Source: Victivallales bacterium (GTDB taxonomy: Bacteria > Verrucomicrobiota > Lentisphaeria > Victivallales > UBA1829). Taken from it: 62,469 nt of DNA. Where the stretch lies: positions 1-62,469 of the forward strand of contig JAZUCU010000023.1 in NCBI GenBank assembly GCA_045639325.1. The letters are read 5' to 3'. Of the stretch, positions 1 through 62,469 are shown piece after piece. Under the pieces are notes generated by a model. That model saw nothing but the letters and a program-made list of their open reading frames with translations, was not told the DNA's origin and ran no database searches. The translations under genes and the position numbers were made by a program. The number at the start of each line of letters is the position of its first letter. Within the stretch, counting starts at the first letter, position 1.

Positions 1-290
1 AAAATTTGGGGTAAAGACTGGCATCGCCGTTTGGGGCGTTCCGCAAGGAATGGCACATACGGTGATGCCATGAGGTCTCGGATATGTCATTGCCACCACG
101 ATGCCGTCCATTTCTATCGAAAGGCCGTCAACGTGGCGGCTATCATTATGCGCGTTCATTGGGTTTTATCCCCAGGGTTGCGCTACGCTTACCCTGGGCT
201 GTTTGACTCTTTCCGCCCATTCAGGGCTGATTTTGCGATTTATCAATGTTGCTACGGACGGGAAGTTTTTAACTTGTATCATAAAATCTG
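1..290. repeat. Partial copy, truncated by the window edge, of the palindromic repeat element seen complete at 60083-60437
   Basis: Bases ~1-215 align to 60188-60410 (e.g. 'ggaatggcacatacggtgatgccatgag...cattgccaccacgatgccg', and the hairpin 'cccagggt..accctggg'). The track ORFs 31-291 and 101-334 fall inside it and are probably not genes. Confidence 0.6.
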
Positions 291-313
291 ACAAAATCAC
301 TTTTCAAAAATCT

Positions 314-376
314 GAAAATCTTCCGTTCAAATGACGGTTAAAAGCCCTTTTTATGAAAAATTATGGGACATCTGTG
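314..376. repeat. 63-bp repeat 'gaaaatcttccgttcaaatgacggttaaaagcc...atctgtg'; a second copy at 43626-43688 abuts the IS3 transposase remnant
   Basis: Near-identical strings read directly at both loci. A 14-mer core 'gaaaatcttccgtt' also recurs at 8397. Confidence 0.6.
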
Positions 377-481
377 ATAAATTTTTATCGATTGAGACAG
401 ATAGGCTGCCTTTTTATTTGTATTTTTCACTTTCCGATGGTATATTATACGAATCGTTCAATTAAACAGAAAGAATCGTTT

Positions 482-1801
482 ATGAATTCCTTTTTCCAGG
501 ATATTTGGGCCCGCAGAATCGCTCTGTGGGCTTTCGTCCCCATGATGTTCATTTATGCCGCATCCTATTTCCAAAGAACCGCTGTCCCCGGAACCGTATT
601 CAATGACCTGCAGGCGGATTACGGTTTGACCGGTACGCAAATCGCCGGCATGGGCTCCGCTTACATCTGCATCTATGCCATCTGTCAGTTACTCGTCGGA
701 ATCTGTGCCGATAAATACGGCGGAATGCGCGTGATTACTTACGCCGGAATTCTGTTCTGTATCGGCGCATTGGGCTTCCCTCTCGTCTGCGGTTCCAGTA
801 CCATCAACCTGATTCTCATGTATTTCATGCGCGTTTTGTGCGGACTCGGCTCCAGCGGGATGTTTTTGAGTTTGCTGCGGGAAAATGATCATCTGTTCGG
901 ACGCAAAAATTTTTCTGTCGTGTTAGGTATCGTATATTTTATCGGTTACGGCGGCGGATTGTTGGGCACAATGCCGTTCGCTATGCTCAAATCTCATTTC
1001 CATTGGAATATAATTCTTATCGCTGTCGGGATTCTTTCGTTCATCATATACCTCATTTTCCTGCTTGGAAAACGGGCTGTTCCTGTGGAACCGGTCAAAG
1101 CCGTCCCCATCTCATTCCGACCTCTCCTTTTTGTGCTGAAAAATCCTTATACCTGGTGTGTGGCATTCAACAGTGCAGTCTGCTTCTGCTGTTATTTCGT
1201 GATTCAAACCGTTTTCGGTATGAAATTCCTCCTCGATTACGCAAAATTATCGGAAAAAGCCGCTTCCGGTACCATCTTCTCCCTGACCCTCATCAGTATG
1301 TCAACTCTTCTCGCTGGCGGAATTCTTACCCGACTCATGAACAACCGCCGGAAACCCCTGATTATCTTTTCCTGCGGAACCACTCTCTTCTCCAGTATTC
1401 TGATGCTGGTTTCCATCCTTTTCCATCTGCCGCCCTTCTGTTTCGCCGCAGCCTATTGCCTCTTTGCATTCGCTTCCGGAATGTCGATTGCATTTTCCAT
1501 GCTCGTGCAGGAATTGAATTCCAAAGATATCCAAACCCAATCTGCTGCATTCCTCAATATGTCCGGATACCTGGCAGTTGCAATCTTTTCCGTCCTTATC
1601 GGGTTGCTGTTGGACAGCTTCGTGGATCCCTCTGAATTCACTGGCGGCAAAGCCGTGATTTACCCGACAAAAGCATACGCTACATTGTTCGGTCTGCTCC
1701 TGATTCCCACGATCACATCGTTCGTAATCTCCCTTTTCCTTCCCGAAACAAAAGGGCATTATGTCCGGGAAGATTACAGCAAACAAATCGGACGCAGTTA
1801 A
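482..1801 (+). CDS. MFS-type transporter (multi-pass membrane protein)
   Basis: ORF 353-1801. The first 43 codons overlap the repeat element, so the start is more likely the internal ATG at 482 (MNSFFQDIW...). About 12 hydrophobic segments and MFS-like glycine-rich loops. Confidence 0.6.
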   Translation: MNSFFQDIWARRIALWAFVPMMFIYAASYFQRTAVPGTVFNDLQADYGLTGTQIAGMGSAYICIYAICQLLVGICADKYGGMRVITYAGILFCIGALGFPLVCGSSTINLILMYFMRVLCGLGSSGMFLSLLRENDHLFGRKNFSVVLGIVYFIGYGGGLLGTMPFAMLKSHFHWNIILIAVGILSFIIYLIFLLGKRAVPVEPVKAVPISFRPLLFVLKNPYTWCVAFNSAVCFCCYFVIQTVFGMKFLLDYAKLSEKAASGTIFSLTLISMSTLLAGGILTRLMNNRRKPLIIFSCGTTLFSSILMLVSILFHLPPFCFAAAYCLFAFASGMSIAFSMLVQELNSKDIQTQSAAFLNMSGYLAVAIFSVLIGLLLDSFVDPSEFTGGKAVIYPTKAYATLFGLLLIPTITSFVISLFLPETKGHYVREDYSKQIGRS

Positions 1802-1985
1802 GCCCGCATCAGTTTTTCCACTAGTGCGGATAACTTCTCAAGATTTTCCAATGTCGTTGTTTCTGCCGGCGTATGATTGCTTTCCCCTTGACCGTGATCT
1901 CAAAACCGGCTTTCCCCACACCATTGGCATACAAGGTCCCGCTTCGGAAGAGAACCGGGACGTCTGATTGAGCTGTTTGTGCTGT

Positions 1986-4900
1986 TTATTTGACAGCCAT
2001 GATTTCGAACAATGCCAGCTCGGACGGAGCCAGTTTCGTCCGGAAAACGGTTCGTCCATTCCGCTTCATCACGGACAGAACTTGCGGACTGGCCAGACTG
2101 AGATCCGTTACTTTCACGGAACCCGGCACCGAAAATTCTCCTTCGCGGGTATGACCGATATTGTAATTCAGCACATAGAGATAACGGACTCCGTCCGCCT
2201 CAAGGTATGAGAACTGAAAATCGTTCTGCGAACAGGTCAGAGACGGTCGGATATGCCGTTTCAGGATCTTCCGGAATTCCGGAAGATTCGTATCCCACTG
2301 ATTTGGATTGTCGAAAACATACAGTGTTCCCAGACCCAGTTTTGCCTGTCGGCACAAAGCCGGTTTTCCATCGGCAAACCATCTGGAATACTTCCGATGC
2401 GTCCATTTTACCCCCGGAAAAGCTTTTGCCAGCAGACCATCTGTTTTCGGTTTGGCGTATTCATTGTAAACGCCCGGAGGAGCGAAGGCAATGACGGTCC
2501 CGCCGTTCCGCAGATAAGCCTCCAGTTTACTGTCCAGTTCTTTGGTCATAACAATTCCGTTCGGCACAAAGACGACCTGAATGCCGTCTAATTTCTGCCG
2601 TCCGTCCGCCACCAATTTTTCGAACCGGAAACAGTAGAGGATATTCTGCTGTTCCATAAATTCGGAGAATGCCTTGCACATGGTGTAAATGCTGCGTTCC
2701 GGCAAAGCATTCCGGCGGGCGGAATCCACTTCCAGAACGACGATATCGGGGGTGACCGATTTTGCGGTAATCGCCTTTTCCCCGAACCGGATGGCACGTT
2801 CCTTGGCAAGGCGCCAGAAGGAGGCGAAATAATTGAACGGCATATATCCGAGGCGGCTGTCCGTCAGCGGGAATCCGTACTGCCATTCATTGGGATATTG
2901 ATTCAAATCCTCATAAAACATATTCGGAGCGATGCTTCCGAACATGATCTGATGGCTGATTTCCCGCAAAGCGTGGAGTTTGGTTTCTGTCATATCGAAC
3001 ATGGTCTTATTGCCCTGCGTAGGTCCCCATTCGATGGAGCCCCAGGGAGTGCCGGATGCTTCCGACAGAGAACGCAGATATTTCGGATAAATCTTGCGGT
3101 CCCATATCTGATAGGAATGAAACAGTCCGATGGATACGTTGTCAAAAAAGGCGGGCATGTCAAACTCGGAAAAGGTATCCTGAAAATCGTGTCCGATCGC
3201 CAGCTTCCCGCCAAACCCTTTTTCCAGATTCTCTTTTGCCAGGTGGATGAATCGGTCAAAATACTCCCGGTGGACAAAGGTCTGGAATTCATACCGCAGA
3301 GCCGAAGGTTCGGCCGCAGGAGGAGGCGGCACGATTTTCTCGAAGGAAGCATAATCACTTTCCCATTTCCGGTTAAGCCCATCAATGGTGCCGTATTTCT
3401 TTTTCAGATATGCCTGAAATGCGGCACTGGCGCTTTTTCCATAGCCGGGCGCCATTCCGGACGGCAGTTCGATTTTGGATTCTCCGCCCAGATAAAACAT
3501 CACATTGCTGAAAAGATCAGGCCGCCTGCTCATGGCTTTCCCATACAGAAAGTAACGGTTGAAAATATAATCCTGTACCTTGCTGTTCCAGAAATTCAAA
3601 GAGAGGAACGGGTATTTCGGCCAGCCCCGGTAAACCGGCGTGATCTTATCGCCGGGGGTTCCGTCCGGTCTGCTGAAGAAAATGTCTTTATCCTTCCGGT
3701 TCCGTTCCAGCCACCAGAGGGGAACCGACATCCGGATATTTCCGGTTCCATGATTCATAAATGCCAGGCCATAGGGTGGCAGATGATGCTGTCTGACCAG
3801 CGTATCCGAGGTTTTCACACCATGGTTAAAAGCGTTCACACTAAAATATTCACCGTTTTTCGGGGCTCCGCCTCTGGTTCCCCCGACGGTTACGGCACTT
3901 GGCTGGATTCCAAGGGCACGCACTTTATCCAAAATGAATTCCGTTTGTTCGAAACCGGCTTTCGGCTCATTATGCAGCTGGGATATCGAACTGATGAAGA
4001 TTTCCGGTTTTCCGTTGCGGGTCCAGCAGCGCCGTGCCGGATCATACTGGAGCGACCAATTGTGATAGATCGGTTCCGACGGAATGAGCTTGTCTGCATG
4101 ATCCGCCGCATCCAGGTCTTTGCGGAGTTCAGCAAGTGTGCGTTCAAAATCAGCCAAAGCGGATTCTGCTCCGGTCTGGAGACGGTGTTCATCGGCGCCA
4201 TGCAGATAAGCATCGGCGAAAGCGAGCAGCGCCTGTTCCTGTTTCTGTTCGAGTTTCACGAATTTTCTGCGGAAATCCGGTGCGGCAGTATTCCGGTAGA
4301 ATGCGGATCGTTCCAGCAGTTCGATGCGTTCATTCTGGAATGCCGCAAGCATCATAGCCTCATTGTAACGGCGAGTCCATTTCTGGAATGATGCCTTGCC
4401 CAAACCGTTCCGGTAATCCGCGATGGAAGGAGTCATATAGAAATGACGGTAGTATTTTTTGGTAAAATTCCGCAGGGACTGCGATTTCAGATGAATCGGA
4501 TCGCGTCTCTGCCGGAAGTCCAGTTTCAGCAGAGTCCGGCCATCCAGAAGAATGCTTTTCCCGTTCACTGTCTTGTAACCCACCGGACCGAATTCCAGAA
4601 CGTTATCCAGCAGGAACGGATTCTTATCCGAACGGAACCGGATGGAAACCGGTTTTCCCGCAGAAGCTTTCAGCGGAATCCTGCCGCCAAGAGAAATATA
4701 ATCGCCCTGTTTGACCGGGACCTGTTTGCTGTATCCCCGCTGATTTTCCGTATACAGATTCAACATGGCAATATTGTCGATCCGTTTGTTGGACCAGTCA
4801 TATTTCAGACGGAAAGTATACCATTTTCCCCGTTCGATCCTGAAATCATCATACAGCAGACGGCGCCGGTATTCGATCTTATTGAGCAGCGCGACTTTTC

Positions 4901-6305
4901 CGTCCGCTCCGTCGGCATGGAAAAATCCGTCCCGGTCGATCAGGAATGCCGCAGAACAGTTTCCGGCAGCGTCTGAAAGTTCTGCGGACAGACTCTGACC
5001 ATTCTCAGGGCTGAACCAGTCGAATTCCACAATCCCGCTGTCCGTATCCGGCAGAGCAAACCTGATATCCGAAGATTTCAGACAGGGATCATCCACCGTG
5101 ATCTGTTCCCGGTTCTCCGTTTGGGCATAATCCCAGGTCGGGAAATTCACGATCCGGGCGTTTCCGCCGCCAGCATCCTCCGCTTTGGAAAAATCATGCA
5201 GTATCACCTTTTCCACAGGATATTCGGCTTTCCGTACAGTCCTCTCGGCGCTTTCCGGCAGCTGATATACTTTAACATCCTCGAATTCTCCCTGAAAGTA
5301 AGTAAACAAACCGAATGATTTTCCGGTAAACTCATCTGAAAACATATCTTCCGCAGCCAGTTCCAATTTGCCGTCACGGAATAATCTGAGCTTGCCGTCA
5401 CGGTTCTCCACCACAATCCGGTGTTTTTGTCCGGGATTCGCCCCGGAGGAAAAACCTTCCTGTATGGTCCGTGCCAGAATCTTAAAGGGGCCGGTTCTGC
5501 CAATGTAATTGTAGGAATTATAACCGGAGGCGAACCCGAAAATATAACCGGAAAGCCCCTTTTTCGCCGAATCGGAACAGATCATGGCGCTGAGATCCTG
5601 CGGGGAAGCGGAAGAACAGGTGTATTCCAAACGGATATTTTTCCCGATGGGGCGGGCAAACTTGATACGGCATTCATTCGTTCTGCCTCCGGATTTGACT
5701 TCCAGACGTCCGTTTTTGATTCGCCATTCCCCGGACTCCACGATCCAGTCCGGTCCCAGTTCTGTCCGGTTGAATTGGTCTTCAAAAACAAGTTTTCCTT
5801 CCGCTTCAACCAGCTTTTCCGCTTTCCGGATGCTGACATCATCAATCAGCATAAGCCCGCCATGGGTATTGAAAATCAGCCGGCAGACTCCCTTGTGTTC
5901 GGGCACATCGACGGAATATTCCACTGCCTGCCATTCCGGTACAGATTTATTCCTTCCAAAATAACGGGTCAGCTGCTTGCGGCCAATGATTTTATTGTTT
6001 TTATCACGGCAGATCAGACATACCTCTAACCATTTGGCATTGTCTTTTTTGTACTGAAAACGGAGAATATATTTTCCCGCCGGAAGATTCAGTCCGCCTT
6101 GTGACAGGGAACCTTTGACTTCAGCTGCGGCTTTTCCGTCGGCGGCATCCGGAGCAATCCGTCCGTCCACCGGAAGATTCCATCCGGCTGGCAGACCTTT
6201 CGGATTTTTTCTCTCAAAACTGCCATTGGACAGCAGATTGTCTGATGCTGCAGCAATACAAGCAACTGTCATGAGAGCCGACCATAAAATATTCTGGATC
6301 TTCAT
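1986..6305 (-). CDS. Very large secreted CAZyme-like protein: signal peptide, N-terminal CBM-like and LamG-like regions, C-terminal GH42-like trimerisation region
   Basis: 1439 aa. N-terminal signal peptide MKIQNILWSALMTVACIAAA. The C-terminus (ILYCFRFEK...DGIQVVFVPNG...GGTVIAF) resembles the GH42 beta-galactosidase middle domain. 17 bp downstream of a prepilin-like gene. Confidence 0.4.
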   Translation of the reverse strand: MKIQNILWSALMTVACIAAASDNLLSNGSFERKNPKGLPAGWNLPVDGRIAPDAADGKAAAEVKGSLSQGGLNLPAGKYILRFQYKKDNAKWLEVCLICRDKNNKIIGRKQLTRYFGRNKSVPEWQAVEYSVDVPEHKGVCRLIFNTHGGLMLIDDVSIRKAEKLVEAEGKLVFEDQFNRTELGPDWIVESGEWRIKNGRLEVKSGGRTNECRIKFARPIGKNIRLEYTCSSASPQDLSAMICSDSAKKGLSGYIFGFASGYNSYNYIGRTGPFKILARTIQEGFSSGANPGQKHRIVVENRDGKLRLFRDGKLELAAEDMFSDEFTGKSFGLFTYFQGEFEDVKVYQLPESAERTVRKAEYPVEKVILHDFSKAEDAGGGNARIVNFPTWDYAQTENREQITVDDPCLKSSDIRFALPDTDSGIVEFDWFSPENGQSLSAELSDAAGNCSAAFLIDRDGFFHADGADGKVALLNKIEYRRRLLYDDFRIERGKWYTFRLKYDWSNKRIDNIAMLNLYTENQRGYSKQVPVKQGDYISLGGRIPLKASAGKPVSIRFRSDKNPFLLDNVLEFGPVGYKTVNGKSILLDGRTLLKLDFRQRRDPIHLKSQSLRNFTKKYYRHFYMTPSIADYRNGLGKASFQKWTRRYNEAMMLAAFQNERIELLERSAFYRNTAAPDFRRKFVKLEQKQEQALLAFADAYLHGADEHRLQTGAESALADFERTLAELRKDLDAADHADKLIPSEPIYHNWSLQYDPARRCWTRNGKPEIFISSISQLHNEPKAGFEQTEFILDKVRALGIQPSAVTVGGTRGGAPKNGEYFSVNAFNHGVKTSDTLVRQHHLPPYGLAFMNHGTGNIRMSVPLWWLERNRKDKDIFFSRPDGTPGDKITPVYRGWPKYPFLSLNFWNSKVQDYIFNRYFLYGKAMSRRPDLFSNVMFYLGGESKIELPSGMAPGYGKSASAAFQAYLKKKYGTIDGLNRKWESDYASFEKIVPPPPAAEPSALRYEFQTFVHREYFDRFIHLAKENLEKGFGGKLAIGHDFQDTFSEFDMPAFFDNVSIGLFHSYQIWDRKIYPKYLRSLSEASGTPWGSIEWGPTQGNKTMFDMTETKLHALREISHQIMFGSIAPNMFYEDLNQYPNEWQYGFPLTDSRLGYMPFNYFASFWRLAKERAIRFGEKAITAKSVTPDIVVLEVDSARRNALPERSIYTMCKAFSEFMEQQNILYCFRFEKLVADGRQKLDGIQVVFVPNGIVMTKELDSKLEAYLRNGGTVIAFAPPGVYNEYAKPKTDGLLAKAFPGVKWTHRKYSRWFADGKPALCRQAKLGLGTLYVFDNPNQWDTNLPEFRKILKRHIRPSLTCSQNDFQFSYLEADGVRYLYVLNYNIGHTREGEFSVPGSVKVTDLSLASPQVLSVMKRNGRTVFRTKLAPSELALFEIMAVK

Positions 6306-6322
6306 TGTTCTTCAGCTTTCCG

Positions 6323-7096
6323 TTATTGGTTTTTCTGCTTATAGTCGAAAAAGATTTGTGATGCGTTCGTAATGTTATAGTACAGGTTCAAATACGATAT
6401 GGGCGCCACATGCATATCAAGATACAGAATATTCGAATAATTGTTGTGTTTGGAAATCATTCTTGCGTGTACATCATCACCGGACCCGACTCCAATGACA
6501 TACGAAACTGAGCGGTAAACGTTGTTTTCCGTTGCCGGCTTGCCGCTGAATATTTCGCCGTTTCCCCGGCCTTCCAGAACATGACAACGCTGCGACATCT
6601 TGGACAGTTTATCGATCCGCCTGCGGTCCATTCCGCTACGCTGTGTCGTTTTATCATGGGCATTGCCGTTCAAGGTGTAGCTGGGACAGTCGATTTTCCT
6701 CGGATCCGCCGGACAGATGAACGGAGCTATTTTTGCCGCTTTACTCTTTGCAGTGGACCAGTCACTGTAATTTTTGATACTTCCCATGTAAATGGCAATA
6801 TAGCGGTACCAAGTGTTGCTGTTTGCGAACATGGCAGCATCCCAAAGCCCGTTACTGTCATTGAAATACAGGGAAAAGCCTGTCCCGATCTGTTTTAAAT
6901 TACCGGAGCACACGAGTGATCTTGCTTTTTGCTTTGCCTTGTCCAATGCAGGCAGAAGCATTCCAGCCAGAATCGCAATGATCGCAATCACGACCAGAAG
7001 TTCTATCAGTGTAAAAAACTGCCGCACAACATTTGTCATACCCCGTCCCTGCGATTGAGATTTCATTTTCTTTCCTTCCATGTTTATAGATTTCAA
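6323..7096 (-). CDS. Prepilin-type N-terminal cleavage/methylation domain protein (DUF1559-like pseudopilin)
   Basis: N-terminal motif [25 protein letters not shown]-terminal motif LYLDMHVAP matches the DUF1559 'xDGHV' signature. Confidence 0.7.
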
Positions 7097-7110
7097 TTAC
7101 GAGTTCGTTT

Positions 7111-8382
7111 TTACCCTTGTACCATGCTGCCGGATTTATCTTCGTAAACGGTTGTGTCGGCTGGATGGATCACATCTTCGTCGAATTCCAAACGGATCAC
7201 CTGGATCTCATCGTTCATCCGGTCGGCGGGAAGATTCCGCAAAGTGATTGCGGGCGTTTCGATTTCCGGGCCCGGTGTAACAGTGAGCTTTTCCCCGCTG
7301 TTCAGCAGAATCGCTTTCTTCGGCATCCATTGCAGCTCACTGAGCTTGAGCGATTCTCCGGCGGGGGGATTCAGCAGAATCAGATTCAGTTCGCGTCCTT
7401 CGCCGGTGCAGAGAATGTCGGAGGATTTGATCAGTCCGTAACACGGTTTGGCTGTCAACGCCACAGAAACCGTTTTATGCCACTTGCCGATACGGCTAAG
7501 GATCGAACGGGCTTTTTCCGGGAAACATCCGGTTTCATCGGGTCCGGCATTGAGGAGAAAATTGCCTCCGAGTGCGGTATAAAGCGAAATCTGGCGTTCG
7601 AGTTTGCGGACTGAAAAATAATCCTCGTCGCGACGGTATCCCCAACTGTATTGTCCGACTGAATCGCAAGCTTCGGTCGGTTTGGCAAACGGGAAGGCGG
7701 CTTCCGCTTGGAAATTGCGTTCCGGAGTGGAAAAGTCGCCCGGCCCGTAGCCACGGTTGTTGATCACCGCCGCCGGTTGGAGCGAATTGATCAGTTCGGC
7801 TACGGAGGGATCCTGCCACCCGGGGACATTCATATCCCACCAGATGCCGTGGATCGTGCCGTAATTGGTGCAGAGTTCGCGGATCTGCCGTTTCAGAAAA
7901 GCCATATAGGCGTCCATGTCGTAGAACTGCGGATCGGTGATGATCTCGTGATGCCGTCCGATATTCGGATAGGCGGGATGGTGCCAGTCCACACAGGAAT
8001 AATAGATTTCGAGCGGAAAATTGCGTTTGTGACATTCATCCGCAAGCATCCGCAGGACATCTTTGCCATACGGTGTGTTCATGATGTTGTAATCGGTTTC
8101 CTTCGTGTCCCACATGCAGAAACCGTCGTGGTGCTTGGCTGTGAAGACCAGGTATTCCATGCCGGTTTCCTGCGCAAGATCCAGCCACTCGACGGGATCG
8201 AATTTCACGGGGTTGAACTGCGCGGCATATTTCTGATACTCTGCGGCGGGGACGTGCAACCGCATCTGATGCTGTTCGTGGATGCCGCCGACGGCATAAA
8301 TCCCCCAATGGACAAACATTCCGAAACGTTTTTCGTGAAACCAGTGTTTTGCTCCGCTCAATTCCTGCATGACAGCCTCCAA
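7111..8382 (-). CDS. Alpha-L-fucosidase, GH29
   Basis: Motifs FGMFVHWGIYAV and TAKHHDGFCMWDT. Length 423 aa with no signal peptide. Confidence 0.85.
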   Translation of the reverse strand: MEAVMQELSGAKHWFHEKRFGMFVHWGIYAVGGIHEQHQMRLHVPAAEYQKYAAQFNPVKFDPVEWLDLAQETGMEYLVFTAKHHDGFCMWDTKETDYNIMNTPYGKDVLRMLADECHKRNFPLEIYYSCVDWHHPAYPNIGRHHEIITDPQFYDMDAYMAFLKRQIRELCTNYGTIHGIWWDMNVPGWQDPSVAELINSLQPAAVINNRGYGPGDFSTPERNFQAEAAFPFAKPTEACDSVGQYSWGYRRDEDYFSVRKLERQISLYTALGGNFLLNAGPDETGCFPEKARSILSRIGKWHKTVSVALTAKPCYGLIKSSDILCTGEGRELNLILLNPPAGESLKLSELQWMPKKAILLNSGEKLTVTPGPEIETPAITLRNLPADRMNDEIQVIRLEFDEDVIHPADTTVYEDKSGSMVQG

Positions 8383-8481
8383 TCTTATCGGAATCGGAAA
8401 ATCTTCCGTTGAAATTTTTTTTCAATGTGATATATTATAATCCAAAATCCGGAATTTGAAATGTTAAGAAAGGGGATTTTT

Positions 8482-9276
8482 ATGTCAAAAACGTGGAAAG
8501 ATAAAGTCGAATGGTGTGATCTGGATGCTCTCGCCATCCGGATTCTGATGTTTGGATATTCCCAAAACATTCTGCCTGAAATCTGGTATCACCCGAACCG
8601 GATCAGTCCGTTCTGGCGTTTTTACTGGGGCGCCTCGGACGGGGCGAATCTGATATTCCGGGACAATGTCGTGAAACTGAACCGGGAGACGGTGGTGTTT
8701 GTGCCGCCGAACACCCCTTTCGAAACCCGGGCGGACAAACCGTTTTCCCAATTTTATATTCATTTCTCATGGTTCGGACCAGCATCGCCGTCCAAACCGG
8801 TCATACTGTCGGCAGATGAAGAAAAAGTTCTGCTTTCATCCGTCCGGGACTGGGATGAAACGTCCGAACAAATGGTTTCCCTGCATGCCCATGCGGTTCT
8901 GTTTCATTATCTGATCAAGCTTCAGCCGCATCTTCCGGAACCGGTGTCGGCAATCGACCTTCGGATTCAGAAAGCCGTTCTCATGATGGAAGACAAAGAC
9001 CGCAGACTTTCCCTGAAAGAGACGGCAAAGGCGGTTTCCATGTCCTACGATCATTTCCGGGATACCTTCAAAAAAGAGATCGGCCTTGGCCCCTGTGAGT
9101 ACAGGATGATGCGGCGGATGAGTTATGCGCGGGATCTGCTGCTGTCGAGCAGCCTTCCCATTGAGGAAATCGCGTATAAGACCGGATTTTCCAACCGTTT
9201 TCATTTTTCCAAGACCTTCAAAAAATTTTTCAAACTGCCGCCGGTGGTTTACCGTAAAACCCGCCTCAATGACTGA
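8482..9276 (+). CDS. AraC-family transcriptional regulator
   Basis: C-terminal HTH_AraC (IEEIAYKTGFSNRFHFSKTFKKFF). ATG at 8482 has an AAAGGGGA RBS. Divergent from the GH29 gene. Confidence 0.75.
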   Translation: MSKTWKDKVEWCDLDALAIRILMFGYSQNILPEIWYHPNRISPFWRFYWGASDGANLIFRDNVVKLNRETVVFVPPNTPFETRADKPFSQFYIHFSWFGPASPSKPVILSADEEKVLLSSVRDWDETSEQMVSLHAHAVLFHYLIKLQPHLPEPVSAIDLRIQKAVLMMEDKDRRLSLKETAKAVSMSYDHFRDTFKKEIGLGPCEYRMMRRMSYARDLLLSSSLPIEEIAYKTGFSNRFHFSKTFKKFFKLPPVVYRKTRLND

Positions 9277-9480
9277 TTGCGGTCTATGCGCTTCTCTTTC
9301 AGCAGAAAAACCAGCCGAATCAATCGTTGTAATTGTTTTTTACCTATTGGGCATTTTACCATCTTCCTCTCTGACAGTTTACCTTCTGTCAGCCATACGT
9401 TATAATACCCCCTTGGACATTTTAAGTCCAAGCAAACATTCAACCATTAAAAATTTGCAACTTTTTTTTGAAAGGTAATA

Positions 9481-9580
9481 AAAAAGCCGAACGCTCCCAT
9501 GTATTGCTCAATAGGTTCCGCCAAGCACCTGCACCTCAAAACAAACGAAAGCGTCCGGCAAGTTGTGAAAACACAATCTT
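9481..9580. repeat. Degenerate ~100-bp intergenic repeat; second copy at 42830-42935
   Basis: Shared blocks 'aaaaaa(g)ccgaacgct', 'gaaagcgtccggcaag' and 'cacaatct', roughly 75% identity. Confidence 0.4.
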
Positions 9581-9667
9581 TCCATCAAAGATATTGCCTT
9601 TATGTGCGGATACGAAAATCCCCTCTATTTCTCCAACGCTTTCCGCCATAAATTCGGGGTGTCTCCA

Positions 9668-9724
9668 CGCCGGTTCCGGAAATCCGATATGGGGTAATAC
9701 AATACAGATCACCTTATTTCTTCA
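9668..9724. repeat. Left copy of a ~55-bp direct repeat flanking the 9811-12612 gene; right copy at 12867-12918
   Basis: 'cgccggttccggaaatccgatatgg...agatcaccttatttcttca'. The right copy spans the stop codon of the phosphatase gene (..ELKK*); the left copy carries a remnant '..DTVLKK*' reading frame on the minus strand. Confidence 0.65.
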
Positions 9725-9742
9725 GTACGGTGTCGTCCATAC

Positions 9743-9790
9743 AAAAAACGGAATTTTGACTAAGGTTTTACCCTCAATCAAAATTCCGTT
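9743..9790 (-). terminator. Rho-independent terminator for the 9811-12612 gene
   Basis: Stem 'aacggaatttt'/'aaaattccgtt' with a 22-nt loop, followed on the minus strand by a T6 run. Confidence 0.45.
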
Positions 9791-9810
9791 TCTTTATAGT
9801 TTAGCTTTTA

Positions 9811-12612
9811 TCAGGCTATGGTTGTCTTCATACTCAACTGCATGGTCTGATTATCATTGAGTGTCAACATGTAATTGGTGCTGGCATAACCGGAAATCGC
9901 TTCCGAATATACCGCAGTTTCACCACCCAGTGTGACTTTCTTCATGGACTCGAATCCGGTAAAGGTTCCTGCAGCACAATCGAACAAGTTCGTTGCTGTC
10001 TGATCCCATCCGGTCAAATCGATATTCATAGTGTCACCACGGAAATCATTCAGGAAGGAACCGCTTAACTGGGTATCCCAATCCAGATTCCACTGTTCGA
10101 TGTCACGCAGGTGATTGCTTGCCAGAATTTCCAGCTTGCTGCCATTTTCTGCAGTGAAGATATTGAAGCCGCGGATTCCAGTATTGAATTCACCGGTGAA
10201 GTCATCAAAGCAGATCGTTCTGCTGCCACTGATGGTGGACTGGAATGTGCGGGTGTCGCCGTTGATCAGGTAGACGTCAGAACTGCAGCCGCCCCAGACC
10301 AGATTATCGGCATCCATCTTCAGGTTTTTGCCCAATCCGGTGAAGGTCACCTGAACGTTACCATCGATGGCTCCGCTCTGATAAGAACCGGCAACGATGT
10401 AAACGTTATCCTCAAAAATCAATTCGTTTTCAGAGGAATCGACAACAATGTTGATATTGCCTTCAATGGCAGTACGGGTACTGTAATTCGCTGTGGAAAT
10501 ACAGCCACCGTAAATACGGGACTTGAAGGTGCCGCCTGCCAGTGTCATATTGACATCACCAGTCAAAATAGCTTGTCCGTGGATGGATTGAGCGGTGTAT
10601 GCCATGCCACCGACAATCTGCGAATTAAAGGTGCCGCCTTCGATGGTCAGATGCAAATCACCAACATGTTCGCAGTTGCCGTAATTGACACGATCACCGC
10701 CCATTACGACTTTGTTAAACATACCGCTGGTAACGGTCAGATTCGTTTCGTTTTCCTGATCATCCCAGGTCTTATAATTGGTAGAGGATGTCAATGCGCC
10801 GCCGCTGACGGTACAGGAGAATGTTCCGCCTTCGATCCGGGCTTCCACGCCGTCATGACCGAAATTACTCTTGTATGTTCCGCCGGTGGTGACGATCAAG
10901 TCATAACCTGCTGCAACAGCTTCCGCATGGGTCATACCGGAACCGTCGAGTGTCGCACCCTTTTTGATGTTATCAACAACGTATTCCGTCACATCGGAAA
11001 TATTACCGGCTTCGTCCGCTGCACGGAAGTAAATGGTGGCGTTTTCAGTGACTGTAACTGCACCGGTGTAATCCTGCCATTCGCCATCGTTGATCTTATA
11101 TTGTTTGACGGCAGAATCTTTGCTGAATGTGGCAGTGATTAAGACTGCCCCGCTGGTCTTTTCAGTAATGTCTGCGATTGCTGTCGGTTTTTCCGGAGGA
11201 GTCGTATCATTACAAATAATGGAGAGCGTGAGATTACCATTGACCTGATCCAGAGAGTAGGTGACCCCATTATAAACAAAGTCCGCGCCGTTGACCGTGA
11301 TAGAACCATAAGTTGTATTTTCCGTACCGATCGAAATTGTTCCGGTAAAGTAGGATGCACCCTGAGCTAACTTATAAGTTCCGGCTTCCTGATTATCGGA
11401 AACGGTAATAGTATAAGTCGGTGCGCCCTGAATCAGAGAAAGGTTATTAATCAGATATCCATCTTCTTTTGTCCGGTCTGCAACCGTAAAGTCAATAATG
11501 GAATCTTTATACGCAGAAACAACTGCTCCGGATTCGATCTGCAATGTTCCGCGATGTGTTCCGCCGGAGGAGATGATTATGTAGCCGCCAGAATTAACAG
11601 TGGTGCTGTTGGCCGTCCCGCCAGCGTAAATACTCATGGCGCCGTAGAAATTAACGATTGTGTTGTTTGCTGTACCATCGGAAGAAATGTATATTTTACC
11701 CCAGGAATCAACGGTTGCGCTGTTCGCCGTCCCGCCGGCGTAAATACTCATGACTCCGTAGGAAGTAGCAGTGGTGTTGGTAGCCGTTCCTCCGGACATT
11801 ACATACATGCGACTATATGTAACAATCTTATCTGTCATTGCAAGACTGTTTGACAAAAGATTGTTGTCTGAAAAATATACTCCTCTATAATCACTGACAT
11901 AAGTTACATATGCACCCTCTGCGACTTCAACATGTCCTACGCCAGGAGTCCAGATAACATTTGTAGCTGTCCCACCGGAGGAGATGTTCATGTAGCCGCC
12001 AGAATTAACGGTGGTGCTATTGGCAATCCCGCCGGAATAAATACTCATACCTCCCGAATTAACAATTGTGCTGTTTGCTGTTCCGCCGGAAAAAATGTCC
12101 AGGTGCCCATTGTTGAGGATAGTGTTATTAACCATTCCACCGAAGACATTTATGCCACCATAAGAATTAATAGTTGTGTTGTTTGCCATCCCGCCTGAGG
12201 AGATCTCAATGCCCCCGCCATTGTTGATAGTTGTACTGTTAGCCGTTCCACCGGAGAAGATTTTCATGGAACCAATGGAATTAAGGATAGTACCATTAGC
12301 CATCCCTCCGGAGTAAATGTACATAGAGCACCAGGCATTAACTGTTGTGTCGTTAGCTGTTCCGCCGGAGGATATGTACACAGAGCCCCGCCCATTGATG
12401 GTAGTGTTGTTCGCTATTCCACCGTTGTAAATGTACGTGCCCCCACTGAAATTGATGGTGGTGTTGTTCGCGGTTCCGCCAGAGGATATGCGCATATATC
12501 CATTGAAATCTACAGTCGTACTATTCGCCACGCCACCGTTTCGAACATACAAAGTATTGCTTTTCACTTCAAGATTGCTGCTGACAATGTTATTTTCTAC
12601 ATAAATAGCCAT
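9811..12612 (-). CDS. Giant beta-helix repeat protein (autotransporter-associated / Pmp-like 'SGGTANxTTIN' repeats) with a C-terminal Ig-like region; no N-terminal signal peptide
   Basis: About 25 tandem ~19-aa repeats (ISSGGTANNTTINSYGG...). Good RBS (AAAGGA) before the ATG. The antisense ORFs inside it (10111-11142, 11554-11853, 11932-12198) are repeat artefacts. Confidence 0.6.
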   Translation of the reverse strand: MAIYVENNIVSSNLEVKSNTLYVRNGGVANSTTVDFNGYMRISSGGTANNTTINFSGGTYIYNGGIANNTTINGRGSVYISSGGTANDTTVNAWCSMYIYSGGMANGTILNSIGSMKIFSGGTANSTTINNGGGIEISSGGMANNTTINSYGGINVFGGMVNNTILNNGHLDIFSGGTANSTIVNSGGMSIYSGGIANSTTVNSGGYMNISSGGTATNVIWTPGVGHVEVAEGAYVTYVSDYRGVYFSDNNLLSNSLAMTDKIVTYSRMYVMSGGTATNTTATSYGVMSIYAGGTANSATVDSWGKIYISSDGTANNTIVNFYGAMSIYAGGTANSTTVNSGGYIIISSGGTHRGTLQIESGAVVSAYKDSIIDFTVADRTKEDGYLINNLSLIQGAPTYTITVSDNQEAGTYKLAQGASYFTGTISIGTENTTYGSITVNGADFVYNGVTYSLDQVNGNLTLSIICNDTTPPEKPTAIADITEKTSGAVLITATFSKDSAVKQYKINDGEWQDYTGAVTVTENATIYFRAADEAGNISDVTEYVVDNIKKGATLDGSGMTHAEAVAAGYDLIVTTGGTYKSNFGHDGVEARIEGGTFSCTVSGGALTSSTNYKTWDDQENETNLTVTSGMFNKVVMGGDRVNYGNCEHVGDLHLTIEGGTFNSQIVGGMAYTAQSIHGQAILTGDVNMTLAGGTFKSRIYGGCISTANYSTRTAIEGNINIVVDSSENELIFEDNVYIVAGSYQSGAIDGNVQVTFTGLGKNLKMDADNLVWGGCSSDVYLINGDTRTFQSTISGSRTICFDDFTGEFNTGIRGFNIFTAENGSKLEILASNHLRDIEQWNLDWDTQLSGSFLNDFRGDTMNIDLTGWDQTATNLFDCAAGTFTGFESMKKVTLGGETAVYSEAISGYASTNYMLTLNDNQTMQLSMKTTIA

Positions 12613-12866
12613 TTTTTATCCTTTCCCTGTTGAACATGAATAATGTCTCGTAACATGTAGTTTTATAATTATATTTTACAAAAACATGTAATATCTTACA
12701 GAAAAAATTTAAAAATTCCTAATTTTTCTTAAAATTATAAGATTCCACATATTCAGGCCCACAAAAATGGCAAAGAGCACAGAGTTTATCTACCATTTTT
12801 GTCGTAATATCTGAAACGTTATTTCTGCATGGTAATCCATGTCATCGGAATTCCTGACCGACACCC

Positions 12867-12918
12867 GCGCCGGTTCCGGAAATCCGATATGGTGTGATAC
12901 AGATCACCTTATTTCTTC
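12867..12918. repeat. Right copy of the ~55-bp direct repeat (left copy at 9668-9724)
   Basis: Read directly. Overlaps the 3' end of the phosphatase gene. Confidence 0.65.
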
Positions 12919-14606
12919 AACTCCAACGTATCGTGTACCGTGCCATCCATATTCAACGCACGCATCACGATCTTGCCCGGTTTCACATCAAAATGAAGTG
13001 CAATGCCCGGACGCCGTTCCGTTCTCGCCGCGCCGCCGCTGACAACCACCACCGGGAACTGCCATTGCGGATCTGATTCAACCCGTTTATAGACATGGGT
13101 ATGACCCGCAACCCAGAGATCAAGCGGATATTTCCCATTTTTGAAAACATCACGCACCATCTTCTGTGTCCGGGGCAGCATGTGATTGAATCCATCGCGT
13201 TGACCATGCGGTGCCACGTGGGCAAAGACAATACGGAAATCCGCCGTCTGGAATTCAGGCGTTTTGACCGCTTCTTTCAGCCAGGCAGTCTGTTCTTCCA
13301 GCAGAGTATCAAGCTCATTCAGATAGGTATAATCTTTATAACAATTGGGATCATTTTTGGAAAGATGATGTCCCGTATCAAACACAATGTAACACACTTT
13401 CCCCATACGGAGCATCCCGTAACTTTTCTTGTTCTTGTACGCAAAATGATCCAGCCATTGCTGAGCTTCCGCACCCTCAAATTCATGATTACCACGGGCA
13501 TAAACAATGTACATATTGCTGGGAATCGCTTTCAGAATGCTGTCAAAAATGTCACTGCGGAAATGATTGATCACCCCGTGCATGTCACCCACATGCGCAA
13601 AGAAACTGCATTTTGCCAACTCCGGAAATGCTTTCTGAATGTTCTGCGTGCGAGCAAGATTTTTCTGCTTCGTCGAATCCTGTGTGTCGCCCATCAGGAA
13701 AAAGCTGTAACTCTGACTCTTTCCTGACCAGGTCCGGAATGTATGGGTTTCTTCCACCGCAAATTCCTTGAAAAACGGCGGTAAACGGCGCAAAGCACGG
13801 TATTCATACTCCGTATCCGGCTTCAATCCGGTCAGATGAAAACGAAGGATCGGCGTTTCGTCACAAATCTGACCGCCGCGCAGAATCTGTACTTTTTTCC
13901 AGACTTTGGCTCCGACGGCACGATATTCCAATTCAAGCGGTTGTCTTCCGTTAAGCAGATAAGTGATTGTGACAGAATCCGGTGCCGGATTGGTCAGGTA
14001 AGGACCGAATGCGATCCCCGGCTCCGGCAGACGGCGCGGCGGAATATCCGGATCGCTGCATGCGGCATAAAAATCGATAGCTGCCTGCCAGGATCCTGCC
14101 CCAGGCTTGACATAGAAACTCAAGTCATTACGCCCCGCTCTCAACTTCACTGCAAAAGTCCGGTCTGTGGCGGACGGCGGCCAATTGTCATTACCGCCCA
14201 CATCGGTCCCGCCGAAATAAGTTCCATTACAGAAGCCATCGATCCACCAGTCTGCCGCTACACCGATATAAATCGTTTTCGGTTTTTCAGCGGTAATGAC
14301 ACCGGCAAGAATTGCCCGGTTATTACGATCGTATTTTTTTTCCAATGCAAGATTCAGAGACGGAGCCGTTTTCAAGGTAACGGCTTTCACTTTTGATTTG
14401 CCGTTGAATGGAATCAGGTAATCATCTTCATACCGTGCAGCGGCGGCATCTTCTGCTGTAAATTTATCGGAACGGAATAATTTCCATTCGACAGGCAGGA
14501 CGACCCCTTTAATCGGTTTCTGTTCATTTTTCATAGCAGCTCCATTGAGATTGGCAACGACACACCCTGCCGCAAGGGCAGCCGTCAAACATCTTTTCAT
14601 CTTCAT
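12909..14606 (-). CDS. Secreted purple-acid-phosphatase-like metallophosphoesterase
   Basis: Signal peptide. Motifs GDMHG, GNHEF and AGHTHVY (calcineurin-like), with an N-terminal PAP-type beta domain. Confidence 0.7.
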   Translation of the reverse strand: MKMKRCLTAALAAGCVVANLNGAAMKNEQKPIKGVVLPVEWKLFRSDKFTAEDAAAARYEDDYLIPFNGKSKVKAVTLKTAPSLNLALEKKYDRNNRAILAGVITAEKPKTIYIGVAADWWIDGFCNGTYFGGTDVGGNDNWPPSATDRTFAVKLRAGRNDLSFYVKPGAGSWQAAIDFYAACSDPDIPPRRLPEPGIAFGPYLTNPAPDSVTITYLLNGRQPLELEYRAVGAKVWKKVQILRGGQICDETPILRFHLTGLKPDTEYEYRALRRLPPFFKEFAVEETHTFRTWSGKSQSYSFFLMGDTQDSTKQKNLARTQNIQKAFPELAKCSFFAHVGDMHGVINHFRSDIFDSILKAIPSNMYIVYARGNHEFEGAEAQQWLDHFAYKNKKSYGMLRMGKVCYIVFDTGHHLSKNDPNCYKDYTYLNELDTLLEEQTAWLKEAVKTPEFQTADFRIVFAHVAPHGQRDGFNHMLPRTQKMVRDVFKNGKYPLDLWVAGHTHVYKRVESDPQWQFPVVVVSGGAARTERRPGIALHFDVKPGKIVMRALNMDGTVHDTLELKK

Positions 14607-14721
14607 ATTTTCTCTCGGCTTCTGTTTTTTAACCTATATGGAGATACTATAAAGCATAACTTGCTTTTTTCAAACAGAATTTTGAAAAAACAAGGATTTC
14701 CCCCTCCCGGATAATGATGGA

Positions 14722-17700
14722 TCACTTGATTGCGATCAACACAAATCCTTCGCCCGGAACTGTGAGTGTATTCCGATCCAATTCCTTGTCTGTCAACGGA
14801 TCATACCATTTTGCCTGCGGGCTGACCCCCAGCTTTTTCCAGTCGATCTGTAAATCAACCTTCGCCGCATTCTTATTCCAGTTGCCAACGGTCAGCAAGA
14901 CGGAATAAGGCATCGGCGTTTTCCAGGAATAACGGGAGGCATAGACTCCGCGCACCTTGGATTTCACCGCCTGATCCATCCAGTAACCGGTGAACTTTGC
15001 CTGATTGAAATGCAATTTCCGGCGGACATCCCAGAACGGGAAGAGTGTTGTTTTTTCATTGCCGGAATGATATCCCATCAGATTCAGGTCATGCAGATAA
15101 AGAACGGTTGCAAGACGCTCAAAATTCTTCTGACCGATGAAACGTTCTTTCTGCTTTTTGAGTTCCGGTGAACTGCCCATCACACGCGCATTCTGTGCAA
15201 TCATCATAATGCCCACCCCGCGGATTTCCGGATTCAGCGCAGACTGATATTCTTCCTTGGAAATTCCATGGAGATAATGCCCTTCCGGATTCCGCAGAAC
15301 CGGGAAATACTGTTCTTCCCCCGGAACCCACAAATCCGCAAAGTCATGTACAAAAGGATAATAGGCATTGTGCGCATGGAGCCACAACGCACGGTTGTAT
15401 TTTCTTGTCAACTTGTAAATGCGCAGGAAATATTCACGGAGCGCCAACGCCGTGGAAGAACGGAATTTTTTCCCGAATGCATCAAGTCCGCTGCAACCGT
15501 GAAGTTCATTGTTGCAACTCAATACATGGCAGATATCAAAATAAATCCCGCCGACTTCCGGATAATCCCGGAACAATTTATCTGCCCGGTATGCCTGCAA
15601 ATCTCCACCCTGCGTCTTTCCGCAACAGGGTTCCACATAATATCGTTCATTGGTGAATTCATCTTTCGCACCCCATTTCACACCCGGTGTAACTGCCCAT
15701 TCCGGATAGAAATAATCGTATTCCGGAGAAAGACGTCCGATATGTGCCGGCATGGAATAAACCAGGTCCATCACGCCTTTCTTCTTCCATCTCTGGAAAT
15801 GTTTACCGAAATCCGCCGGATGCGCCGGGAGCAATGTGGTATAATGCAGAATGTTGGAGGCATCTTTGATACCCGCCGATCCATTCCAGCCGCTGATACC
15901 GCAATCGACAGCCCCTGACCGCCAGGCATGATACTGCCATTCGCGGTAATTCATAGCCAATTTACGCGGCGGTGTTGCCTGGAATACCATGGTGTAAGAC
16001 GCAGGCTTCTTCAAGACCGCTTTATCCTGAATCATCTCAATCCGCACAAAAGCTTTGCCGCCTTCCTTACGCAGGTAAATCTGTGCCCGGTTCGGGTCGG
16101 TCACCCAGTTGGCATCGGATTGACACCACCATGCCAGACCGCGTTTCTGACCCGTCAGCCAAAGCAGGGATGCCCGTTCATCAACCGTCCACTTCAGAGA
16201 TGCACGCCCATTCTTCCACGGAACATAGTACGGATTCAGAATATAGTTGGATGCATCCGCAGGCATCGACCAGGTCAGATTCAAGGATTCGATATCAACT
16301 CCGGTTTTCGGCGGAGTCATTGTCAAATCCCAGCGGTACATACCATCAAACCACACTTCGCCGCGACAGGTGAAGTGAATGGCATCCCATTTGCCCGATG
16401 TGGTGAATTCTGCACGGTCACCATAATTTTTACCCGGCTTGACTGCATCCCAAATCACCGCTTTGCCATTGAGCAGAAGGGCAGGCGGAGCTGACAACAC
16501 CGTTTTGCCGTCAACCGTCATATTCACAGGCATCGGACCTTTATCGAAGGTATAAGTCCGGTTGCCGGCAATGTAACTCTTACCTTTCACAACTACTTTC
16601 TGCCAGGGAACGGGAACGGAATCATCAATGCCGACTCTTGTTTTGAATGGTGTCATATCCGGCATACGGAAATTCATTTTCCGGTTGAAATCACCCAGCG
16701 TACCTTCCAGTGAATACGTCGTATTTTCTTTCAATCCGACAGGCAGGGGGAAAGTGATCTGCTGTGTTTCACCGGTCATACGGAACGCTTTTTCTGCAAG
16801 AACTTTACCCTGCGGATCAAGCAGACGCACCTTGCCATCTTTCGCACCGGATGCTTTATTGACGGCGAAATCAACCAGCAGCAGATTTTTCGATGCCCGG
16901 GCGGAATAAGTCATGTTGAACGGTTCCTGCACCTGTACAAAATTCTCTGCACGATAGATTTCTCTGCCGACCGCATTACATACCGTATAACGGATGATAT
17001 TTCTGCAGGAAGGCAAGGTAACTTTCCATGTATTTTTCAGAAGGTCCCCACTGTTTTTTCCTGCCGCTCCGGTTTCCGCAAGCCATTCACCTTTGCCGCG
17101 CAAATTTTTACCACCCTGCAATTTGAGTTCCAGTGACGCCTGAGTCGGTGTTCCGTAACTGAGGAAACGCACCGCTTCGCTTGCACTGCCGAAAATCAAC
17201 TCGCCGAAAAATTCTTCGGAAATATATCCTTTGAGATAACCGTAAACATAATTCCAGGTGTTGTAATTGGTACGGTCTTTCCAGTTGGTGTAACCGAAAT
17301 TCCCTTTGATTGCCGTATCTTTTTCAATCTTGCCGCCCAATGCTGCCAGCGGAAGTGCCACTTCCACACACCAGCTGTCTTTGGTATAACTTCCCGATGC
17401 CGTCGCGCCGGAATCCCAGGCGGCTTTCCCTGCCAGTGAATCATAAACCGCACCATTGGCATTGAAAATAAACTGACGTTTCTTGCCATCCGTGCCGGTT
17501 ACATGAAATTCCACACTGTCATCATCCCACAATTCGCCGTCTTTTTTCGTGACTTTATGGCGATATGCCGGTGCATCCGCCTGGAATGCCAGATAAAGGT
17601 GGGTCTTGCTGTACTGAAGCATTGCCTTTGCCGTCGCAACGTGATGACACTGGGATGTATTCAGGTGATTCACAATGGGAAGAACAGTTGCCTTGCCCCA

Positions 17701-18534
17701 TTCCTCTTTATCCAGTTTGCCGTCAATCTTGACAGCCTTTGCAGAATAAGGAATCGTGGCTTTGCCCGGTTTGATGTTGATTTCAAAATTACGCGGGAAA
17801 TATTTATCATATTCCTTCCCGATTTCGTCTGCGGTAAGACAACGGTCATAAATTTTCAAATCATCATACGCCGTCACCCAGGCAGGATTGTGCCGCCAGC
17901 CAACTTGACTGTTCAAGGTGATCAATGTGCCCTTGACCGTCTTCGGCAGAACCATATCGGCAGGAAGTTTCTTGGTCTGATTGATGGACACCAGTTTCGC
18001 ATCCACATAAAGTTTCATTTCTTTTTCATTCCAGACAGCATCCACTTTGTGCCAGGTGTCTTTTTTCCAGTCAGCAGCGGCTACAACGGTACAGGAATGA
18101 CTGCCGGACTGCAGGTAGAAGACAATTGCATTTTTACGGTCGCGATACTTGTAAATGACCATCCGGTACTTGGAAGGCGCAGAACTCACTTCAAAAAAGG
18201 AATGGAAATATTTTGTATCGGAAAGATCCCAGTTCTGCAAGTTGATCCACAGAGAAACACTGCCCCGGTCCGGTCGGAAATTTTTCGCCAGAGAATACGT
18301 AACCCGTTCTTTGTTATTCATGCAGACAGAATTGCCGTCGCCCTTGATATTGGGGAACATACGGAGCTGAAGATCTTTTGCGATCCCGCCGACTCCGATC
18401 GTTTTCGAGGCATGAATATCCGGTGTGGTATTGTATTTATCAAAATTGCTGTACAGAAGCAAGCCCGGTTCTGCGGCAGAAAGAACACTTGTGATTCCCG
18501 CAGCACAAAGAATGGTAAGAGATTTATGGAACAT
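14722..18534 (-). CDS. Very large secreted protein with LamG/concanavalin-like and glycoside-hydrolase-like (DUF4091-like) regions
   Basis: 1270 aa with a signal peptide. 12 bp downstream of a prepilin-like gene. Domain assignment is from motif impression only. Confidence 0.35.
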   Translation of the reverse strand: MFHKSLTILCAAGITSVLSAAEPGLLLYSNFDKYNTTPDIHASKTIGVGGIAKDLQLRMFPNIKGDGNSVCMNNKERVTYSLAKNFRPDRGSVSLWINLQNWDLSDTKYFHSFFEVSSAPSKYRMVIYKYRDRKNAIVFYLQSGSHSCTVVAAADWKKDTWHKVDAVWNEKEMKLYVDAKLVSINQTKKLPADMVLPKTVKGTLITLNSQVGWRHNPAWVTAYDDLKIYDRCLTADEIGKEYDKYFPRNFEINIKPGKATIPYSAKAVKIDGKLDKEEWGKATVLPIVNHLNTSQCHHVATAKAMLQYSKTHLYLAFQADAPAYRHKVTKKDGELWDDDSVEFHVTGTDGKKRQFIFNANGAVYDSLAGKAAWDSGATASGSYTKDSWCVEVALPLAALGGKIEKDTAIKGNFGYTNWKDRTNYNTWNYVYGYLKGYISEEFFGELIFGSASEAVRFLSYGTPTQASLELKLQGGKNLRGKGEWLAETGAAGKNSGDLLKNTWKVTLPSCRNIIRYTVCNAVGREIYRAENFVQVQEPFNMTYSARASKNLLLVDFAVNKASGAKDGKVRLLDPQGKVLAEKAFRMTGETQQITFPLPVGLKENTTYSLEGTLGDFNRKMNFRMPDMTPFKTRVGIDDSVPVPWQKVVVKGKSYIAGNRTYTFDKGPMPVNMTVDGKTVLSAPPALLLNGKAVIWDAVKPGKNYGDRAEFTTSGKWDAIHFTCRGEVWFDGMYRWDLTMTPPKTGVDIESLNLTWSMPADASNYILNPYYVPWKNGRASLKWTVDERASLLWLTGQKRGLAWWCQSDANWVTDPNRAQIYLRKEGGKAFVRIEMIQDKAVLKKPASYTMVFQATPPRKLAMNYREWQYHAWRSGAVDCGISGWNGSAGIKDASNILHYTTLLPAHPADFGKHFQRWKKKGVMDLVYSMPAHIGRLSPEYDYFYPEWAVTPGVKWGAKDEFTNERYYVEPCCGKTQGGDLQAYRADKLFRDYPEVGGIYFDICHVLSCNNELHGCSGLDAFGKKFRSSTALALREYFLRIYKLTRKYNRALWLHAHNAYYPFVHDFADLWVPGEEQYFPVLRNPEGHYLHGISKEEYQSALNPEIRGVGIMMIAQNARVMGSSPELKKQKERFIGQKNFERLATVLYLHDLNLMGYHSGNEKTTLFPFWDVRRKLHFNQAKFTGYWMDQAVKSKVRGVYASRYSWKTPMPYSVLLTVGNWNKNAAKVDLQIDWKKLGVSPQAKWYDPLTDKELDRNTLTVPGEGFVLIAIK

Positions 18535-18546
18535 AAAATAAACTCC

Positions 18547-19317
18547 TTACTGTTTTAACGGTTCAAAGTCCGGACGTCCCAATGCCCATACATTGTTGCA
18601 GGGCGCGGCGTGTCCATCCACATAAAGCAAATTGGATTTACCCTTGAAGAATCGTTTGTCATTCACTGATGTACCATAATGATGTCCCGGCGCACTGTGC
18701 GGGTTGGCAAGAAAGTAGAAATTGCCCCAGGATTCCATGATAACATAATATCCGCTGGGCTGACCGGGTCTTGCACTTGCTGAATCCCCATTCATAACAA
18801 GGGCGGAAGGTCTTTTGATCTGAGATGTTTTGCGCCATTTTTCCATACTGGCTCCGTTATGAGATGCACCACCCAGTTCATTGCCGTTATAACCATAATT
18901 GTAATATACGGAAAAATCGTCCACGATCATGGTCTTTTCCGTATGTTTCTTCCCGGCGGCAGTGGAATTTTCCTGATCGTAAGGAAAGGTACAGAATTTA
19001 CGGGCAGTCGGGCACACAAAGGTTTCCGGTGAAATCTTATAATATTTGTACAGAATCTGAAGCCAGTTGTTTTTGAACGCTTTTATGGAATTGTAAGTCC
19101 CCAGATGAGATGTATCAGATGTAGGAATAAAGTACCCGCCGAAATCCATTGTATACGTTGTAATCCCCAAACCAATCTGTTTTTCATTGCTCAGACAGTT
19201 GTTGCTTCTGCCCGATTCCTGCGCTTTGCTCAATGCCGGAAGAAGCATTGCCGCCAGAATGGCGATGATTGAGATGACGACCAACAGTTCAATCAATGTG
19301 AATTTACTGTGTTTCAT
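18547..19317 (-). CDS. Prepilin-type N-terminal cleavage/methylation domain protein (DUF1559-like)
   Basis: [29 protein letters not shown] ... [10 protein letters not shown]. Confidence 0.7.
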
Positions 19318-19359
19318 GGGTGTACTCCTGTTTTAGTTTATTTGTTATATTTTATACTT

Positions 19360-20457
19360 TCAATCCAATTTACGACAGCTGCCGCGTTCGTTGATTTTCA
19401 AATCATACTGGTAAAATCCGGAACGGATCAAACCGCCCGTCAGTTCCGCATCATTGAACAAGGATAGCGCTTTCTGTACGAAACACTCCAGCGCCTGTTC
19501 CACCGTTGTCATACGCGGAAACAAATCCGGCGCACAGTCAATACTGATCAGCGATATATCTTCCGGTATCTTCAAGCCCGCTTCCAACGCCCCGAGCCAG
19601 GCTCCCGATGCAAAAGACATACCCGGCAGAATCACTGCGGTCGGGCGTTTTTCCAACGGCATCGCGGCGATCTGATGCATGCTTTGACGCGCCCAGTCAT
19701 GCCATACGATCTCTTTTCCGCCGATAAAACAAATCCCTTCCGGCAGATGACACGCAACAAAACCGCTGTTACGTTCTTTCAACCCGCAGTCATTCGCCAA
19801 CCCCGGATAATCCTGGCTGATATACGCGATCCGGCGGTGGCCAAGCTCAGTCAGATACGCAACCGCATTCTGAATCCCTTCCGGCTTGGACCCTACATAA
19901 CAACGGTTCTGGGTTTGAAGCTGATCACTCCACACGTTCAGACAACACACCGGAATATGTTTCAATTCCGCAGAGTTGAGTATCTCGATCACGTGACTGT
20001 CCATTGTCGTCGCAAGCAAAGCGGAACATTGATTCTGATGCAGTTTCTCCAGTACCTCATCCTTATCAAGCGCCGAAGACATCACCATCAGATTCCCTTT
20101 CCCCGCACTCAATTGACGGGTACATTCGGAAAAAATACGCAAGTCATAATAACTGGAAAATCCCCCGGTGGATCCGGCTAGATACCCCACTTTCAACACC
20201 GCATCATGGGAATAAGTTACATACGTCCCTCTGCCATGCTGCTGAACAATCAGATTCTGTTCCTTGAGGATCTGCAAACTTTTGCGCACGGTCAGATGAT
20301 TCACCCCGAATGAGGCAGCAAGTCGGGATTCTGCGGGCAGATTGGTGCCGCACGGAAATTCCTTATTCAGAATCCGTTCTTTCAAATTCTCTGCAATCTG
20401 CAGATACAAAGGCACACTCTGCCTTCTCCGGATATGGCGTTTCTCTGACGCTGTCAT
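19360..20457 (-). CDS. AraR-type regulator (GntR-family HTH plus LacI/PBP1-like sugar-binding domain)
   Basis: N-terminal GntR HTH (LPAESRLAASFGVNHLTVRKSLQIL) and a C-terminal periplasmic-binding-protein-like fold. Length 365 aa, close to B. subtilis AraR. Confidence 0.55.
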   Translation of the reverse strand: MTASEKRHIRRRQSVPLYLQIAENLKERILNKEFPCGTNLPAESRLAASFGVNHLTVRKSLQILKEQNLIVQQHGRGTYVTYSHDAVLKVGYLAGSTGGFSSYYDLRIFSECTRQLSAGKGNLMVMSSALDKDEVLEKLHQNQCSALLATTMDSHVIEILNSAELKHIPVCCLNVWSDQLQTQNRCYVGSKPEGIQNAVAYLTELGHRRIAYISQDYPGLANDCGLKERNSGFVACHLPEGICFIGGKEIVWHDWARQSMHQIAAMPLEKRPTAVILPGMSFASGAWLGALEAGLKIPEDISLISIDCAPDLFPRMTTVEQALECFVQKALSLFNDAELTGGLIRSGFYQYDLKINERGSCRKLD

Positions 20458-20586
20458 TCTGTTTGACTCCTATATTCTCCTATACTATATATCGCGAAAA
20501 TTAAAAAGTCAAACTGGACATATAGATTTTTTCATTTTTTTATGTTTTTACTCTTGACAATTCATTTTGCACATGTTATATTAGTT

Positions 20587-20602
20587 ATTAACGCGAGTTA
20601 AT
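20587..20602. promoter_or_regulatory. Candidate operator: 16-bp palindrome ATTAAC-gcga-GTTAAT between divergent regulators
   Basis: Perfect 6-bp inverted arms 24 bp upstream of the LacI-family start codon. Confidence 0.35.
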
Positions 20603-20625
20603 GATTACAGAAACAGGATCCGAAT

Positions 20626-21603
20626 ATGATAAGAATGAGTGATATAGCAGAAAAAGCGGGCGTCAGCAGAACAACAGTCTCTTTCGTGCTGAGCGGGCGT
20701 TATAAGCAGGATTTGAAAATATCAGAACCTATTGTCAAAAGAGTTCTGGAAACAGCCGAACAGATGGGCTATGTGAAAAACGAAATAGCCAATGCCGTCG
20801 TGACCGGGAAAAGCCGCGTGATCGCAATATTGTCTTATTTTGACGACTATATGATGCCGACGATTCGCGGCTGTATGGAGGAAGCACAGGAATACGGCTG
20901 TATCATCAAACTGATCTCTCTGAAGAACGGATTCAATGAAGCGATCCGCAAAGCACTGGAATTCCGTGTCGGCGGCATATTCGCTCTCAGTCAGCCGGAA
21001 TCGAAAAAAGAAATCGATCCGAAATATCTCCGTACTGGCATCCCATCCATCGGATTGAAAGAAAATACCGGTAGAATGGCTTTCGATCAAACGGCAAGTG
21101 CCATGCTCGGGACGGAACATCTGATAGAAAAAGGTCATAAAAAAATCCTCTTCCTCGGGTGCGAAAATGTGATCGCGCTCGAACGCGAAAACGGATACCG
21201 GAATGTAATGCAAAACCATGGTTTGCAAATGGATGTCATTCGCATGGCAGATAAAGATGCCCCTCTCGATCCTGCGGTTTTCGACCGGATACTGTGCGAA
21301 ATCAAGCCCGATGCCATTCAATGCTTCAGCGATTTGCTCGCATTCAAAATCATGCGGGAATGTTATAAACGCAGACTCTTTCTTCCGGAAACCTTTTCCC
21401 TGCTGGGATTCGGGCATACTCCCGCAAGCCGGGAAACCGCCCCACGCCTCACAACCATTGACGAACCGTATTTTGAAACAGGAAAAATCATGTTCCACCA
21501 GATTTATGATTTGATCGAACATGGTACGTATAAAGAACATATTCCGTTGACAGGATCTCTGATTCCCGGAGAAACTGTCGCAGATAAAAAAGAAAACAAT
21601 TAA
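20626..21603 (+). CDS. LacI-family transcriptional regulator
   Basis: N-terminal HTH (MSDIAEKAGVSRTTVSFVLSG) and a PBP1 sugar-binding domain. Confidence 0.75.
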   Translation: MIRMSDIAEKAGVSRTTVSFVLSGRYKQDLKISEPIVKRVLETAEQMGYVKNEIANAVVTGKSRVIAILSYFDDYMMPTIRGCMEEAQEYGCIIKLISLKNGFNEAIRKALEFRVGGIFALSQPESKKEIDPKYLRTGIPSIGLKENTGRMAFDQTASAMLGTEHLIEKGHKKILFLGCENVIALERENGYRNVMQNHGLQMDVIRMADKDAPLDPAVFDRILCEIKPDAIQCFSDLLAFKIMRECYKRRLFLPETFSLLGFGHTPASRETAPRLTTIDEPYFETGKIMFHQIYDLIEHGTYKEHIPLTGSLIPGETVADKKENN

Positions 21604-21618
21604 AATCAGGAGTCAGCA

Positions 21619-22293
21619 ATGAGTTACAGTACAAGAAAACAGCAGTTCACATTGATCGAGTTGTTGGTTGTGATCGCCATCATCGCCATCCTGGCAGCAA
21701 TGCTTCTGCCGGCACTCAACAGCGTGAAAGATCAGGGCAAATTGAGTTCCTGTCTCAGCAATAACAAGCAGTGTATCATGGCAAACATTTCCTATTCCCT
21801 CGACTGCAACGATTTTCTTGTGCCGAATACCCCCAGCGGATATTGGCAGTTTTTAGGACACCTGAAATTGTCTGGCGATGGTTATACATACAGTAACCTG
21901 GGACATCTTTATGAATCCGGTCATTTGAAAAACGGTAATGTCATGAAGTGCCCTGCCGCCACATACTCCGGCAGTGAATTGAATAAAAAAGATGTGGAAC
22001 CCCGAGAATACGGCTTTTGGTACTTCCTGGATGCCGGTTGGGGATCCGGAACAAGTGACAGAACACGGTTCTATAAAAGAGTGAAAGACTGCAAAATCAA
22101 AATCATTGCTTCAGACGTCCCGACATATGGTACCGGGGGAAATGACAAACGTTCCTCCCACAAAGAACGTTACAACGTCCAATTTGTCGATGGCTCTGTT
22201 CAAACCAAACGGGTACCGCGCTCCTTTATTGCGCAAACAAATCCGACTTCTCAAGCCAACGTCAAAAAGATTTACGAATATCTCGAAAAATAA
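21619..22293 (+). CDS. Prepilin-type N-terminal cleavage/methylation domain protein (DUF1559-like)
   Basis: [26 protein letters not shown] ... VQFVDGSV. Confidence 0.7.
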
Positions 22294-22313
22294 TTGAAAC
22301 CAGGGTTTTTAAC

Positions 22314-23252
22314 ATGAAATATCTCCATCCTATCCGGATATTTGCCGCAGCAGTATGCGTGTTTTCCTGTTCCGCATTTGCTCAGGGAGTCACAATTCCG
22401 GCAGAAGCCGTCAAACAATACGGTTTGAAACTTGAAAACATCGAGTTCAAAGTAAAAGGGTTGAAAAAAACGTATCATTTTGTCCATATCACGGACCTTC
22501 ATGTTATGCCCGATGATATGTCTGAAGTGCGTAAAGACCGTCAGAAAATTTTTGAACACCGCCGCGATATCCGGTTCGCCAACCCGAAAACCAAGTTGAA
22601 ACCAAGCATCCTTTGGAAAAAATTACCGGATTTGCTCAATCCATCCGGCGCAGATGCCATCTTCTTCGGCGCCGATCTCTGCGATTTCGGTTCAATAAAA
22701 ACCTATGATACTTTGATCCCCGTTTTCAAACAATTCAAAATCCCCTTCATCTACCTGCGTACAAGCCATGATATTTCCACCTGGATCCTTACCGTACGGA
22801 ATCAGAAAGAGGTTAATGAACGTTCCAAATTGATCGATGGACATCCCGATCTGCCGGTCATTGAATACGATGACCTTCTCATCATCGGTTGGGATAACAA
22901 TGAATACAACATCAAAAAAGGAACCCTTGAGAAATTCAAAAAATATTACGCAAAAGGAAAACCGATCCTGTTTGTGATCCACGTCCCCATCACCATCCCA
23001 GGTGACGGCAGTCAGGAATCCATGAATAAAATCGGAATCAAACACGTATGGAACAATAAAAATATCCGCCCGAACCAATACACTAAGGAATTGTTTGAAC
23101 TGGTAACACGGAAAGATTCTCCCGTAATCGGGATCGTCGGCGGTCATGTGCATCGTACCTGGGATGGTTTGGTGAACGGACAAATCCGTCAACACATTTT
23201 CAGCCCCGCATTTGAAGGCAATATCGGAATTATCACAATCAAACCGGAGTAA
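22314..23252 (+). CDS. Secreted calcineurin-like metallophosphoesterase
   Basis: Signal peptide. Motifs HITDLH, GADLCD and GGHVH. Confidence 0.55.
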   Translation: MKYLHPIRIFAAAVCVFSCSAFAQGVTIPAEAVKQYGLKLENIEFKVKGLKKTYHFVHITDLHVMPDDMSEVRKDRQKIFEHRRDIRFANPKTKLKPSILWKKLPDLLNPSGADAIFFGADLCDFGSIKTYDTLIPVFKQFKIPFIYLRTSHDISTWILTVRNQKEVNERSKLIDGHPDLPVIEYDDLLIIGWDNNEYNIKKGTLEKFKKYYAKGKPILFVIHVPITIPGDGSQESMNKIGIKHVWNNKNIRPNQYTKELFELVTRKDSPVIGIVGGHVHRTWDGLVNGQIRQHIFSPAFEGNIGIITIKPE

Positions 23253-23262
23253 TCATACGATC

Positions 23263-25077
23263 ATGAGCAAGACAACGATCAAATTGTGTGATACTTTTCT
23301 GTATCCACGTCAGGAACTGGGCAGAAGTTCCACCATTCCCGCATCCCTGGCTCGCTGCGAAGAAACCGGCAGACTGAAAGCCTTTACCCTGCAATGGAAA
23401 GAAGGTGATCCCGATCAACCGCACATCTATTGGGATTCCGATGTGGCTAAAGTATTGGAAGGTATGGCATACACCACCGCTCTGTTTCAGGATAAGGATT
23501 TGGAAAAACAACTTGATCATCTGGTGGAACTGGTGCTTTCCGCTCAACAGCCCGATGGCTATCTGAACACGCATTTTACCGTTGTCGAACCGGAAAACCG
23601 GTGGAAAAATCTCTTCGATTGGCATGAATTATATTGCGCCGGACATTTGATCGAAGCTGCGGTAGCAAGATACGAATCCCTCGGAAAACGGGATTTCCTC
23701 GATGCCATGTGCAAATATGCCGACCTGATCTGGAATGTATTCGGACCTGACGGCAAACAAGGATATCCCGGACACGAAGAACTGGAATTGGCATTGATCA
23801 AACTCTACCGTGTGACCGGAAATAAAAAGTATCTGGATCTTTCCAAACTCTTTATCGAACGGCGCGGTACAGAACCCAATTATTATCTTCAGGAAGATTC
23901 CCCGGATGTACCATACCGCGATCTGCGCAACCGACAGGCGCATACCCCTGTCCGTCAACAACATGAAGCCACCGGTCATGCCGTCCGTGCTGTCTATCTT
24001 TACGCCGGAATGGCAGATGCCGCTTTTGAAACCGGCGATACGGAATTGATGGATCTTTGCGATGAACTTTTTGATGATATTACCACAAAGAAAATGTATA
24101 TCACCGGAGGAATCGGTTGCCGGATCCCCGGCGAAGGATTGGGATCCGCTTACGAATTGCCGTTAAACCGGGCGTATGCAGAAAGTTGTGCTGCAATGGG
24201 CTTGGTACAGTTTGCCGCACGCATGTTGAAATATCGGGGCAATGTCAAATATGCCGATATCATCGAACGGTTGATTTGCAATGGTGCGATCAGCGGACTT
24301 TCTCTTTCCGGAGACCACTTTTTCTACGCAAATCCTCACGCCTGTGATAAAGAATTCCGTTCTCTTTTCCATTGGGCAAGAACCCGTCAACCATGGCATA
24401 ATACAAGCTGCTGTCCCACCAGTTACTGCCGTTTCCTGCCACAACTTGGTAATTTCTGTTATCGGGCAAAAGACAACGATTTATACATTGATATTGCCGC
24501 TTCCGCTGAAATCGAAACGGAGCAATATAAAGTCAAAATCACATCCGGTTGGCCCTGGAACGGCAATGTAACGGTTGAAGTCATCCGCGGTTCCGTCAAT
24601 CTCCATATCCGGATCCCCGATTGGTGCAATGGCAACTGTAAAATTTCCGGAACAGGTTCAGAACAGCAACGGTATTGGCACAGTAAAGATGCCCTTTCCG
24701 CTGGAGAAAAAATCAAAATCGATTTTGAACTGAAATCCGCACTCCTTTATCCCGATTGCCGGATCCCATCCTCCAGAGGAAAAGCTGCCATCCGACGCGG
24801 CCCCATGATCTATTGTGTGGAATCACCGGACTGTGAAGGTTTTGCCCCCGGCGAACTCTCCATCTCCCCAACCTCCACCTGGCTGGAATCCTCATGCGAT
24901 GCCTTACCGGCAGGAACAGTTGTTCTGACCGGAGAAGGGTATGCGGAATTGCCGGGCAAAGATTTGTATTCCACGGCCCCCCCCGCATTCCGTCCGGTAA
25001 CCTATCGCGCAGTCCCCTATGCTCTCTGGCAGAACCGGGGCAAAGCAGAAATGGAAATATTTCTTACACTGAAATAA
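23263..25077 (+). CDS. GH127 (DUF1680) beta-L-arabinofuranosidase-like
   Basis: Internal ATG of ORF 23212-25077. Motifs HELYCAGHLIEAA and HNTSCCPTSYCRF (GH127 Cys cluster). Confidence 0.8.
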   Translation: MSKTTIKLCDTFLYPRQELGRSSTIPASLARCEETGRLKAFTLQWKEGDPDQPHIYWDSDVAKVLEGMAYTTALFQDKDLEKQLDHLVELVLSAQQPDGYLNTHFTVVEPENRWKNLFDWHELYCAGHLIEAAVARYESLGKRDFLDAMCKYADLIWNVFGPDGKQGYPGHEELELALIKLYRVTGNKKYLDLSKLFIERRGTEPNYYLQEDSPDVPYRDLRNRQAHTPVRQQHEATGHAVRAVYLYAGMADAAFETGDTELMDLCDELFDDITTKKMYITGGIGCRIPGEGLGSAYELPLNRAYAESCAAMGLVQFAARMLKYRGNVKYADIIERLICNGAISGLSLSGDHFFYANPHACDKEFRSLFHWARTRQPWHNTSCCPTSYCRFLPQLGNFCYRAKDNDLYIDIAASAEIETEQYKVKITSGWPWNGNVTVEVIRGSVNLHIRIPDWCNGNCKISGTGSEQQRYWHSKDALSAGEKIKIDFELKSALLYPDCRIPSSRGKAAIRRGPMIYCVESPDCEGFAPGELSISPTSTWLESSCDALPAGTVVLTGEGYAELPGKDLYSTAPPAFRPVTYRAVPYALWQNRGKAEMEIFLTLK

Positions 25078-25092
25078 TATCAAAGGTGAATC

Positions 25093-28000
25093 ATGAAAAC
25101 GTTACTCTCCACATGTTTATTGCTTGCCGCTCTGCTTCCGTTATCCGCAAAGGAAACTCCGAATCTTCTTTCTCCGGAATGTGCCACGCTGGAAACCAAT
25201 GTGATTCCCAAAGAAATCATCTGTGCATGGAGTAAAAAAGCTGTACAGCTCACCGATCAGGAAAGTTACCGGGGCGAAAAATCCCTGGAATTGGAATACG
25301 GTCCGACAAAGCTCACTGGTATTTTTGTCCCTGTCCCCGGCGGTCCGTTCAAGAAAGGGGAAAAGTTCGCCTTTTCACTCTATATCAAAGCAGAAAAAAA
25401 ATGCACCCCGCGGATCAGCATGTTCCCCGTCTCTCAAGCCGGAACTATGAAAAAACTCCCCTGGGGGAAAATGACGATCCGGCAGATCCCCGGTGATAAA
25501 TGGATGCAGCTCAGCGTTTCTGACACGCTTCCCGCCGATGCCGCCGGTTTGTATCTCTGTATGAACCTTTATCATTATACCGGAAAAGTCTGGATCGATG
25601 AAATCAAAGTTCAGCACGGGTTGAAAGCCAATTCTGAACCGCCCGGAAGAATCACCACGGCAAAACGGATCGTTCCGGCGTTTACCGTACCGATCTCAAA
25701 AACATTGAAATCTCTGGATGACCCCGGATGGAAAACCGTTCCGGTCAGTAAATCTTATATTCCCCACACAAAAATTGATAAAAGTGAAAAATCACCCACT
25801 CATCTGCAAGTGGCATCGGACCGGGATTATCTTTATTTCCGTATACGCGCCATGGCAGAGAATCTGGCAAAAGCCGTCTGTAAATCCACCTGGCAGACAA
25901 CCGATTGGAACGACGAACGTATTGAAATCTTTTTCTCGCCCGGCTTGGGTAAAAATCTGAAATTCGGTTATATCACGACCAATCCCGATGGAATCTATCA
26001 TACCAGTTTCGGTAACCGTTTTACAAAGAAGGATATTCAGGTGAAGCGTTATGCGGACCGCTTTGAAGCCTATTTCCGCATAAAAAAAGAATGGTGCGGT
26101 ACCAATGGCGCAACCGGCCATTTCTGGCAAATGAATGCAGGAAGATTCCACCGCATCGGTAAACATTTTACCAGTTCTTTATACCCGTTCAAAAAGCACC
26201 CTATGGATGGTATGCGTCCTTTCCTTTTTGTCAACGGTAAAACGCTCCCCTCTGCCCGACTGCTGGATGTCGGCAATATGGATCCGGCGGTCAATGAATT
26301 CGGCGGCAATTGTTTGCTCTTTGAGTTTACAGAAAAAGTTCCGGCAGATTTATACTTGCTTACCGGGAAAGGAAAAAAAATCGAACCGCGGATAGAGAAA
26401 AATAACTTCCGTGTCAAATTCTATTACGAAATGGAAGATAAAAACTTTTCCTACCGTCTGTTTTCCGGAAAAACACTCCTTTCTCATGGAAACTTTTCTG
26501 CCGATTTATATAAACAAATCAGTTCCGATTACATCAAACCGGTGGAAAACCCCGTTTATTCTCCGCTCCCCGATAACAAGCAGACGTTTGAACGGAATAT
26601 GATGACTTGGGACTTCATGTTCAATCAGAAGGAATTCCGTTGCATTCTCCGTGCTGCAGCTCCTTATTCCCATGATTTTATCATGAAACAGCTGAAAGAT
26701 GCCAATATCAGCCTGCTCACTCATAACATCAGGGATCTGCTGCCGAAAATGAATTTGAAAAAAATCTATAATGGCAAATTCTGGATCCCCGGGGATGAAC
26801 CAACTCCGGAACAATTGGCAGATCTCGTTTCCAAAAAGAAACTGCCTCCCGTTGCTCATTACAGTTATTCCATTATCACCGGAAAAAATCCTGACGGCAC
26901 CCCCGGATACAGCCGGGATGCAAGCGGGCTGCGCGGTTTTCTGATCGACCCGGTCAATGCAGCGGCATACATGGAATACAGTGAAAAATATGCAGAATTA
27001 TGCGGCAAATACACAAGAATCTTTTTTCCGTCAGATGAATTGATTGCCTGTGAACTCGCATTTACAAACAGCAGTTACAATAAACCCCATAATCAGAAAA
27101 ACTCTTCCGCTATCACACAAAAACTGGAAAAAACAGTCAAAGAAAAATACGGAAAAGGCAAATACGGATTGTATTTCAATATCCGCCCGGCAGATAAAAA
27201 TTATCCATGGTGCAAACTTGCCACGGTCAAAGCATATAATGAAGAATTGACTCAAATGCTGATCAAAACACGTGATAAAGTAAAAAAACATGCCCCCAAT
27301 ATGTTTTTCCTTTCGGAAGACTCCTATAAACCTGCTGAACACATGATCTGTAACTGGAAACGGTATGCCGATTGCGGTACCATTCAAGTCGGGGAAGGTG
27401 ACCGCAACGTGGGAAATGATTACTTCCCATGGCAAATGTACCGCACAAAACTGGCAAAAGATTTGTGCCGCATGGATAAAATGATCGTCGTTCCCCATGC
27501 GCCTGTCGATGGTTTCCCCTCCGGTTCACTCTCCGCATCCGGCAGACTGGAATCGTATAATCAACTGATTCGCGGCGGTGCGACCGGTTTCCATTTCTGG
27601 CCGGCTTCCATGGGGGGCGGTTCCGGTGTCCCGCTCCAGAGTTATTCCATTTTTATCAGCGATCCGGAAGCCTGGCATGATATGATCGAAGTAACAAAAA
27701 TGTTCAATCATCTGCCGGATTTGAAATTCCCGCAAACAAAAGATGTGGGAATCCTGTATTCGGAAGCAACTGAAATCGTTTATGACAAATCAAAACGGAT
27801 GGAAGGGGCGTTCAATCTGTTCGGCGTTCAGAATCACGGATGGCCCGTCTTCTTCAGCGAAACGTTGGTGGAAAGAGGCGAAATAAAATTGAATGAGTTC
27901 AAAAAAATCGTCATCGCTCACGCCGCGGTCTCATCCGTTCAAACACTGAATGCCTTAAAGAATTTTCTGGAACAGGGTGGTACAGCGATCATTCTGGATC

Positions 28001-28926
28001 CGTTATTTGCGCAGAATGATCATTGGGGCGAATCTCTCAAAACAAAATGGGAAACGCTGTCCGGCATCCGTACCGGTGCCACGTATCAGGGGAATATTTC
28101 TTTCTACGGCAAAACATTCCCCGCTCCCAAAAATTCGTTCCTGCTGGCTTCCTATCCGGAAAATGCTCAAGTCATCGCGAAAACTTCTGACGGAAAAGCC
28201 ATTGCTGTCAAAGTCCGCAAAGGTAAAGGTTCGATCATTTTCACCGGATTCCCCGCTACCGATTATACCTTGACGAATCACCCGCAATATGCTGCCGCTT
28301 TCGCACATCTCCGTAAAGCTGAAGGCATTAAAGGCGGATATGATATCTGGCGTTTCTCCCTGCCGGAAATCCCGCAGAAACGCCATGTCCTCTCAGGAAA
28401 TGCCGTTTGCCTGACTGGAAATCATGCCGTGTGGAAAAAATGTTTCTTCTATGCCGCTGAAAAAAATAACGCAGAGGAAAATTATACCGTCACCCGGAAT
28501 GGTAAAGTCATTACCCGGCTCACAGACCGGCTGGATAATTTCCGCACGCCGGATGATTTCCGCAAAGGACCGGAAAACGATCTCAGAGTCGAAAATTTTG
28601 CACCCGGAAAATATAAACTGACCGTCAAATTTACCAAACCGGTAACAGCCGATACAATCGCGTTGTTTGTGAATGATTCCGTACCGGAAATCAAATATTC
28701 TGCCGATGGTAAATTCCTTGGCACAACAAAAGCATTCACCACAGGAAAAATGGATTTGATCAAGCAGGATTTCCGGTTCAAACGCGGCAAATATACCTCT
28801 TTCCAACTGGAATTTACCATCCCTGCCGGAAAGAATTTCCTTTGCGCAGAATTGGAAATATGGAAAAAAGACAAGGCAGATATCGAGCCGGAAAGTTTAC
28901 TCCATATCTGCCATTCTGTCCAATAA
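25093..28926 (+). CDS. Very large secreted CAZyme-like protein (CBM-like N-terminus, GH42-like middle domain)
   Basis: 1277 aa. Signal peptide MKTLLSTCLLLAALLPLSA. Segment KIVIAHAAVSSVQTLNALKNFLEQGGTAIIL resembles the GH42 trimerisation domain. Confidence 0.35.
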   Translation: MKTLLSTCLLLAALLPLSAKETPNLLSPECATLETNVIPKEIICAWSKKAVQLTDQESYRGEKSLELEYGPTKLTGIFVPVPGGPFKKGEKFAFSLYIKAEKKCTPRISMFPVSQAGTMKKLPWGKMTIRQIPGDKWMQLSVSDTLPADAAGLYLCMNLYHYTGKVWIDEIKVQHGLKANSEPPGRITTAKRIVPAFTVPISKTLKSLDDPGWKTVPVSKSYIPHTKIDKSEKSPTHLQVASDRDYLYFRIRAMAENLAKAVCKSTWQTTDWNDERIEIFFSPGLGKNLKFGYITTNPDGIYHTSFGNRFTKKDIQVKRYADRFEAYFRIKKEWCGTNGATGHFWQMNAGRFHRIGKHFTSSLYPFKKHPMDGMRPFLFVNGKTLPSARLLDVGNMDPAVNEFGGNCLLFEFTEKVPADLYLLTGKGKKIEPRIEKNNFRVKFYYEMEDKNFSYRLFSGKTLLSHGNFSADLYKQISSDYIKPVENPVYSPLPDNKQTFERNMMTWDFMFNQKEFRCILRAAAPYSHDFIMKQLKDANISLLTHNIRDLLPKMNLKKIYNGKFWIPGDEPTPEQLADLVSKKKLPPVAHYSYSIITGKNPDGTPGYSRDASGLRGFLIDPVNAAAYMEYSEKYAELCGKYTRIFFPSDELIACELAFTNSSYNKPHNQKNSSAITQKLEKTVKEKYGKGKYGLYFNIRPADKNYPWCKLATVKAYNEELTQMLIKTRDKVKKHAPNMFFLSEDSYKPAEHMICNWKRYADCGTIQVGEGDRNVGNDYFPWQMYRTKLAKDLCRMDKMIVVPHAPVDGFPSGSLSASGRLESYNQLIRGGATGFHFWPASMGGGSGVPLQSYSIFISDPEAWHDMIEVTKMFNHLPDLKFPQTKDVGILYSEATEIVYDKSKRMEGAFNLFGVQNHGWPVFFSETLVERGEIKLNEFKKIVIAHAAVSSVQTLNALKNFLEQGGTAIILDPLFAQNDHWGESLKTKWETLSGIRTGATYQGNISFYGKTFPAPKNSFLLASYPENAQVIAKTSDGKAIAVKVRKGKGSIIFTGFPATDYTLTNHPQYAAAFAHLRKAEGIKGGYDIWRFSLPEIPQKRHVLSGNAVCLTGNHAVWKKCFFYAAEKNNAEENYTVTRNGKVITRLTDRLDNFRTPDDFRKGPENDLRVENFAPGKYKLTVKFTKPVTADTIALFVNDSVPEIKYSADGKFLGTTKAFTTGKMDLIKQDFRFKRGKYTSFQLEFTIPAGKNFLCAELEIWKKDKADIEPESLLHICHSVQ

Positions 28927-28955
28927 ATTCAGGATGTATTCAAGCCTGCCGGTTA

Positions 28956-31391
28956 TTACAGAAATTCCGATTCCGGAAGATTTCTTCCATACAACCGGAT
29001 TTCACGGATGTCTCCGTAAAAATAATCGCAGGTTTTGAATAACGTCCGGAAGAGTGAACCGATCGACATGTGATTCATTGCCCCATGATAGGATATCGGT
29101 ACGGCGGATGCCTGTGCTTCCAATTTCCCGTTGAGATAAAGTTTGAGCTTCTTCAGATCATAAACCACGGCAATCTTATACCATTCTCCGGCTTGCAACT
29201 TTGTCTTGGAATATATGTTTGCTCCATTCCGGGATGCTTTCAATCTGCCATCCGGTTCAACCTGCACATTGATCTGTTTGTAAAATGTTCCCAGAACCCC
29301 CATTTTTGTCCCGATCCGGCTGGGGCGTATGCTGATTTCATAAGTGAATGCCCCGGGGAAGGCTGTACCCCCCATAACCAATATATATTCCTTGCCCTGA
29401 TACTTCAGATAGCCTTTCCCATCTTTGTCACGGGCAAAAACAGGATCCCGCATCGGCGCAACTGCGCCATTGTGATAATGATAATACCCCGTATAGCCAA
29501 GATGCCCGCCGCCGTATCCGGTTCCATTCAATCTGCCGTTGTGCATATATCCCGCACGATCGACCAGCAACGCACCGTCATCCCGATTACAGGGATAATA
29601 AAAATACGGAACTGCGGCTTTTTCCACTTCCACCTCTTTTATGACCTTGTTGGAAAGAATCGGCATCTTTACATACCCCTGCCGACGGTTGTTTGTCACC
29701 CAGATCGGAAGCGTCTGATAACGGTTGCCCGCACTGTTTTCCAATTCCATGTGATACCAGTTGAGCGCATCAGCAGGTGATGGAATCAGTATGGAACGGG
29801 TCAAATTCATATCGCCCTGCTTATTCTGATTCCTGTAATGTTCCAACCCGTTACGCATAATACGCACAGTTCCGCCGCCATGACGGGCTGTTTTCCCCCT
29901 GACCGGTTTGACAAATGCCGTAAATGTCGCAATGCCATCATCCTGCCAAAGCGCAGTCCCTCCCGCTTTTGTTTCATTGAGATACCATTCTTCTTTTGCA
30001 ACGTTACAGATCAACGCATTCTTTGTAGAACGCGCCCAGAACATCCAGTAAGAGCGGATGGAAGGACTGATCAACGTCATGGGATTATAATTCATTTTAT
30101 AATCCTTTCCGTTCCATTTATACCGGAGACGCGGCACGATACCCCGTTCCTTTGAAAAATCTTCGGAAGGTACGGAAAATTCTGCAACAGAAAGATTCGT
30201 CAGATCCATTTCCTTTTCCGGGAAAGTATGAAGAACTTTTCCGGCAGTATTGCAAATATCCAGTGTCAAAGTCACTTTTTTATGTTCAGACTCGATCGGA
30301 AAGCCGATTACCTCAAAATCCAGCTTCTGACGCCCGATCTGTATGGATGCGTAATTGGTAACGACCAATTCAGGCGTTTTCTCCTTCCGGAAAGGTTCCG
30401 AACGCCAGTCAGCAATCCGTTTTTCCGCATAGCGGAGCAGAAAATCCTCCCGTTCATAACAAGGCAGAATCAAGGAATTCTCATAATGATCAAAGAAATT
30501 TGTCATGACAATGGAATCCGGTTTTGCCGCCATGACACTGTCAAAAGATTTCCGCCATTTCAGCGAGAGTTTTGTCGGCGTCCCGCCAAAATGAAAATGA
30601 TTGCTGTAAGTATTCTGACAGCTCAATTCCAGGATTTTATGAGGATATTCTTTGTGCATCAGTTCAGAGAGCCATTTATCATGGATCTGCTGACTGGTGG
30701 AGGAATAATTCCCATACTGGCTGACACCGTCAAAGTAAGGAATATAACGTTTGACCCATGCAGCACCTTTGACAGGATCGGAATCTGCAAGTGGAGAACG
30801 GCAGGTATTCAGGAGCCAGATAAATTTTCCACATTTTTTTTCTACTGCCGGAATCACTTTCCCCCATTCTTCCGGTTTGAAATAGCCAGGAGTATAAACG
30901 GAAATAACAGGCACACCATTCACACGGAAAATCGAGGGACTGCTTTTGAATTCCTCTTTCAGCATGTCAAGCTGTCTGACCGTTGCATCAATTTCCTTTT
31001 GCAGATTCTTGGGCCCTTTTGCATAATATACCAGAAAAATGGAAAATTTTGTATCAACCTTCAGCTTTTGAGCCTGTTTCATCATTTCTTTCATGAGATT
31101 GGCAAAGCCGGGTGCAGGAACATGTAATTCCACCTGCCAGTTCAATCTGCCATACTTATAACTGTCAGCAGCAGCACTTCCCCACTGTTCTGCAGCATAA
31201 TGTTTTTTCCTGGCATAATTGGGACCGCCGGAATCATCAACCCGCTCTTTGGCTGGAAACCACCACGGATTGACCTGTGTCCAAACGGTTCCCTTATAAG
31301 GGCTTTTATCAAACTTCGGGCGATAATCAGGGGCTGCCGCAAATCCGGAACAGCAGACTGCAAACAAAATAAAAATCAATACGTTTTTCAT
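28956..31391 (-). CDS. Secreted glycoside-hydrolase-like protein with C-terminal LamG/concanavalin-like domain
   Basis: 811 aa with a signal peptide. C-terminal LamG pattern (LKLYLNGKLEAQ...). 24 bp downstream of a prepilin-like gene. Confidence 0.35.
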   Translation of the reverse strand: MKNVLIFILFAVCCSGFAAAPDYRPKFDKSPYKGTVWTQVNPWWFPAKERVDDSGGPNYARKKHYAAEQWGSAAADSYKYGRLNWQVELHVPAPGFANLMKEMMKQAQKLKVDTKFSIFLVYYAKGPKNLQKEIDATVRQLDMLKEEFKSSPSIFRVNGVPVISVYTPGYFKPEEWGKVIPAVEKKCGKFIWLLNTCRSPLADSDPVKGAAWVKRYIPYFDGVSQYGNYSSTSQQIHDKWLSELMHKEYPHKILELSCQNTYSNHFHFGGTPTKLSLKWRKSFDSVMAAKPDSIVMTNFFDHYENSLILPCYEREDFLLRYAEKRIADWRSEPFRKEKTPELVVTNYASIQIGRQKLDFEVIGFPIESEHKKVTLTLDICNTAGKVLHTFPEKEMDLTNLSVAEFSVPSEDFSKERGIVPRLRYKWNGKDYKMNYNPMTLISPSIRSYWMFWARSTKNALICNVAKEEWYLNETKAGGTALWQDDGIATFTAFVKPVRGKTARHGGGTVRIMRNGLEHYRNQNKQGDMNLTRSILIPSPADALNWYHMELENSAGNRYQTLPIWVTNNRRQGYVKMPILSNKVIKEVEVEKAAVPYFYYPCNRDDGALLVDRAGYMHNGRLNGTGYGGGHLGYTGYYHYHNGAVAPMRDPVFARDKDGKGYLKYQGKEYILVMGGTAFPGAFTYEISIRPSRIGTKMGVLGTFYKQINVQVEPDGRLKASRNGANIYSKTKLQAGEWYKIAVVYDLKKLKLYLNGKLEAQASAVPISYHGAMNHMSIGSLFRTLFKTCDYFYGDIREIRLYGRNLPESEFL

Positions 31392-31415
31392 GCCGATAAC
31401 ATCCTTTCCGTTTGA

Positions 31416-32144
31416 TTATCTTGCAACTTTCAACCATTCATCACGCCCAATCGGCAGAACAGCCGGTGTATGGGTCTTTGCCTGAATCGGGGCGGCAAGG
31501 CGATATTCCACATGACCATCCACCATCAACATCTGTGTATGAGTCCTGGAGTGATACAAACCGAAACTCCACATGGTATTCAATGCCGTATTAGCATAGC
31601 ATTGATGCGCTACAGGATAACGCCAGGTCGTGTTCTGCGCAACTCCGGCTATCGGATAATTGGCATATTCCGCTGCATAATAGATCTGACTGGCTTTCTT
31701 CAATCGGCTGATGTTAACGCCCACTCGTGAAACCGGTATGTTGTACAGTGCGCCATTGATTCCGTAACTGGTGGACTCCCACGAAGCATAAGCAGGCGAG
31801 CCATCCGTACCTGCCCTTTTTTTGTGAGACGGACAAAGAAATACTTTCATACCCTTTTTATATCCTTCGGTTCCCGAATCAACTCCTCCTGTATAAAGTG
31901 CCAGTTTTGCATTCCATGCGTGCTGCACCAACGCCGTCGATTGGGAAAACATCGGAGCATATCCACCGTTATCTCCCGTATACAGATTCATCGCCATGCC
32001 AACCTGTTTCAGATTGGATGTGCAACTCGCCTTGCGACCTGTTTCCCGGGTCTTGTTCAATGCCGGCATCAACATCGCTGCCAGAATGGCGATGATGGAG
32101 ATAACTACCAGCAATTCGATCAACGTAAAGCTTCTCTGTTTCAT
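31416..32144 (-). CDS. Prepilin-type N-terminal cleavage/methylation domain protein (DUF1559-like)
   Basis: [29 protein letters not shown] ... LMVDGHVEY. Confidence 0.7.
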
Positions 32145-32314
32145 GATTCTCTCCTGTTTGTTTATTAAAGTTGTGTTACAACTATTTTATTATCTAAATG
32201 TACTATATAATTGCAAATATGTTTTTTCAATTATTTTTATTGTTTTTTTAGAAAAATACTTGTAATACAAGTTTTGCACGGTATATTATTCCCGCTGACT
32301 TATGGAGATGAACA

Positions 32315-33349
32315 ATGAAAAAAACAAAAGAGATTCTGGCTGTTTTAAGAAATGAATTACGGTCCGGTCATTACAAACCCGGATCACGTTTCCCTTCCGA
32401 ATTCAGCTTGATGAGCCGGTTCGATGCCGCAAGAACGACCATCAATAAGATTACTGCACAACTGGAAGAAGACGGGTTCATCCTTCGTTCTCAGAAAGGT
32501 GCCGGAACGAAAGTCGCAGATTCCATGCCTTTCCCTATCGGGCACATTGCTTATCTGGGGCCGATCCATGGCCATACATATCACCGCCGGCTTCTGGAAG
32601 GACTACAGAAAAATGCGTTCCTGAAAAATTATGCCGTCAGCGTATTCTCTCCCGGTGCCGAACTCGTCGGTTTATGTCTCGAAAAAATCCGGAATTCAAA
32701 GTACCAGGGTTTGCTGGTCGCAAATGTGGGATATCTGCCCGAAGATTATCCCATCCCCATCGTTTGTCTGGATACACCCTGTTTTACCCCCGATCACGTC
32801 AAAACAACGGTCGGTTGCACCGATTACAAAGGCGCGGTCGAAATGGCGGAAACCGTCCTGGCTTACGGACACCGTGAAATCCTGATTTTTTCTCACCACA
32901 TGGAAATCGAATTATCACGCGTGCAACGATGCCGCGGATTTCTGGAGACCCTCGCAAAAAATGGAATCCCGAACGTGGCACGGCGTTTTATTCATGAACC
33001 GGCGATGATCGATACTTCCAGTACAAAACATTATCTGCAGAATGCACTGAAACGTTTCCCCGATACCACCGTGATCATGACCGATTCCGATACCGTTGCA
33101 ATACATCTTTTTCAGGCAATGCAGGGTCTCCAACTGAAGCATCCGATCACTCTGACCGGATTCGGAAATCAGACAACGAATGACTGTTTTGTCAAGTTCC
33201 CGGGGGTGGAAACACACCCCGAAGAAATTGGCACACAAGGCATCAACGAACTTCTGCGCATCATCAATGAACCGGATTATGCCCCACCGAAATCCATTGA
33301 GATCGAAACGGAACTCGTTTATCTGGATCGCTTGCCGCACATCCACTGA
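32315..33349 (+). CDS. AraR-type regulator (GntR HTH plus PBP1-like domain)
   Basis: N-terminal GntR-like HTH (PSEFSLMSRFDAARTTINKITAQL) and a C-terminal LacI-type ligand-binding fold. Confidence 0.5.
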   Translation: MKKTKEILAVLRNELRSGHYKPGSRFPSEFSLMSRFDAARTTINKITAQLEEDGFILRSQKGAGTKVADSMPFPIGHIAYLGPIHGHTYHRRLLEGLQKNAFLKNYAVSVFSPGAELVGLCLEKIRNSKYQGLLVANVGYLPEDYPIPIVCLDTPCFTPDHVKTTVGCTDYKGAVEMAETVLAYGHREILIFSHHMEIELSRVQRCRGFLETLAKNGIPNVARRFIHEPAMIDTSSTKHYLQNALKRFPDTTVIMTDSDTVAIHLFQAMQGLQLKHPITLTGFGNQTTNDCFVKFPGVETHPEEIGTQGINELLRIINEPDYAPPKSIEIETELVYLDRLPHIH

Positions 33350-33352
33350 AAA

Positions 33353-35728
33353 TCAGCTCAGTTTCATCCACTGAATATCAACATGGGTGGAATTCAGCTG
33401 GGGCGGGTCAAACCAGAGTTCGTTGATCATTCCGCACCATAACGGATTCGTGGTCAGATCCAGGGTGTATTCATGCCATTCCCCATCCAGAATAGCCGGC
33501 ACACTCACCGCGGCTTCCCGGCGGATGTGCAGATTTTCCTGAATCAGAGATTGTTCCGTTGTGCCAAAATAAAGCCGGACCAATTCCTGTTTATCCGGGG
33601 ATGGCGTCACATTCTTATTCAATGTCACTTTCATCCGGACTTTGAACTTCGTAAACTGATCCGCCGCAAACGGGGTCAGACGGGTACGGATCGCCGCACG
33701 GTCACCGCCGGAACGGAAGAAGTGCATGGCGCCGTCAATAATCTGCAAATACGCTGTCCCGAATGGATTGCGATACCATCCCTGTACATCTTTACTGAAG
33801 TCCCAGGATGTTTTGGCAGGCCGTTCCATCGGCGGGAAATCATAAGGTCCGCGCCCGGCATCGGCGGGAACCAGATTCGGCGGAAATCCTTCCGGAGGCG
33901 GCGTGCAGAAGGTGTCACGCAATGCATTGTACAACTGGAAGCCGAACTCTTCATTCGGTTCGATATAACTGCCTTCCTGCCACTCATTCAACGGGGAGAT
34001 GATGATCTTTCTGCGCTCATTTTTTTCGCAGAAATCTTTGCATAATTGGCACATCTTCCAATGTTTTTCCGGCGTTCTGCCGTAAATCTCCATTGCATAT
34101 TCAAACGAACGCGGCTGATCATTCCAGCCGGTCGGAAGAACAGGAATCAAAGAGGGCTCCATGCCTTTTGCGGCGGAAATCTGCCACCATTTGGGCAGGG
34201 CATCCATCACGCAATCAAAATTGTAATGCTGCTGGGTATCGCCGGGCTGCGCGGCTTCCGGTGACATCCGGTATCCCTGCGTTGCAAAATTGTAAATCAT
34301 CTGATCTTTGAATCCGGCATCATAAGCCGCCTGAAGGCGCGCCGCTTCGCAATCCAAACAGCCGGTGTACATGCTGATAAAGTAAATTTCCGGCAATCCG
34401 GCTTTCCGCATTTCTTCGTTGGAAATCGCCAATGCACGCTTGATTCCTTCGCCTTCTGCCAGCGTTTCGCCGCGCGCTTCCGCTTCCAGACGGAAATCGC
34501 GATCGATATTCGTATACGCCCAGATAACAACGACCGGATGCCCGTCGATGGTATAATATTCCGGCGTCCGGAAATAATTTTCGATCCAGAACCGGGTAAC
34601 ATTCACCTGGTCTTCCGCAGAATGTGCACCCACTTCGTTATGGTTCGCCCACATGATATACCACTTGAGATATTTCCGGAAACGGGCTTTGTAATACGCT
34701 TTGATCCAATGATCCAGACGCTGTGCCCCGCGATTCCAATACCAGTCCAGACAGAAGCTGGAAATACCGTTTTCAACCGCCCATTTGATCTGCCAGTCAA
34801 TCACTTCCGGATTACTTTCATCGTACCAGCCAAGTAATGGTTTGAGATGCGGCAAAGTCTGTTCAACCTGATCCCATTCCGCCATCTGTTCCGTCCCCGG
34901 ATAATAAAAGGCGGAAATCTCAATTTCGCTTTTCTGCGGCTGCGGTTCCGGGATATAATCCAATACTTTTGTGCGGACGAATTTCGCAATCGCATTTTCA
35001 ATATCCCCATAAAGACGGACGCTGTCCCCAACGAAAATACGGTGGGAAATCCGCTCCTCATCCTTTTTATAGAAATAACAATCGCAATCAACTCCCAACG
35101 CTTCCGCAGCGGCCGCCAGCGTGCGCGTACATGCACACGGCACAACCGGGTCTTCCGTATCATGTGTGCAGAAAATCGGCGGAGAATCCGGCTTCAGATA
35201 CTTCACCGGATCAATGGATGCCAAATCTTCGGCGGATGGCTCACGTCCGAAAAGTCCATTGTAACGGCCCGGCGCATAAGCATGATCTTCTTTCACCGAA
35301 TTGATACCGGAAATGGAAACGATCCCGCTCACCCGATCCGACGGCAGACGCAACCCCGTCATCAACGCATAATGTCCGCCCGATGAACCCCCGATGACCA
35401 TGATTTTATTCTGTTTGAGTGCTTTGATTTCAGGAATATCTCCATTAAGCAAAGCCCAGGCTGCGGCAAGACAGTCATCTCCACCTGCCGGCCACTTATG
35501 TTCCACGGAAAGACGGTAGTTGATGTTATAAACCGCCATACCCAGATCCCGACAGAGGAAGGTCGAAATCTCTGCCATGCGGCTCTTATCCAACGAGCTC
35601 CATGCGCCGCCGTGAATACACAACGCAACCGGGGTATTTTCCGTCGTATTCCCCGGCAGATAAAGATCGCCGATCCCATCCGGTCCGGCAATCTGCGAAT
35701 ATGTGATATTTTCCAGTATCCTCATCAT
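33353..35728 (-). CDS. Alpha/beta-hydrolase (esterase) fused to a TIM-barrel glycoside-hydrolase-like domain
   Basis: N-terminal motifs HGGAW and GGSSGGHYA (GxSxG). C-terminal ~450 aa is GH-like. No signal peptide. Confidence 0.45.
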   Translation of the reverse strand: MMRILENITYSQIAGPDGIGDLYLPGNTTENTPVALCIHGGAWSSLDKSRMAEISTFLCRDLGMAVYNINYRLSVEHKWPAGGDDCLAAAWALLNGDIPEIKALKQNKIMVIGGSSGGHYALMTGLRLPSDRVSGIVSISGINSVKEDHAYAPGRYNGLFGREPSAEDLASIDPVKYLKPDSPPIFCTHDTEDPVVPCACTRTLAAAAEALGVDCDCYFYKKDEERISHRIFVGDSVRLYGDIENAIAKFVRTKVLDYIPEPQPQKSEIEISAFYYPGTEQMAEWDQVEQTLPHLKPLLGWYDESNPEVIDWQIKWAVENGISSFCLDWYWNRGAQRLDHWIKAYYKARFRKYLKWYIMWANHNEVGAHSAEDQVNVTRFWIENYFRTPEYYTIDGHPVVVIWAYTNIDRDFRLEAEARGETLAEGEGIKRALAISNEEMRKAGLPEIYFISMYTGCLDCEAARLQAAYDAGFKDQMIYNFATQGYRMSPEAAQPGDTQQHYNFDCVMDALPKWWQISAAKGMEPSLIPVLPTGWNDQPRSFEYAMEIYGRTPEKHWKMCQLCKDFCEKNERRKIIISPLNEWQEGSYIEPNEEFGFQLYNALRDTFCTPPPEGFPPNLVPADAGRGPYDFPPMERPAKTSWDFSKDVQGWYRNPFGTAYLQIIDGAMHFFRSGGDRAAIRTRLTPFAADQFTKFKVRMKVTLNKNVTPSPDKQELVRLYFGTTEQSLIQENLHIRREAAVSVPAILDGEWHEYTLDLTTNPLWCGMINELWFDPPQLNSTHVDIQWMKLS

Positions 35729-35753
35729 AAAACAACTCCTGTATGCAATCTTA

Positions 35754-37211
35754 TTATTCCGTTACAATGACACATTCGATTCCGAAACTGTCCGCAATCT
35801 TCTTGATGCTGCCCGCATGATGCCCGATCCCCAACGCAAAGTGATGCGTCGGACCTTCCATAACCCATTTCTTCAGGAATGTACGCACATCCGGCAGAAA
35901 TTTTCCGTGCGTATTGGTGTTCCCCGTCGGCGGAATCGGCCCCGCCAATGATTCACCTTCTGCTACGATAAATTTGAAATTGCCATCCGCTTTCACCCCG
36001 ATGCTCAACATGGTGATCGGGCCCGTTTTAATATTGAATTCCACACCCGCACCCTTGCCCGGTTTGCCATGATATTTCTTCAGACTGCGCAATACCGGCT
36101 TGCTGTCCGCAATGTTCAAGTGATGCGGTCCGTCATGACCGACCAATACCGTATCGCGCTGGAAATCAATCGGGTGGAATTCTGCAAAACTGCCGCCGAT
36201 TTCCAGACGGTCGAATATCAGCATCGCTATACAGGTCTTGATGTCAAACTCGCCGCACATGGGGAAGCCGGCAGCCGTCAGCAACGAATTGCCGACGATA
36301 AAGTTGGTAACCAGTGCACGCATTTCCGACTCCGGTGCACTTTCGTAATAATACGCAAAACCATCGATTTTTTTCTTCGCAATGAATTTTTCAAGCGCAA
36401 CTGCCGCTTTGGATGCCATCAGCAAATCACCCGGGATCAGCTTGGTCGTGACCGGGTCATCCACCGGATCCGGCGTATCGAAAAATTCCAGGATCCGACG
36501 GCTCATTTCCTGCACTTCCGGAGAATCTTCCGTCAGATTTTCATATTCCGCAAAAATCTCTTCACATTCACACGGCACCGCATGGGCACCGAATGCCGCC
36601 GTCACCGCTGCCGGATCCGTCTGCATATCCAACATCGTATCAAGCACATGCCCCATATAACCGATGCGCGCTTTCCGCAAATCATGACGCACATGAGCGA
36701 TTCGACACCACTCTTCCAACGCCGCATCTGCCGCCGGATCATTGGTCAATGTACCGATAATCACATCCGCCACCGGCTTTTTCATGCGGATCGCCACACC
36801 CGTGAATTCGGGAATGGAGCAGAGGTCATCGTTGCACAATTGCATAAACGTTGTACCATGCGGATAATCCATACATTCCAGCGGCTGAAGCGCCACAAGT
36901 ACCACCGGACAAGTCATTTCCCGTACAATTGCCCCGAACGTTGCACTGGTCGCATACGTCACCATATCCACAAACAAGACATCCGGATCTGCTGCCTTGA
37001 TTTTCGGCAGAACTTCATACGCTTTCCGGTCATTATCCACCATGCCGAAATTGTGAACCATCAACTGCTGTGTTGCAAGTTTCTGCTCCAATACAGCACT
37101 TTTCCGTTCCATTTCTTCCAGTAATCCCGGAAATTGTTTCCAGTACGTATCCAGTCCGACGGAAATCAATGCGGCATTTCCGGCAAGGGGTTTTCTGCGG
37201 GGAATCTGCAT
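35754..37211 (-). CDS. L-arabinose isomerase family (AraA-like) sugar isomerase
   Basis: 485 aa. Pattern similarity to AraA along the whole length (..VGLDTYWKQ.., ..GEFDIKT.., C-terminal ..HHFALGIGHH..). Confidence 0.5.
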   Translation of the reverse strand: MQIPRRKPLAGNAALISVGLDTYWKQFPGLLEEMERKSAVLEQKLATQQLMVHNFGMVDNDRKAYEVLPKIKAADPDVLFVDMVTYATSATFGAIVREMTCPVVLVALQPLECMDYPHGTTFMQLCNDDLCSIPEFTGVAIRMKKPVADVIIGTLTNDPAADAALEEWCRIAHVRHDLRKARIGYMGHVLDTMLDMQTDPAAVTAAFGAHAVPCECEEIFAEYENLTEDSPEVQEMSRRILEFFDTPDPVDDPVTTKLIPGDLLMASKAAVALEKFIAKKKIDGFAYYYESAPESEMRALVTNFIVGNSLLTAAGFPMCGEFDIKTCIAMLIFDRLEIGGSFAEFHPIDFQRDTVLVGHDGPHHLNIADSKPVLRSLKKYHGKPGKGAGVEFNIKTGPITMLSIGVKADGNFKFIVAEGESLAGPIPPTGNTNTHGKFLPDVRTFLKKWVMEGPTHHFALGIGHHAGSIKKIADSFGIECVIVTE

Positions 37212-37383
37212 AATATCTCTTCTCCATGTTTGTTTTTATAACTTGATGCTGGATAATATAACTTGCAAAATCCCATCCGCAAGTGAAACTATGCCAATAC
37301 CGGAATAAATTTGCAGAAAATATTACTTTTTACACTGATCCAGCACTTGCTTTTCCTGCATTCCAGCATTATATTAACTTACC

Positions 37384-38259
37384 ATGCGATACAATAAATT
37401 TTCTACCGAATCTTATTTCCACAGCGGCGAAAACGTGGTCGTCTTCCTTACCGAAGATTCCCCCGAACTCTACCCGCAGCCATACAGCACCCTCAATCAG
37501 AGAGAGTTCTGGAAGATTACTTCTGTACTCAAAGGCCATGGATTTATGATCATCAACGGCAGACGTTACCCCGTCTCCCCCGGCTTTGTATGCCTGGTTC
37601 ATCCCCGCGACCTTACAACATGGGAATTGACCACGGAATCTTTGACTCTGTATAACGTCCTTTTCCGTCATTCTGCCGTTGCCGGCGAAATCGCACAATG
37701 GGCGGAACAGAATGATTTCTTTGCCATATTTCAGGCGGCGGATCAGGCGGATATCTCCATTCGACATGAACTTTTACACTTGCTGGATGCCAACCGGAAC
37801 ATCACCGCATTGATCAAAAAAATGTATCATGAATACAAACGGGAAGATATCCATTCTGCCGATCTCTTGAGAATATACTTGTTGGAATTACTATTGGAAC
37901 TTTCCCGTTCCAGCCTGAAGGGTTTTTCCAAAAACCGAAAAATGATCGTCTTGAATTTTATACGGAAAAAACTTCTTGCTCCAGGTGCAAAAATGCCGGA
38001 TCTCAGCAGTTTATGTGCGGAAAGCGGTTTTTCCCGGGGCTATCTGCTTGCCGCTTATAAATCGACCTTCAACGAAACCATGGGCAAAACACTTCTCAAA
38101 AGCCGGATCAGTCATGCAAAGGATTTGCTCCGCGATTCGGATTTACCGGTTTACCGAATCTGTCAAATTTGCGGATTTTCGGACTCTGCCAATTTCTACC
38201 GTGTTTTCCGCCGTGAAACCGGTTGCTCCCCCGCCGACCTCCGCTCGGTAAAAAAGTAA
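37384..38259 (+). CDS. AraC-family transcriptional regulator (cupin plus HTH_AraC)
   Basis: C-terminal RICQICGFSDSANFYRVFRRETGCSPADLR. Confidence 0.75.
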   Translation: MRYNKFSTESYFHSGENVVVFLTEDSPELYPQPYSTLNQREFWKITSVLKGHGFMIINGRRYPVSPGFVCLVHPRDLTTWELTTESLTLYNVLFRHSAVAGEIAQWAEQNDFFAIFQAADQADISIRHELLHLLDANRNITALIKKMYHEYKREDIHSADLLRIYLLELLLELSRSSLKGFSKNRKMIVLNFIRKKLLAPGAKMPDLSSLCAESGFSRGYLLAAYKSTFNETMGKTLLKSRISHAKDLLRDSDLPVYRICQICGFSDSANFYRVFRRETGCSPADLRSVKK

Positions 38260-38292
38260 AAAAAGATTGCCCCAACATGCTGGAGCAATCTT
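38251..38292 (-). terminator. Rho-independent terminator for the 38309-39238 gene (convergent with araC-like)
   Basis: Stem 'aagattgc'/'gcaatctt' with a 15-nt loop, and a T-run on the minus strand. Confidence 0.5.
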
Positions 38293-38308
38293 GAAATGTC
38301 AGAAAATA

Positions 38309-39238
38309 TCAGAACGGTGCAGCCGCTGACGGTGTGAAACTGTTCTGAACAGGTGCTGCAGCAGGTGCTGCCTGCAACTGTGACGGGCGGACAATATAGT
38401 CTGTCTTGATTGGATCATTGGTATGATTCTGGATAACCAAGCCGGTGCAATCATCTTCATTCTGTGCAGTAATTCTGATTGTTGCAACTTTAATTTCCTG
38501 AAATCTCACTTTACCAGTTCTGCGATTGCGTATTTTCTTACCTGTTTTAAAAATATCAAAAGTAGAACCAATTGCTGCAACACTGGGGGGTGTATCAATG
38601 GTGATCTGTTTACCGCTTACATCAATAACATAAAAATTTGCGTATTTCATCATTTCCATAACAGCTTTTTTACAGGCATCCTGACATGCTGCCTGCAGAA
38701 TCTGCTCTCTATCGTTACTGACACGTCTTGTTCCGGCTGCTGTGGATGCATTCAAAATTTTCCGGGAAGAGATATTGATGCTTTTCAAAGTCAATGCAGT
38801 TTTGCCGTCGACAATGGTCATAATAAATTCAACATCCGCAAATTCACTCCGTGAGCCGCTTCCATACATATTGCGTCCGATGGAACTTGAAATGCCGTAT
38901 TTTGCAACCGTCAGGCGGATCTGATAGGCAGGAGGCGCAATTTTGGTGCTTCCGGGGGCAGTATCGGCTCCGGCTGTCCATTTTTCCAGGTCTACCAAGG
39001 CAGCAGCAAAATCTTCCATTGTAACAACACGATAGATACCATTATTGGTAAATTCATGGGTCAAACGGTCAACCAACGCAGAAAAGTTTGCGCGGCGGTT
39101 ATCCGTTTTATTGACCAGTTTAGTAGTATCAATGCAGATAATCGGACGAGTATCTTTTCCATCTTCCTGTGCAGAAACAAGTGCTTGCGCAGAGAAAAGT
39201 GTGACCAGAGAGAAAATACAACAAATAATTTTTTTCAT
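38309..39238 (-). CDS. Secreted CsgG/LpoB-like fold protein of unknown function
   Basis: Signal peptide. The pattern RPIICIDTTKL...FSALVDRLTHEFTNNGIYRVV is reminiscent of CsgG/TolB-N-like domains. Last gene of a 4-gene operon. Confidence 0.3.
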   Translation of the reverse strand: MKKIICCIFSLVTLFSAQALVSAQEDGKDTRPIICIDTTKLVNKTDNRRANFSALVDRLTHEFTNNGIYRVVTMEDFAAALVDLEKWTAGADTAPGSTKIAPPAYQIRLTVAKYGISSSIGRNMYGSGSRSEFADVEFIMTIVDGKTALTLKSINISSRKILNASTAAGTRRVSNDREQILQAACQDACKKAVMEMMKYANFYVIDVSGKQITIDTPPSVAAIGSTFDIFKTGKKIRNRRTGKVRFQEIKVATIRITAQNEDDCTGLVIQNHTNDPIKTDYIVRPSQLQAAPAAAPVQNSFTPSAAAPF

Positions 39239-39244
39239 TTTTTA

Positions 39245-40243
39245 TTACCTCGCGATTTTTGCAGATGTCCAAAGGAATACTTTGCGTTTCTGGGGATCAT
39301 CGTTGCCGCTGACATAAACCCAGGCGTGATCTCTATCAACGGGAGCACCATGCCTACCGACAATACCAGTTGCAAGCTGCTGTTGAAGCACCTGTGTTTT
39401 CGGTGCCTGACCGGGAATGCTCGGGAGAGTCTGGACAAGGTTTCTGTAGAAAATAACTCTTTGTCCATTTCTGATACCATAGTTTGTACCTACAGACAAA
39501 CGAACAAACAGACCATTACCGATTGTTTGATCTACATACATCGGCGGTGCAAACTGGCTTACATAGTTGCCCATTGCCTGACCGATTGCATGACGAACTG
39601 CATCTTTCACAACGGAAATATCCGGAGTGGGTGTGGGGAAACCTTTGCTGTAAGTCACACTCTTTTCAAAATTAAATACCTGTTTTCCAGCAGGGTCAAG
39701 AAGTGTGACATTAACTGTAACGTCAACATAGAACCATCTGATCTTCTGAACATTTCGATTGCTGATAAATACTCTGGCTGTTGCAGTGGCATCTTTTACT
39801 TCAACATTGCTAATGTTATAAGTAAAAATGTATGTGGCATTATTTGCGTCAGCATCGCTAATCACCGGAACATCAGACATGGCTGCCGGATCACTGCTTA
39901 TCAGATTGAAATCACTTAAATGGCCAATTTCAGTTTCCAATGCCGCATGGGCTGTTGCCATCAAATCTTTTCGGAATTCACGAGTAAGCGTCATCTGTCT
40001 GGCGCCGGAAGGACGGACTCCCGCAGAAATAAAGCGATTTCCTTTTTCCGACATTTGAACTTTTACGTTACGCTTGAAGTCTGTGCGCGGAGCAATTGTT
40101 GCTATTTGCTGTGCAACGAATGCTTTATTTGCTGTATCTTCCAACAGGTCGGCTTCTGTTGTGCCGATTCCGGGATAAGTGACACAGCCGCTGAGAAAAA
40201 TGCCTGCGGAAAGCCCCAATAAAAATCTGAGTTTACTTTTCAT
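39245..40243 (-). CDS. Lipoprotein of unknown function
   Basis: Lipobox FLSGC. Its stop overlaps the start of the upstream gene by 4 bp. Confidence 0.5.
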   Translation of the reverse strand: MKSKLRFLLGLSAGIFLSGCVTYPGIGTTEADLLEDTANKAFVAQQIATIAPRTDFKRNVKVQMSEKGNRFISAGVRPSGARQMTLTREFRKDLMATAHAALETEIGHLSDFNLISSDPAAMSDVPVISDADANNATYIFTYNISNVEVKDATATARVFISNRNVQKIRWFYVDVTVNVTLLDPAGKQVFNFEKSVTYSKGFPTPTPDISVVKDAVRHAIGQAMGNYVSQFAPPMYVDQTIGNGLFVRLSVGTNYGIRNGQRVIFYRNLVQTLPSIPGQAPKTQVLQQQLATGIVGRHGAPVDRDHAWVYVSGNDDPQKRKVFLWTSAKIAR

Positions 40244-41352
40244 TTGTTTACCTCTTTATGTTTCGTTTGAATGGTAGGGAATGTTATGTTCTCCGACACA
40301 ATCAAATCATTTGTAATCTTTTTGAATTTGAGCTTGATAATTGTTTTGGAACGATTGTTACGGACCGTGATATTTTTGGTGACTGTTTTGTAACCAGCTG
40401 CTTCCGCAACAACAGTGTGTTTTCCGGCACAAATCTGATTGCCGTTTTCAAATTCTTTGCCATCGACTGTAAAAGTTACAGTGTCTGCATCGAATTCTTC
40501 ATCACCTTTAGGACCATCACATTTGAATTCCAACTTGGTCACAAAGTAGCTGGCAACTTTTTCTGCAATCTGCTTGAGAACATCTTCCATCAAATCAGAA
40601 GACGGATTAAAACCTTCGCTCTTGGATGCGCTGGTCTGGCGACGGTTTGTTTTTCCGACAACATGGAATGCTTTCAGAACATTACCATTAAAGTCACGGA
40701 TGTTAACAACTGCTTTCTGTGTGTAGATCGTTGTCTTGACGTGTACATGTCCTGCAGTAACTGTAGTGGATTCTTCTTTCAGATCATCGTGCAGGATAAT
40801 GGTCAGAAAAAAGCATACAGATGCAATATCCTGCTGTTCATTGCCACCAACAGCCCTTACAACTTCGGAAAAACTCGCATTGAAACGGTCAATAACCATG
40901 ATGTGTTCACTGTAGGGGTCCAGAAAAAGCTGGAGATAATTCTTTATAATAAATTCTTTTCTTCTTCCTCCGCCCTGATCCATAATCGCAGGACGGAGAT
41001 AATCAAGTACTTCAGTCAACTTACGGTTGTTGTAACGTATCTGTTCCGCTGCACTCCCGATATTTGAGTCGGACTTCATTGGAACTTGAAAGGACTTCTG
41101 ATATGGAGCCCCTGGGGTTAAACTCGCATCAGGCTGCAGTTCGGATAGAGTACCAATTTTTTCCACCACACAACAAATTTTGCCGGGTTTTACATGGACA
41201 GGAGCCTTGAATATCTTTGCTTCAGATACAGGTTGCGATACAGGAACTTTTGCCGGAATATCCTGTTTTACGGGCATACTGACACAACCGCTTAACAGAA
41301 CAACAGCCAAAAAAGCTCCTGAGAACTTAACCTTGTGCAACATGATATTCAT
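40240..41352 (-). CDS. Lipoprotein with C-terminal PEGA domain (paralog B)
   Basis: Lipobox LLSGC. C-terminus TVTFTVDGKEFENGNQICAGKHTVVAEAAGYKTVTKNITV is PEGA-like. Confidence 0.55.
   Translation of the reverse strand: MNIMLHKVKFSGAFLAVVLLSGCVSMPVKQDIPAKVPVSQPVSEAKIFKAPVHVKPGKICCVVEKIGTLSELQPDASLTPGAPYQKSFQVPMKSDSNIGSAAEQIRYNNRKLTEVLDYLRPAIMDQGGGRRKEFIIKNYLQLFLDPYSEHIMVIDRFNASFSEVVRAVGGNEQQDIASVCFFLTIILHDDLKEESTTVTAGHVHVKTTIYTQKAVVNIRDFNGNVLKAFHVVGKTNRRQTSASKSEGFNPSSDLMEDVLKQIAEKVASYFVTKLEFKCDGPKGDEEFDADTVTFTVDGKEFENGNQICAGKHTVVAEAAGYKTVTKNITVRNNRSKTIIKLKFKKITNDLIVSENITFPTIQTKHKEVNK
40333..40790. repeat. ~460-bp near-identical segment shared with 41452-41910 (3' halves of tandem paralogs)
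   Basis: About 95% nucleotide identity when read side by side. Confidence 0.8.
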
Positions 41353-41377
41353 GACTCCTTGAATAAGACATCAAGCC

Positions 41378-42472
41378 TTACTGATTAGCTGCCGGTGCAA
41401 CTGGTGCCGGTGCAGCAGCAGGAGCTTTTGCCTGCGGAACCTTGCGGAATTTGAGCTTGATAATTGTTTTGGAACGATTGTTACGGACCGTGATATTTTT
41501 GGTGACTGTTTTGTAACCTTCTGCTTCCGCAACAACGGTGTGTTTTCCGGCACAAATTTGATTGCCGTTTTCAAATTCATTGCCATCGACTGTGAAAGTT
41601 ACGGTGTCAGCATCGAATTCTTCATCACCTTTAGGACCATCACATTTGAATTCCAACTTGGTCACATAGTAGCTGGCAACTTTTTCTGCAATCTGCTTGA
41701 GAACATCTTCCATCAAATCAGAAGACGGATTGAAACCTTCGCTCTTGGATGCACTGGTCTGGCGACGGCTTGTTTTTCCGACAACATGGAATGCTTTCAG
41801 AACATTACCATTGAAGTCACGGATGTTACCAACAGCTTTCTGCGTGTAAGTTGTCTTTTTGATCAGAGTGTTTGAAACAGAAACAGTAGTAGATTCTGCC
41901 TTGAGGTCCTGCATGATAACAGTCAGGAAAACGCAAGCAGAAGCAATATCCTGCTGATCGTTGCCACTGATTGCTTTTTCAACTTCAGTAAGATTGGCGT
42001 TGGCGCGGTCAATAACCTTGATATATTCGCTATAGGGGTCGAGGAAGCTCTGGAGATAATTTTTGGCAACAACGATATCGCGTTTGTTTTTGTCACCGAT
42101 GATGGATGTACGCAAATTATCAAGAATATTTGCCATTTTTCTGTTTTGACGGGCAATTTCACGCTGCTCTTCGTTGTACTGTCTGATATTGTTGTTAAAG
42201 TTGAAGTTTGCAGATCTTCTTGCAAGTTCCGGATTGACTGCTCTGTCAGCTTCGCTTACTTTGGGGGTGGATGAAACGTTGAACTGTTTGATCTTTGCCA
42301 GAAATTCTTCTGTCTTTGCAATAGAATCAATGGTCCCTACGTCTGCAACCAACAAACAAACTTTGCCGGGATTTTTGTTGACAGGAATCTGGAATTTCTG
42401 TTCTTCTGCGTGCAAACCGGTAATGCCGACAAGCAACGCAAGAGCCGCTGTTTTGATGATTTGTTTTCTCAT
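41378..42472 (-). CDS. Secreted/lipoprotein with C-terminal PEGA domain (paralog A)
   Basis: ORF 41378-42565. The likely start is MRKQIIKTAALALLVGITGLHA (ATG at 42472, AAAGG RBS). The N-terminal half diverges from paralog B. Confidence 0.55.
   Translation of the reverse strand: MRKQIIKTAALALLVGITGLHAEEQKFQIPVNKNPGKVCLLVADVGTIDSIAKTEEFLAKIKQFNVSSTPKVSEADRAVNPELARRSANFNFNNNIRQYNEEQREIARQNRKMANILDNLRTSIIGDKNKRDIVVAKNYLQSFLDPYSEYIKVIDRANANLTEVEKAISGNDQQDIASACVFLTVIMQDLKAESTTVSVSNTLIKKTTYTQKAVGNIRDFNGNVLKAFHVVGKTSRRQTSASKSEGFNPSSDLMEDVLKQIAEKVASYYVTKLEFKCDGPKGDEEFDADTVTFTVDGNEFENGNQICAGKHTVVAEAEGYKTVTKNITVRNNRSKTIIKLKFRKVPQAKAPAAAPAPVAPAANQ
41452..41910. repeat. Second copy of the ~460-bp duplicated segment
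   Basis: See 40333-40790. Confidence 0.8.
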
Positions 42473-42829
42473 CTTTTTTACCTTTCTATTTGTTTTTTTT
42501 GTTAATGTCAGCTGTAACCTGACGTTGTAATGATTTTTAAACAAAAAAAAGCCGCAATAATCCACCTCTGGACTTCGCAGTTGTAAAATAGAACAGACAA
42601 ATCAGAATAAGAATAGAGTTCGTGGGCTGAATCAATTGTAATTCAGGATAGCTTGCGCTTACAAACTTTTCAGATGTTACATAACCGGAAATATGCAAAC
42701 AATACAACAAGATAAGTAGCTGTAACCGGAATGCTGTCGTTGCAACGGCTCCAAAATCCCTGATTTTTTGGTAAGCTTGATGAATCCCACAACTTTTTCT
42801 GTTGCGAAATCCAGCTTGTTTGGCATCAT

Positions 42830-42935
42830 TCGGTAAAAAACCGAACGCTTCCAAACACTCGCTCACAGGTCCGACCAAGAACCATCTGCATACATGCACG
42901 AAAGCGTCCGGCAAGATCTGTAGGCACAATCTCAC
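42830..42935. repeat. Degenerate repeat related to 9481-9580
   Basis: Shared blocks 'aaaaaaccgaacgct' and 'gaaagcgtccggcaag'. Confidence 0.4.
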
Positions 42936-43307
42936 CGGATACATTTCACCTGGGTATGCAGCAATATCATTTTTTAAACTTGGTCGGTTTGTGAGCGATT
43001 TGCTGAAATATAACGGTTATCAATTAGCACGCTTACTTTTTTATTGTCTATACAATAAAATAAGCGTATTATTAACATATCACATAAAAGATAGAAATGC
43101 AAGTTAAAAAAATACTATTTTAAAAAAAATACGGAATTTTTCCAAAAATATTATTGCAGTATCTGCTTATTTGACGTAATTTTGGCAATAACAAAATAAA
43201 ATAACACAGCTCCTTATTTTACGATATTGATTTATCGTAAAATACATAAGCTGCAAATCGATATTTACGAAAATAGTAATAGTGGATCCGGCAGAAATGC
43301 CATCCAC

Positions 43308-43439
43308 TGCGCCTAGCCCCTTAGGATGGACAACTTTTTCTAAAAGATTGGTGTAAACGTTCTAGTTTTAATATAACCTCTATTTGCAGAATTGCAAGTG
43401 CCGAAATAGACTTCATCCGGAGTTCTGTATCGCAGAGCA
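43308..43439. repeat. ~130-bp repeat 'tgcgcctagcccc..ggacaactttt..tatttgcag..tccggagttctgta'; second copy at 62131-62251
   Basis: About 85% identity between the two copies. It sits directly 3' of the IS3 transposase remnant. Confidence 0.7.
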
Positions 43440-43450
43440 GAGTGAAATCT

Positions 43451-43642
43451 TCAAGTATTGTAGAAATTCACATAGTGCTGCACGCCGAACCGCAGTTGCG
43501 GCAAGCTGACATAATCCTTGATTTTGATATCTTCGTATTTCAAAGCCCACCAGAAACGCTCCATCTTGGCGTTATCCCGGCAACGCCCGCGCCCATCCAT
43601 GCTAATTTGAATGTTGTGCTTTTGTGAAAATCTTCCGTTCAA
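43451..43642 (-). mobile_element. IS3-family transposase (DDE integrase C-terminus) remnant, truncated
   Basis: ISMDGRGRCRDNAKMERFWWALKYEDIKIKDYVSLPQLRFGVQHYVNFYN matches the OrfB C-terminal motif ..SMSRKGNCYDNAxxESFFxxLKxE...YIxxYN. Only ~60 codons remain, with an alternative start codon. Confidence 0.7.
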
Positions 43643-43688
43643 ATGACGGTTAAAAGCCTCTTTTTTGAAAAATTATGGGATATCTGTG
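43626..43688. repeat. Second copy of the 63-bp repeat at 314-376
   Basis: Read directly. Confidence 0.6.
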
Positions 43689-43788
43689 TTTTAAAAATTC
43701 AAATTTTTCTGTTTTGGCAGTTTGACATTTGAAAAATACTGTCTACAGTATCTCATACTGCGTAAATCAACTGGAAAGGACTGCATGC

Positions 43789-45378
43789 ATGAAAAATTTT
43801 TTTCTTTTGTTATTTTCCCTGATTCCATTTCTGGCTCTGACTGCCGGTGAACCCAATGAAAAAAACTGGTCCTGGGCGGTCAACGGGCAAACTCTCCGGA
43901 TTTCTTTCGATCTCCCTGCGGAATATTACGCTTATGCCGGTAATACAGGCCCGGTTCTCATCCCCAAAGCAAAAGCAGTCAAAACTCCGGCTGCCGTCAC
44001 AAAAAAAGACCTTGTGCTGGATGCGGAACAGGAAGTTTACCCAGGCGGCAAAGTCTATACTTGGGAATATGATTTGAAGTCCCTGACTTATCCCCTTTCC
44101 CTCTCTGTGGAATGGCAATTATGCAAAGAACCGGCAAAGAACGGCGGCGAAACAATCTGTCTCCTGCCCGGGAAAGCCGGACTTGCCGTTTTCGAATCCG
44201 CTGCCGATCTGCAGAAACAGAAAGCAGTTACAGAAAATGCAAAATTATCTGCCGTCAAAGAAGAACGTGCAGAAGAAGAAGTGGTGTTCCTGCGCCGATT
44301 CAAAGTCCTGCGCCGGGTCAGCGGATACCAGTCTCCAAAAGAATTGGTTGCTTTCATCCGGGGCGAAAATACAGCCAGCCATTTTTCCTTTGAAGATAAA
44401 GGCGTTCTGATGAGTCTGCTGCTGGCGCTGGTCGGCGGCTTTCTCCTGAATCTGACCCCGTGCGTTCTGCCGTTGATCCCCGTCAATCTCGCCGTCATCG
44501 GCGCCGGTGCGAATAGTCAGAACCAGAAAAAAGAACGGATCCTGCGCGGATGTCTTTACGGTGCGGGGATTGCATTGACTTACGGCATTCTCGGTGCGGT
44601 TGCGGTGTTGACAGGAACCACATTCGGACAACTGGATTCCAGCTGGATTTTTAACGGCATTGCAGGATTGATTTTTCTTCTGCTCGGCCTTGCCATGTTT
44701 GATTTGTTCCGGTTCGATCTTTCCGGCGCGGCGGGGAAATTCCGTATGCCATCCGCCGCCGGCCGCAGCGGTGTATTTCTGATGGGTGCATTGGCAGCAG
44801 TCCTGGCAGGAGCCTGTGTTGCCCCGGTGATTGCGGCAGCATTGGTTCAAGCAGCAAAACTTTCTGCACACGGTAATTATGCCGGATTATGCCTGCCATT
44901 CCTGGTGGGCCTCGGCATGGCATTGCCCTGGCCGTTTGCGGCGGCAGGAATTGCATTTTTCCCGAAACCCGGCGCATGGATGAATCACGTCAAACACGTA
45001 TTGGGAATTTTGATTTTGTGTCTGGCAGCCTATTACGGCTGGATTACCTACAGCCTGTTACGTCCCGCAGCCGACACCGGCGATTGGAAAGGCAGCGTCT
45101 CTTTCCAGCAGATCAACCACGCCCTGACCCGTTCCACTGCGGTAAAGAAACCGATTCTGCTCGATTTCGGTGCTTCCTGGTGCAAAGCCTGCACTTTGAT
45201 GGAAAAGAATTCCTTCCCGCATCCGGACGTACAAAAAGCATTGGAAAACGTGATTTTCCTGAAAGTTCCGGCGGAAAAACCATCCGATCCCGCTACAGCA
45301 GAAATGTTGAATGCGTTTGAAGTGAAAGGATTACCGGAATTGATTCTGATTGAGCCGGATATCCCGCGTAAAAAATAA
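43789..45378 (+). CDS. dsbD: Thiol:disulfide interchange protein DsbD-like (signal peptide, CcdA-type TM core with TM cysteines, C-terminal thioredoxin)
   Basis: TPCVLPLIP and LAGACVAPV membrane cysteines, and a C-terminal thioredoxin GASWCKAC motif. The internal ATG at 43789 has an AAAGGA RBS. Confidence 0.75.
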   Translation: MKNFFLLLFSLIPFLALTAGEPNEKNWSWAVNGQTLRISFDLPAEYYAYAGNTGPVLIPKAKAVKTPAAVTKKDLVLDAEQEVYPGGKVYTWEYDLKSLTYPLSLSVEWQLCKEPAKNGGETICLLPGKAGLAVFESAADLQKQKAVTENAKLSAVKEERAEEEVVFLRRFKVLRRVSGYQSPKELVAFIRGENTASHFSFEDKGVLMSLLLALVGGFLLNLTPCVLPLIPVNLAVIGAGANSQNQKKERILRGCLYGAGIALTYGILGAVAVLTGTTFGQLDSSWIFNGIAGLIFLLLGLAMFDLFRFDLSGAAGKFRMPSAAGRSGVFLMGALAAVLAGACVAPVIAAALVQAAKLSAHGNYAGLCLPFLVGLGMALPWPFAAAGIAFFPKPGAWMNHVKHVLGILILCLAAYYGWITYSLLRPAADTGDWKGSVSFQQINHALTRSTAVKKPILLDFGASWCKACTLMEKNSFPHPDVQKALENVIFLKVPAEKPSDPATAEMLNAFEVKGLPELILIEPDIPRKK

Positions 45379-45394
45379 GCTTTCTGAATTATAC

Positions 45395-45437
45395 GGGAGG
45401 ATTTGTTGCATCATGCATCAAATCCTCCCTTTTTTTT
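45395..45437 (+). terminator. Strong rho-independent terminator after dsbD
   Basis: 'gggaggatttg' / 13-nt loop / 'caaatcctccc', followed by T8. Confidence 0.8.
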
Positions 45438-45489
45438 AGCTATTTTCACATTTTTCTTTATTTTTCTTTATTTTTTATTATTTTTCGAT

Positions 45490-45518
45490 TTGACTTTTAT
45501 TTTTTTATACTGTATATT
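45490..45518 (+). promoter_or_regulatory. Near-consensus sigma70-type promoter TTGACT-N17-TATATT in an AT-rich leader of the 45570 operon
   Basis: -35 at 45490-45495 and -10 at 45513-45518. RBS GGAAAGGAG at 45556-45564. Confidence 0.5.
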
Positions 45519-45569
45519 ATTCGTGAAATAATATTAAGGATATAAAAAAATAATTGGAAAGGAGAAAAA

Positions 45570-45902
45570 ATGGATATAAAATTCTATTCTCTGGAAGAAG
45601 TGGCAGACCTTTTTGGCGTCAATTATCAATTGGTCTATAAATTGGTAAAATCAGGCGAATTGCCGTCTGTACGAATCGGCAAAGTATACCGAGTATCAGC
45701 GGCACAGCTGAAAGAATATATGGATCGGCAGAGCCAGGGCAGTCCTGCATCCGGCGTAACAGAATACATTTGCAGCAGCTGTGGGAAAAAATATTATAGT
45801 GCCTTATCGATATCCGGACAATGCAAAGATTGCAGTGCACCGCTGTGCAAAGTATGCGTGGAACACAAACACATCCAATATTGCGAAATTCATCAGAAAT
45901 GA
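45570..45902 (+). CDS. Excisionase/MerR-type HTH (HTH_17) DNA-binding protein with C-terminal Cys-rich zinc-binding tail
   Basis: LEEVADLFGVNYQLVYKLVKSGELPSVRIGKVYRV matches the excisionase-family HTH. C-terminal CxxC...CxxC...CxxC...CxxH. Confidence 0.6.
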   Translation: MDIKFYSLEEVADLFGVNYQLVYKLVKSGELPSVRIGKVYRVSAAQLKEYMDRQSQGSPASGVTEYICSSCGKKYYSALSISGQCKDCSAPLCKVCVEHKHIQYCEIHQK

Positions 45903-45924
45903 TATATGACAGGAGGAAATAAAA

Positions 45925-47802
45925 ATGATCGACAACTGGTTTACTAACAAATGTATGACGCTGGTCGGTGCGAATGGCAGAGCCCTTGCAGGAGAAGCAT
46001 TGGAATTGGCGGAACTGGCATTGCAGGAAGTCAAAGCTGCCAATCACAAAGTCTGGACAGACCGGAATGGTAATTTTTACCACAAAGAACGCAGTCTGTT
46101 CGCATCCGCTCACCCTGTCATGGATCAAAATGGGAATCAGGTCCGGATTTGCGGACGGCTTGTAAAATTCAAAGCAAAATTCTGCAGCAAATGCGGCGGC
46201 ACTGCTCCGGGCAGCTGGTGGAGATGCGGCGGATGCGGCAAAATGATCGGCAGCGAATCCCACACATGTCCTCATTGCGGCAGAGCACAAAATCTGATTG
46301 TCCGCCTGGATCTGACAAACGGCTGCTGGAGAAAAGATGAAGAAATATTTGCAGAACGCTTTGAACTGAACGATATTGCCTCTTTGATCCCCATCGGCCT
46401 GGACGTGCAGGAAAGCCAGAAAGCCATTATTCTCGAAGGTGGCGCTGTGGTCGATGTATTGGATGCCGGCCATTACCCGCTTCCGGATCTCACCAACAAG
46501 GAAGGCGGCGAAAAAAGCGTGGTCATGGTCGACAATGCGGAATTCATCATTCCTGTTAAAGTGGAACAGATTCTGACAAAAGACGACATTGAATCCGATC
46601 TCCATACCGTGATCGTTTTGCGTTTCGCCCCCGCAAAAGCAGAACAATTCATGTGCAATCTGATGGGCAGTGCACTGTACCTGAAAGATGATGCGCTGAC
46701 TGCATCTCTGGGATATGATGAAATTGCACACTGCATTCTTGCGGAAGTCGATGGCGCAGCAAGAGAATTTTGTAACAATACAACGGTTGCCGATCTTTTC
46801 CGTGATGCCGCCACCCGGATCAATCTGGAAAATCACATTGCAAACCGCTTGAAACGTAATATGGATGCCATGGGTATGAGCTTCGTACGACTGAAAGAAG
46901 TCGAATTTGAATCAGAAGTCTTCACCCGCCTCCGCAATATGTCCGGACAGATTGAAATCAAACGCAAAGAAATCGAATTCATGCAGCGTGCCGATGAGCT
47001 TGCCAACGATGCAACCCGTCGGGAAGCCATGAGTGAGCACGAAATGGAAGAATTCATGAAGCAGCTTGCTCAGGAAAAGACCATCAAGGATGATTTGCGT
47101 GCGCAGGAACTCGAACGCATGAGAGTACTCTGGCAGAGACAGAAAGATAAAGAAATCATTTCTCATGAACATGATTTGAATGATCTGACACAGGAAAGAC
47201 AGCACGAATATGATCGCACAGAAGCCAAATTCAAGCACGAAATGCTGGATTTGGATCACAGTAAAGCCATCGAACGCCGTATCAATGAACATAAAGGAAA
47301 TCTGGAATACGAACAGATTGAAAGTCAAATCCAGACCATCAGAATTGACGTTCAGAGAAAAAAAGTTGCCGCAGAACACGAAGCGGCTGCCGGTTGGCTG
47401 AAACTCAAACAGGATAAAAAAGCATTCGACCACAAATTGAAGTTGGAAATGCTCAAAGAAGCGGATAACGTCAACATTCAGGCCTTGCTGATGGCAGAAG
47501 AAGATTCCGATAAACGACGCGACCTGCTTGCTCTGTTTGAATTGCAGCAGCAGACCAAGATGACTCCGGAACTTCTCCTCGCGGCCGCCGCTGCACGGGG
47601 TAATGCCGCTGCCGCAGAAGCTCTGACACATATGGATCAATCCAAACTGGATGCTCTGGAACGGTTCAAGAATGAAAATAAAGCCGTTTATGAACAGATG
47701 CTTCAGATGAGCGAACGCATGTTCAATCAGGCTCTTGACAAAATGGCTCAGACCCGCGATAATTCCCAAAACAATAATTTAACTGCACAGATTATTAAGT
47801 GA
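45925..47802 (+). CDS. Double-zinc-ribbon plus SPFH/Band-7 (flotillin-like) domain protein with long EA-rich coiled coil
   Basis: CSKCGG..CGGCGK..CPHCGR ribbons. SPFH-like core (AIILEGGAVVDVLDAGHY ... MGMSFVRLKEVEFESEV). Flotillin-like coiled coil ending LLAAAAARGNAAAAEAL. Confidence 0.55.
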   Translation: MIDNWFTNKCMTLVGANGRALAGEALELAELALQEVKAANHKVWTDRNGNFYHKERSLFASAHPVMDQNGNQVRICGRLVKFKAKFCSKCGGTAPGSWWRCGGCGKMIGSESHTCPHCGRAQNLIVRLDLTNGCWRKDEEIFAERFELNDIASLIPIGLDVQESQKAIILEGGAVVDVLDAGHYPLPDLTNKEGGEKSVVMVDNAEFIIPVKVEQILTKDDIESDLHTVIVLRFAPAKAEQFMCNLMGSALYLKDDALTASLGYDEIAHCILAEVDGAAREFCNNTTVADLFRDAATRINLENHIANRLKRNMDAMGMSFVRLKEVEFESEVFTRLRNMSGQIEIKRKEIEFMQRADELANDATRREAMSEHEMEEFMKQLAQEKTIKDDLRAQELERMRVLWQRQKDKEIISHEHDLNDLTQERQHEYDRTEAKFKHEMLDLDHSKAIERRINEHKGNLEYEQIESQIQTIRIDVQRKKVAAEHEAAAGWLKLKQDKKAFDHKLKLEMLKEADNVNIQALLMAEEDSDKRRDLLALFELQQQTKMTPELLLAAAAARGNAAAAEALTHMDQSKLDALERFKNENKAVYEQMLQMSERMFNQALDKMAQTRDNSQNNNLTAQIIK

Positions 47803-47812
47803 GGCAGCTATA

Positions 47813-49342
47813 ATGATAATAAAATGTCCCAACTGCTCAAACGAAGTTGAATTTATTCCGGGTGAATGTGAATTCTGCCCGGAATGTGGCAGCGATCTGA
47901 CCGTGCAGGAACAACAGCAACAGGCAACCGATGTTCCACAACAGGAAACCGCCTGCGTGCAAAACAAAGAAGCGGAAGAAACATTTTCCGATCAGGATAC
48001 CATTGCAGCACTGATGGCGAAACTTGCCGAACTGAAGGCTGACAAATCCCGGCAGACCTCCCGCCCTGTTGAAAAAGAAGAAAACTGGGATTTATCTGCA
48101 AAATCAAAAATGATTGCGGATGATATTGATTCCTTTGATATTTTCAGCACTTCTTCCAGCACATGCAAGCAGCTGAAAGTGGAATACAACCACAATCTCC
48201 ATTTCTTAACTGGATCTCAGGCCGTTATCCAGCTCAGACTGACTCCCCTTGATGATCAGCTGAAAGATTTGATGATCTTTATGGAGACAGAACGGAATGG
48301 CGACCATACAAGACGTCAGATTCCGATCCGGGAAATATTGAGAAAAAACCGTTCCTTCTCGCTGCAGATCCCCTTCAATCCGGAAAATACATTCGGTAAA
48401 GCATTTTTTATATTTTACATCGGCTGCAAAATTGATAAAACATTCAAGTATTATCAGTTCTCCGTAAATCACACAGTATACGATTCCAAGCAGTCCGGAA
48501 ATGCTATTATCAAGGACATCACGATCAATCAGGAGTTCTCCGCCCAGCATGCCGCAGATATCAATTACCGCGATAACTTCGGCGAGGCAATGAAGAAATT
48601 GGCGGATAAAAACCTGACCGTCAACGAACTGATCGACCGCTTGAATGCCATGCCGCCCAATTTCTGCGAACAGGATCTCATTGAAACAACGTGGAGACCC
48701 GAGGATATACTTGTCAAAGGCAATTTATACCGCGCCGATAAACTCATTCTTGAGTACGAAGGCAAGTCATTAATCCTCATCAATAAACCGAAAGTGGTCT
48801 TCGGCAGAGACCGGAACCAGGCCGACCTGCTTGTCCGATGCGGACAGGGTAAACTCGGGCAGATGGAATACCCCAATTCCACCGTCAGCAGAAAACATGC
48901 AGAAATTCTTTATTGCGATGACACCGTAAAGCTCTTCGATCACAGTTCTTACGGAACCTATATCAACGGGAAAAAACCCGATGGCCCCGGTATTCCGTTA
49001 GCTCTGACTGCAAATGTTGAATTCGGCGACATCTGCTGGGAAATGAATATACAGCAATGTGCAGGCCGGGTGCCGCACAATATCTGCCAGACATGTACGG
49101 CAAATAAAGTCAAATCGGTCACCTTCAAAAGAAAAGATAAGGAACCGGAATATTATCTGCTGATCTGGCAATGCTGTGAGCTCGGCAGATTGATCGAAGA
49201 TTTGACCGACTGGACCATTTTTACCAGAGATGATTCATTCTTTATCCGGACGCCGGACCAGGATTTCCACTATTTGCGCCCCGGTCAACCCATTACTTAC
49301 AACAACAAAACTTTTAACGTAAAATATTTTTATCAAGCTTAA
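47813..49342 (+). CDS. Zinc-ribbon plus FHA domain protein
   Basis: N-terminal CPNCSNEV...CPECGS. C-terminal FHA pattern VVFGRDRNQADLLV...VSRKHAEILYCDDTVKLFDHSSYGTYINGKK. Confidence 0.65.
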   Translation: MIIKCPNCSNEVEFIPGECEFCPECGSDLTVQEQQQQATDVPQQETACVQNKEAEETFSDQDTIAALMAKLAELKADKSRQTSRPVEKEENWDLSAKSKMIADDIDSFDIFSTSSSTCKQLKVEYNHNLHFLTGSQAVIQLRLTPLDDQLKDLMIFMETERNGDHTRRQIPIREILRKNRSFSLQIPFNPENTFGKAFFIFYIGCKIDKTFKYYQFSVNHTVYDSKQSGNAIIKDITINQEFSAQHAADINYRDNFGEAMKKLADKNLTVNELIDRLNAMPPNFCEQDLIETTWRPEDILVKGNLYRADKLILEYEGKSLILINKPKVVFGRDRNQADLLVRCGQGKLGQMEYPNSTVSRKHAEILYCDDTVKLFDHSSYGTYINGKKPDGPGIPLALTANVEFGDICWEMNIQQCAGRVPHNICQTCTANKVKSVTFKRKDKEPEYYLLIWQCCELGRLIEDLTDWTIFTRDDSFFIRTPDQDFHYLRPGQPITYNNKTFNVKYFYQA

Positions 49343-49357
49343 GAAAGGAAGACAACA

Positions 49358-50095
49358 ATGAAAAAAAATCTGTTTCTCAGCACCATCTGCATGGCCGTTT
49401 TTATGCTCCTGCAGGGCTGCACTCTGGTAACACCTCAACCTCTTTCCAATGACAATGCCCGGGGAGTTCCGGTTCCCATGCATACGTATGGAAATATTAC
49501 TCTGTTCGAAGAATTGCGCGCACCTCTGCAAGTCTCCGTAACAACCGAAGATCCCGCCTTAATCAATACCATGCGGAAATATCTGCAACAGTCTGATATC
49601 AATTGCGCAGCACCCGGTGCTCCCTTTGACATCCGGGTCAATATCAATTCCATGTATCACGAATTGACTCCGGCTCCGAAATGCCGTCTTTCCAACACCA
49701 CAATCATTTCTGTGTCTGCCCCCGACGGCACAAAGATTTCAAAAGACTGGAAACAGAAAACGGTAAATCAGCAGGGATTCGCAACGGCTGAAATTGCAAA
49801 AGCAAAACTCAAACCCATGATTGCAAAAAATATCAAACTGTGGGAACAGAATTATTTCCGCAAAGAAGCCGGTGGCCGTTTGAATGTCGCAGTCCTGCGT
49901 TTCAAAATGTCAAAAGCCTGGATCGAACTCAACCCGATCCAGTTTGAAAAAGATATTATGAAAGTCAATAAACATCTGCGCAAAATCAAGAATGTCGCCG
50001 ATGTACGTATGATCGAAGTCGATAAAAAATCCAGAATTGTCTCATTCCGCATTCTCTGCATCGATCACGTCAATTTCAAAAACGCTCTCAAATAA
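49358..50095 (+). CDS. Lipoprotein of unknown function
   Basis: Lipobox LLQGC. No recognisable domain. Confidence 0.5.
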   Translation: MKKNLFLSTICMAVFMLLQGCTLVTPQPLSNDNARGVPVPMHTYGNITLFEELRAPLQVSVTTEDPALINTMRKYLQQSDINCAAPGAPFDIRVNINSMYHELTPAPKCRLSNTTIISVSAPDGTKISKDWKQKTVNQQGFATAEIAKAKLKPMIAKNIKLWEQNYFRKEAGGRLNVAVLRFKMSKAWIELNPIQFEKDIMKVNKHLRKIKNVADVRMIEVDKKSRIVSFRILCIDHVNFKNALK

Positions 50096-50125
50096 AATTA
50101 AGATAACAAAGAAGGAAACACGAAT

Positions 50126-50917
50126 ATGAAGAAAATCAATTTACTTTTTGCCGCTGCAGCTCTCACATTCTGCTTCGGATGTGGCGGAGATATCACCGTC
50201 GAGCCCCAGCCCACACTCCCACCGCTGCCGCCCGCTCCTGCACCCGTCACCATAACAACGCAGGCAGATGCTAATTTCACGGTTGCAAGTGAAACCAATA
50301 CAAAACTGCGTGCAGATTTCAAATGGAACAACTCCGAAGCGAATTTCAGCTGTAAACTGGCTGAACGTCTTGCGGATCAAATTGTGATTCAGAATGCAGA
50401 TCTCACCATGAATGGTAAATGCGATGTAACAATTATCATCATGCCCGAATTCGAATTGAAAGATAAAACCGGCAATTATTACCGCATTAACTGCAATCAG
50501 ATCAAGGTCTCTCTGGTCATGGCGCAGAAAACCGGTGCTATAAAAGTTATCGAACTCAAACCGATGCCCCGTAAACTGGGAATCGAACAGGCGAAAAATC
50601 AGTACCTCACCCCGGCTGTTAAAAAACTCGTCCCGTTCCTGCGCAAGGAATTGACAAGACTCAGCAATGAAGAGGTCGCCGTCGGCATCGTAAATTTTGC
50701 TCTGGCTAACATTCAGGAACAGCCCTCCTCTGAAAAAGTTGCCAAAGAAGTTGAAAGAATTGCCGATATTATGAAAAATATGAACGGAATCATCAACTAC
50801 ACTGTGATCCGGCAGGATGTGAACAAAGCACAATGCACATACCGGGTGGTTTACCTGAGAGAAAAATTCCCCCAGGGACTCAGAAACGCTCTCAACTTGA
50901 AACTTGCCAACAAATAA
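50126..50917 (+). CDS. Lipoprotein of unknown function
   Basis: Lipobox CFGCGG, followed by a Pro-rich linker. Confidence 0.5.
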   Translation: MKKINLLFAAAALTFCFGCGGDITVEPQPTLPPLPPAPAPVTITTQADANFTVASETNTKLRADFKWNNSEANFSCKLAERLADQIVIQNADLTMNGKCDVTIIIMPEFELKDKTGNYYRINCNQIKVSLVMAQKTGAIKVIELKPMPRKLGIEQAKNQYLTPAVKKLVPFLRKELTRLSNEEVAVGIVNFALANIQEQPSSEKVAKEVERIADIMKNMNGIINYTVIRQDVNKAQCTYRVVYLREKFPQGLRNALNLKLANK

Positions 50918-50932
50918 CATAAAACGGAGATT

Positions 50933-52093
50933 TTGAAAATGAAAAAGTTTTTTATTACTCTTGCAGCATTCATCTTGACGGCTGCCGCCGCATTCGCCAA
51001 TGATGAAAAGATTATTACGGATGAAGATATCAGACAGGCCATTTACGGTGCTTTGGATAAAGCCGCCGCTGAACTGAAAAACGCAAACCTGGGCAAAGCT
51101 CCCATTGCTGTTTACGCATCAAAACAATATCAGATGATCCTTTCCGGTCGTCTCAAAACCATGCTGAACAATGCCGGTTATACCTGCATCGAAGAAAAAG
51201 ATGATCCTTTCTGGAATGAATTGATCAACCGGATCGAATGGAATGAACGCAAAGAAGATATCCTTGATCCGACAACCATTATGAAATTCGGTAAATTGAA
51301 AGCCGCAAAAGTCCTCTTCCAGTGCTATATCCGCCACATCGATAAAAACTCCGATCGCGTATATGTGGAACTCGATTTGCGTGCAACTGAAATCAATACT
51401 GCTAAAAACCTCTGGAGCACAACAGTCTCTCACCGCCACTATATCGGCGAAAAAGTCCAGGGTATCGTTGCCATTGATAATAATCTGGCTGAACTCCTTA
51501 AAAAGAATTTCCAATTCGCTCATCAGTCTCTGATTTCCCAGTTCTACACCGAAAAACTCAAAAATGTCAGAAATATTGCCGTGATTCCTCTCAGCGGCGA
51601 TGTCGCTTCCTACCTCACGCAGTTGACGATCGAAATGATCTCACGCACAAAATATCTCCCGAAACATTCCCCCATCCCCTCTCTGGCAGAAGCACGTATT
51701 GCCGTACGTGACAAACAGCTGGGCAGCGATGCCATCTGCTTCGGTTCTGTCCGTTCCCTCCATACAACAAGACCCGTTGAAACAATCCAGTATGAGAAAA
51801 AAACAATGGTCTACTCATGGAATGTTGTTGCTGATATCCAGATTTTTATCGAAGACACCAAAGGAAACATTCTCTGGAGTGCTGCAATCCGCCTGAATGA
51901 ACCTGTTGTATCAGAAAGAGCAATGACCCCAGATGAAATTAAAAAATATGCTCCTTCCAGTATCATGGTATGGTTTTACAATAACTGGGGACTCTGTTTG
52001 CTGATCGCAGGCGGCTTTGTTGGCGCAATTGTCCTTATCATCTGCCTCACCATTGCATTCAAAGCGATTATCCTTTACAATCACGTAAGATAA
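50933..52093 (+). CDS. Secreted protein with two CsgG/LpoB-like repeats and a C-terminal TM anchor
   Basis: Signal peptide, then IAVYASKQYQ... and IAVIPLSGDVASYLTQL... repeats. C-terminal WGLCLLIAGGFVGAIVLIICLTIAF. Confidence 0.4.
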   Translation: MKMKKFFITLAAFILTAAAAFANDEKIITDEDIRQAIYGALDKAAAELKNANLGKAPIAVYASKQYQMILSGRLKTMLNNAGYTCIEEKDDPFWNELINRIEWNERKEDILDPTTIMKFGKLKAAKVLFQCYIRHIDKNSDRVYVELDLRATEINTAKNLWSTTVSHRHYIGEKVQGIVAIDNNLAELLKKNFQFAHQSLISQFYTEKLKNVRNIAVIPLSGDVASYLTQLTIEMISRTKYLPKHSPIPSLAEARIAVRDKQLGSDAICFGSVRSLHTTRPVETIQYEKKTMVYSWNVVADIQIFIEDTKGNILWSAAIRLNEPVVSERAMTPDEIKKYAPSSIMVWFYNNWGLCLLIAGGFVGAIVLIICLTIAFKAIILYNHVR

Positions 52094-52116
52094 CAACAAC
52101 TCCGGGGGCCCTGATA

Positions 52117-53244
52117 ATGAGTGATTATGATTGGAAGAAGGAACGGGAAAAATTCCGTACAAACTTGACATCTGCCGCTTCACAGAAAACAGAAAACGCC
52201 AATGGCAATTTTTCCACTGCAGATACCGCAGGTAAAAAGATTGCCGGAAAAGGTGGACTGCGGCTTGTCATAGCGGGTTTTCTTGTTCTTCTTGCCGTTG
52301 GAATCTGGATGTTTGTCTCGCACAATTCCAATAACAGCACTGCCGCATTTGTCAAGGTTGCGGAACAGAAAAAAAAGGCTCTCGGACTTGTTGTACTGGT
52401 TATCGAAACAAAGGATCATCAAAAAGTTTCTTTGCCTTGCGGTACGGCCTGGGCTTTTTCTGACAAGCAGTTCGCGACCAATGGACATGTTGCCGCAGGT
52501 ATACAAGAAACATTGGCTGATTTTATCGCAAACAATGCCAACGAACTGCTGGCACAGGAGGCAAAAAAAAACAACTGCCAATCCGTTGATGATTACCTGA
52601 AGAAACTCGGCGAACAGAAAGCCGGAGAAACGGTAAAAAGCGCAACGCAATTCGTTATCAGCAAAATCAGCAGCGTCCAGGCAGAAATCATCATTAACGG
52701 CACAAAAAAACAGAGCTATACCGTGACCCATGTCCAAATACACAAAGGATATGGCGCTGTCGATACAAAATTCGATCCCGATGTGGCTGTCCTGACAATC
52801 AAAGAAAAGCATGACTGTTATTTCTCTATCGCAGATCAGAAAACTTTGGGAAATCTCAAATCCGGTATCCCCGTTGCATTCCTCGGTTTCCCGACAGAAG
52901 GTTTGCGGCAGGATAATGTGAACATTGATAACCCCATCGCATCCATGCAAACCGGGATCATTGTCGCCGTCAGCGACTTTGAAATGAAAGACGCGGGGCA
53001 ATCCGGCAATTTCCTCATCCGTCACAGCCTGCCTGCAACCGGTGGCGCAAGCGGATCTCCCATTTTCAACCAGAAAGGGGAAGTCCTTGCCTTGCTTTAT
53101 GCGGGGAATGTAATCGGACAAATCAACGCTGACGGCAAAGTACAGCGTGCTCCCTCCGCCGCCATGATCAATTTCGGCGTCCGCGTGGATTTGATTTCAG
53201 GCATGGCAGCTCCCGTTGCCATAGAAAAATTCTTAAGTCTTTAA
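52117..53244 (+). CDS. Membrane-anchored (N-in) trypsin-like serine protease (S1/trypsin_2-like)
   Basis: Catalytic triad context TNGHVAAG (His), DVAVLTI (Asp), GASGSPIF (Ser). N-terminal cytoplasmic motif MSDYDWKKEREK, then a TM helix. Confidence 0.7.
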   Translation: MSDYDWKKEREKFRTNLTSAASQKTENANGNFSTADTAGKKIAGKGGLRLVIAGFLVLLAVGIWMFVSHNSNNSTAAFVKVAEQKKKALGLVVLVIETKDHQKVSLPCGTAWAFSDKQFATNGHVAAGIQETLADFIANNANELLAQEAKKNNCQSVDDYLKKLGEQKAGETVKSATQFVISKISSVQAEIIINGTKKQSYTVTHVQIHKGYGAVDTKFDPDVAVLTIKEKHDCYFSIADQKTLGNLKSGIPVAFLGFPTEGLRQDNVNIDNPIASMQTGIIVAVSDFEMKDAGQSGNFLIRHSLPATGGASGSPIFNQKGEVLALLYAGNVIGQINADGKVQRAPSAAMINFGVRVDLISGMAAPVAIEKFLSL

Positions 53245-53265
53245 CATTCTTTTAACGAGGCAAAA

Positions 53266-55170
53266 ATGAAAGAATATAACTGGCGTGAAGAACGCAAAAA
53301 CAGATACTCCAACACCCCACACGCAAATGGAAATAATGCAGGAGGATACTCCACTCCCCCCGCCTCAAGCGGCGGCGGCAATGCATTAAAAATCATTCTC
53401 TTCCTCATCATCCTTGCAGGTATTGGCGGCGCAGGATTTTATTATTTCAACAAAAAATCAACCGTTCTCCCGCTTGCTCCCGCACCCGCTGCATATTCTG
53501 TAAACACTCCTGTTGCATCGCAATCGCTTCCGACTCCCGTTGCAAGTGATTCTCCGGCAAAGGAATATGTTCTGCCGGAAATCACAGTACATTACCAGAG
53601 CGGCCCCACTGAAAATGATGAGTACGGTATTATGAATGTGTACGAATCCGGAAAAAGAAAGCAGCTCAAAGCTCCGGCTGTCACGGATGAAGAATTGAGC
53701 AATCATAAGCATAAAAATGCTCTTCTCCAACTGAAGAATAATGCCGTTAACACGCTCAAATTCTTCGCCGGCACATTCGATTATCGTTCTTATGATAACA
53801 AGAACGGTTCTTACAAAATGCATTACACCATTAAAGAATGCACCATTGATCAGAACGGGAAAAAAACTGTTGAAAGCGTAAATAACGCTTATGAACATGC
53901 TGACCCGCTTGGTAATGGCATATTTGATATACACTTTGCTTTTTCTCCCGAAAATATTCATCAGGATACTGTCACTCACGAATTTACCCATGCCGTCACA
54001 GATTACAGAATTAACGATGGCGATAGGAGCACTTTGATTTACGCAGGTCATTCCGGTGCACTCCATGAATCGTTTTCTGATATTTTTGCCTGTCTCCATC
54101 ATATCGAAACAAATCCGGGTTTAACCAGAGAACAGCGTTGGAGTTTTGCAAATGGATCCCGGGATCTTGCAAATCCGGGATCAAAAGTCTCATACGCCGG
54201 CGCCAGATATCCATCTTACTACAAGCAGAATGATGAAAACGGAAAATGGCTTGATCCTTCATCAAATCGTGACGGGGGATATGTACACCATAATATGTCC
54301 GTCCTCTGTAAATTTGCATATCTGATTTGCGAAGGTGATACATTCCGCGGTCAGACGATCAAACCTATGGGGCATATCAAAACCAGAAAACTCTTCTGGC
54401 AGCTTCAGGACAGCAATTATATTGACGTTGCACAGCATTTTGATAATCTCGCAGACAAGATCATTTTTGCCGCAAATGATGCAAAGTTCAGTGAAGATGA
54501 TCTGGTTAATATCAAAAATGCATGTCTGGCTGTCAATCTGCCGATCGATGACAAAATTCTGCAGCTTTTTGATTCCTATGAGAAACAGAATAATACAGGA
54601 AAATTCTCTGCTTCTCTTAAATATGCCTTTACGCCAAAAGCAGTAACAGAAAATGTCCGGATCAATTCAGAAGAGACATTCCGGAACCTGTTCAAAGGCG
54701 AAGAAATCGGAAAAATCTTTGTGAAGCAGAGCGGCGTAAGTGCAAATCCCGGTAGCGATGCCTATAAATATACTGCCCGGAATGTTTCATCCCTGCCGAA
54801 TGCGTTTGGCAGTGGCAGCAGCAAATATTATCAGACAACGCAATGTGTTTCCAATATCCCCGTCTTTGCATCTTCCGCAGTCGTCAGAGTCGATCAGAAA
54901 GGCGAAGTTACACGCTTCAGCAAAAACTTCTCCAGCCGCGCAAAAAACACAAGCATCACACTCAAGTCGTTCCCCGATTCTCTCAAAAAAGAGGTGTTGA
55001 AAAATCAGGAAGTCCGGAATGTCAGCAACTATATCTTTGACCCGGCTCTGCTCCGTATGAAAGGTGCTCCCACCGTCGTCTGGATGGTGGATACACCCGC
55101 CCATCGCTACCTGATCGATCAGAAAAGCGGTAAGGTCGTTTATGACTACCCGCTGATTATTAAAGACTAA
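53266..55170 (+). CDS. Membrane-anchored (N-in) thermolysin-like M4 zinc metalloprotease with an extra C-terminal domain
   Basis: VTHEFTHAVTDY...GALHESFSDIF matches thermolysin (HELTHAVTDY...GAINEAISDIF). N-terminal motif MKEYNWREERKN plus a TM helix. The last ~110 aa are paralogous to the 55180 lipoprotein. Confidence 0.75.
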   Translation: MKEYNWREERKNRYSNTPHANGNNAGGYSTPPASSGGGNALKIILFLIILAGIGGAGFYYFNKKSTVLPLAPAPAAYSVNTPVASQSLPTPVASDSPAKEYVLPEITVHYQSGPTENDEYGIMNVYESGKRKQLKAPAVTDEELSNHKHKNALLQLKNNAVNTLKFFAGTFDYRSYDNKNGSYKMHYTIKECTIDQNGKKTVESVNNAYEHADPLGNGIFDIHFAFSPENIHQDTVTHEFTHAVTDYRINDGDRSTLIYAGHSGALHESFSDIFACLHHIETNPGLTREQRWSFANGSRDLANPGSKVSYAGARYPSYYKQNDENGKWLDPSSNRDGGYVHHNMSVLCKFAYLICEGDTFRGQTIKPMGHIKTRKLFWQLQDSNYIDVAQHFDNLADKIIFAANDAKFSEDDLVNIKNACLAVNLPIDDKILQLFDSYEKQNNTGKFSASLKYAFTPKAVTENVRINSEETFRNLFKGEEIGKIFVKQSGVSANPGSDAYKYTARNVSSLPNAFGSGSSKYYQTTQCVSNIPVFASSAVVRVDQKGEVTRFSKNFSSRAKNTSITLKSFPDSLKKEVLKNQEVRNVSNYIFDPALLRMKGAPTVVWMVDTPAHRYLIDQKSGKVVYDYPLIIKD

Positions 55171-55179
55171 GGAGTTTTT

Positions 55180-55830
55180 ATGATACAATCAATTTTTTCA
55201 ATTGCCGCACTCGCCGTTATGATGCTGTTCATCGGTTGTGATAAGAAAACACCGATTGCTCCGGCAGAACCGGAAAAGAAAGCACCTGCAAAACAAATAC
55301 AGTTGAACGCACTGCTTCAATTCAAAGATCCGGAAATGAAAAAGCTGTTTGCAGAAAAGAAAATCGATCTGCAGAATCTCTCCGTTTCCGGCAAAAAAGA
55401 TTTGGAAAAACTCTTTGGAAATATCATAGAATGTAACGTCAGAGAAAAACCGGCAAGTATCGGTGCCAAAGATAAAACTTTCTTTATCGATCAGAATGTG
55501 AAAGGAATCCCCGTGTACGCTGCAACCGCTGTCCTGCGTTGCAGTGCGGATGGTAAAGTGAAATATTTCAGCTGTAATTTCTCTTCTGCTGCATTGAAAC
55601 TGCAGGCAAAGCCCCGCAAGCTCACGCCGGAACTTCAAACCAAACTTTTCGGAAAAACAAAAACAACCTGTAATGGTGATATGATTTTCGATCCCGTACT
55701 GGTCAATCTGAAAGGCAACACCGCTCTGACGTGGAAATTTACAAACGATATGGAAGTCGTACTGATTGATCAAACAACGGAAAAGAAAGTCTTTGTTCTG
55801 CCCCTTTCCACTTCCATGAAAGCGTTGTAA
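55180..55830 (+). CDS. Lipoprotein paralogous to the C-terminal domain of the M4 protease
   Basis: Lipobox FIGC. IPVYAATAVLRCSADGKVKYFSCNFSS / IFDPVLVNLKGNTALTWKF / VLIDQTTEKKVF align to VFASSAVVRVDQKGEVTRFSKNFSS / IFDPALLRMKGAPTVVWMV / YLIDQKSGKVVY of the protease. Confidence 0.55.
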   Translation: MIQSIFSIAALAVMMLFIGCDKKTPIAPAEPEKKAPAKQIQLNALLQFKDPEMKKLFAEKKIDLQNLSVSGKKDLEKLFGNIIECNVREKPASIGAKDKTFFIDQNVKGIPVYAATAVLRCSADGKVKYFSCNFSSAALKLQAKPRKLTPELQTKLFGKTKTTCNGDMIFDPVLVNLKGNTALTWKFTNDMEVVLIDQTTEKKVFVLPLSTSMKAL

Positions 55831-55923
55831 TACCGGACACAGCATTTTTTTTCTTGCAGAAATTTGAAATATATCACTTCAGGGAGTATATTACTGTATA
55901 TTGATAAACTCTTTTGAGGAGGT

Positions 55924-56469
55924 TTGATGATGGTGAAAAAATTCTTTTTATATGGTTCTCTCATGCTCTTGACTTTCCCCGCTCTGCAGGCGCAGTCCGG
56001 TAATAACCGCAATGTCCGTTATATCGAAAATCTGACCGCTCAGCTGACACAGGTCGTCCGCTCCGTTCAGGATGAAAATGCGCATTTGGAAATGAAAGTA
56101 TCGGAACTGCAGCGTCAAGTGAAGGAACTTGCCGCCAAGAATAAAGAAATGGAACAGGAAATGCAGCGTTTGAAACGTCAGAATGCTGCCGAAGCGGAAG
56201 CACGGGAAGCCCAATTGCGCGAAATCTCCAAGCAGATCAAGCGTCTGGCTTCTCTCCCGCCGCCTGCCGCTCCTGCCGCCACCACACCGGGGAAAAAATC
56301 CGATGCCGGATCCAATCAGAACTATGAGATTTTTGAAGTTCCCAAAGGCGCAACACTCAGTGCCATTGCAAAAGCGTATAACGTTTCCGTGCAATCCATC
56401 AAACGCGCCAATAATATGAAAGATAATAACTTACGGGTCGGTCAGAAACTTAAAATCCCCGTAAAATAA
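55924..56469 (+). CDS. Secreted coiled-coil protein with C-terminal LysM peptidoglycan-binding domain
   Basis: Signal peptide, heptad-rich segment, and LysM (YEIFEVPKGATLSAIAKAYNVSVQSIKRANNM...GQKLKIP). Confidence 0.7.
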   Translation: MMMVKKFFLYGSLMLLTFPALQAQSGNNRNVRYIENLTAQLTQVVRSVQDENAHLEMKVSELQRQVKELAAKNKEMEQEMQRLKRQNAAEAEAREAQLREISKQIKRLASLPPPAAPAATTPGKKSDAGSNQNYEIFEVPKGATLSAIAKAYNVSVQSIKRANNMKDNNLRVGQKLKIPVK

Positions 56470-56486
56470 TTCAGGAGAAAGTTCTT

Positions 56487-59400
56487 ATGACAGAATCCAC
56501 GCCGTTTTCCGAACGGTGTCTGCCGATTTCAGCATCCGTTTTCCTGGAAGTCTTTCTGGATGCGATGCTGTTGATCCTGGCGTGCCGTCAGGCGGGGGCA
56601 GACCTTATTTTCGAAGGAAATATCTTAAACTTTTGTACCTGCCTGGCTCTGCCGTTTTTTATCGTCCTTTTTCCCGCCGGATATCTTGCCGACCATCTGC
56701 CGAAAAGAACGGTGATTATCCTCAGCCGGATTTTTCAGTTCCTTATTCTGCTGATTGCTATCGCCCTGCTGCCGCTCACCGGCGGAAAATGGATGATTCC
56801 TGCCCTGTTGACTCTCTTCTCCATGAATGCAGCCTGTTATCTGCCTGCTTTTCATGGCTTGCTCCCCGAAACATTCCGCGAGAACGAACTTTCAAACGCA
56901 AACGGATGGTGCGGGTTTGCATTCTTCGCCGCAATTGCATGCTGCATCCCTGTTATTACATTCTTCCCATGGGTAGGTGACAGCGATATTCGCGATACTT
57001 TGTGGATTTTTACGGTCGTCTCCTTCATCGGAATCATTGTATCCTACCGCATCCGCCACTCCATCGCGGCTTTTCAGCGTCAAAAAGAACTGAGCTATTC
57101 CCCTGTAAAAGCTGTAAACGTCGGGATACGCGAAGTTTTCCGGCGTTCTTCCCTCTTCCTCACGGCGTTGGGGGATAATCTGTTTCTGACTCTCGGCGGC
57201 GGCATGCTGTATCTGATTGCCTCCATCATCATGGCGGAATGCAGTCAGCGCAGCAGTGTACAGATTGCATTATTCACACCCGCTCTCGGCTGTGCAATCG
57301 GCTGTCTCCTGGCTGGAAAATTATCCGGACGCAAAATCGAACTGGGCTTGATTCCTTTCGGCGCATTCGGTATCGCTGTGGCTTTGCCCTTTGCCGCATT
57401 TTTCCGCAGCGAACCCACAACTTTGACTCTGACAATTCCCCGGCTCTACAACGGAACTGTGGAACTTTATATCCCCGCCATTCTGCTGCTGCTGATTGCC
57501 GGAATCTGCGGCGGCTTGTTCCTCGTTCCCGTTCGTTCCTACTTCCAACAGCGTCTGATGCCTCATGTAACCGGTGCCGCAATTGCGGTCAATCATGCAT
57601 TCGGATTCATTATCATGCTGCTGGTCATGGGCTTTGTGATCCGTTCCGTTCCCATTCCATATGACAGGGCAACCTGCTCCTTTTCTCCCTTCGGAATCAT
57701 TGCATTGCTTGGTTTTATCACCTTCCTGGCAACTTTTGTCACCATGTGGATTCTCCCCGGATTTGCATTGCGTTTCCTCACAATCACCCTCGGCAATCTG
57801 GTATACCGGATCTCCATTCACGGGGAGGAAAATATCCCCGAACGCGGCGGCGCTCTCCTCCTTTCCAATCATGTGTCTTTTATCGACAGTATCCTCATCA
57901 GTGCAGGTTCATCCCGACGGATCCGTTTCCTGATGCAGGAAAATTATTTCCGTTATCCCTGGCTCAGCTTTATCGCCCGGCTGACCGGTTTTATCCGCGT
58001 CCCCAATGCCGGCAAGGATAAAATGAACAGAATGTTTGAAGAAGTTCGTAACGCCTTGCGCAATGGCGACATCATCTGCGCTTTCCCCGAAGGCAAAATG
58101 ACGCGTAACGGCGTCCTGGGCCAATTCCACTCCGGTTTCATGCGGATGCTCCCGCCGGAAATGGATGTCCCTGTCATTCCCGTTTGTATCGGCAGTATGT
58201 GGGGCAGTATTTTCTCTTATGCCAAAGGAAAAATCAAATTCCATATCCCACGGGAAATGCCATTCCATGTCTCCGTTTCATTCGGCAAACCGTTGAAAAA
58301 GAATTGCTCTGCCTTCCACGTCAGACAGGCAGTCACAGAACTTGCCGCAGAAAGCAATATGCCCCGCCAACCGAAAGAACGGACGCTCCATTATTCCGTT
58401 CTCCGCCAGACAAGTCAGCACCCGTTCAAAGTCCGCCTCCGGGATTATGACGGTACGTCTTACAGCATGCTTCAAATCGCGTCTTCCGCCATCCTCATCA
58501 GCCGCGAAATACGCAAGCATGTGGCATCCGACATCGAACATACCGGCATCCTGCTCCCCAATTCTGCGCTGCAGGGCGTTGCCATTCTTTCCGTTCTCTA
58601 TGCGGATAAAGTCCCGGCCATTCTGAACCCCACAACTGCCGCGTCTGTCTTTGAGGCATCCGTCAAAAAGGCAAATATCACTCATATCCTGACCACCCAC
58701 GCTTATGAAGCCCGCTGCCCCATGCGATCCGGAGTCACATTACTTTATCTGGATGATATTCTTGCGCAGATTCCCCGCTGGAAGAAATTCTTCCTTTCCG
58801 CAGCCATTCTGCTGCTGCCAGTGAAAGAATTGATTGCCCTGATTTCACCCCTCAGCGGCGACCATGTCTTCGGAACTGCTGCTCTCCTCTTCTCCAGCGG
58901 TTCAACGGGAAATCCAAAAGGCGTCATGCTCACGCATCACAACATGTACACCAACGTGCTGGCAACGGCAGAATTGTTGAATATCACTTCCGACCATGAT
59001 CACATCCTGGGCAATCTCCCGTTGTTCCACTCTTTCGGTTTGAATACCGGATTCTGGCTCCCCATGCTCAGACGGTGCAATGTGACTTATGTCGATAACC
59101 CCCTTGATGCCGCAAAAGTCAAAATGGCATTGAAAAATAACCGCATCACCATGCTCTTTGCCACACCGTCCTTCCTCCAGATTTATCTGAAAAAATGCCC
59201 GGCGGAATATTTCAGATCTTTACGCATCACCGTCACCGGTGCGGAAAAACTCCGATCCGGACTGCTCGAAAAATTCAAAGAAACCGTGGAAGGCAAAAAG
59301 CAAATCGTCGAAGCATACGGCTGTACCGAACTCTCTCCCATGGTGACTTTGAACCTGGCAGAACAGATTTCCAATCTCGGAACCGTAGTCGGTAAGGCAG

Positions 59401-59963
59401 ATTCCATCGGCGTTTCTCTCAACAACATCTCGGCAAAAGTCGTCGATCCTCTGACTTATGAGCCCGTCGAAGCCGATACAGAAGGAATCCTCGTCGTCAA
59501 AGGCCCAAGCGTCATGAAAGGTTATCTCAATGACCCCGAATTGACGGATAAAGTCCTGCATGACGGCTATTATGATACCGGCGACGTGGTGAAAATGGAT
59601 GAAAAAGGATATGTCACCATTTGCGGCCGTCTCTCCCGGTTCAGTAAAATCGCCGGGGAAATGGTTCCTCATGAAATGGTCGAACATATTATCAACGAAC
59701 TCGCCTGTCCCGAAGGGCGCGGCGTGGCAGTCTGCGGTGTGCCTGACCCGACAAAAGGCGAAGCTCTTCTCGTCCTCTACACTTCCGAAATGCGTCTGAC
59801 ACCGGAAAATGTCGTGGCAGAACTGCGGGAACGGAGTATTTCCAACCTCTGGATTCCCAAAGCCGCCAGTTTCCACCGGATCGACTCGCTCCCGCTTCTG
59901 GGCAGCGGCAAACTGGATCTGGTTGCCTTGCGCAAACTTGCCGATCAAATCGTCAAGGAATAA
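56487..59963 (+). CDS. aas: Tri-domain fusion: lysophospholipid transporter LplT (MFS), PlsC-type acyltransferase and acyl-ACP synthetase (Aas-like)
   Basis: N-terminal MFS-like TM region. Acyltransferase motifs LSNHVSFIDS and FPEGKMTRNG. AMP-binding motifs SSGSTGNPKGVMLTHHN, YGCTELSP and TGDVVKMDEKGYV. Confidence 0.75.
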   Translation: MTESTPFSERCLPISASVFLEVFLDAMLLILACRQAGADLIFEGNILNFCTCLALPFFIVLFPAGYLADHLPKRTVIILSRIFQFLILLIAIALLPLTGGKWMIPALLTLFSMNAACYLPAFHGLLPETFRENELSNANGWCGFAFFAAIACCIPVITFFPWVGDSDIRDTLWIFTVVSFIGIIVSYRIRHSIAAFQRQKELSYSPVKAVNVGIREVFRRSSLFLTALGDNLFLTLGGGMLYLIASIIMAECSQRSSVQIALFTPALGCAIGCLLAGKLSGRKIELGLIPFGAFGIAVALPFAAFFRSEPTTLTLTIPRLYNGTVELYIPAILLLLIAGICGGLFLVPVRSYFQQRLMPHVTGAAIAVNHAFGFIIMLLVMGFVIRSVPIPYDRATCSFSPFGIIALLGFITFLATFVTMWILPGFALRFLTITLGNLVYRISIHGEENIPERGGALLLSNHVSFIDSILISAGSSRRIRFLMQENYFRYPWLSFIARLTGFIRVPNAGKDKMNRMFEEVRNALRNGDIICAFPEGKMTRNGVLGQFHSGFMRMLPPEMDVPVIPVCIGSMWGSIFSYAKGKIKFHIPREMPFHVSVSFGKPLKKNCSAFHVRQAVTELAAESNMPRQPKERTLHYSVLRQTSQHPFKVRLRDYDGTSYSMLQIASSAILISREIRKHVASDIEHTGILLPNSALQGVAILSVLYADKVPAILNPTTAASVFEASVKKANITHILTTHAYEARCPMRSGVTLLYLDDILAQIPRWKKFFLSAAILLLPVKELIALISPLSGDHVFGTAALLFSSGSTGNPKGVMLTHHNMYTNVLATAELLNITSDHDHILGNLPLFHSFGLNTGFWLPMLRRCNVTYVDNPLDAAKVKMALKNNRITMLFATPSFLQIYLKKCPAEYFRSLRITVTGAEKLRSGLLEKFKETVEGKKQIVEAYGCTELSPMVTLNLAEQISNLGTVVGKADSIGVSLNNISAKVVDPLTYEPVEADTEGILVVKGPSVMKGYLNDPELTDKVLHDGYYDTGDVVKMDEKGYVTICGRLSRFSKIAGEMVPHEMVEHIINELACPEGRGVAVCGVPDPTKGEALLVLYTSEMRLTPENVVAELRERSISNLWIPKAASFHRIDSLPLLGSGKLDLVALRKLADQIVKE

Positions 59964-60082
59964 AAAATGCCTCTTCGACGTTTTGTTCCATAAAATCAAA
60001 TCTTATTTGAGTTTAATATTCTCTGAAATTTATGCCTTTTCGATTTTAAATACCCTCGGATTTATACAAGAAAAGAACTCAA

Positions 60083-60437
60083 CGTCCGAATAAGCTGAGA
60101 TGAATCTAGAACCAGTGCCAACGGCACGGCACAGTACAGCCCAGGGTGAAGCGTCAGCGAGAACCCTGGGTATAAGACATCGAACTACATTGATTAAGAC
60201 CGGCATTGACGGATATGGCGTTCCGGTACGGAATGGCATATTCGTCAATGCAATGAGTTTCGGGGTCCATCATTGCCACCACGATGCCGCCTGTTTCTTA
60301 CGAAACGCCGTCAACGCGGTGGCTGTCATTATGCAAATTCAAAGGACTTATACCCAGGGTTACGCTTCGCTCACCCTGGGCTTTACTGTGCCGTGCCGTT
60401 GGCACTGGTTTTAGATTTATCTCTGCATTTACGGACA
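60083..60437. repeat. ~350-bp imperfect palindromic element: ~100-bp inverted arms (including a perfect 26-bp core) around a ~165-bp centre; MITE-like or structured-RNA candidate
   Basis: 'aaccagtgccaacggcacggcacagt' (60109-60134) is the exact reverse complement of 60385-60410. Arm similarity extends out to ~60083 and ~60437. Internal hairpins 'cccagggt..accctggg'. A partial copy lies at 1-290. Confidence 0.65.
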
Positions 60438-60637
60438 GATTAGTTTTATGTGCGCCATCGGACTTTTTCAAATCCGTCTTTCAACTTATTGTACTTTTAT
60501 ACTCACTTATGGCATAAACCGTCGATGAACCCAAAATCCGCATAAAATCTCCACAAATTCTCCGCTATAAGAGGTCACCAGACCTCCGCCGGAGAAAGAA
60601 AAGCACTTGGAACACATTGTATTACAACAGTGGTGTA

Positions 60638-62110
60638 TCACTGCTCGTCACAGCAAATCGACTTTTTGTAAGTTTTTACACTGATTTTACCACATTTTAG
60701 ACATTGCCGTTTAACAAGCTCCAAAATATATTTTAAATTTTTCCCATGGAAAGTCGCTTGTAATTGTTTGCCATTTTCAGTGATCATGCCATTGCCGTCA
60801 GGGTAAATAAAAATATCTTTTGTAAATGGAACTTTGAATAATAATTTTCCCTGCGAATCCCATTCTTTATAAAAACCGTGCAGACGACCTCCTACAACGG
60901 TGTATTCTGCCTGTTTACGCCCGTTGGGAAAATTAACAACAAAAGTGCCATCTTTCTTCAATTTCTTACCGGGGACTTTCCTGAAAATATATCCAATAGA
61001 TTTTAACTTCCCGTCATAATGATGGCCATCACGATTGTCATAACAATACTCTCTATGCATAGTAAATCCATGGCAAATAACATATTCAGACTTGACTTTA
61101 CCGAATAAAGAATCAATATGATGCTCTATCAGCATATTGTTTTCAATTCTATAAGAAAAATTTTCCTTCATCCATGTCATATCAATACCAGCATCCATCC
61201 ATGAAAGTATTTTTGCAGCATCTTTCTCATTTAGTCGATTTTTTCCTTGCACAGGCGATTCCCAACGCATTGCAGATGCACCATAAGAAACATCCCAACA
61301 TTGAGCCATATCCAACAAAATCTTTTCATCACCTATTTTCAGGTCATAACGTTTGTTCATCCATAAATGCTGGGCAATTTTTTCTCTTGCAAATCGGTTT
61401 GCTTCGGTACAAGAAGCCCCTTCTTGCATTTTGGCTTCTATTATTTTATTCCAAGTCTTTGATTCATTTACAACTCTTGATACAGAAGGCTTATCAAAAT
61501 ATCCCAAGTTCTCATACTTGCGGGCAAGTTCTGTTGCGACTTCGGTCTGAGTGATCTTGCAATGTAATTCCCGCAATTTCACATCCTGTATCCGTGCTAG
61601 CCAAGTCGGATTTTTTTTAATCAATCTGATATTATGCCGACGATGTAACGCATGAGTCATCTCATGAACAATTACGCTGGCACAATAAATAAGGTTTAAT
61701 TTCCTTTCTTTCGGAGTTTTATATGTCAGAAATTTCGAATTAAGCGAAATATATCCACTTCCGTAGGTACCCCAGGTATATTCCCGCATATCCTTAAATG
61801 CAAATTTGAAATCAAATTTTCCATTCATTAATCGTATAATTTTTTTTCCAACTGCGGTATTTTTTATCTCTTTGATGGCATCTGCAAGAAAGGATTTTTC
61901 TTTTTCCGGCAATTGGGATTTTTCTAGACACTCTTCTAAAGAGTTACTATATTGGTTATTTTGCTGCTGTTTTTTCTTTGACTTCTGTTCCCGTTTCTGA
62001 CGTTCCCGGCGTTCTTTGCGAGTTTCTTTTTTCGGAGCAGCAGAAACTTCATACGGTACAGAAATAAAAAACAATAAGGTCAAACAAACAAATAAAAATC
62101 GTTTTAACAT
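60638..62110 (-). CDS. Secreted HExxH metallopeptidase-like protein with C-terminal MORN-variant (YwqK-type) repeats
   Basis: Signal peptide. VIVHEMTHALH zinc motif. C-terminal repeats (GTFVVNFPNGRKQAEYTVVGGRLHGFYKEWDSQGKLLFKVPF). Confidence 0.5.
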   Translation of the reverse strand: MLKRFLFVCLTLLFFISVPYEVSAAPKKETRKERRERQKREQKSKKKQQQNNQYSNSLEECLEKSQLPEKEKSFLADAIKEIKNTAVGKKIIRLMNGKFDFKFAFKDMREYTWGTYGSGYISLNSKFLTYKTPKERKLNLIYCASVIVHEMTHALHRRHNIRLIKKNPTWLARIQDVKLRELHCKITQTEVATELARKYENLGYFDKPSVSRVVNESKTWNKIIEAKMQEGASCTEANRFAREKIAQHLWMNKRYDLKIGDEKILLDMAQCWDVSYGASAMRWESPVQGKNRLNEKDAAKILSWMDAGIDMTWMKENFSYRIENNMLIEHHIDSLFGKVKSEYVICHGFTMHREYCYDNRDGHHYDGKLKSIGYIFRKVPGKKLKKDGTFVVNFPNGRKQAEYTVVGGRLHGFYKEWDSQGKLLFKVPFTKDIFIYPDGNGMITENGKQLQATFHGKNLKYILELVKRQCLKCGKISVKTYKKSICCDEQ

Positions 62111-62130
62111 AGAAACCCCCGTAATTGTGA

Positions 62131-62251
62131 TGCGCCTGCCCCCATGGGCTGGACAACTTTTATAAAAAATTGGTGTAAATGCTCTTGTTTTAATATAGCA
62201 TCTATTTGCAGGATTGCAAATACCAAAATAAACTTCGTCCGGAGTTTTGTA
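62131..62251. repeat. Second copy of the ~130-bp 'ggacaac' repeat (first copy at 43308-43439)
   Basis: Read directly. Lies in the upstream region of the 60638-62110 gene. Confidence 0.7.
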
Positions 62252-62290
62252 CGGAGATTAACGGAGAATAACGGAGATTAACGGAGGAGG
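62251..62290. repeat. Tandem 10-bp repeat (acggagaTTA x ~4) with two inverted 'tctccgt' units at 62364-62380
   Basis: 'acggagattaacggagaataacggagattaacggagg', then 'gattctccgtacttctccgt' 75 bp downstream. Confidence 0.5.
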
Positions 62291-62399
62291 GCTGGAAATA
62301 CCCACGTCTCTCATTTGAAATCATTGCAACGGCAATTCATGTGATATCGGGTGTATGGGTGATTCTCCGTACTTCTCCGTATAAAAACTACTTTTACTG

Positions 62400-62469
62400 A
62401 CTGGTGCTGACCGACCGGACTTCGCCTGAAGGCTTCCGCTTCGCTCACCCTGGCTTGTCACGGCGTAAT
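62400..62469. repeat. Possible diverged arm of the palindromic element, truncated by the window end
   Basis: 'ggcttccgcttcgctcaccctggc' resembles the arm motif 'cgcttcgctcaccctggg' of the 60083-60437 element. Confidence 0.3.

Follow-up and report, generated by a model that had tools for sequence, protein, structure and literature searches.

Pilin-like genes paired with genes for exported glycan-active proteins in putative glycan-degradation cassettes of the Lentisphaerota

Background

Bacteria of the Planctomycetes-Verrucomicrobia-Chlamydiae (PVC) superphylum play an important part in the breakdown of complex and sulfated glycans, be it in guts, oceans or sediments, and some of them at least do not have the SusC/SusD or TonB-dependent route of uptake known from the Bacteroidota. 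The polysaccharide utilization loci of the Bacteroidota combine a substrate-responsive regulator, co-located carbohydrate-active enzymes (CAZymes) and one envelope protein that is not an enzyme and serves as the mark of the locus, and many such loci occur in a genome. The cassettes proposed here for the Lentisphaerota are alike in all these respects. In contrast, SusC/TonB-dependent transporters and SusD are absent from them, a pilin-fold protein serves as the marker, and in place of hybrid two-component or ECF/anti-sigma systems there are cytoplasmic regulators of the LacI, GntR and AraC types.

A second comparable system is that of PilY1/PilC, large Sec-exported proteins that are held at filament tips through direct contact with minor pilins (PMC13533445). 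There, as in the GspK-type tips of type II secretion and in the present cassettes, a pilin gene is followed by the gene of a large (~1000 aa) Sec-exported non-pilin protein. The PilY1/PilC systems, however, have three or four minor pilins per set, whereas here there is one pilin per cassette. Moreover, the partners here are glycoside hydrolases, lyases and proteins with carbohydrate-binding modules (CBM) with no PilY1-type Pfam match, and there are many cassettes per genome and no machinery genes nearby.

Pilins are also linked to glycans in other bacteria. Ruminococcus albus has cellulose-binding pilins. Pilins or pili have been tied to glycan handling or adhesion in Caldicellulosiruptor bescii (bioRxiv 10.1101/614800), and PilB of Streptococcus sanguinis is a modular minor pilin (PMC8179133). 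Such glycan-related pilins number one or few per pilus operon, whereas here a different pilin-like gene accompanies each enzyme cassette. A small membrane-anchored periplasmic protein encoded beside a secreted enzyme, one-to-one, is likewise seen in cognate chaperones of type II secretion substrates, namely the lipase foldases and LipB/CpaB of Acinetobacter (PMC4713064), although these have no sequence or fold relation to the proteins described here, which have the pilin fold with invariant F+1 and E+5.

A further point of comparison is the family of DUF1559 (PF07596, 'SBP_bac_10') or H-X9-DG prepilin-like proteins. The literature reports 68–74 copies within single planctomycete genomes. No function is assigned to the family in the searchable literature (PMC10632474, PMC2754498, PMC4807772). 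The proteins described here share with it the class III signal and the conserved stretch just after, a C-terminal H...DG[H] that is exact in some copies and variant in others, and the occurrence in large families of paralogues that are confined to Planctomycetota, Verrucomicrobiota and Lentisphaerota. Unlike those of the planctomycete members, their genes are found paired with genes of exported CAZymes and of sugar regulators, and the residue at -1 is not G/A; the head after the cleavage site has a median length of ~235 aa in Lentisphaerota versus ~300 in Planctomycetota.

Four pilin-like genes in the window

The DNA analysed is a stretch of 62,469 nucleotides from a Victivallales bacterium (contig JAZUCU010000023.1), here called the window. 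Its nearest sequences are ENA metagenome proteins, 97–98% identical and located on 2–5 kb contigs, while the best identity among GTDB species representatives is only 38–46%. The features considered are listed in Table 1.

Table 1. Pilin-like genes of the window and the genes around them
Feature	Position	Strand	Remark
Pilin-like gene 1	6323..7096	-	-1 residue Phe; C-terminal H-X9-DM
1439-aa exported protein, GH42-like (weak match)	1986..6305	-	17 bp downstream of pilin-like gene 1
GH29 alpha-L-fucosidase, no signal peptide	7111..8382	-	14 bp upstream of pilin-like gene 1
AraC-type regulator	8461..9276	+	divergent from GH29 / pilin 1 / 1439-aa operon
Pilin-like gene 2	18547..19317	-	-1 residue Lys
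1270-aa exported protein: LamG_3, CBM9, GH123_N	14722..18534	-	12 bp downstream of pilin-like gene 2
565-aa exported metallophosphoesterase	12909..14606	-	115 bp past 1270-aa gene; without own pilin-like gene
GntR-HTH regulator with periplasmic-binding-protein-type sugar-binding domain	19360..20457	-	directly upstream of pilin-like gene 2
LacI-family regulator	20626..21603	+	15 bp upstream of pilin-like gene 3
Pilin-like gene 3	21619..22293	+	-1 residue Gln; exact C-terminal H-X9-DG
312-aa exported calcineurin-like phosphoesterase	22314..23252	+	20 bp downstream of pilin-like gene 3
GH127 beta-L-arabinofuranosidase-like protein	23212..25077	+	probable start 23263; no signal peptide
1277-aa exported protein, N-terminal CBM_4_9	25093..28926	+	last gene of pilin 3 operon; without own pilin-like gene
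Pilin-like gene 4	31416..32144	-	-1 residue Ser; sole copy over Pfam DUF1559 threshold
811-aa exported glycoside-hydrolase-like protein	28956..31391	-	24 bp downstream of pilin-like gene 4
GntR-HTH regulator with sugar-binding domain	32315..33349	+	divergent from pilin-like gene 4

An earlier note on this DNA had described four pilin-like genes, each co-directional with and 12–25 bp ahead of the gene of a very large secreted enzyme. The four ORFs are present at the coordinates and on the strands of Table 1, and the ORF coordinates confirm that each lies 12–24 bp (17, 12, 20 and 24 bp for copies 1–4) ahead of a co-directional gene for a protein with a signal peptide. A six-frame motif scan, supplemented by copy 1, which the pattern misses, yielded no fifth copy in the window. 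Copy 1 probably starts at ATG 7066 (or 7039) and not at TTG 7096, and from 7066 it has a 17-residue leader before FTLIE. A ribosome-binding-like site is found at each of the four junctions, and no promoter-like or terminator-like site lies within the four short gaps.

The immediate followers of copies 1–4 encode 1439, 1270, 312 and 811 aa, so that 'very large' is apt for three of them but not for the third. A Sec-type signal peptide is recognizable in all four, both on inspection and with a heuristic; the GH127 protein and the upstream GH29 protein have none. Genes of at least 800 aa account for 6 of the ~37 in the window, and three of the four followers are among them (hypergeometric p ~0.01). 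The 811-aa protein has a GH71/GH99-like TIM barrel, beta-sandwich domains and a C-terminal LamG domain.

The CAZymes of the window (GH29, GH42-like, GH123-like, GH127 and GH71/99-like) are found alongside LacI, GntR and AraC regulators. In three of the four cases the regulator adjoining the pilin-like gene is of the LacI or GntR sugar type; in the remaining one a divergent AraC regulator lies one gene off. The palindrome ACTTGTATTACAAGT and promoter-like sites are located between pilin-like gene 4 and the divergent GntR gene. An operon need not begin with the pilin-like gene: copy 1 is preceded by a GH29 gene that is probably in the same operon. Since the product of this GH29 gene is cytoplasmic, the pilin-like gene adjoins the gene of the exported protein, and not the operon start.

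Profile scans of the window ORFs revealed no filament machinery genes, gsp genes included. The earlier picture of one pilin-like gene per cassette, scattered rather than clustered with secretion machinery, is upheld. No Pfam domain of a SusC-like TonB-dependent transporter or of a SusD-like protein was found in the 37 scanned ORFs of at least 181 aa.

Identity of the pilin-like proteins

All four copies carry the class III (prepilin) N-terminus FTLIELLVV[IS]..IIAILA[AG]ML[LM]PAL, with the Glu at +5 that is typical of the class III signal of type IV pilins and pseudopilins, and there are matches to Pfam N_methyl and NCBIfam TIGR02532. The AF2 model of copy 4 (pLDDT 83) has the pilin lollipop fold, a long N-terminal helix with a beta-sheet head, and the N-terminal helix is matched by PDB pilins. 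An assignment to the GspG equivalog TIGR01710 was rejected, as the matches (28–38 bits against a cut-off of 88.85) cover the N-terminal part only and there are no gsp genes nearby.

The label 'DUF1559-type' given to these genes earlier holds only loosely. Copy 4 alone passes the Pfam threshold (33.7 bits, cut-off 23.3), and it does so on profile positions 2–30 of 268 only; copies 1 and 2 fall below the cut-off with 21.6 and 19.0 bits, and copy 3 has no match. TIGR04294 matches none of the window copies at E ≤ 0.01. On the other hand, most homologues carry PF07596 in the precomputed Pfam annotation. The names of homologues in the databases include 'prepilin-type processing-associated H-X9-DG protein' and 'DUF1559 family PulG-like putative transporter'. 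The H-X9-DG motif is exact in copy 3 and takes the forms H-X9-DM in copy 1 and H-X10-DG in copy 4, while copy 2 lacks the His. In the family alignment (A2), D208 is invariant and H197, G209 and H210 are either invariant or almost so.

The two ends of the protein differ greatly in conservation. Across all 45 Lentisphaerota copies F+1, T+2, L+3 and I+4 (the latter two in 44/45 each), E+5 and ~25 N-terminal residues are near-invariant, and the mean column identity in the same alignment A2 is 22%, i.e., a hypervariable head is set on an invariant N-terminus. A profile search for relatives returned 57,001 clusters (50% identity) at E ≤ 1e-30 and 247,049 at E ≤ 1e-10. The related loci come nearly all from genome bins of Lentisphaerota, Verrucomicrobiota and Planctomycetota, and the sampled loci have 2–5 copies per 20 kb. 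The window proteins and the DUF1559 / H-X9-DG prepilin-like paralogues of the PVC superphylum are distantly related.

The residue before the cleavage site

In type IV prepilins, Gly (rarely Ala or Ser) at -1 marks the cleavage site of the prepilin peptidase and is normally obligatory. In the window, copies 1–4 have F, K, Q and S there, in this order. Gly is present in 5 of 48 Lentisphaerota copies and in 12 of 117 close homologues, whereas the copies of Verrucomicrobiota and Planctomycetota have exclusively G or A (22/22 and 25/25 in the two phyla). As read from these sequences, the -1 position is unconstrained in the Lentisphaerota only, which would let the family serve as a natural experiment on what prepilin processing requires. 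With neither Gly nor Ala at -1, the window proteins would not necessarily be processed and assembled into a filament.

If the prepilin peptidase does not cut at so unconstrained a site, the pilin-like protein might be an uncleaved, N-in, inner-membrane-anchored periplasmic chaperone or holdase for the neighbouring exported enzyme, with no filament formed. The relaxation at -1 does occur in the same lineage as the enzyme pairing, and it is well established that a secreted enzyme can have a cognate, membrane-anchored chaperone encoded beside it (PMC4713064). However, the near-invariant F+1 to E+5 and the ~25 residues exceed the needs of an anchor and are typical of pilin processing and assembly, and the profile searches detect no similarity to known foldases. 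We consider this explanation quite improbable.

Pairing beyond the window

The generality of the pairing was assessed in Lentisphaerota loci outside the window, from independent genomes, with genes of the same loci as controls; all loci were ascertained through the pilin gene. A co-directional follower of at least 600 aa is found in 12 of 31 cases against 17 of 245 controls (OR 8.5, p = 7e-6), and a signal peptide on the follower in 21 of 29 against 49 of 292 (OR 13, p = 1e-9). Carbohydrate-active or carbohydrate-binding Pfam domains are present in 13–14 of 18 followers. A regulator lies directly upstream of at least 18 of 45 pilin-like genes, compared with 32 of 467 genes overall (p = 3e-12). 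The same gene order is seen repeatedly on contigs with proper gene calls and Pfam annotation.

In Planctomycetota (p = 0.005) and Verrucomicrobiota (p = 0.016) the succession of a pilin-like gene and an exported-protein gene is also enriched, but the follower is a small lipoprotein and no enzyme. The expectation in the earlier note that such genes are enriched next to large exported CAZymes is therefore borne out in the Lentisphaerota and fails in the other two phyla. An independent metagenome set again shows enrichment of exported-protein followers (p = 5e-4 and 3e-4). Follower length is not enriched in the metagenome loci (L085–L164; 1/51 versus 14/374), where the test is biased because the contigs are mostly 1–4 kb long and the taxa mixed; the signal-peptide test tolerates contig truncation and is replicated there. 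The enzyme pairing is lineage-specific to the Lentisphaerota and beyond chance. No description of it was found in the searchable literature, i.e., open-access papers and bioRxiv.

The pair formed by pilin-like gene 4 and the 811-aa enzyme gene could be followed over some distance. In all eight Lentisphaerota contexts in which orthologues (60–66% identity) or homologues (35–42%) of the enzyme occur, a pilin-like gene is directly upstream. The regulators and flanking genes differ between these contexts, and the regulator is not orthologous. In one locus (L173) the pilin-like gene is internal to the operon (GntR, GHL6, GH95, pilin, enzyme) and the pairing is still kept; a homologue of the enzyme in Kiritimatiellae has no pilin-like gene upstream. 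Two further loci (L003 and L009) contain tandem pilin-enzyme, pilin-enzyme arrays. A pilin-like gene together with the exported glycan-active gene that follows it thus makes up a non-random, heritable unit.

These results bear on a reading with no specific coupling at all, in which an abundant, mobile paralogue family has been duplicated along with the enzyme genes, or both simply share common sugar-regulated promoters, so that the adjacency would reveal little about mechanism. The family is huge even at the stricter profile threshold, the copy density in the sampled loci makes some adjacency expected, and ascertainment was through the pilin gene. The enrichments over same-locus controls in follower length, signal peptide and upstream regulator are large, however; the signal-peptide result is replicated in a second collection, and the pair is kept down to 35% enzyme identity across rearranged contexts. 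Absence of coupling is accordingly very improbable.

A physical one-to-one partnership of each pilin-like protein with a cognate enzyme, as was first suggested, would go further than the heritable pair and the enrichment in the Lentisphaerota; exported enzymes that lack a pilin, co-divergence confined to a single clade and the failure to find a shared docking motif speak against it. Exported enzymes without their own pilin occur in the same operons both here (the 565-aa and 1277-aa proteins) and in L167, L169 and L172, in the last as the second and third paralogues, and a pilin of their own is also lacking for half of the large signal-peptide proteins in the sampled loci. In one clade only (the window, L081, L084 and L165) does the pilin head co-diverge with the enzyme; the pilins of L172 and L173 stand beside the same enzyme family but resemble copy 4 no more closely than random paralogues do. 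A general co-divergence of head and enzyme was rejected: the permutation test owes its p of 2e-4 to a single orthologous clade, ascertained through the pilin, and other pilins beside homologous enzymes are no closer to one another. A C-terminal alternating-hydrophobic strand, as in PilY1-type docking, is not enriched in the partners (5/29 versus 25/274, p = 0.14); by eye a shared strand had looked suggestive, which did not reach significance when counted.

A model of the cassette

Taken as a whole, the data suggest that the window contains four copies of a Lentisphaerota-specific glycan-degradation cassette, the parts of which function together; we put the probability of this reading at about 0.8. 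Such a cassette would consist of a cytoplasmic sugar-sensing regulator (LacI, GntR or AraC), one pilin-fold protein and a Sec-exported glycan-active protein, sometimes with further enzymes, and the genes would be co-transcribed when the regulator senses its sugar.

As to the mechanism, the pilin-like protein may be inserted into the inner membrane by its class III signal-anchor. A shared type IV filament machine, of the type II secretion or the type IV pilus kind and with its genes elsewhere, would then handle it as a minor subunit specific to the cassette. The variable head of the protein would hold the neighbouring exported enzyme on a pseudopilus or short fibre, and the enzyme so held would be passed through the outer membrane or displayed, in the way that minor pilins carry the Sec-exported PilY1/PilC. 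That a cassette-specific minor pilin couples the neighbouring enzyme to a shared filament or secretion machine is proposed tentatively, at somewhat less than even odds.

The main rival places the specificity of the head in the glycan. The head would bind the target polysaccharide of the cassette, and the retractile fibre or pseudopilus would capture the glycan and hand or pull it to the exported enzymes, taking, as a pilus-based system, the place of SusD or surface glycan-binding proteins; co-regulation alone would then account for the adjacency to the enzyme. There is one pilin per operon, and hence per substrate, not per exported enzyme, the head is hypervariable on an invariant N-terminus, and the family members of Planctomycetota and Verrucomicrobiota are not beside enzymes, all of which would fit. 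Pili-like fibres of planctomycetes bind dextran (PMC5394234, PMC12673574), and Kiritimatiella has no TonB-dependent glycan uptake systems (PMC5148204). Against this, the place directly before the exported protein is kept even inside operons (window operon 1, L173 and L169) and tandem pilin-enzyme arrays exist, whereas co-regulation alone requires neither; furthermore, profile and structure comparison detected no carbohydrate-binding domain or known lectin fold in the head. A glycan-binding role is rated as somewhat unlikely.

The adaptor mechanism may be extended to a 'cargo code', in which tens to hundreds of interchangeable pilin-fold adaptors, each co-induced with and dedicated to one exported glycan-degrading enzyme, would load the enzymes onto or through one and the same type IV filament or type II secretion machine, and would themselves be processed by a prepilin peptidase that is peculiar to the lineage and has become independent of Gly at -1. 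We rate this as rather unlikely; if true, it would represent a pilus-borne, substrate-inducible system of enzyme display and secretion.

The DUF1559 / H-X9-DG relatives are among the largest protein families without an assigned function, and the pairing gives a first functional handle on them. It supplies concrete gene pairs, e.g., pilin-like gene 4 with its GH71/99-like enzyme, of which there are eight orthologous or homologous pairs, and the order 'regulator, pilin-like protein, exported enzyme' may be used as a practical marker for predicting glycan-degradation loci in the Lentisphaerota.

One protein (P0222) appeared to be a 'Rosetta stone' fusion of a pilin and an enzyme, with the first ~85 pilin residues joined to about residue 150 of the enzyme. 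It was rejected as clean evidence, being most simply a deletion or an assembly artefact: it comes from a single contig of 5.6x coverage and has a 63-residue upstream extension.

Pilin-like genes and their neighbours in the window

Four prepilin-like ORFs, each lying closely 5' of a co-directional gene (gaps 12-24 bp), are present in the ORF list, as the earlier note had claimed; they are listed in the table together with the other features discussed. All four translations begin with a short basic leader followed by FTLIELLVV[IS]..IIAILA[AG]ML[LM]PAL, and all four match Pfam N_methyl and NCBIfam TIGR02532 in profile searches; their pilin fold is counted as established. The true start of copy 1 is probably the ATG at 7066. 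A six-frame motif scan of the window, the pattern of which misses copy 1, found no fifth copy.

The label 'DUF1559-type', which the same note had used, is appropriate only loosely. Strictly, copy 4 alone exceeds the Pfam DUF1559 threshold, and this via the first 30 profile positions only; copies 1 and 2 are below it, copy 3 has no match to DUF1559 in the profile search, and TIGR04294 matches none of the four in the NCBIfam search. In the family alignment H...DG[H] close to the C-terminus is nearly invariant, and homologues are named 'H-X9-DG protein' or 'DUF1559 family PulG-like putative transporter' in their sources. Judged by their sequences, the four proteins are only distantly related to the DUF1559 / H-X9-DG group, which is PVC-specific. 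The family is very large: out of 1.84 billion cluster representatives, 57,001 fall within it at E ≤ 1e-30, and the looser limit of E ≤ 1e-10 raises this to 247,049. The closest named relatives are from Lentisphaerota or Lentisphaeria genome bins. The database protein P0006 (276 aa) matches pilin-like protein 4 at 97% identity over the first 36% of the latter, and carries a phage-integrase Pfam domain besides; the pilin 4 gene of this related strain may be interrupted, or mis-called beside an integrase.

Features of the window (gap, distance to the follower, i.e., the next co-directional gene downstream; cleavage sites are predicted)
Feature	Position	Strand	Description	Basis
Pilin-like gene 1	6323-7096	-	gap 17 bp; cleavage site 7039-7015; residue -1 F	ORF list, translation
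Pilin-like gene 2	18547-19317	-	gap 12 bp; cleavage site 19305; residue -1 K	ORF list, translation
Pilin-like gene 3	21619-22293	+	gap 20 bp; cleavage site 21643; residue -1 Q	ORF list, translation
Pilin-like gene 4	31416-32144	-	gap 24 bp; cleavage site 32132; residue -1 S	ORF list, translation
Follower of copy 1		-	1439 aa; weak GH42 match	Pfam
Follower of copy 2		-	1270 aa; LamG_3, CBM9, GH123_N	Pfam
Follower of copy 3		+	312-aa calcineurin-like phosphoesterase; then GH127, then 1277-aa CBM_4_9 protein	Pfam
Follower of copy 4	28956-31391	-	811 aa; LamG_3	Pfam
AraC regulator	8461-9276			
GntR-HTH regulator	19360-20457		sugar-binding domain	
LacI regulator	20626-21603			
GntR-HTH regulator	32315-33349		sugar-binding domain	
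Terminator	9791-9746	-	sole strong minus-strand terminator of the copy 2 region	
933-aa gene	9811-12612	-	AIDA-type / strand-loop-strand repeats, OmpL47-type domain	
791-aa gene	33353-35728	-	BD-FAE / alpha-beta-hydrolase esterase domain fused with one WbsX/GH99-like domain	
Terminator-like hairpin	38292-38263		strong	
Four tandem genes	38309-42565	-	lipoprotein or signal-peptide proteins	
Low-GC stretch	42000-44000		GC 0.39	
63-aa ORF	43451-43642	-	within the low-GC stretch	
Co-directional block	45570-55830	+	function not assigned	

A ribosome-binding-like site is found at each of the four pilin-follower junctions, and a scan of the four gaps found no promoter-like or terminator-like site. 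The followers had been described as very large secreted enzymes. Predicted export stands, since a Sec-type signal peptide begins all four, but large size applies to copies 1, 2, and 4 only, the follower of copy 3 being 312 aa. Six of the approximately 37 genes in the window are ≥ 800 aa, and three of the four followers are among them (p about 0.01). By the same check, no signal peptide is found in GH127 or in the GH29 fucosidase. The gene of the latter precedes copy 1, which therefore does not open its operon. In the model of the 811-aa follower (pLDDT 94), a TIM barrel at the N-terminus precedes beta-sandwich domains and then a LamG domain; the barrel matches GH71 alpha-1,3-glucanases (E 4e-14, TM 0.68-0.73 on target) and GH99 endo-mannosidases. 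The model thus indicates that this follower really is enzyme-like.

Sugar-responsive regulators adjoin the cassettes, and the top promoter-like sites lie in the intergenic regions between divergent regulator and operon. From these regulators and the gene order, the unit therefore consists of a regulator, a pilin-like gene, an exported glycan-active protein, and optional further enzymes, the genes of which would be co-transcribed under the sugar regulator. The 933-aa gene may be the last of the pilin 2 operon, because the strongest terminator-like hairpin of the region is directly 3' of it; neither a signal peptide nor an autotransporter barrel was detected in its product.

Followers in Lentisphaerota and other PVC phyla

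The outside sample consisted of 80 loci from species-representative genomes (the source genome is not a member), ascertained via the pilin motif and counted per locus rather than per whole genome. The ORF caller, one simple rule for all genes, and the signal-peptide heuristic are crude, but cases and controls were treated alike. In the Lentisphaerota loci, 12/31 pilin-like genes have a co-directional follower of ≥ 600 aa vs 17/245 other genes (OR 8.5, p = 7e-6); for ≥ 1000 aa the counts are 4/31 vs 3/245, and for a signal peptide on the follower 21/29 vs 49/292 (OR 13, p = 1e-9; one heuristic throughout). Carbohydrate-active or carbohydrate-binding domains are present in 13-14 of 18 followers, including GH78, heparinase II/III-like, polysaccharide lyase, GH123, DUF4838/GH67N/CBM9, LamG, pectate-lyase-like, and esterase domains. 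A LacI, GntR, or AraC homologue is immediately 5' of at least 18/45 pilin-like genes vs 32/467 of all genes (OR 19, p = 3e-12). Where contigs have proper gene calls and their Pfam domains are precomputed, the same gene order recurs repeatedly.

Large followers are not in excess in Verrucomicrobiota (2/19 vs 19/246) or Planctomycetota (1/23 vs 11/230). The large-enzyme pairing is lineage-specific, and the proposed enrichment next to large exported CAZyme genes holds in Lentisphaerota but not in the other two phyla. There the usual follower is a small lipoprotein, about 140-180 aa long, that has an LxGC lipobox (L016, L038, L039, L048, L058, L068, L076, and L077). Under a weaker rule, exported-protein followers are enriched in Planctomycetota (7/13 vs 34/197, p = 0.005) and Verrucomicrobiota (5/10 vs 33/209, p = 0.016), and the rule is also borne out in an independent metagenome set (12/22 and 5/5 vs 72/368). 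The follower-length test failed in the metagenome set, which is attributed to its contigs being 1-4 kb. Because signal-peptide followers are enriched, and lipoprotein followers typical, in the other two phyla, these data suggest that a pair of pilin-like protein and exported partner is PVC-wide, with the enzyme pairing as its Lentisphaerota form.

Conservation of the pair

The 811-aa enzyme family has 119 homologues, all the named ones being Lentisphaeria or Kiritimatiellae. In 8/8 independent readable Lentisphaerota contexts (the window, L081, L084, L165, L170, L172, L173, and L174), the first enzyme copy has a pilin-like gene directly 5'. This adjacency is kept down to 35% enzyme identity, and also where the pilin is operon-internal (L173, in the order GntR, GHL6, GH95, pilin, enzyme). 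One Lentisphaerae genome bin has orthologues of the 811-aa protein (60% identical, full length) and of copy 4 (53%), while its neighbouring GntR regulator is not orthologous to that of the window. The single Kiritimatiellae context read has no pilin. Pilin and enzyme genes are inherited together, and hitch-hiking alone is a very improbable explanation of their adjacency. In the window/L081/L084/L165 clade, divergence of the pilin heads follows that of the enzyme (identity 82/50/44/36% for the heads, 87/60/66/36% for the enzymes); in L172 and L173 it does not.

In L172 (6100-15908), three paralogous enzymes of this family, 823-842 aa long, are encoded 3' of two tandem pilin-like genes. Two of the three enzymes have no pilin of their own, and the gene of a 271-aa signal-peptide protein separates the second enzyme gene from the third. 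The CRISPR-Cas genes cas1, cas2, cas4, and cas7 are in the neighbourhood. P0222 (L170:6001-8565) is an 854-aa ORF in which the first ~85 pilin residues from FTLIE are joined to the enzyme from about residue 150. It has a 63-residue extension ahead of the motif and comes from a single contig of 5.6x coverage; a clean pilin-enzyme fusion was rejected, a deletion between adjacent genes or an assembly artefact being simplest.

Residue -1 of the prepilin signal

In classical prepilins Gly precedes F+1, and Strom and Lory are said to have found in 1991 that Gly at -1 is required for cleavage. In a motif scan, -1 is Gly in only 5/48 Lentisphaerota copies (~10%), the rest having almost any residue, and G or A in 22/22 Verrucomicrobiota and 25/25 Planctomycetota copies. 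Among the 120 closest homologues of copy 4, it is Gly in 12/117. In the same Lentisphaerota copies, a pattern not requiring those residues gives 45/45 for F+1, T+2, and E+5, and 44/45 for L+3 and I+4. In Lentisphaerota, either the specificity of the peptidase would be relaxed or the pilin-like proteins would be left uncleaved. An uncleaved protein serving as a membrane-anchored chaperone is improbable. The free -1 position and the enzyme pairing coincide in one lineage, Lentisphaerota.

Possible role of the pilin-like protein

The component parts are of known kinds, namely class III signal pilin-like proteins, CAZymes, and LacI/GntR regulators, but the cassettes lack defining features of a type II secretion operon, of a SusC/SusD locus, and of a PilY1 module. 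No description of the pairing was found in open-access papers and bioRxiv, where DUF1559 is called an unknown or putative solute-binding family (PMC10632474, PMC2754498, PMC4807772).

Our preferred, tentative reading (probability about 0.4) is that a cassette-specific minor pilin physically links the exported enzyme next to it with a pseudopilus or a short fibre, for passage across the outer membrane or for display. The pilin-like proteins would all draw on one type IV filament machine, and the molecular role given here to the pilin head is presumptive. This reading is favoured because the pilin strictly adjoins the 5' side of the exported protein, wherever that is in the operon, because tandem pilin-enzyme arrays occur, and because synteny is kept at the level of the pair. 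The arrangement would resemble the way in which minor pilins carry PilY1/PilC, a large Sec-exported protein (PMC13533445). The earlier idea of one pilin per enzyme survives as strict adjacency to an exported follower, but several exported enzymes often share one pilin. Such sharing would suit a glycan-binding pilin, one for each substrate, as would the occurrence of the family without enzyme neighbours in other PVC phyla, the dextran-binding fibres of Planctomycetes, the proteins of which are not identified (PMC5394234, PMC12673574), and the absence of TonB-dependent glycan uptake in Kiritimatiella (PMC5148204); this main rival is possible though rather unlikely. For a very large orphan family, the pairing suggests a function that can be tested, and it may provide a way into polysaccharide handling by PVC bacteria.

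Other features of the window

The 791-aa fusion protein has no signal peptide, and its gene adjoins an arabinose/fucose-isomerase-like gene and an AraC regulator. The four tandem genes, beside a strong terminator-like hairpin, encode proteins of 309, 332, 370, and 395 aa, the last two being paralogues with a weak PEGA / carboxypeptidase-regulatory-like C-terminal domain. The 63-aa ORF (...RFWWALKYEDIK) looks like the C-terminal end of a transposase, an impression rather than a profile-scan result. The co-directional block encodes an excisionase-like HTH (110 aa), a zinc-ribbon (625 aa), and an FHA-domain (509 aa) protein, three lipoprotein-like proteins, and a trypsin-like (375 aa) and a thermolysin-like M4 (634 aa) peptidase, which are alike in an N-terminal stretch, M.DY.W..ER....

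Follow-up and report, generated by a model that had tools for sequence, protein, structure and literature searches.

Rings of SPFH proteins pair with membrane proteases, as in HflK/C-FtsH and stomatin-NfeD. In Bacillus subtilis, ydjFGHI encodes PspA, the double-Zn-ribbon protein YdjG, YdjH and the SPFH protein YdjI (PMC8581546 via PMC10936438; PMC11237479), and according to PMC8581546, as it is cited in PMC10936438, YdjI recruits PspA. In archaea, accessory SPFH, FHA and kinase genes accompany ESCRT variants of the Meth_adaptin and Halo_FHA groups (Makarova et al. 2024, PMC10936438).

The locus described here (genes g1 to g10, Table 1) lies in a 62,469-nt stretch of DNA from a Victivallales bacterium, the whole of which is called the window. 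It represents a genuine module of genes, conserved in Lentisphaerae-type (PVC) bacteria and not described before, and is the protease-bearing version of a membrane-spanning, apparently self-regulated module. A sequence-only reading had seen in it an envelope-spanning cluster centred on two Zn-ribbon proteins, one SPFH and one FHA, and accompanied by proteases anchored in the membrane, which is supported here with the ten-gene extent corrected; it had also matched the set to no named system, and indeed no described system equal to the module was found in Pfam, NCBIfam, PADLOC or the literature searched.

In fact, each of the known systems resembles the module in part. With ydjFGHI, so far as the cited accounts portray it (PMC8581546 via PMC10936438; PMC11237479), it shares a soluble SPFH protein free of TM segments, Zn-ribbon proteins at the inner membrane face and a link to an ESCRT-III-superfamily protein, here in Snf7-bearing sister loci; however, the window has neither PspA nor Snf7 and no YdjH/TPM protein, the SPFH protein carries the Zn ribbons within its own chain, and the module further includes tethered proteases, exported partners (an LpoB-fold protein and lipoproteins), an FHA adaptor and, in relatives, kinases. 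Like HflK/C-FtsH and stomatin-NfeD (STOPP), it encodes an SPFH scaffold together with membrane-anchored protease(s), and the expected logic would be the corralling of a protease within a membrane domain; yet its proteases are of the S1 and M4 types, not FtsH (M41) or NfeD/ClpP-like, there is no NfeD domain, and the SPFH protein lies in the cytoplasm without any TM, across the membrane from the protease domains in the periplasm, so that contact is possible only via cytoplasmic tails of 40-50 residues. The domain repertoire of the archaeal ESCRT variants (PMC10936438) recurs in the Zn-ribbon and coiled-coil SPFH protein, the FHA protein and the Ser/Thr kinases, and in the Snf7 and CdvC/Vps4-like AAA ATPase of the sister loci, but the present loci are bacterial (PVC), are supplemented by a regulator of HTH_17-zinc type and, in the periplasm, by lipoprotein/LpoB-fold partners, and in the branch of the window Snf7/AAA was lost or never present, with proteases instead. 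In the T6SS threonine-phosphorylation pathway (TagQRST-PpkA-Fha1-PppA), likewise, the assembly of a membrane machine is controlled by an FHA scaffold protein, a Ser/Thr kinase in the membrane, and sensors that are periplasmic and lipoproteins, and g3 has a weak TagH match (0.0088); the module, however, has neither T6SS genes nor a phosphatase, and its FHA protein differs in architecture. Finally, the N-terminal membrane anchor and periplasmic chymotrypsin-fold domain of g7 recall DegS and MarP, which have envelope-stress roles, whereas g7 lacks the PDZ domain of DegS, has a single TM against four in MarP, and bears a conserved cytoplasmic N-terminal motif unique to the module.

Gene order and control signals

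The ten co-directional genes reported earlier between 45570 and 56469 are all present as ORFs, separated by 22, 10, 15, 30, 15, 23, 21, 9 and 93 bp, and a Shine-Dalgarno-like motif lies 5' of each. The gene following g10 after 17 bp was read as an LplT-acyltransferase-Aas fusion, and its MFS, Acyltransferase and AMP-binding domains agree with this. The upstream neighbour, dsbD, is not conserved across related loci; both the terminator and the near-consensus promoter predicted after it were located, and the terminator sets the module apart from upstream transcription.

Table 1. Features of the locus and its surroundings in the window
Feature	Position	Strand	Details
IS3-type transposase fragment	43451-43642		identified by eye
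38-nt direct repeat	43308 / 62131		79% identity
66-nt inverted repeat	60084 / 60371
Intrinsic terminator closing dsbD	45395..45437	+	GGGAGGATTTG...CAAATCCTCCC, 11-bp perfect stem 45395-45429, then T8
Tandem conserved cis-element	45450..45470	+	ATTTTTCTTT x2, holding TTTCTTTA twice 10 bp apart
Sigma-70-like promoter	45490..45518	+	TTGACT-17-TATATT
g1, 110-aa HTH_17 (excisionase/MerR-type) DNA-binding protein	45570..45902	+	HTH_17 2.8e-13; TIGR01764 (excisionase) 1.4e-12
g2, 625-aa cytoplasmic double-Zn-ribbon SPFH (Band_7) protein	45925..47802	+	DZR matches; Band_7 at family level
g3, 509-aa cytoplasmic Zn-ribbon FHA protein	47813..49342	+
g4, 245-aa lipoprotein	49358..50095	+	signal peptide and Cys lipobox
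g5, 263-aa lipoprotein, new family	50126..50917	+	signal peptide and Cys lipobox
g6, 386-aa exported protein, two tandem LpoB/CsgG/PelC-fold domains	50933..52093	+
g7, 375-aa S1 (trypsin-like) serine protease	52117..53244	+	Trypsin_2 5.5e-12
g8, 634-aa thermolysin-like M4 metalloprotease	53266..55170	+	Peptidase_M4_C 6.9e-16
g9, 216-aa lipoprotein, paralog of g8 C-terminal domain	55180..55830	+	signal peptide, lipobox FIGC
Promoter-like sequence in the gap 5' of g10	55864-55892		TTGAAA-17-TATATT
g10, exported coiled-coil LysM protein	55924..56469	+	LysM 3.5e-14

The tandem cis-element is placed immediately 5' of the -35 box. Of 29 non-identical loci, 24 carry TAAA[CG]AAA on either strand ahead of g1; the 33 copies, often paired at a spacing of 10 bp, compare with a background frequency of 0.027 per 160 nt. 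Moreover, most related loci have a TTGAC(A)-type -35 box at the equivalent position. The element is a candidate operator, putatively bound by g1, or else a candidate UP-like element. The IS and repeat debris said to bracket the locus is partly confirmed by the transposase fragment and the two pairs of repeats.

Conservation and variation among related loci

The loci compared all come from metagenome assemblies, and their hosts belong to the PVC group (Lentisphaeria, Victivallales, Kiritimatiellae). Synteny of g1-g7 extends over about a dozen independent Lentisphaeria loci, where the gene order is kept at 39-91% identity between unrelated flanks, and such synteny means that the arrangement is not fortuitous; the co-occurrence of the Zn-ribbon SPFH and FHA genes with the proteases, suggested earlier as a check, was thus found for the S1 protease g7. 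Judged by synteny, the conserved core is g1-g7 and not all ten genes. The g8/g9 pair, present at the module only in the window and its 91% relative L007, looks like a lineage-specific addition in which g8 acquired the docking tail of the module, and a g8 homolog without tail occurs in L028. The same two loci are the only ones with g10 and the Aas fusion alongside, and we regard g10 as probably just adjacent, its membership finding no support outside this relative. In a close relative (L008/L012), g1-g6 are retained without any protease, thus the protease is not obligatory.

The FHA domain had been thought to have no kinase. This holds for the window, where a kinase HMM run over its whole length found no kinase gene, and where no phosphatase was found either, but Pkinase-FGE-sulfatase Ser/Thr kinases occur in the flanks of 25 of the 42 related loci, often abutting the module; their catalytic domain is PknB-type, and their resemblance to the MADS6/PglW kinases is merely generic. 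The proposed kinship with the Zn-ribbon/SPFH partners of PspA modules likewise has a counterpart in distant relatives, though without PspA itself: the more distant PVC sister loci have g1-g3 and g5/g6-like genes, with Snf7, an ESCRT-III-superfamily protein and not PspA, and a Vps4/CdvC-like AAA ATPase in the place of the protease. Protease-type and Snf7-type loci form separate clades, and therefore the mutual exclusivity of protease and Snf7 represents one evolutionary event, not repeated evidence.

Cytoplasmic, exported and proteolytic components

The earlier domain calls all hold (HTH_17, DZR, FHA, lipoboxes, LpoB fold, Trypsin_2, Peptidase_M4_C and LysM), as does that of SPFH for g2 at the level of the family. 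The presumed regulator, g1, ends in a 7-Cys/1-His zinc module with conserved Cys pattern, opens the module at nearly every locus, and is its best-conserved protein, with 68-72% identity where g2 has 54-69%. The C-terminal part of g2 forms a long coiled coil, and the protein has no hydrophobic or TM segment. Pfam Band_7 is matched by 13 of 19 family members (best 4e-12), while g2 of the window alone falls below threshold; Band_7_1, the profile proposed earlier, is touched weakly by two of the 19, and the family profile has no significant PDB match by sequence, the best being Pyrococcus stomatin at E 0.07. A ~65-aa insertion in the first ribbon is specific to protease-type loci. Homologues of g2 form about 100 clusters at 90% identity in the database, whose named sources are Lentisphaerae/Lentisphaeria, with no isolate among the clusters of identified source. 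In g3, a Zn ribbon, a disordered linker, an Ig-like beta-sandwich, helices, the FHA domain and a Cys-containing C-terminal beta domain follow one another; the FHA fold is confirmed, and its phospho-threonine-binding pocket is intact with conserved residues. In one relative (P0083), g2 and g3 are joined as a single SPFH-FHA protein.

Among the exported partners, g4 is found in only part of the loci, while the families of g5 and g6 are common to protease-type and Snf7-type loci. Neither g4 nor g5 matches Pfam or PDB; their families align with each other (hhalign, 99.4%, E 5e-22, from disjoint alignments), by which they are distant paralogs within one new family. The g6 protein, which likely starts at the ATG at 50939, is not a lipoprotein and has a C-terminal TM anchor followed by a short conserved cytoplasmic tail ending -VR. 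Each of g6, g7 and g8 crosses the membrane once and has a short, conserved end in the cytoplasm.

Both proteases have intact catalytic residues. In g7, an N-terminal cytoplasmic tail (N-in) and one TM (50-68) precede the periplasmic catalytic domain, whose triad H124/D222/S312 is invariant across 12 orthologs; in g8, the tail motif MKEYNWREERK and one TM precede the catalytic domain and an FTP-like C-terminal domain, and alignment to thermolysin reveals HExxH (HEFTH), together with the Glu that serves as third zinc ligand and the catalytic His. As earlier proposed, g9 copies this C-terminal domain (29% identity to g8 residues 476-630, BLASTP E 2e-16; weak FTP match, 0.024), and it is possibly a trans-acting, prodomain-like regulator of g8. 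Moreover, an N-terminal cytoplasmic peptide EYNW-K/R-x-E-R/K, in its fuller form M-x-EYNW(K/R)xE(R/K)xKY, marks every module protease, namely every g7 ortholog, both S1 proteases of the divergent locus L041, and g8; the strict motif (regex) has no other match when the window and 40 loci are translated in all six frames. The motif holds no conserved Thr, hence the FHA domain is probably not its direct binder.

Possible modes of action

The explanation that we favour, at roughly an even chance of being right, is that the envelope is surveyed or remodelled by periplasmic proteases docked on a phospho-regulated scaffold beneath the membrane. As an SPFH protein with a coiled coil, g2 would oligomerise there, as other SPFH rings or cages do, and form a platform with the adaptor g3, whose FHA domain would recognise threonines phosphorylated by the Pkinase-FGE-sulfatase kinases, which in the window genome would be encoded away from the module. 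To this platform g7 and g8 may dock by their N-terminal peptides and g6 by its C-terminal tail, as the conservation and co-occurrence of these ends suggest, and the S1 and M4 proteases would thereby be gathered next to the LpoB-fold/lipoprotein assembly g4-g6. The result would be a proteolysis of envelope proteins that is confined in place and controlled by a signal, and that serves surveillance, quality control or remodelling, with g9 possibly modulating g8 and g1 governing transcription via the conserved tandem element. The sister loci deploy Snf7 and the CdvC-like AAA ATPase from the same platform, which argues that the platform serves more generally to bring an effector to a membrane site. 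We counted for such a scaffold the synteny, the P0083 fusion, the FHA pocket, the flanking kinases, the tail motif, the active sites, the cis-element, the fold and topology of g6, the g5/g6 families shared by both locus types and the precedents of the SPFH-protease pairs and of YdjI with PspA, and against it the protease-less L008/L012, the window without kinase and phosphatase, the sub-threshold Band_7 score of g2 with the non-significant stomatin match of its family, the purely metagenomic origin of the data, the tail motif without conserved Thr and the single event behind protease/Snf7 exclusivity.

It is unlikely, though arguable, that the module works as a DegS/RseA-like cascade, where upon an envelope cue g7 cleaves the periplasmic part of g6 or a lipoprotein, and the altered SPFH/FHA complex releases or activates g1 to reprogram transcription. 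The conservation and first position of g1, the cis-element at its promoter, the single-pass g6 with its conserved tail and the DegS/MarP-like topology of g7 (weak MarP-family match, 5.9e-6) are in line with it; but L008/L012 and all Snf7-type loci hold g1, and often g6, without g7, the module has no site-2 protease or sigma factor, g1 has no membrane-binding or anti-sigma-like feature, and the addition of a second protease bearing the same tail motif is left unexplained.

We also think it rather improbable that the module is an anti-phage or other conflict system at the envelope, in which FGE-sulfatase (C-type-lectin-fold) kinases would sense an invader, the FHA/SPFH proteins would pass the signal on, and the proteases would act as effectors, a part taken by Snf7/AAA in sister loci. 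Such systems do repeatedly contain FGS domains and trypsin effectors (PMC7159879), the effector part differs among loci, the contexts are variable with IS debris beside and, in L009, AAA_15/AAA_21 genes nearby, and PADLOC gives weak matches of g1 to the MADS HTH mad1 (1.8e-8) and of g7 to RT-protease (8e-10). However, the 110-aa HTH and the kinase domain are generic matches, PADLOC finds no complete known defence system, nuclease, NTPase sensor and toxin are all absent, half of the proteins are exported to the envelope, the protease domains are on the periplasmic rather than the cytoplasmic side, and the proteins are moderately conserved, not rapidly diversifying.

A regulator of cell-wall growth or division seems distinctly improbable. 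Here g6 and the lipoproteins would activate or position peptidoglycan synthases, FHA and kinases would act as in the actinobacterial PknB-FhaA-MviN circuit, and the proteases and LysM protein would trim wall-associated proteins; the FHA model indeed resembles FhaA, the kinases are of PknB type, and the LysM gene comes next in the window genome. Yet LysM is not conserved with the module, PBP, SEDS and Mur genes are absent from all loci surveyed, and the LpoB fold is common to CsgG, PelC, GNA1162 and TolB-N with unrelated functions; g6, moreover, is no lipoprotein and reaches 17.6 bits with the LpoB model, under the 22.3 cutoff.

Lastly, it is very improbable that co-directional envelope genes simply stand in a row here by chance. 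The unrelated neighbours dsbD, LysM and Aas and the IS debris in the flanks might speak for this, but it is contradicted by the synteny of g1-g7 over many loci with differing flanks, the g2-g3 fusion, and the common docking motif and promoter element.

Layout of the locus and its conserved core

The ten genes g1-g10 had been taken as one envelope operon, an interpretation that our analysis supports in part: the locus consists of a seven-gene core (g1-g7), a two-gene protease add-on (g8 and g9) and three unrelated neighbours, namely dsbD, the LysM gene g10 and Aas. In fact all ten ORFs lie co-directionally on the plus strand where the sequence-only reading had placed them, each with a Shine-Dalgarno-like motif before it, with gaps from g1 to g10 of 22, 10, 15, 30, 15, 23, 21, 9 and 93 bp and then 17 bp to Aas, the MFS-acyltransferase-AMP-binding gene (LplT/Aas-type) expected downstream. 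The strong terminator and the near-consensus promoter described after dsbD are both present (Table).

A hydrophobicity and lipobox scan of the ten proteins detected neither signal peptide nor transmembrane (TM) segment in g1, g2 and g3; a Cys-terminated signal peptide in g4, g5 and g9, as fits the two lipoproteins read at g4 and g5; a cleavable signal peptide and a C-terminal TM segment (354-372) in g6; and a signal peptide in g10. Both g7 and g8 begin with a basic tail followed by a single TM segment and are thus N-in, as proposed for these proteases, with the catalytic domain outside.

The related loci (L001-L042) come from the contigs of g2-homolog clusters and from 31 loci of species-representative genomes, all metagenome assemblies, of which those with a name are Lentisphaeria, Victivallales, Kiritimatiellae or 'Verrucomicrobia'. 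Homologs of g2 form about 100 clusters at 90% identity; where the source of a cluster is identified it is never an isolate, and the few clusters bearing their source's own name are Lentisphaerae/Lentisphaeria. All ORFs were searched with HMMs of the window proteins and of one distant locus, in place of a crude ORF clustering that spurious antisense ORFs of GC-rich loci and a g2-g3 fusion had skewed. In this HMM survey g1-g2-g3 occur together wherever the contig extends far enough, in three arrangements. The protease-type loci (the window, L001/2, L005/6, L007, L009-11, L013, L014, L041 and L042) have the order g1-g2-g3-(g4)-g5-g6-g7, with flanks that are different in every locus; the Snf7-type loci are treated below; and the intermediate loci have neither protease nor Snf7 within range. 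Grouped with the protease type is also a close relative (L008/L012) that has g1-g6 and lacks the protease. The module is conserved, the neighbourhood proposed for the operon being kept as synteny of g1-g7 in relatives. Apart from the window, L007, the 91% relative, is the one locus that carries g8, g9, g10 and Aas, and even it has not kept dsbD as a neighbour. As they are not conserved with the module, dsbD, LysM and Aas are rejected as members; of the ten genes proposed, g10 thus drops out as an unrelated neighbour, and g8 and g9 stay as a lineage-specific add-on with the putative address peptide.

In one lineage g2 and g3 are encoded as a single 1067-aa protein, which shows that these two cytoplasmic proteins are functionally coupled. 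In the same lineage (L005, also L006) g1 is reduced to a remnant, the start of the N-terminal HTH being joined straight to the last zinc-tail residues. A divergent variant, L041, has a 717-aa SPFH protein, a roughly doubled LpoB-fold protein of 791 aa and two S1 proteases that each bear the tail motif; no FHA match is detectable in its 563-aa g3 homolog. The flanks of 25 of the 42 loci carry kinases that combine a Pkinase with an FGE-sulfatase domain. The earlier remark that the FHA domain has no kinase is therefore right for the window, where no Pkinase-FGE-sulfatase kinase was found, but not for the relatives.

Of 29 non-identical loci, 24 have a TAAA[CG]AAA octamer in the 160 nt before g1. 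The 33 copies compare with a background of 0.027 per 160 nt, which includes coding DNA, so that the fold enrichment is inflated. The copies are often paired, 10 bp apart, directly upstream of a TTGAC-type -35 box. Considering that position and spacing are kept across loci whose proteins are about 29% identical, AT-richness alone would not explain them, and the tandem octamer is probably an operator of g1 or a UP-like element.

Table. Coordinates of features in the window and in related loci
Feature	Location	Remarks
Upstream four-gene cluster	window 38309-42565 (-)	exported proteins and lipoproteins of 309, 332, 370 and 395 aa
Direct repeat, 38 nt	window 43308-43345 / 62131-62168	79% identity
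IS3-like debris	window 43451-43642 (-)	63-aa ORF
dsbD (DsbD_TM 4e-31)	window, 3' end 45378	directly upstream neighbour
Terminator hairpin	window 45395-45429	11-bp perfect stem, then T8 run
Tandem element, TTTCTTTA repeats	window 45453-45460 and 45463-45470	upstream of g1
Promoter TTGACT-17-TATATT	window 45490-45518	upstream of g1
Inverted repeat, 66 nt	window 60084-60149 / 60371-60436	89%, 221-nt spacer
490-aa exported protein	window 60638-62110 (-)	HExxH motif (VIVHEMTHAL)
Distant-relative Snf7-type locus	L003 5750-16936	also L004, L019, L025-L029, L037, L040; Kiritimatiellae, Lentisphaeraceae
g2 ortholog starting MG(I/L)F(S/x)D.C	L003 6112	also L019, L021, L023-L040
Fused SPFH-FHA lineage	L005 9753-13204	also L006
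Homologs of the 309- and 332-aa proteins	L008 14055-16059	also L012
g8 homolog in a Snf7-type locus	L028 10192-12069	625 aa; 28% identity, E 6e-38
Divergent variant	L041 7794-18015	

The proposed SPFH/FHA platform and its proteases

The regulator g1 matches HTH_17 (2.8e-13) and excisionase (1.4e-12) and has a tail of seven Cys and one His, just as the reading of an excisionase-type HTH protein with a Cys tail had it. For g2, read as a double-Zn-ribbon SPFH protein, the double zinc ribbon (DZR) is present, but the window protein alone falls below the threshold of Pfam Band_7, which is matched by 13 of 19 aligned relatives (best 4e-12). As the top match of the g2 profile among PDB sequences, a Pyrococcus stomatin, is only marginal (E 0.07), SPFH membership rests on the Pfam matches of the relatives, and we accept g2 as a predicted SPFH protein at the family level. 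A bacterial flotillin of the FloT/FloA type is ruled out, since g2 has no hydrophobic segment or N-terminal hairpin and no match to the Flot C-terminal domain. As to the near SPFH-protease pairs, HflK/C-FtsH is ruled out by the absence of TM segment and signal peptide from g2, its cytoplasm-type Zn ribbons and a locus without FtsH, and stomatin-NfeD by the lack of an NfeD match in all ten proteins.

The first Zn ribbon of g2 contains an insertion of 2, ~27 or ~65 residues depending on the locus: every protease-type locus has the ~65-residue form, and the other loci have a shorter one. This long insertion is a candidate docking surface, confounded by phylogeny. The extreme N-terminus is also conserved, reading M(I/F)(D/E)xWFTxKC in protease-type loci and taking another form in the Snf7-type and intermediate loci (Table); it may help in contacting the membrane, or may simply be the first zinc knuckle.

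The call of g3 as a Zn-ribbon FHA protein is borne out by an FHA fold with the conserved pThr-binding residues G-R, S-x-x-H and N. The FHA pocket is intact, and conservation extends to the cytoplasmic ends of g6, g7 and g8. While BLASTP finds no similarity between the lipoproteins g4 and g5, a profile-profile comparison of non-overlapping alignments of their families gives 99.4% (E 5e-22), by which they are distant paralogs; the family has no match in Pfam or PDB. The secreted protein g6 has an LpoB fold in a tandem domain, as described for it together with its anchor. In a set of 1.84 billion representative proteins its family makes up only 269 clusters, which indicates that the module is rare and phylogenetically narrow. 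The module thus holds two unannotated protein families, the g4/g5 lipoproteins and the g6 tandem LpoB-fold proteins, in a phylum nearly without functional genetics.

Both protease assignments are sustained. The trypsin-like g7 matches Trypsin_2 (5.5e-12), and its triad H124, D222 and S312 is invariant in 12 orthologs; the thermolysin-like g8 aligns to thermolysin (E 4e-15) with HEFTH, GALHESFSD (the Glu zinc ligand) and GGYVHHN (the equivalent of the catalytic His231). Judged by these residues, g7 and g8 are both competent for catalysis, and their catalytic domains lie outside the membrane. The N-terminal FTP/PepSY propeptide of secreted M4 zymogens is not found in g8, which has a cytoplasmic tail and a TM segment instead; an FTP search gives no match for g8 itself and a weak one for g9 (0.024). 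The lipoprotein g9 is a paralog of g8 residues 476-630 (E 2e-16), as had been noticed, and g10 is a LysM protein (3.5e-14), again as read. A g8 homolog including the C-terminal g9-like domain is also seen in the Snf7-type locus L028; it has a coiled-coil N-terminus, without TM segment or EYNW tail, and is thus apparently cytoplasmic.

A near-identical N-terminal peptide is borne by every g7 ortholog, by both L041 proteases and by g8 of the window and L007. Its consensus is M-x-E-Y-N-W-(K/R)-x-E-(R/K)-x-K-Y (further examples are MSDYDWKKEREKF and MKEYNWREERKN), where M1 and W6 never vary and E9 hardly varies. A strict regex, which misses three orthologs carrying variants, has no other match when the window and 40 loci are translated in all six frames. 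A protease of an unrelated family, M4, has acquired the cytoplasmic peptide of the resident S1 protease, and nothing else points so strongly to the tail as an address for the module and to g8 as a functionally integrated part of it. Lacking a conserved Thr, the motif is probably not an FHA ligand, and binding of the FHA domain to the protease tail is set aside.

Snf7-type sister loci and the ESCRT question

The Snf7-type loci (L003/4, L019, L021, L023, L025-29, L031, L033, L035, L037 and L040) have g1-g2-g3 followed by Snf7, a Pkinase-FGE-sulfatase kinase, an AAA ATPase and a Zn-coiled-coil protein, often with g5- and g6-like genes; L034, with the AAA gene on its contig and Snf7 not within range, is grouped with them. 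Periplasmic LpoB-fold and lipoprotein partners are common to both locus types. The 193-aa Snf7 protein scores 33 bits against a Pfam cutoff of 27.3, and the ATPase of ~370 aa matches the NCBIfam model of archaeal CdvC over its whole length, with 199 bits, far under the cutoff of 650, while CDC48/PAN models cover only its ATPase core. For assigning the subfamily, the CdvC alignment was more useful than the PDB sequence search, which said nothing on this point as its ranking is dominated by double-AAA proteins. The zinc module of the Zn-coiled-coil protein resembles the g1 tail (hhalign 91%). Altogether the sister loci possibly hold a bacterial ESCRT-III/Vps4-like pair. For the window itself an ESCRT-III/Vps4 (Cdv-like) system is rejected, as the HMM search found in it neither a Snf7-family gene nor a Vps4/CdvC AAA. 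Proteases and Snf7/AAA never occur together in the surveyed loci, a mutual exclusion that counts as one event because the two types are separate clades.

A 2025 review states that the Vps4-like ATPase, partner of ESCRT-III, appears absent from bacteria (PMC7619361), and Ravi et al. 2024 describe Vps4-like transfers to bacteria with snf7 displaced. The sister loci of Kiritimatiellae and Lentisphaerae, with Snf7 and a CdvC-like ATPase, bear on this debate from outside the window. Tentatively and with low confidence, the operon could be read as one branch of a PVC-wide platform made up of the HTH-zinc regulator, Zn-ribbon SPFH/FHA proteins, Ser/Thr kinases and exported LpoB-fold/lipoprotein partners, whose other branch deploys Snf7 and the CdvC/Vps4-like AAA; Lentisphaeria would have swapped this remodelling effector for docked periplasmic proteases, with the tail as a portable address tag for single-pass proteins. 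If so, some bacteria would have a phospho-regulated machine that remodels membranes in an ESCRT-like way and shares the accessory repertoire of archaeal ESCRT variants.

Mechanism, rival readings and flanking sequences

SPFH/flotillin proteins are ubiquitous and their mechanism is poorly understood; in the few clear cases the partner is a protease (FtsH, NfeD) or the ESCRT-III-like PspA. The module fails the defining membership tests of each compared system, yet works like several, and it is a variation on protease or membrane-stress modules that are scaffolded by SPFH proteins and under the control of FHA proteins and kinases. No description of it was found in the open-access literature searched. 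Among the closest systems is B. subtilis YdjFGHI, where Zn-ribbon and SPFH proteins recruit PspA (PMC8581546; PMC11237479). The window locus differs in that neither PspA/IM30 nor YdjH (TPM) is found among the ten genes or the scanned neighbours, nor Snf7 in the window; the suggested YdjG/YdjI-type kinship has a counterpart in the ESCRT-III-superfamily Snf7 of the sister loci. Archaeal ESCRT variants, which include Zn-ribbon/coiled-coil SPFH proteins, FHA proteins and kinases (PMC10936438), are also close, but the window lacks Snf7/AAA; the T6SS threonine-phosphorylation pathway is close as well.

For the whole we favour, at about an even balance, a phospho-regulated SPFH/FHA platform that docks periplasmic proteases. 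Here g2 would form an SPFH-type oligomer beneath the membrane with g3 as its adaptor; phospho-marks would be written by the kinases that stand next to the module in relatives and be read by g3; g6, g7 and g8 would be docked to the g2/g3 platform via their tails; and the outcome would be localised, signal-dependent periplasmic proteolysis, with g9 as a prodomain-like modulator of g8 and g1 as an autoregulator. All this evidence is comparative, from metagenome assemblies, and interactions, expression and phosphorylation are predicted. That the sister loci couple the same platform to Snf7 and a CdvC-like ATPase suggests that both locus types share the task of responding to a site on the membrane or of reshaping it. 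Such a docking platform would be a new protease pairing, in which a cytoplasmic SPFH protein is linked to periplasmic S1 and M4 proteases via an apparently short portable address peptide and the assembly is placed under FHA/kinase control, and it offers a testable model of how an SPFH platform picks clients across the membrane.

The tethered S1 proteases DegS and MarP are also among the closest systems, and a DegS/RseA-like signalling cascade ending at g1 is an alternative that we consider unlikely. An envelope-level conflict system, to which FGE-sulfatase kinases and variable effectors would point (PMC7159879), seems quite unlikely; PADLOC finds no full complement of a catalogued anti-phage system, only generic single-domain matches (mad1 HTH, RT-protease/LmuA trypsin domain). 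A regulator of peptidoglycan synthesis, with g6 acting like LpoB, the PBP1b activator, is very unlikely: g6 scores 17.6 bits against Pfam LpoB, under the cutoff of 22.3, has no lipobox, is built as a tandem domain and is anchored by a C-terminal TM segment, by which it is rejected as a member of that family. A chance arrangement of the genes is hardly credible.

Several minor features surround the locus. Between the upstream lipoprotein cluster and dsbD, a short ORF bears, by eye only, the DNAxxERFW...LK.E C-terminal signature of IS3-family transposases. A direct repeat flanks dsbD, the module, Aas and the next gene, and an inverted repeat downstream of Aas is probably a repeated element, as small overlapping ORFs at it encode near-identical peptides. 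The 490-aa exported protein has no Pfam match and may be an unclassified secreted metalloprotease. In the upstream four-gene cluster, the 370- and 395-aa proteins are paralogs, weak PEGA-domain similarity being reported for the 395-aa one only. The 309- and 332-aa proteins of this cluster have homologs directly 3' of g6 in the protease-less L008/L012, which hints at a functional link.

What the first reader, a model, noticed from the sequence alone, without database searches (positions are those of the whole stretch)
52117..53330. Two mechanistically unrelated proteases share a cytoplasmic N-terminal motif before their TM anchor
The trypsin-like protease starts MSDYDWKKEREKFRT. The adjacent M4 metalloprotease starts MKEYNWREERKNRYS. 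Both share the motif (D/E)Y(D/N)W(K/R)xEREK(x)R. Each continues with a low-complexity linker and one TM helix, placing the catalytic domains in the periplasm. A short shared cytosolic tag on two different periplasmic proteases suggests a common cytoplasmic docking or regulatory partner. The co-operonic SPFH or FHA protein is an obvious candidate (FHA domains bind short phospho-peptides).
Basis: seen in the sequence. Interest (0 to 1): 0.7.

Follow-up and report, generated by a model that had tools for sequence, protein, structure and literature searches.

The report
Shared cytoplasmic tag on two proteases
Two unrelated envelope proteases encoded side by side in a gut Lentisphaeria bacterium start with the same strongly conserved 11-17-residue cytoplasmic peptide, which a search of 1.84 billion proteins found in no other family and which most likely plugs both enzymes into the flotillin-like/FHA scaffold of their own operon.

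Summary
The HtrA-like serine protease (52117-53244) and the M4 metalloprotease (53266-55170) both begin at Met1 with M-x-[ED]-Y-[ND]-W-[RKH]-x-E-R-[EK]. A disordered linker and one TM helix follow. In 83 homologues of the serine protease (down to 33% identity) the tag is as conserved as the catalytic blocks. All 11 tagged M4 relatives start MKEYNW[RH]EERK. A profile search of 1.84 billion representative proteins found 31 hits. All are at residue 1 and all belong to these two families. Tagged genes always sit in one operon: HTH-ZnF, Zn-ribbon-SPFH, Zn-ribbon-Ig-FHA, lipoproteins, an LpoB-like protein, then the protease(s). The tags are the only conserved cytoplasmic parts of the envelope components. 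The best reading is a docking peptide for the operon's cytoplasmic SPFH/FHA complex. This is inferred from fusions in distant relatives (FHA-TM-protease, SPFH-protease) and from a 63-residue SPFH insertion found only in tag-bearing lineages. Canonical FHA-phosphothreonine binding of the tag is unlikely, because the tag has no conserved Ser/Thr. The receptor was not identified and no binding was shown. This is an undescribed motif and operon, a new variant of a known principle.

The parts
52117..52167 (+). N-terminal tag of the serine protease (aa 1-17, MSDYDWKKEREKFRTNL); cytoplasmic
   Evidence: It is the 6th most conserved 15-aa window among 83 homologues (3.43 bits per column). AF2 predicts a short helix at aa 6-12.
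52168..52257 (+). Variable, disordered cytoplasmic linker (aa 18-47)
   Evidence: About 1 bit per column. pLDDT below 50 for aa 19-45. Length is 18-56 aa in homologues and the composition is P/A/K/Q/E-rich.
52258..52326 (+). Single TM helix / signal anchor (aa 48-70)
   Evidence: Hydropathy 2.61. AF2 helix at aa 48-70.
52327..53244 (+). Periplasmic HtrA/DegS-like serine protease domain without PDZ (His124, Asp222, Ser312)
   Evidence: Pfam Trypsin_2. The triad is invariant in A2. Foldseek hits DegP/HtrA1/AlgW at E about 1e-10.
53266..53301 (+). N-terminal tag of the M4 metalloprotease (aa 1-12, MKEYNWREERKN); cytoplasmic
   Evidence: MKEYNW[RH]EERK is present in all 11 tagged M4 relatives and fragments.
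53302..53382 (+). Low-complexity cytoplasmic linker of M4 (aa 13-39)
   Evidence: sequence.
53383..53445 (+). Single TM helix of M4 (aa 40-60)
   Evidence: Hydropathy 2.27.
53653..54555 (+). M4 (thermolysin-type) catalytic region; HEFTH at nt 53977 and the third ligand motif ESFSD at nt 54067
   Evidence: Pfam Peptidase_M4_C 6.9e-16 and Peptidase_M4 0.0064; motifs.
54631..55170 (+). C-terminal domain of M4, homologous to the next gene (propeptide/FTP-like by a weak NCBIfam hit)
   Evidence: The lipo216 HMM hits aa 456-634 at 5e-73. NCBIfam M36 N-terminal region at E 0.02 on the paralogue.
55180..55830 (+). Lipoprotein paralogous to the M4 C-terminal domain; travels with M4
   Evidence: Lipobox IGC. 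Co-occurs with M4 in L016.
45570..45902 (+). HTH_17 plus Zn-finger protein, cytoplasmic; first gene of the operon
   Evidence: Pfam HTH_17 2.8e-13. No TM. Absent from the tagged loci L021, L032 and L104.
45925..47802 (+). Double-Zn-ribbon plus SPFH/flotillin-like coiled-coil protein, cytoplasmic (no TM)
   Evidence: Pfam DZR. 10 of 13 family members hit Band_7, best 2.6e-15. No TM.
45955..46152 (+). About 63-66-aa insertion splitting the first CxxC knuckle of the SPFH Zn ribbon; candidate receptor for the tag
   Evidence: Present in 9 of 9 tag-bearing lineages and absent from 5 of 5 lineages with other N-terminal modules.
47813..49342 (+). Zn ribbon, Ig-like beta-sandwich, helical region, FHA and Cys-rich C-domain protein, cytoplasmic; candidate receptor for the tag
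49358..50095 (+). Lipoprotein (245 aa), paralogue of the next gene
   Evidence: Lipobox LQGC. Mutual HMM hits.
50126..50917 (+). Lipoprotein (263 aa)
   Evidence: Lipobox FGC. Conserved in all tagged operons.
50933..52093 (+). LpoB-like periplasmic protein with signal peptide and C-terminal TM anchor; always directly upstream of the tagged serine protease
   Evidence: Pfam LpoB 0.0036. TM at aa 354-372. Adjacency in all loci.

Best explanation
The tag is a short cytoplasmic docking peptide, probably a charged helix with an aromatic Tyr4/Trp6 face. It sits at the extreme N-terminus of two bitopic proteases whose catalytic domains face the periplasm. It tethers both enzymes to the soluble cytoplasmic proteins of the same operon: the Zn-ribbon-SPFH (flotillin-like) scaffold and/or the Zn-ribbon-Ig-FHA adaptor. 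That would make one trans-envelope unit, in which a cytoplasmic scaffold gathers, positions or gates periplasmic proteolysis. The scaffold would itself be read out by Ser/Thr phosphorylation through the FHA domain. Shown here: the motif, its conservation, its exclusivity to two families, its position at Met1, its cytoplasmic topology, and its strict linkage to the operon. Inferred: that it binds a protein; that the receptor is encoded in the operon (either the lineage-specific 63-aa insertion in the SPFH Zn ribbon or a non-FHA domain of the FHA protein); and that binding regulates or localises the proteases.
For: (1) Purifying selection acts on the peptide. The tag scores 3.43 bits per column, against 4.05 for the catalytic Ser block and about 1 for the linker. 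Synonymous codon changes occur at Y, N, R and E. (2) Exclusivity. A profile of 73 tags searched against 1.84e9 proteins gave 31 hits. All are at residues 1-30, and all are the serine protease, the M4 protease or fragments of them. NCBIfam and Pfam have no model for it. (3) Every tagged gene with enough flank lies in the same operon with SPFH and the 3-domain FHA protein. Untagged relatives (P0076, P0128) lie in other contexts. (4) The three cytoplasmic proteins have no TM. Apart from the few residues of tail after the C-terminal TM anchor of the LpoB-like protein, the tags are the only conserved cytoplasmic parts of the envelope components. (5) Rosetta-stone fusions. In distant homologues of the protease the same N-terminal cytoplasmic position carries an FHA domain (many), GYF_2 or a Zn ribbon. 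These genes sit next to SPFH genes and Ser/Thr kinases. One protein, L088:2401-4605, is a Zn-ribbon-Band_7-Trypsin_2 fusion. (6) The SPFH insertion co-occurs with the tag in 9 of 9 lineages and is absent in 5 of 5 lineages with other N-termini. (7) A second lineage of the same operon carries a different but equally conserved N-terminal peptide, MSRIDELRSRDERQAARLGLERP. This is expected if peptide and receptor co-evolve. (8) AF2 gives a short helix at aa 6-12. Residues 8 and 11 covary in charge: K8/E11 40 times, E8/K11 20 times, K8/K11 never.
Against: There is no direct evidence of binding. All tag-bearing genomes form one clade (Lentisphaeria), so the correlation with the SPFH insertion and with the Cys-rich FHA C-domain is confounded by phylogeny. 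FHA is a promiscuous domain, and the SPFH-protease fusion is a single contig. The tag has no conserved Ser/Thr, so the best-understood FHA binding mode does not apply. AF2 confidence on the tag is only 60-70. The window's own SPFH copy falls below Pfam's Band_7 threshold. No kinase lies next to the operon in this window.
Confidence: 0.55

Rival explanations
1. The tag is a cargo or sorting signal rather than a static dock. It would mark the two proteases for recruitment into an SPFH microdomain or for membrane remodelling or vesicle packaging by an ESCRT-III/Vps4-like machinery. The Ig-like or FHA adaptor would read it, as eukaryotic adaptors read short cytosolic sorting motifs.
For: In the sister lineage (L049/L053) the homologous operon continues with a Zn-finger coiled-coil protein, a classic AAA ATPase and a Snf7-like protein. 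L020 has the same Zn-finger coiled-coil and Snf7/PspA-like genes next to an M4 protease. Archaeal Vps4/ESCRT-III loci are reported with FHA, S/T kinases, Zn-ribbon-coiled-coil-SPFH and Ig-like adaptin domains (PMC11188069). The mid domain of the FHA protein is an Ig-like sandwich.
Against: No ESCRT-like genes lie next to any tag1 operon examined, including this window. The Snf7 hit is weak (E 6e-5, below Pfam's cutoff). This reading overlaps with the docking model and is not separable by sequence.
Confidence: 0.13
2. The tag is bound by the FHA domain itself as a phospho-peptide.
Against: There is no conserved Ser/Thr in residues 1-17 of the serine-protease tag or residues 1-12 of the M4 tag. 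Position 15 is Pro in 61% of sequences. Tyr4 is replaced by Phe in several members. Thr is present in 75 of 83 linkers but at no conserved position.
Confidence: 0.06
3. The tag is a stability or processing signal, such as a degron for a cytoplasmic AAA+ protease like FtsH, or a site of N-terminal processing. It would set the turnover of both proteases together.
For: It lies at the extreme N-terminus in all 31 profile hits. It is exposed on a disordered linker. It is shared by two enzymes that would need coordinated dosage.
Against: A degron for a housekeeping protease would be expected on more than two families. Residue 2 varies (K, S, Q, G, N, T, V, A), so N-end-rule-type recognition is unlikely. 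This reading does not explain the strict linkage to the SPFH/FHA genes.
Confidence: 0.08
4. The tag is a lipid-interface or topology element. It would be a short aromatic and basic helix lying on the inner leaflet that fixes N-in orientation or senses anionic lipids, with no protein partner.
For: Net charge is +1 or +2 in 79 of 93 tags. Trp and Tyr are typical interfacial residues. A helix is predicted.
Against: The tag is separated from the TM helix by 18-56 disordered residues. It is highly charged and not amphipathic. The positive-inside rule needs no invariant E-Y-N-W. The extreme specificity to two families argues for a specific receptor.
Confidence: 0.08
5. The similarity is only historical. 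The M4 gene copied the 5' end of the neighbouring protease gene by duplication or recombination. Alternatively the conserved element acts at the nucleotide level, for example as a translation-initiation context, with no shared protein function.
For: The genes are adjacent. The M4 gene is an optional later addition to the operon. M4 tags resemble the REERKK variant found in one subclade of the serine proteases.
Against: The two tags in this genome differ at 7 of 15 residues and use different codons, so recent conversion is excluded. MKEYNW[RH]EERK is invariant in M4 relatives whose overall identity is 36-46%. Synonymous variation shows that selection acts on the peptide.
Confidence: 0.05

Closest known systems
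FtsN N-terminal cytoplasmic peptide docking on FtsA (and similar short tails of bitopic divisome or elongasome proteins); from my own knowledge, not tested here
   Same: A bitopic N-in protein whose only cytoplasmic part is a short conserved charged peptide. A linker and one TM helix follow. The peptide docks on a cytoplasmic scaffold and couples it to a periplasmic activity.
   Different: The sequence, partners and pathway are unrelated. Here the same peptide sits on two different enzymes, and the presumed scaffold is an SPFH/FHA complex.
SPFH-protease partnerships: HflK/C-FtsH, stomatin-NfeD/STOPP, prohibitin-m-AAA (own knowledge; HflK/C cage cited in PMC11188069)
   Same: An SPFH-family scaffold is encoded with, and presumably organises, membrane-anchored proteases. 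A direct SPFH-Trypsin_2 fusion exists in a relative.
   Different: The SPFH protein here has no TM segment and carries N-terminal Zn ribbons. The proteases are HtrA-like and M4, not FtsH or NfeD. The proposed contact is a cytoplasmic N-terminal peptide. No sequence match to any solved SPFH structure was found.
DegS/AlgW-type membrane-anchored HtrA proteases
   Same: Best structural matches for the protease domain. N-terminal signal anchor and periplasmic catalytic domain.
   Different: No PDZ domain. A large helical insertion (aa 123-183). A 47-aa cytoplasmic extension carries the tag. Identity is 12-16%.
FHA-TM-protease fusions of the same protease family, and YscD/EscD-type cytoplasmic FHA domains (Pfam PF16697)
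   Same: Same protease family and same topology. The cytoplasmic N-terminus carries a signalling or adaptor module. SPFH and Ser/Thr kinase genes are neighbours.
   Different: In the window's lineage the module is reduced to a 17-aa peptide, and the FHA domain is on a separate 3-domain protein.
Motifs embedded in long signal peptides (Tat RR, YSIRK-G/S, KxYKxGKxW); own knowledge
   Same: A short conserved motif near the N-terminus, upstream of a hydrophobic segment, shared by functionally different exported proteins.
   Different: Those motifs mark many substrates per genome, sit close to the h-region, and are cleaved off. Here there are at most two proteins per genome, an 18-56-aa spacer, and an uncleaved signal anchor.
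Effector-associated adaptor domains (EADs) and GYF-trypsin fusions in NTP-dependent conflict systems (Kaur et al. 2020, PMC7159879)
   Same: The logic is one shared N-terminal module that couples different effector enzymes, including trypsin-like peptidases, to a common core. GYF-trypsin fusions of this family are mentioned there.
   Different: EADs are globular domains of about 80-100 aa and are also present on the core NTPase. The tag is 11-17 aa, and no copy is found on any other operon protein. There is no STAND or GTPase core here, and PADLOC finds no match to any complete known system.

Membership tests
HtrA/DegS-like (S1C) serine proteases | Chymotrypsin fold with a His-Asp-Ser triad | tested here: met
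   His124, Asp222 and Ser312 are invariant in 45 sequences. Foldseek hits DegP, HtrA1 and AlgW at E about 1e-10. Pfam Trypsin_2.
HtrA/DegS-like (S1C) serine proteases | One or two C-terminal PDZ domains | tested here: not met
   No PDZ hit in Pfam. The model ends with the protease barrel at aa 375.
Thermolysin family (MEROPS M4) | HExxH plus a downstream Glu ligand; Peptidase_M4_C domain | tested here: met
   HEFTH at aa 238 and ESFSD at aa 268. Peptidase_M4_C scores 59 bits against a cutoff of 24.4.
Thermolysin family (MEROPS M4) | N-terminal signal peptide plus FTP/PepSY propeptide | tested here: not met
   The N-terminus is tag, linker and TM anchor, with no FTP or PepSY hit there. An FTP-like domain appears at the C-terminus and in the next gene instead. 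More distant M4 hits (P0127, P0129-P0131) do carry PF07504.
SPFH-protease modules (HflK/C-FtsH, stomatin-NfeD) | SPFH/Band_7 domain protein encoded with the protease | tested here: met
   10 of 13 family members hit Band_7, best 2.6e-15. The window copy is 67-71% identical to members that hit. It is co-operonic in all tagged loci.
SPFH-protease modules (HflK/C-FtsH, stomatin-NfeD) | SPFH protein membrane-anchored by its own TM or hairpin; partner is FtsH or an NfeD-family protein | tested here: not met
   No hydrophobic segment in the 625-aa protein. The partner proteases are Trypsin_2 and M4.
SPFH-protease modules (HflK/C-FtsH, stomatin-NfeD) | Physical complex between scaffold and protease | not testable with these tools
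   Only indirect evidence: one SPFH-Trypsin_2 fusion and the insertion/tag co-occurrence.
FHA domain-phosphothreonine peptide ligand pair | FHA domain with canonical pThr-binding residues (GR, SxxH, NG) | tested here: met
FHA domain-phosphothreonine peptide ligand pair | Conserved Thr in the ligand peptide | tested here: not met
   No Ser or Thr is conserved in tag residues 1-17.
FHA domain-phosphothreonine peptide ligand pair | Cognate Ser/Thr kinase | tested here: inconclusive
   Pkinase genes flank the operon in L014, L016 and L103 and flank the FHA-fused relatives. None was found in the window ORFs scanned.
Signal-peptide sorting motifs (Tat, YSIRK, KxYKxGKxW) | Motif adjacent to the h-region of a cleaved signal peptide and present on many substrates per genome | tested here: not met
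   An 18-56-aa spacer. One tagged gene per locus in the four GTDB genomes hit. Only two families in 1.84e9 proteins.
Effector-associated adaptor domains (EADs) | Globular adaptor domain present on both the effectors and the core component (homotypic pairing) | tested here: not met
   The tag is 11-17 aa. The tag HMM finds no other operon ORF above 7.7 bits.

The most novel reading that the evidence does not exclude
The tag is a bacterial cargo-sorting signal. In this PVC-group lineage a soluble flotillin-like coat with an Ig-FHA adaptor would recognise the N-terminal peptide and sort or concentrate envelope proteases into a specialised membrane domain or vesicle. In sister lineages the coat is encoded together with ESCRT-III/Vps4-like genes. 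This would be a prokaryotic analogue of adaptor-mediated sorting by short cytosolic motifs.
Probability: 0.12. Interest if true: 0.85.

Novelty: new variant of a known kind. Interest (0 to 1): 0.62.

Why it matters
Short linear docking motifs are central to eukaryotic signalling but are rarely recognised in bacteria. Here an 11-17-residue peptide is as conserved as an active site. It is confined to two unrelated proteases of one operon and sits on the side of the membrane opposite to their catalytic domains. If it docks on the SPFH/FHA proteins, it defines an undescribed trans-envelope module in which a cytoplasmic flotillin-like scaffold and Ser/Thr phospho-signalling control periplasmic proteolysis. 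It also gives a ready experimental handle, because peptide, point mutants and candidate receptors are all defined. Beyond this lineage, the N-terminal cytoplasmic slot of this protease family accepts interchangeable modules: tag 1, tag 2, FHA, GYF and Zn ribbon. The system extends to lineages where it is linked to ESCRT-III/Vps4-like genes.

Tried and rejected
1. AF2 docking of the tag onto the FHA protein as a tag-(GGS)10-receptor chimera with a paired alignment (A3).
2. GYF-like nature of the SPFH insertion. hhalign of the insertion (A5) against the GYF N-termini of related proteases (A6) gave probability 0.2%. Rejected.
3. A second, independent case of tag sharing. The untagged M4 relative P0128 starts MSRLDD..., which looks like the 'tag 2' of another protease lineage (MSRIDELR...). 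A tag-2 HMM does not detect it, and it has no TM helix. Rejected as chance.
4. HTH_17-ZnF protein as obligate receptor. That gene is absent from the tagged loci L021, L032 and L104. Unlikely.
5. Known families for the tag. Pfam, NCBIfam and PADLOC have no model. A full-text search for EYNWR and for related operon descriptions found nothing relevant.
6. Sequence match of the SPFH protein to solved structures. None, either as a single sequence or as a profile.
7. Special similarity between the operon's FHA domain and the FHA domains fused to distant proteases. Only generic FHA similarity.
8. Homotypic copies of the tag on other operon proteins. None.
9. A strict DNA pattern in 185,579 species genomes found only 4 genuine tagged genes, all in Lentisphaeria/Victivallaceae MAGs. 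The other 9 of the 13 matched stretches were not tagged protease genes: chance matches in other taxa, plus one in a Lentisphaeria contig (L003).

Full report
OBSERVATION. The two ORFs exist as described. ORF 52117-53244(+) encodes a 375-aa Trypsin_2 protein starting MSDYDWKKEREKFRT. ORF 53266-55170(+) encodes a 634-aa Peptidase_M4_C protein starting MKEYNWREERKNRYS, with HEFTH at aa 238 and ESFSD at aa 268. [DE]Y[DN]W occurs only twice in the six-frame translation of the window, against 0.27 expected. Both occurrences are at codon 3 of these neighbouring genes. I compared the N-terminal 12-mers of all 105 ORFs of at least 100 aa (5,460 pairs). This pair ranks second, 5.6 SD above the mean. Only a pair carrying the well-known prepilin-type FTLIELLV N-terminus scores higher, which is a useful positive control. 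Each protein has one hydrophobic helix (aa 48-70 and aa 40-60) after a basic N-terminal segment. That gives an N-in, catalytic-domain-out topology.

CONSERVATION. The serine protease has more than 120 relatives, almost all from gut and rumen metagenomes. The only names given are 'Lentisphaeria bacterium' and Victivallaceae. About 85 of them, down to 33% identity, start M-x-E-Y-N-W-[RK]-x-E-R-[EK]-K-[YF]-[RQ]-P-D-F. In an alignment of 83 of these, the first 15 residues are the sixth most conserved 15-residue window. They score 3.43 bits per column, against 4.05 for the catalytic GGASGSP block. The next 30 residues carry about 1 bit per column. The M4 protease has few relatives. All 7 that are close, plus 4 fragments, start MKEYNW[RH]EERK, although overall identity falls to 36-46%. 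More distant M4 hits have ordinary signal peptides and FTP propeptides. Codons at Y, N, R and E vary synonymously among loci. In-frame stops lie 4-10 codons upstream. An SD-like GAAAGGA precedes the ATG. So the start is correct and selection acts on the peptide. A profile built only from serine-protease tags detects every tagged M4 N-terminus at 13-31 bits. The window's copy scores 14.0 bits, and the best unrelated ORF of about 3,500 scores 7.7 bits.

EXCLUSIVITY. A profile of 73 tags (A1) was searched against 1.84 billion representative proteins. It gave 31 hits at E of 1e-3 or better. All start at residue 1. On inspection every one is the serine protease, the M4 protease or a fragment of one of them. 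A strict degenerate DNA pattern matched 13 stretches in 185,579 species genomes. Only four of these are genuine tagged protease genes, one per locus, all in Lentisphaeria MAGs. Pfam, NCBIfam and PADLOC have no model for the tag, and the literature search found nothing.

CONTEXT. Every tagged gene with enough flanking DNA lies in the same operon. This holds for the window, L008, L014/15, L016, L021, L024, L027, L031, L032, L102 and L104, and partly for L002, L006, L009, L022, L023 and L025. The gene order is:
- HTH_17-Zn-finger protein (absent in L021, L032 and L104)
- double-Zn-ribbon-SPFH/Band_7 protein
- Zn-ribbon-FHA protein
- one or two paralogous lipoproteins
- an LpoB-like protein with a C-terminal TM anchor
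- the tagged serine protease
- optionally the tagged M4 protease plus a lipoprotein homologous to the M4 C-terminal domain
- often Ser/Thr kinases
The three upstream proteins have no TM segment. The tags are therefore the only conserved cytoplasmic parts of the envelope components, apart from the few residues of tail after the C-terminal TM anchor of the LpoB-like protein. A strictly co-inherited set of cytoplasmic and periplasmic proteins needs a link across the membrane, and the tags are the obvious candidate. This step is inference.

ANATOMY OF THE PLAYERS. AF2 on the serine protease (pLDDT 88) gives a short helix at aa 6-12 (pLDDT 60-70), a disordered linker at aa 19-45, a TM helix at aa 48-70, and an HtrA/DegP/AlgW-like protease domain without PDZ. 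Residues 8 and 11 of the tag covary in charge: K8/E11 40 times, E8/K11 20 times, E8/E11 12 times, K8/K11 never. Net charge is held at +1 or +2 in 79 of 93 distinct tags. This fits a helix with an i/i+3 pair, although the sequences are not independent. AF2 on the FHA protein (pLDDT 85) shows these parts:
- a Zn ribbon
- a disordered linker
- an Ig-like beta-sandwich
- a helical region
- a Cys-rich C-terminal beta domain
The SPFH assignment rests on 10 of 13 family members matching Band_7, best 2.6e-15. The window copy is 67-71% identical to members that match.

WHO BINDS THE TAG? Four lines of evidence bear on this.
- Distant members of the same protease family carry other modules at the same cytoplasmic N-terminus. 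These are an FHA domain (two types, many loci), GYF_2, a Zn ribbon, or a different conserved peptide, MSRIDELRSRDERQAARLGLERP ('tag 2': L045, L049, L050, L053, L067).
- The tag-2 and GYF lineages keep the homologous operon with HTH-ZnF, SPFH, the 3-domain FHA protein, a lipoprotein and the LpoB-like protein. FHA-fused proteases lie next to SPFH genes and kinases but lack the separate 3-domain FHA protein.
- One contig encodes a Zn-ribbon-Band_7-Trypsin_2 fusion without a TM segment.
- In all 9 tag-1 lineages where the SPFH gene is available, its first CxxC knuckle is split by a conserved insertion of about 63 residues (70% mean column identity). The insertion is absent from the SPFH proteins of the tag-2, GYF-fused and FHA-fused lineages.
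These are Rosetta-stone and co-occurrence arguments, and they point to both the FHA protein and the SPFH protein. They cannot separate the two, and the tag/insertion correlation is confounded by shared ancestry. The HTH-ZnF protein is unlikely to be required, because three tagged loci lack it. Direct FHA-phosphothreonine recognition of the tag is unlikely, because no Ser/Thr is conserved in it and Tyr4 can be Phe. Thr occurs in 75 of 83 linkers but at no fixed position.

MECHANISM PROPOSED (confidence 0.55). The tag is a cytoplasmic docking peptide that plugs both periplasm-facing proteases into the operon's soluble SPFH/FHA complex. That would create one trans-envelope unit, in which a flotillin-like scaffold that reads phospho-signals positions or gates periplasmic proteolysis. 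The tagged TM proteins may conversely recruit the TM-less SPFH protein to the membrane. Shown: the motif, its conservation, exclusivity, position, topology and operon linkage. Inferred: the binding, the identity of the receptor and the regulatory consequence. The rivals are a sorting signal for SPFH/ESCRT-like remodelling, a phospho-FHA ligand, a degron, a lipid-interface helix, and a historical relic. They are listed with their evidence in the rivals section. The sorting variant is the most novel reading not excluded. It is prompted by AAA/Vps4-like and Snf7-like genes downstream of the tag-2 operon and by reported archaeal ESCRT loci with FHA, kinases, Zn-ribbon-SPFH and Ig-like adaptors (PMC11188069). 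No such genes flank any tag-1 operon.

COMPARISON WITH WHAT IS KNOWN. By my own knowledge, the system works most like the short N-terminal cytoplasmic peptides of bitopic proteins that dock on cytoplasmic scaffolds (for example FtsN on FtsA). It also resembles SPFH-protease partnerships (HflK/C-FtsH, stomatin-NfeD). It is not a member of those systems: the SPFH protein has no membrane anchor, the proteases are of other families, and no sequence match to solved SPFH structures exists. The serine protease is HtrA-like in fold but lacks PDZ. The M4 enzyme lacks the N-terminal propeptide and has a propeptide-like domain at its C-terminus instead. The tag is not a signal-peptide motif of the Tat, YSIRK or KxYKxGKxW kind, and it is not an EAD-type adaptor domain (see the membership table). 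Kaur et al. 2020 (PMC7159879) mention GYF-trypsin fusions and the adaptor logic, but not this operon or motif.

VERDICT. This is a real, statistically robust, strongly selected and previously undescribed short motif with an unusually narrow distribution. It sits in an uncharacterised conserved envelope operon of Lentisphaeria. Novelty: new variant of a known kind. Interest: 0.62.

Noticed in passing
window 45955-46152 (aa 11-76 of ORF 45925-47802); also L008, L014, L016, L021, L024, L032, L102, L104: A conserved insertion of about 63 residues splits the first CxxC knuckle of the N-terminal Zn ribbon of the SPFH protein (...NKC-MTL[VGANGRAL.GE.LE.AE...K.WTDRNG.FY.KER.LFA...D.NGN.VRI]CG...). It is present in all 9 tag-bearing lineages and absent from the SPFH proteins of lineages whose protease has another N-terminal module.
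   Followed up: partly
L088 2401-4605 (+): A single 734-aa protein combines a double Zn ribbon, Band_7/SPFH with coiled coil, and a Trypsin_2 domain of this same protease family, with no TM segment. This is a direct SPFH-protease fusion. An FHA-TM-trypsin paralogue lies 5 kb downstream (9500-10996).
   Followed up: partly
L045 581-1495, L049 9722-10657, L050 2823-3758, L053 6026-6961, L067 2269-4122: A second, unrelated-looking conserved N-terminal peptide (MSR[HIL]DELR.RD...A...GLERP) precedes the TM helix of the protease in a high-GC lineage that has the homologous HTH-SPFH-FHA-lipoprotein-LpoB-like operon.
   Followed up: partly
L049 10718-13508; L020 5089-6033 and 7912-8547: Downstream of the tag-2 operon lie a Zn-finger plus coiled-coil protein, a classic AAA ATPase (Vps4-like by domain content) and a Snf7/PspA-like protein (Pfam Snf7 E 6e-5). 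The Zn finger resembles that of the HTH-ZnF protein. This is a possible bacterial ESCRT-III/Vps4-like module linked to SPFH/FHA. L020 has the same genes around an untagged, apparently TM-less M4 protease.
   Followed up: partly
window 54631-55170 and 55180-55830: The M4 protease lacks the usual N-terminal FTP/PepSY propeptide. Instead it carries a C-terminal domain that is paralogous to the lipoprotein encoded immediately downstream (HMM E 5e-73). A weak NCBIfam hit places this domain with the N-terminal propeptide region of M36/M4 enzymes. It may be a relocated inhibitor or chaperone domain.
   Followed up: partly
window 18547-19317 (-) and 31416-32144 (-): Two ORFs start [13 protein letters not shown] and [13 protein letters not shown]. 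From my own knowledge this is the prepilin-type N-terminal cleavage/methylation motif that is expanded in PVC bacteria. It was the only N-terminal pair in the window scoring above the protease tags.
   Followed up: no
L031 2878-6057; L032 6990-9989; L029 1-1815: In one tagged sub-lineage the LpoB-like protein is extended to about 1,000 aa, with about 600 extra residues after the LpoB-like part. No Pfam hit was found on the two scanned (L032, L029).
   Followed up: no
L038 590-, L039 4366-, L042 8311-10350: Proteins of about 680 aa fuse a signal peptide and an N-terminal region that by eye resembles the LpoB-like protein to the same trypsin-like domain. If confirmed, this would mirror the invariable LpoB-like/protease adjacency in the operon.
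   Followed up: no
L014 11214-13103 and 17549-20734; L016 13922-16783; L103 1668-4835; L017 11735-15803: Ser/Thr protein kinases lie directly downstream of the tagged operon or of FHA-fused relatives, several of them fused to FGE-sulfatase, beta-helix or PEGA domains. None was found in the window ORFs scanned.
   Followed up: partly
L019 161-11378: An untagged close relative of the serine protease (P0076, 43% identity) sits instead before two dynamin-like GTPases, a 1,112-aa FGE-sulfatase protein and Zn-finger proteins. This recalls the GTPase-centred conflict systems with GYF-trypsin described by Kaur et al. 2020.
   Followed up: no
window 49358-50095 and 50126-50917; L020 237-3937: The two operon lipoproteins are paralogues of each other. 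In L020 three tandem paralogues fuse an LpoB-like N-terminal half to this lipoprotein domain, which suggests that the LpoB-like and lipoprotein components act together.
   Followed up: no
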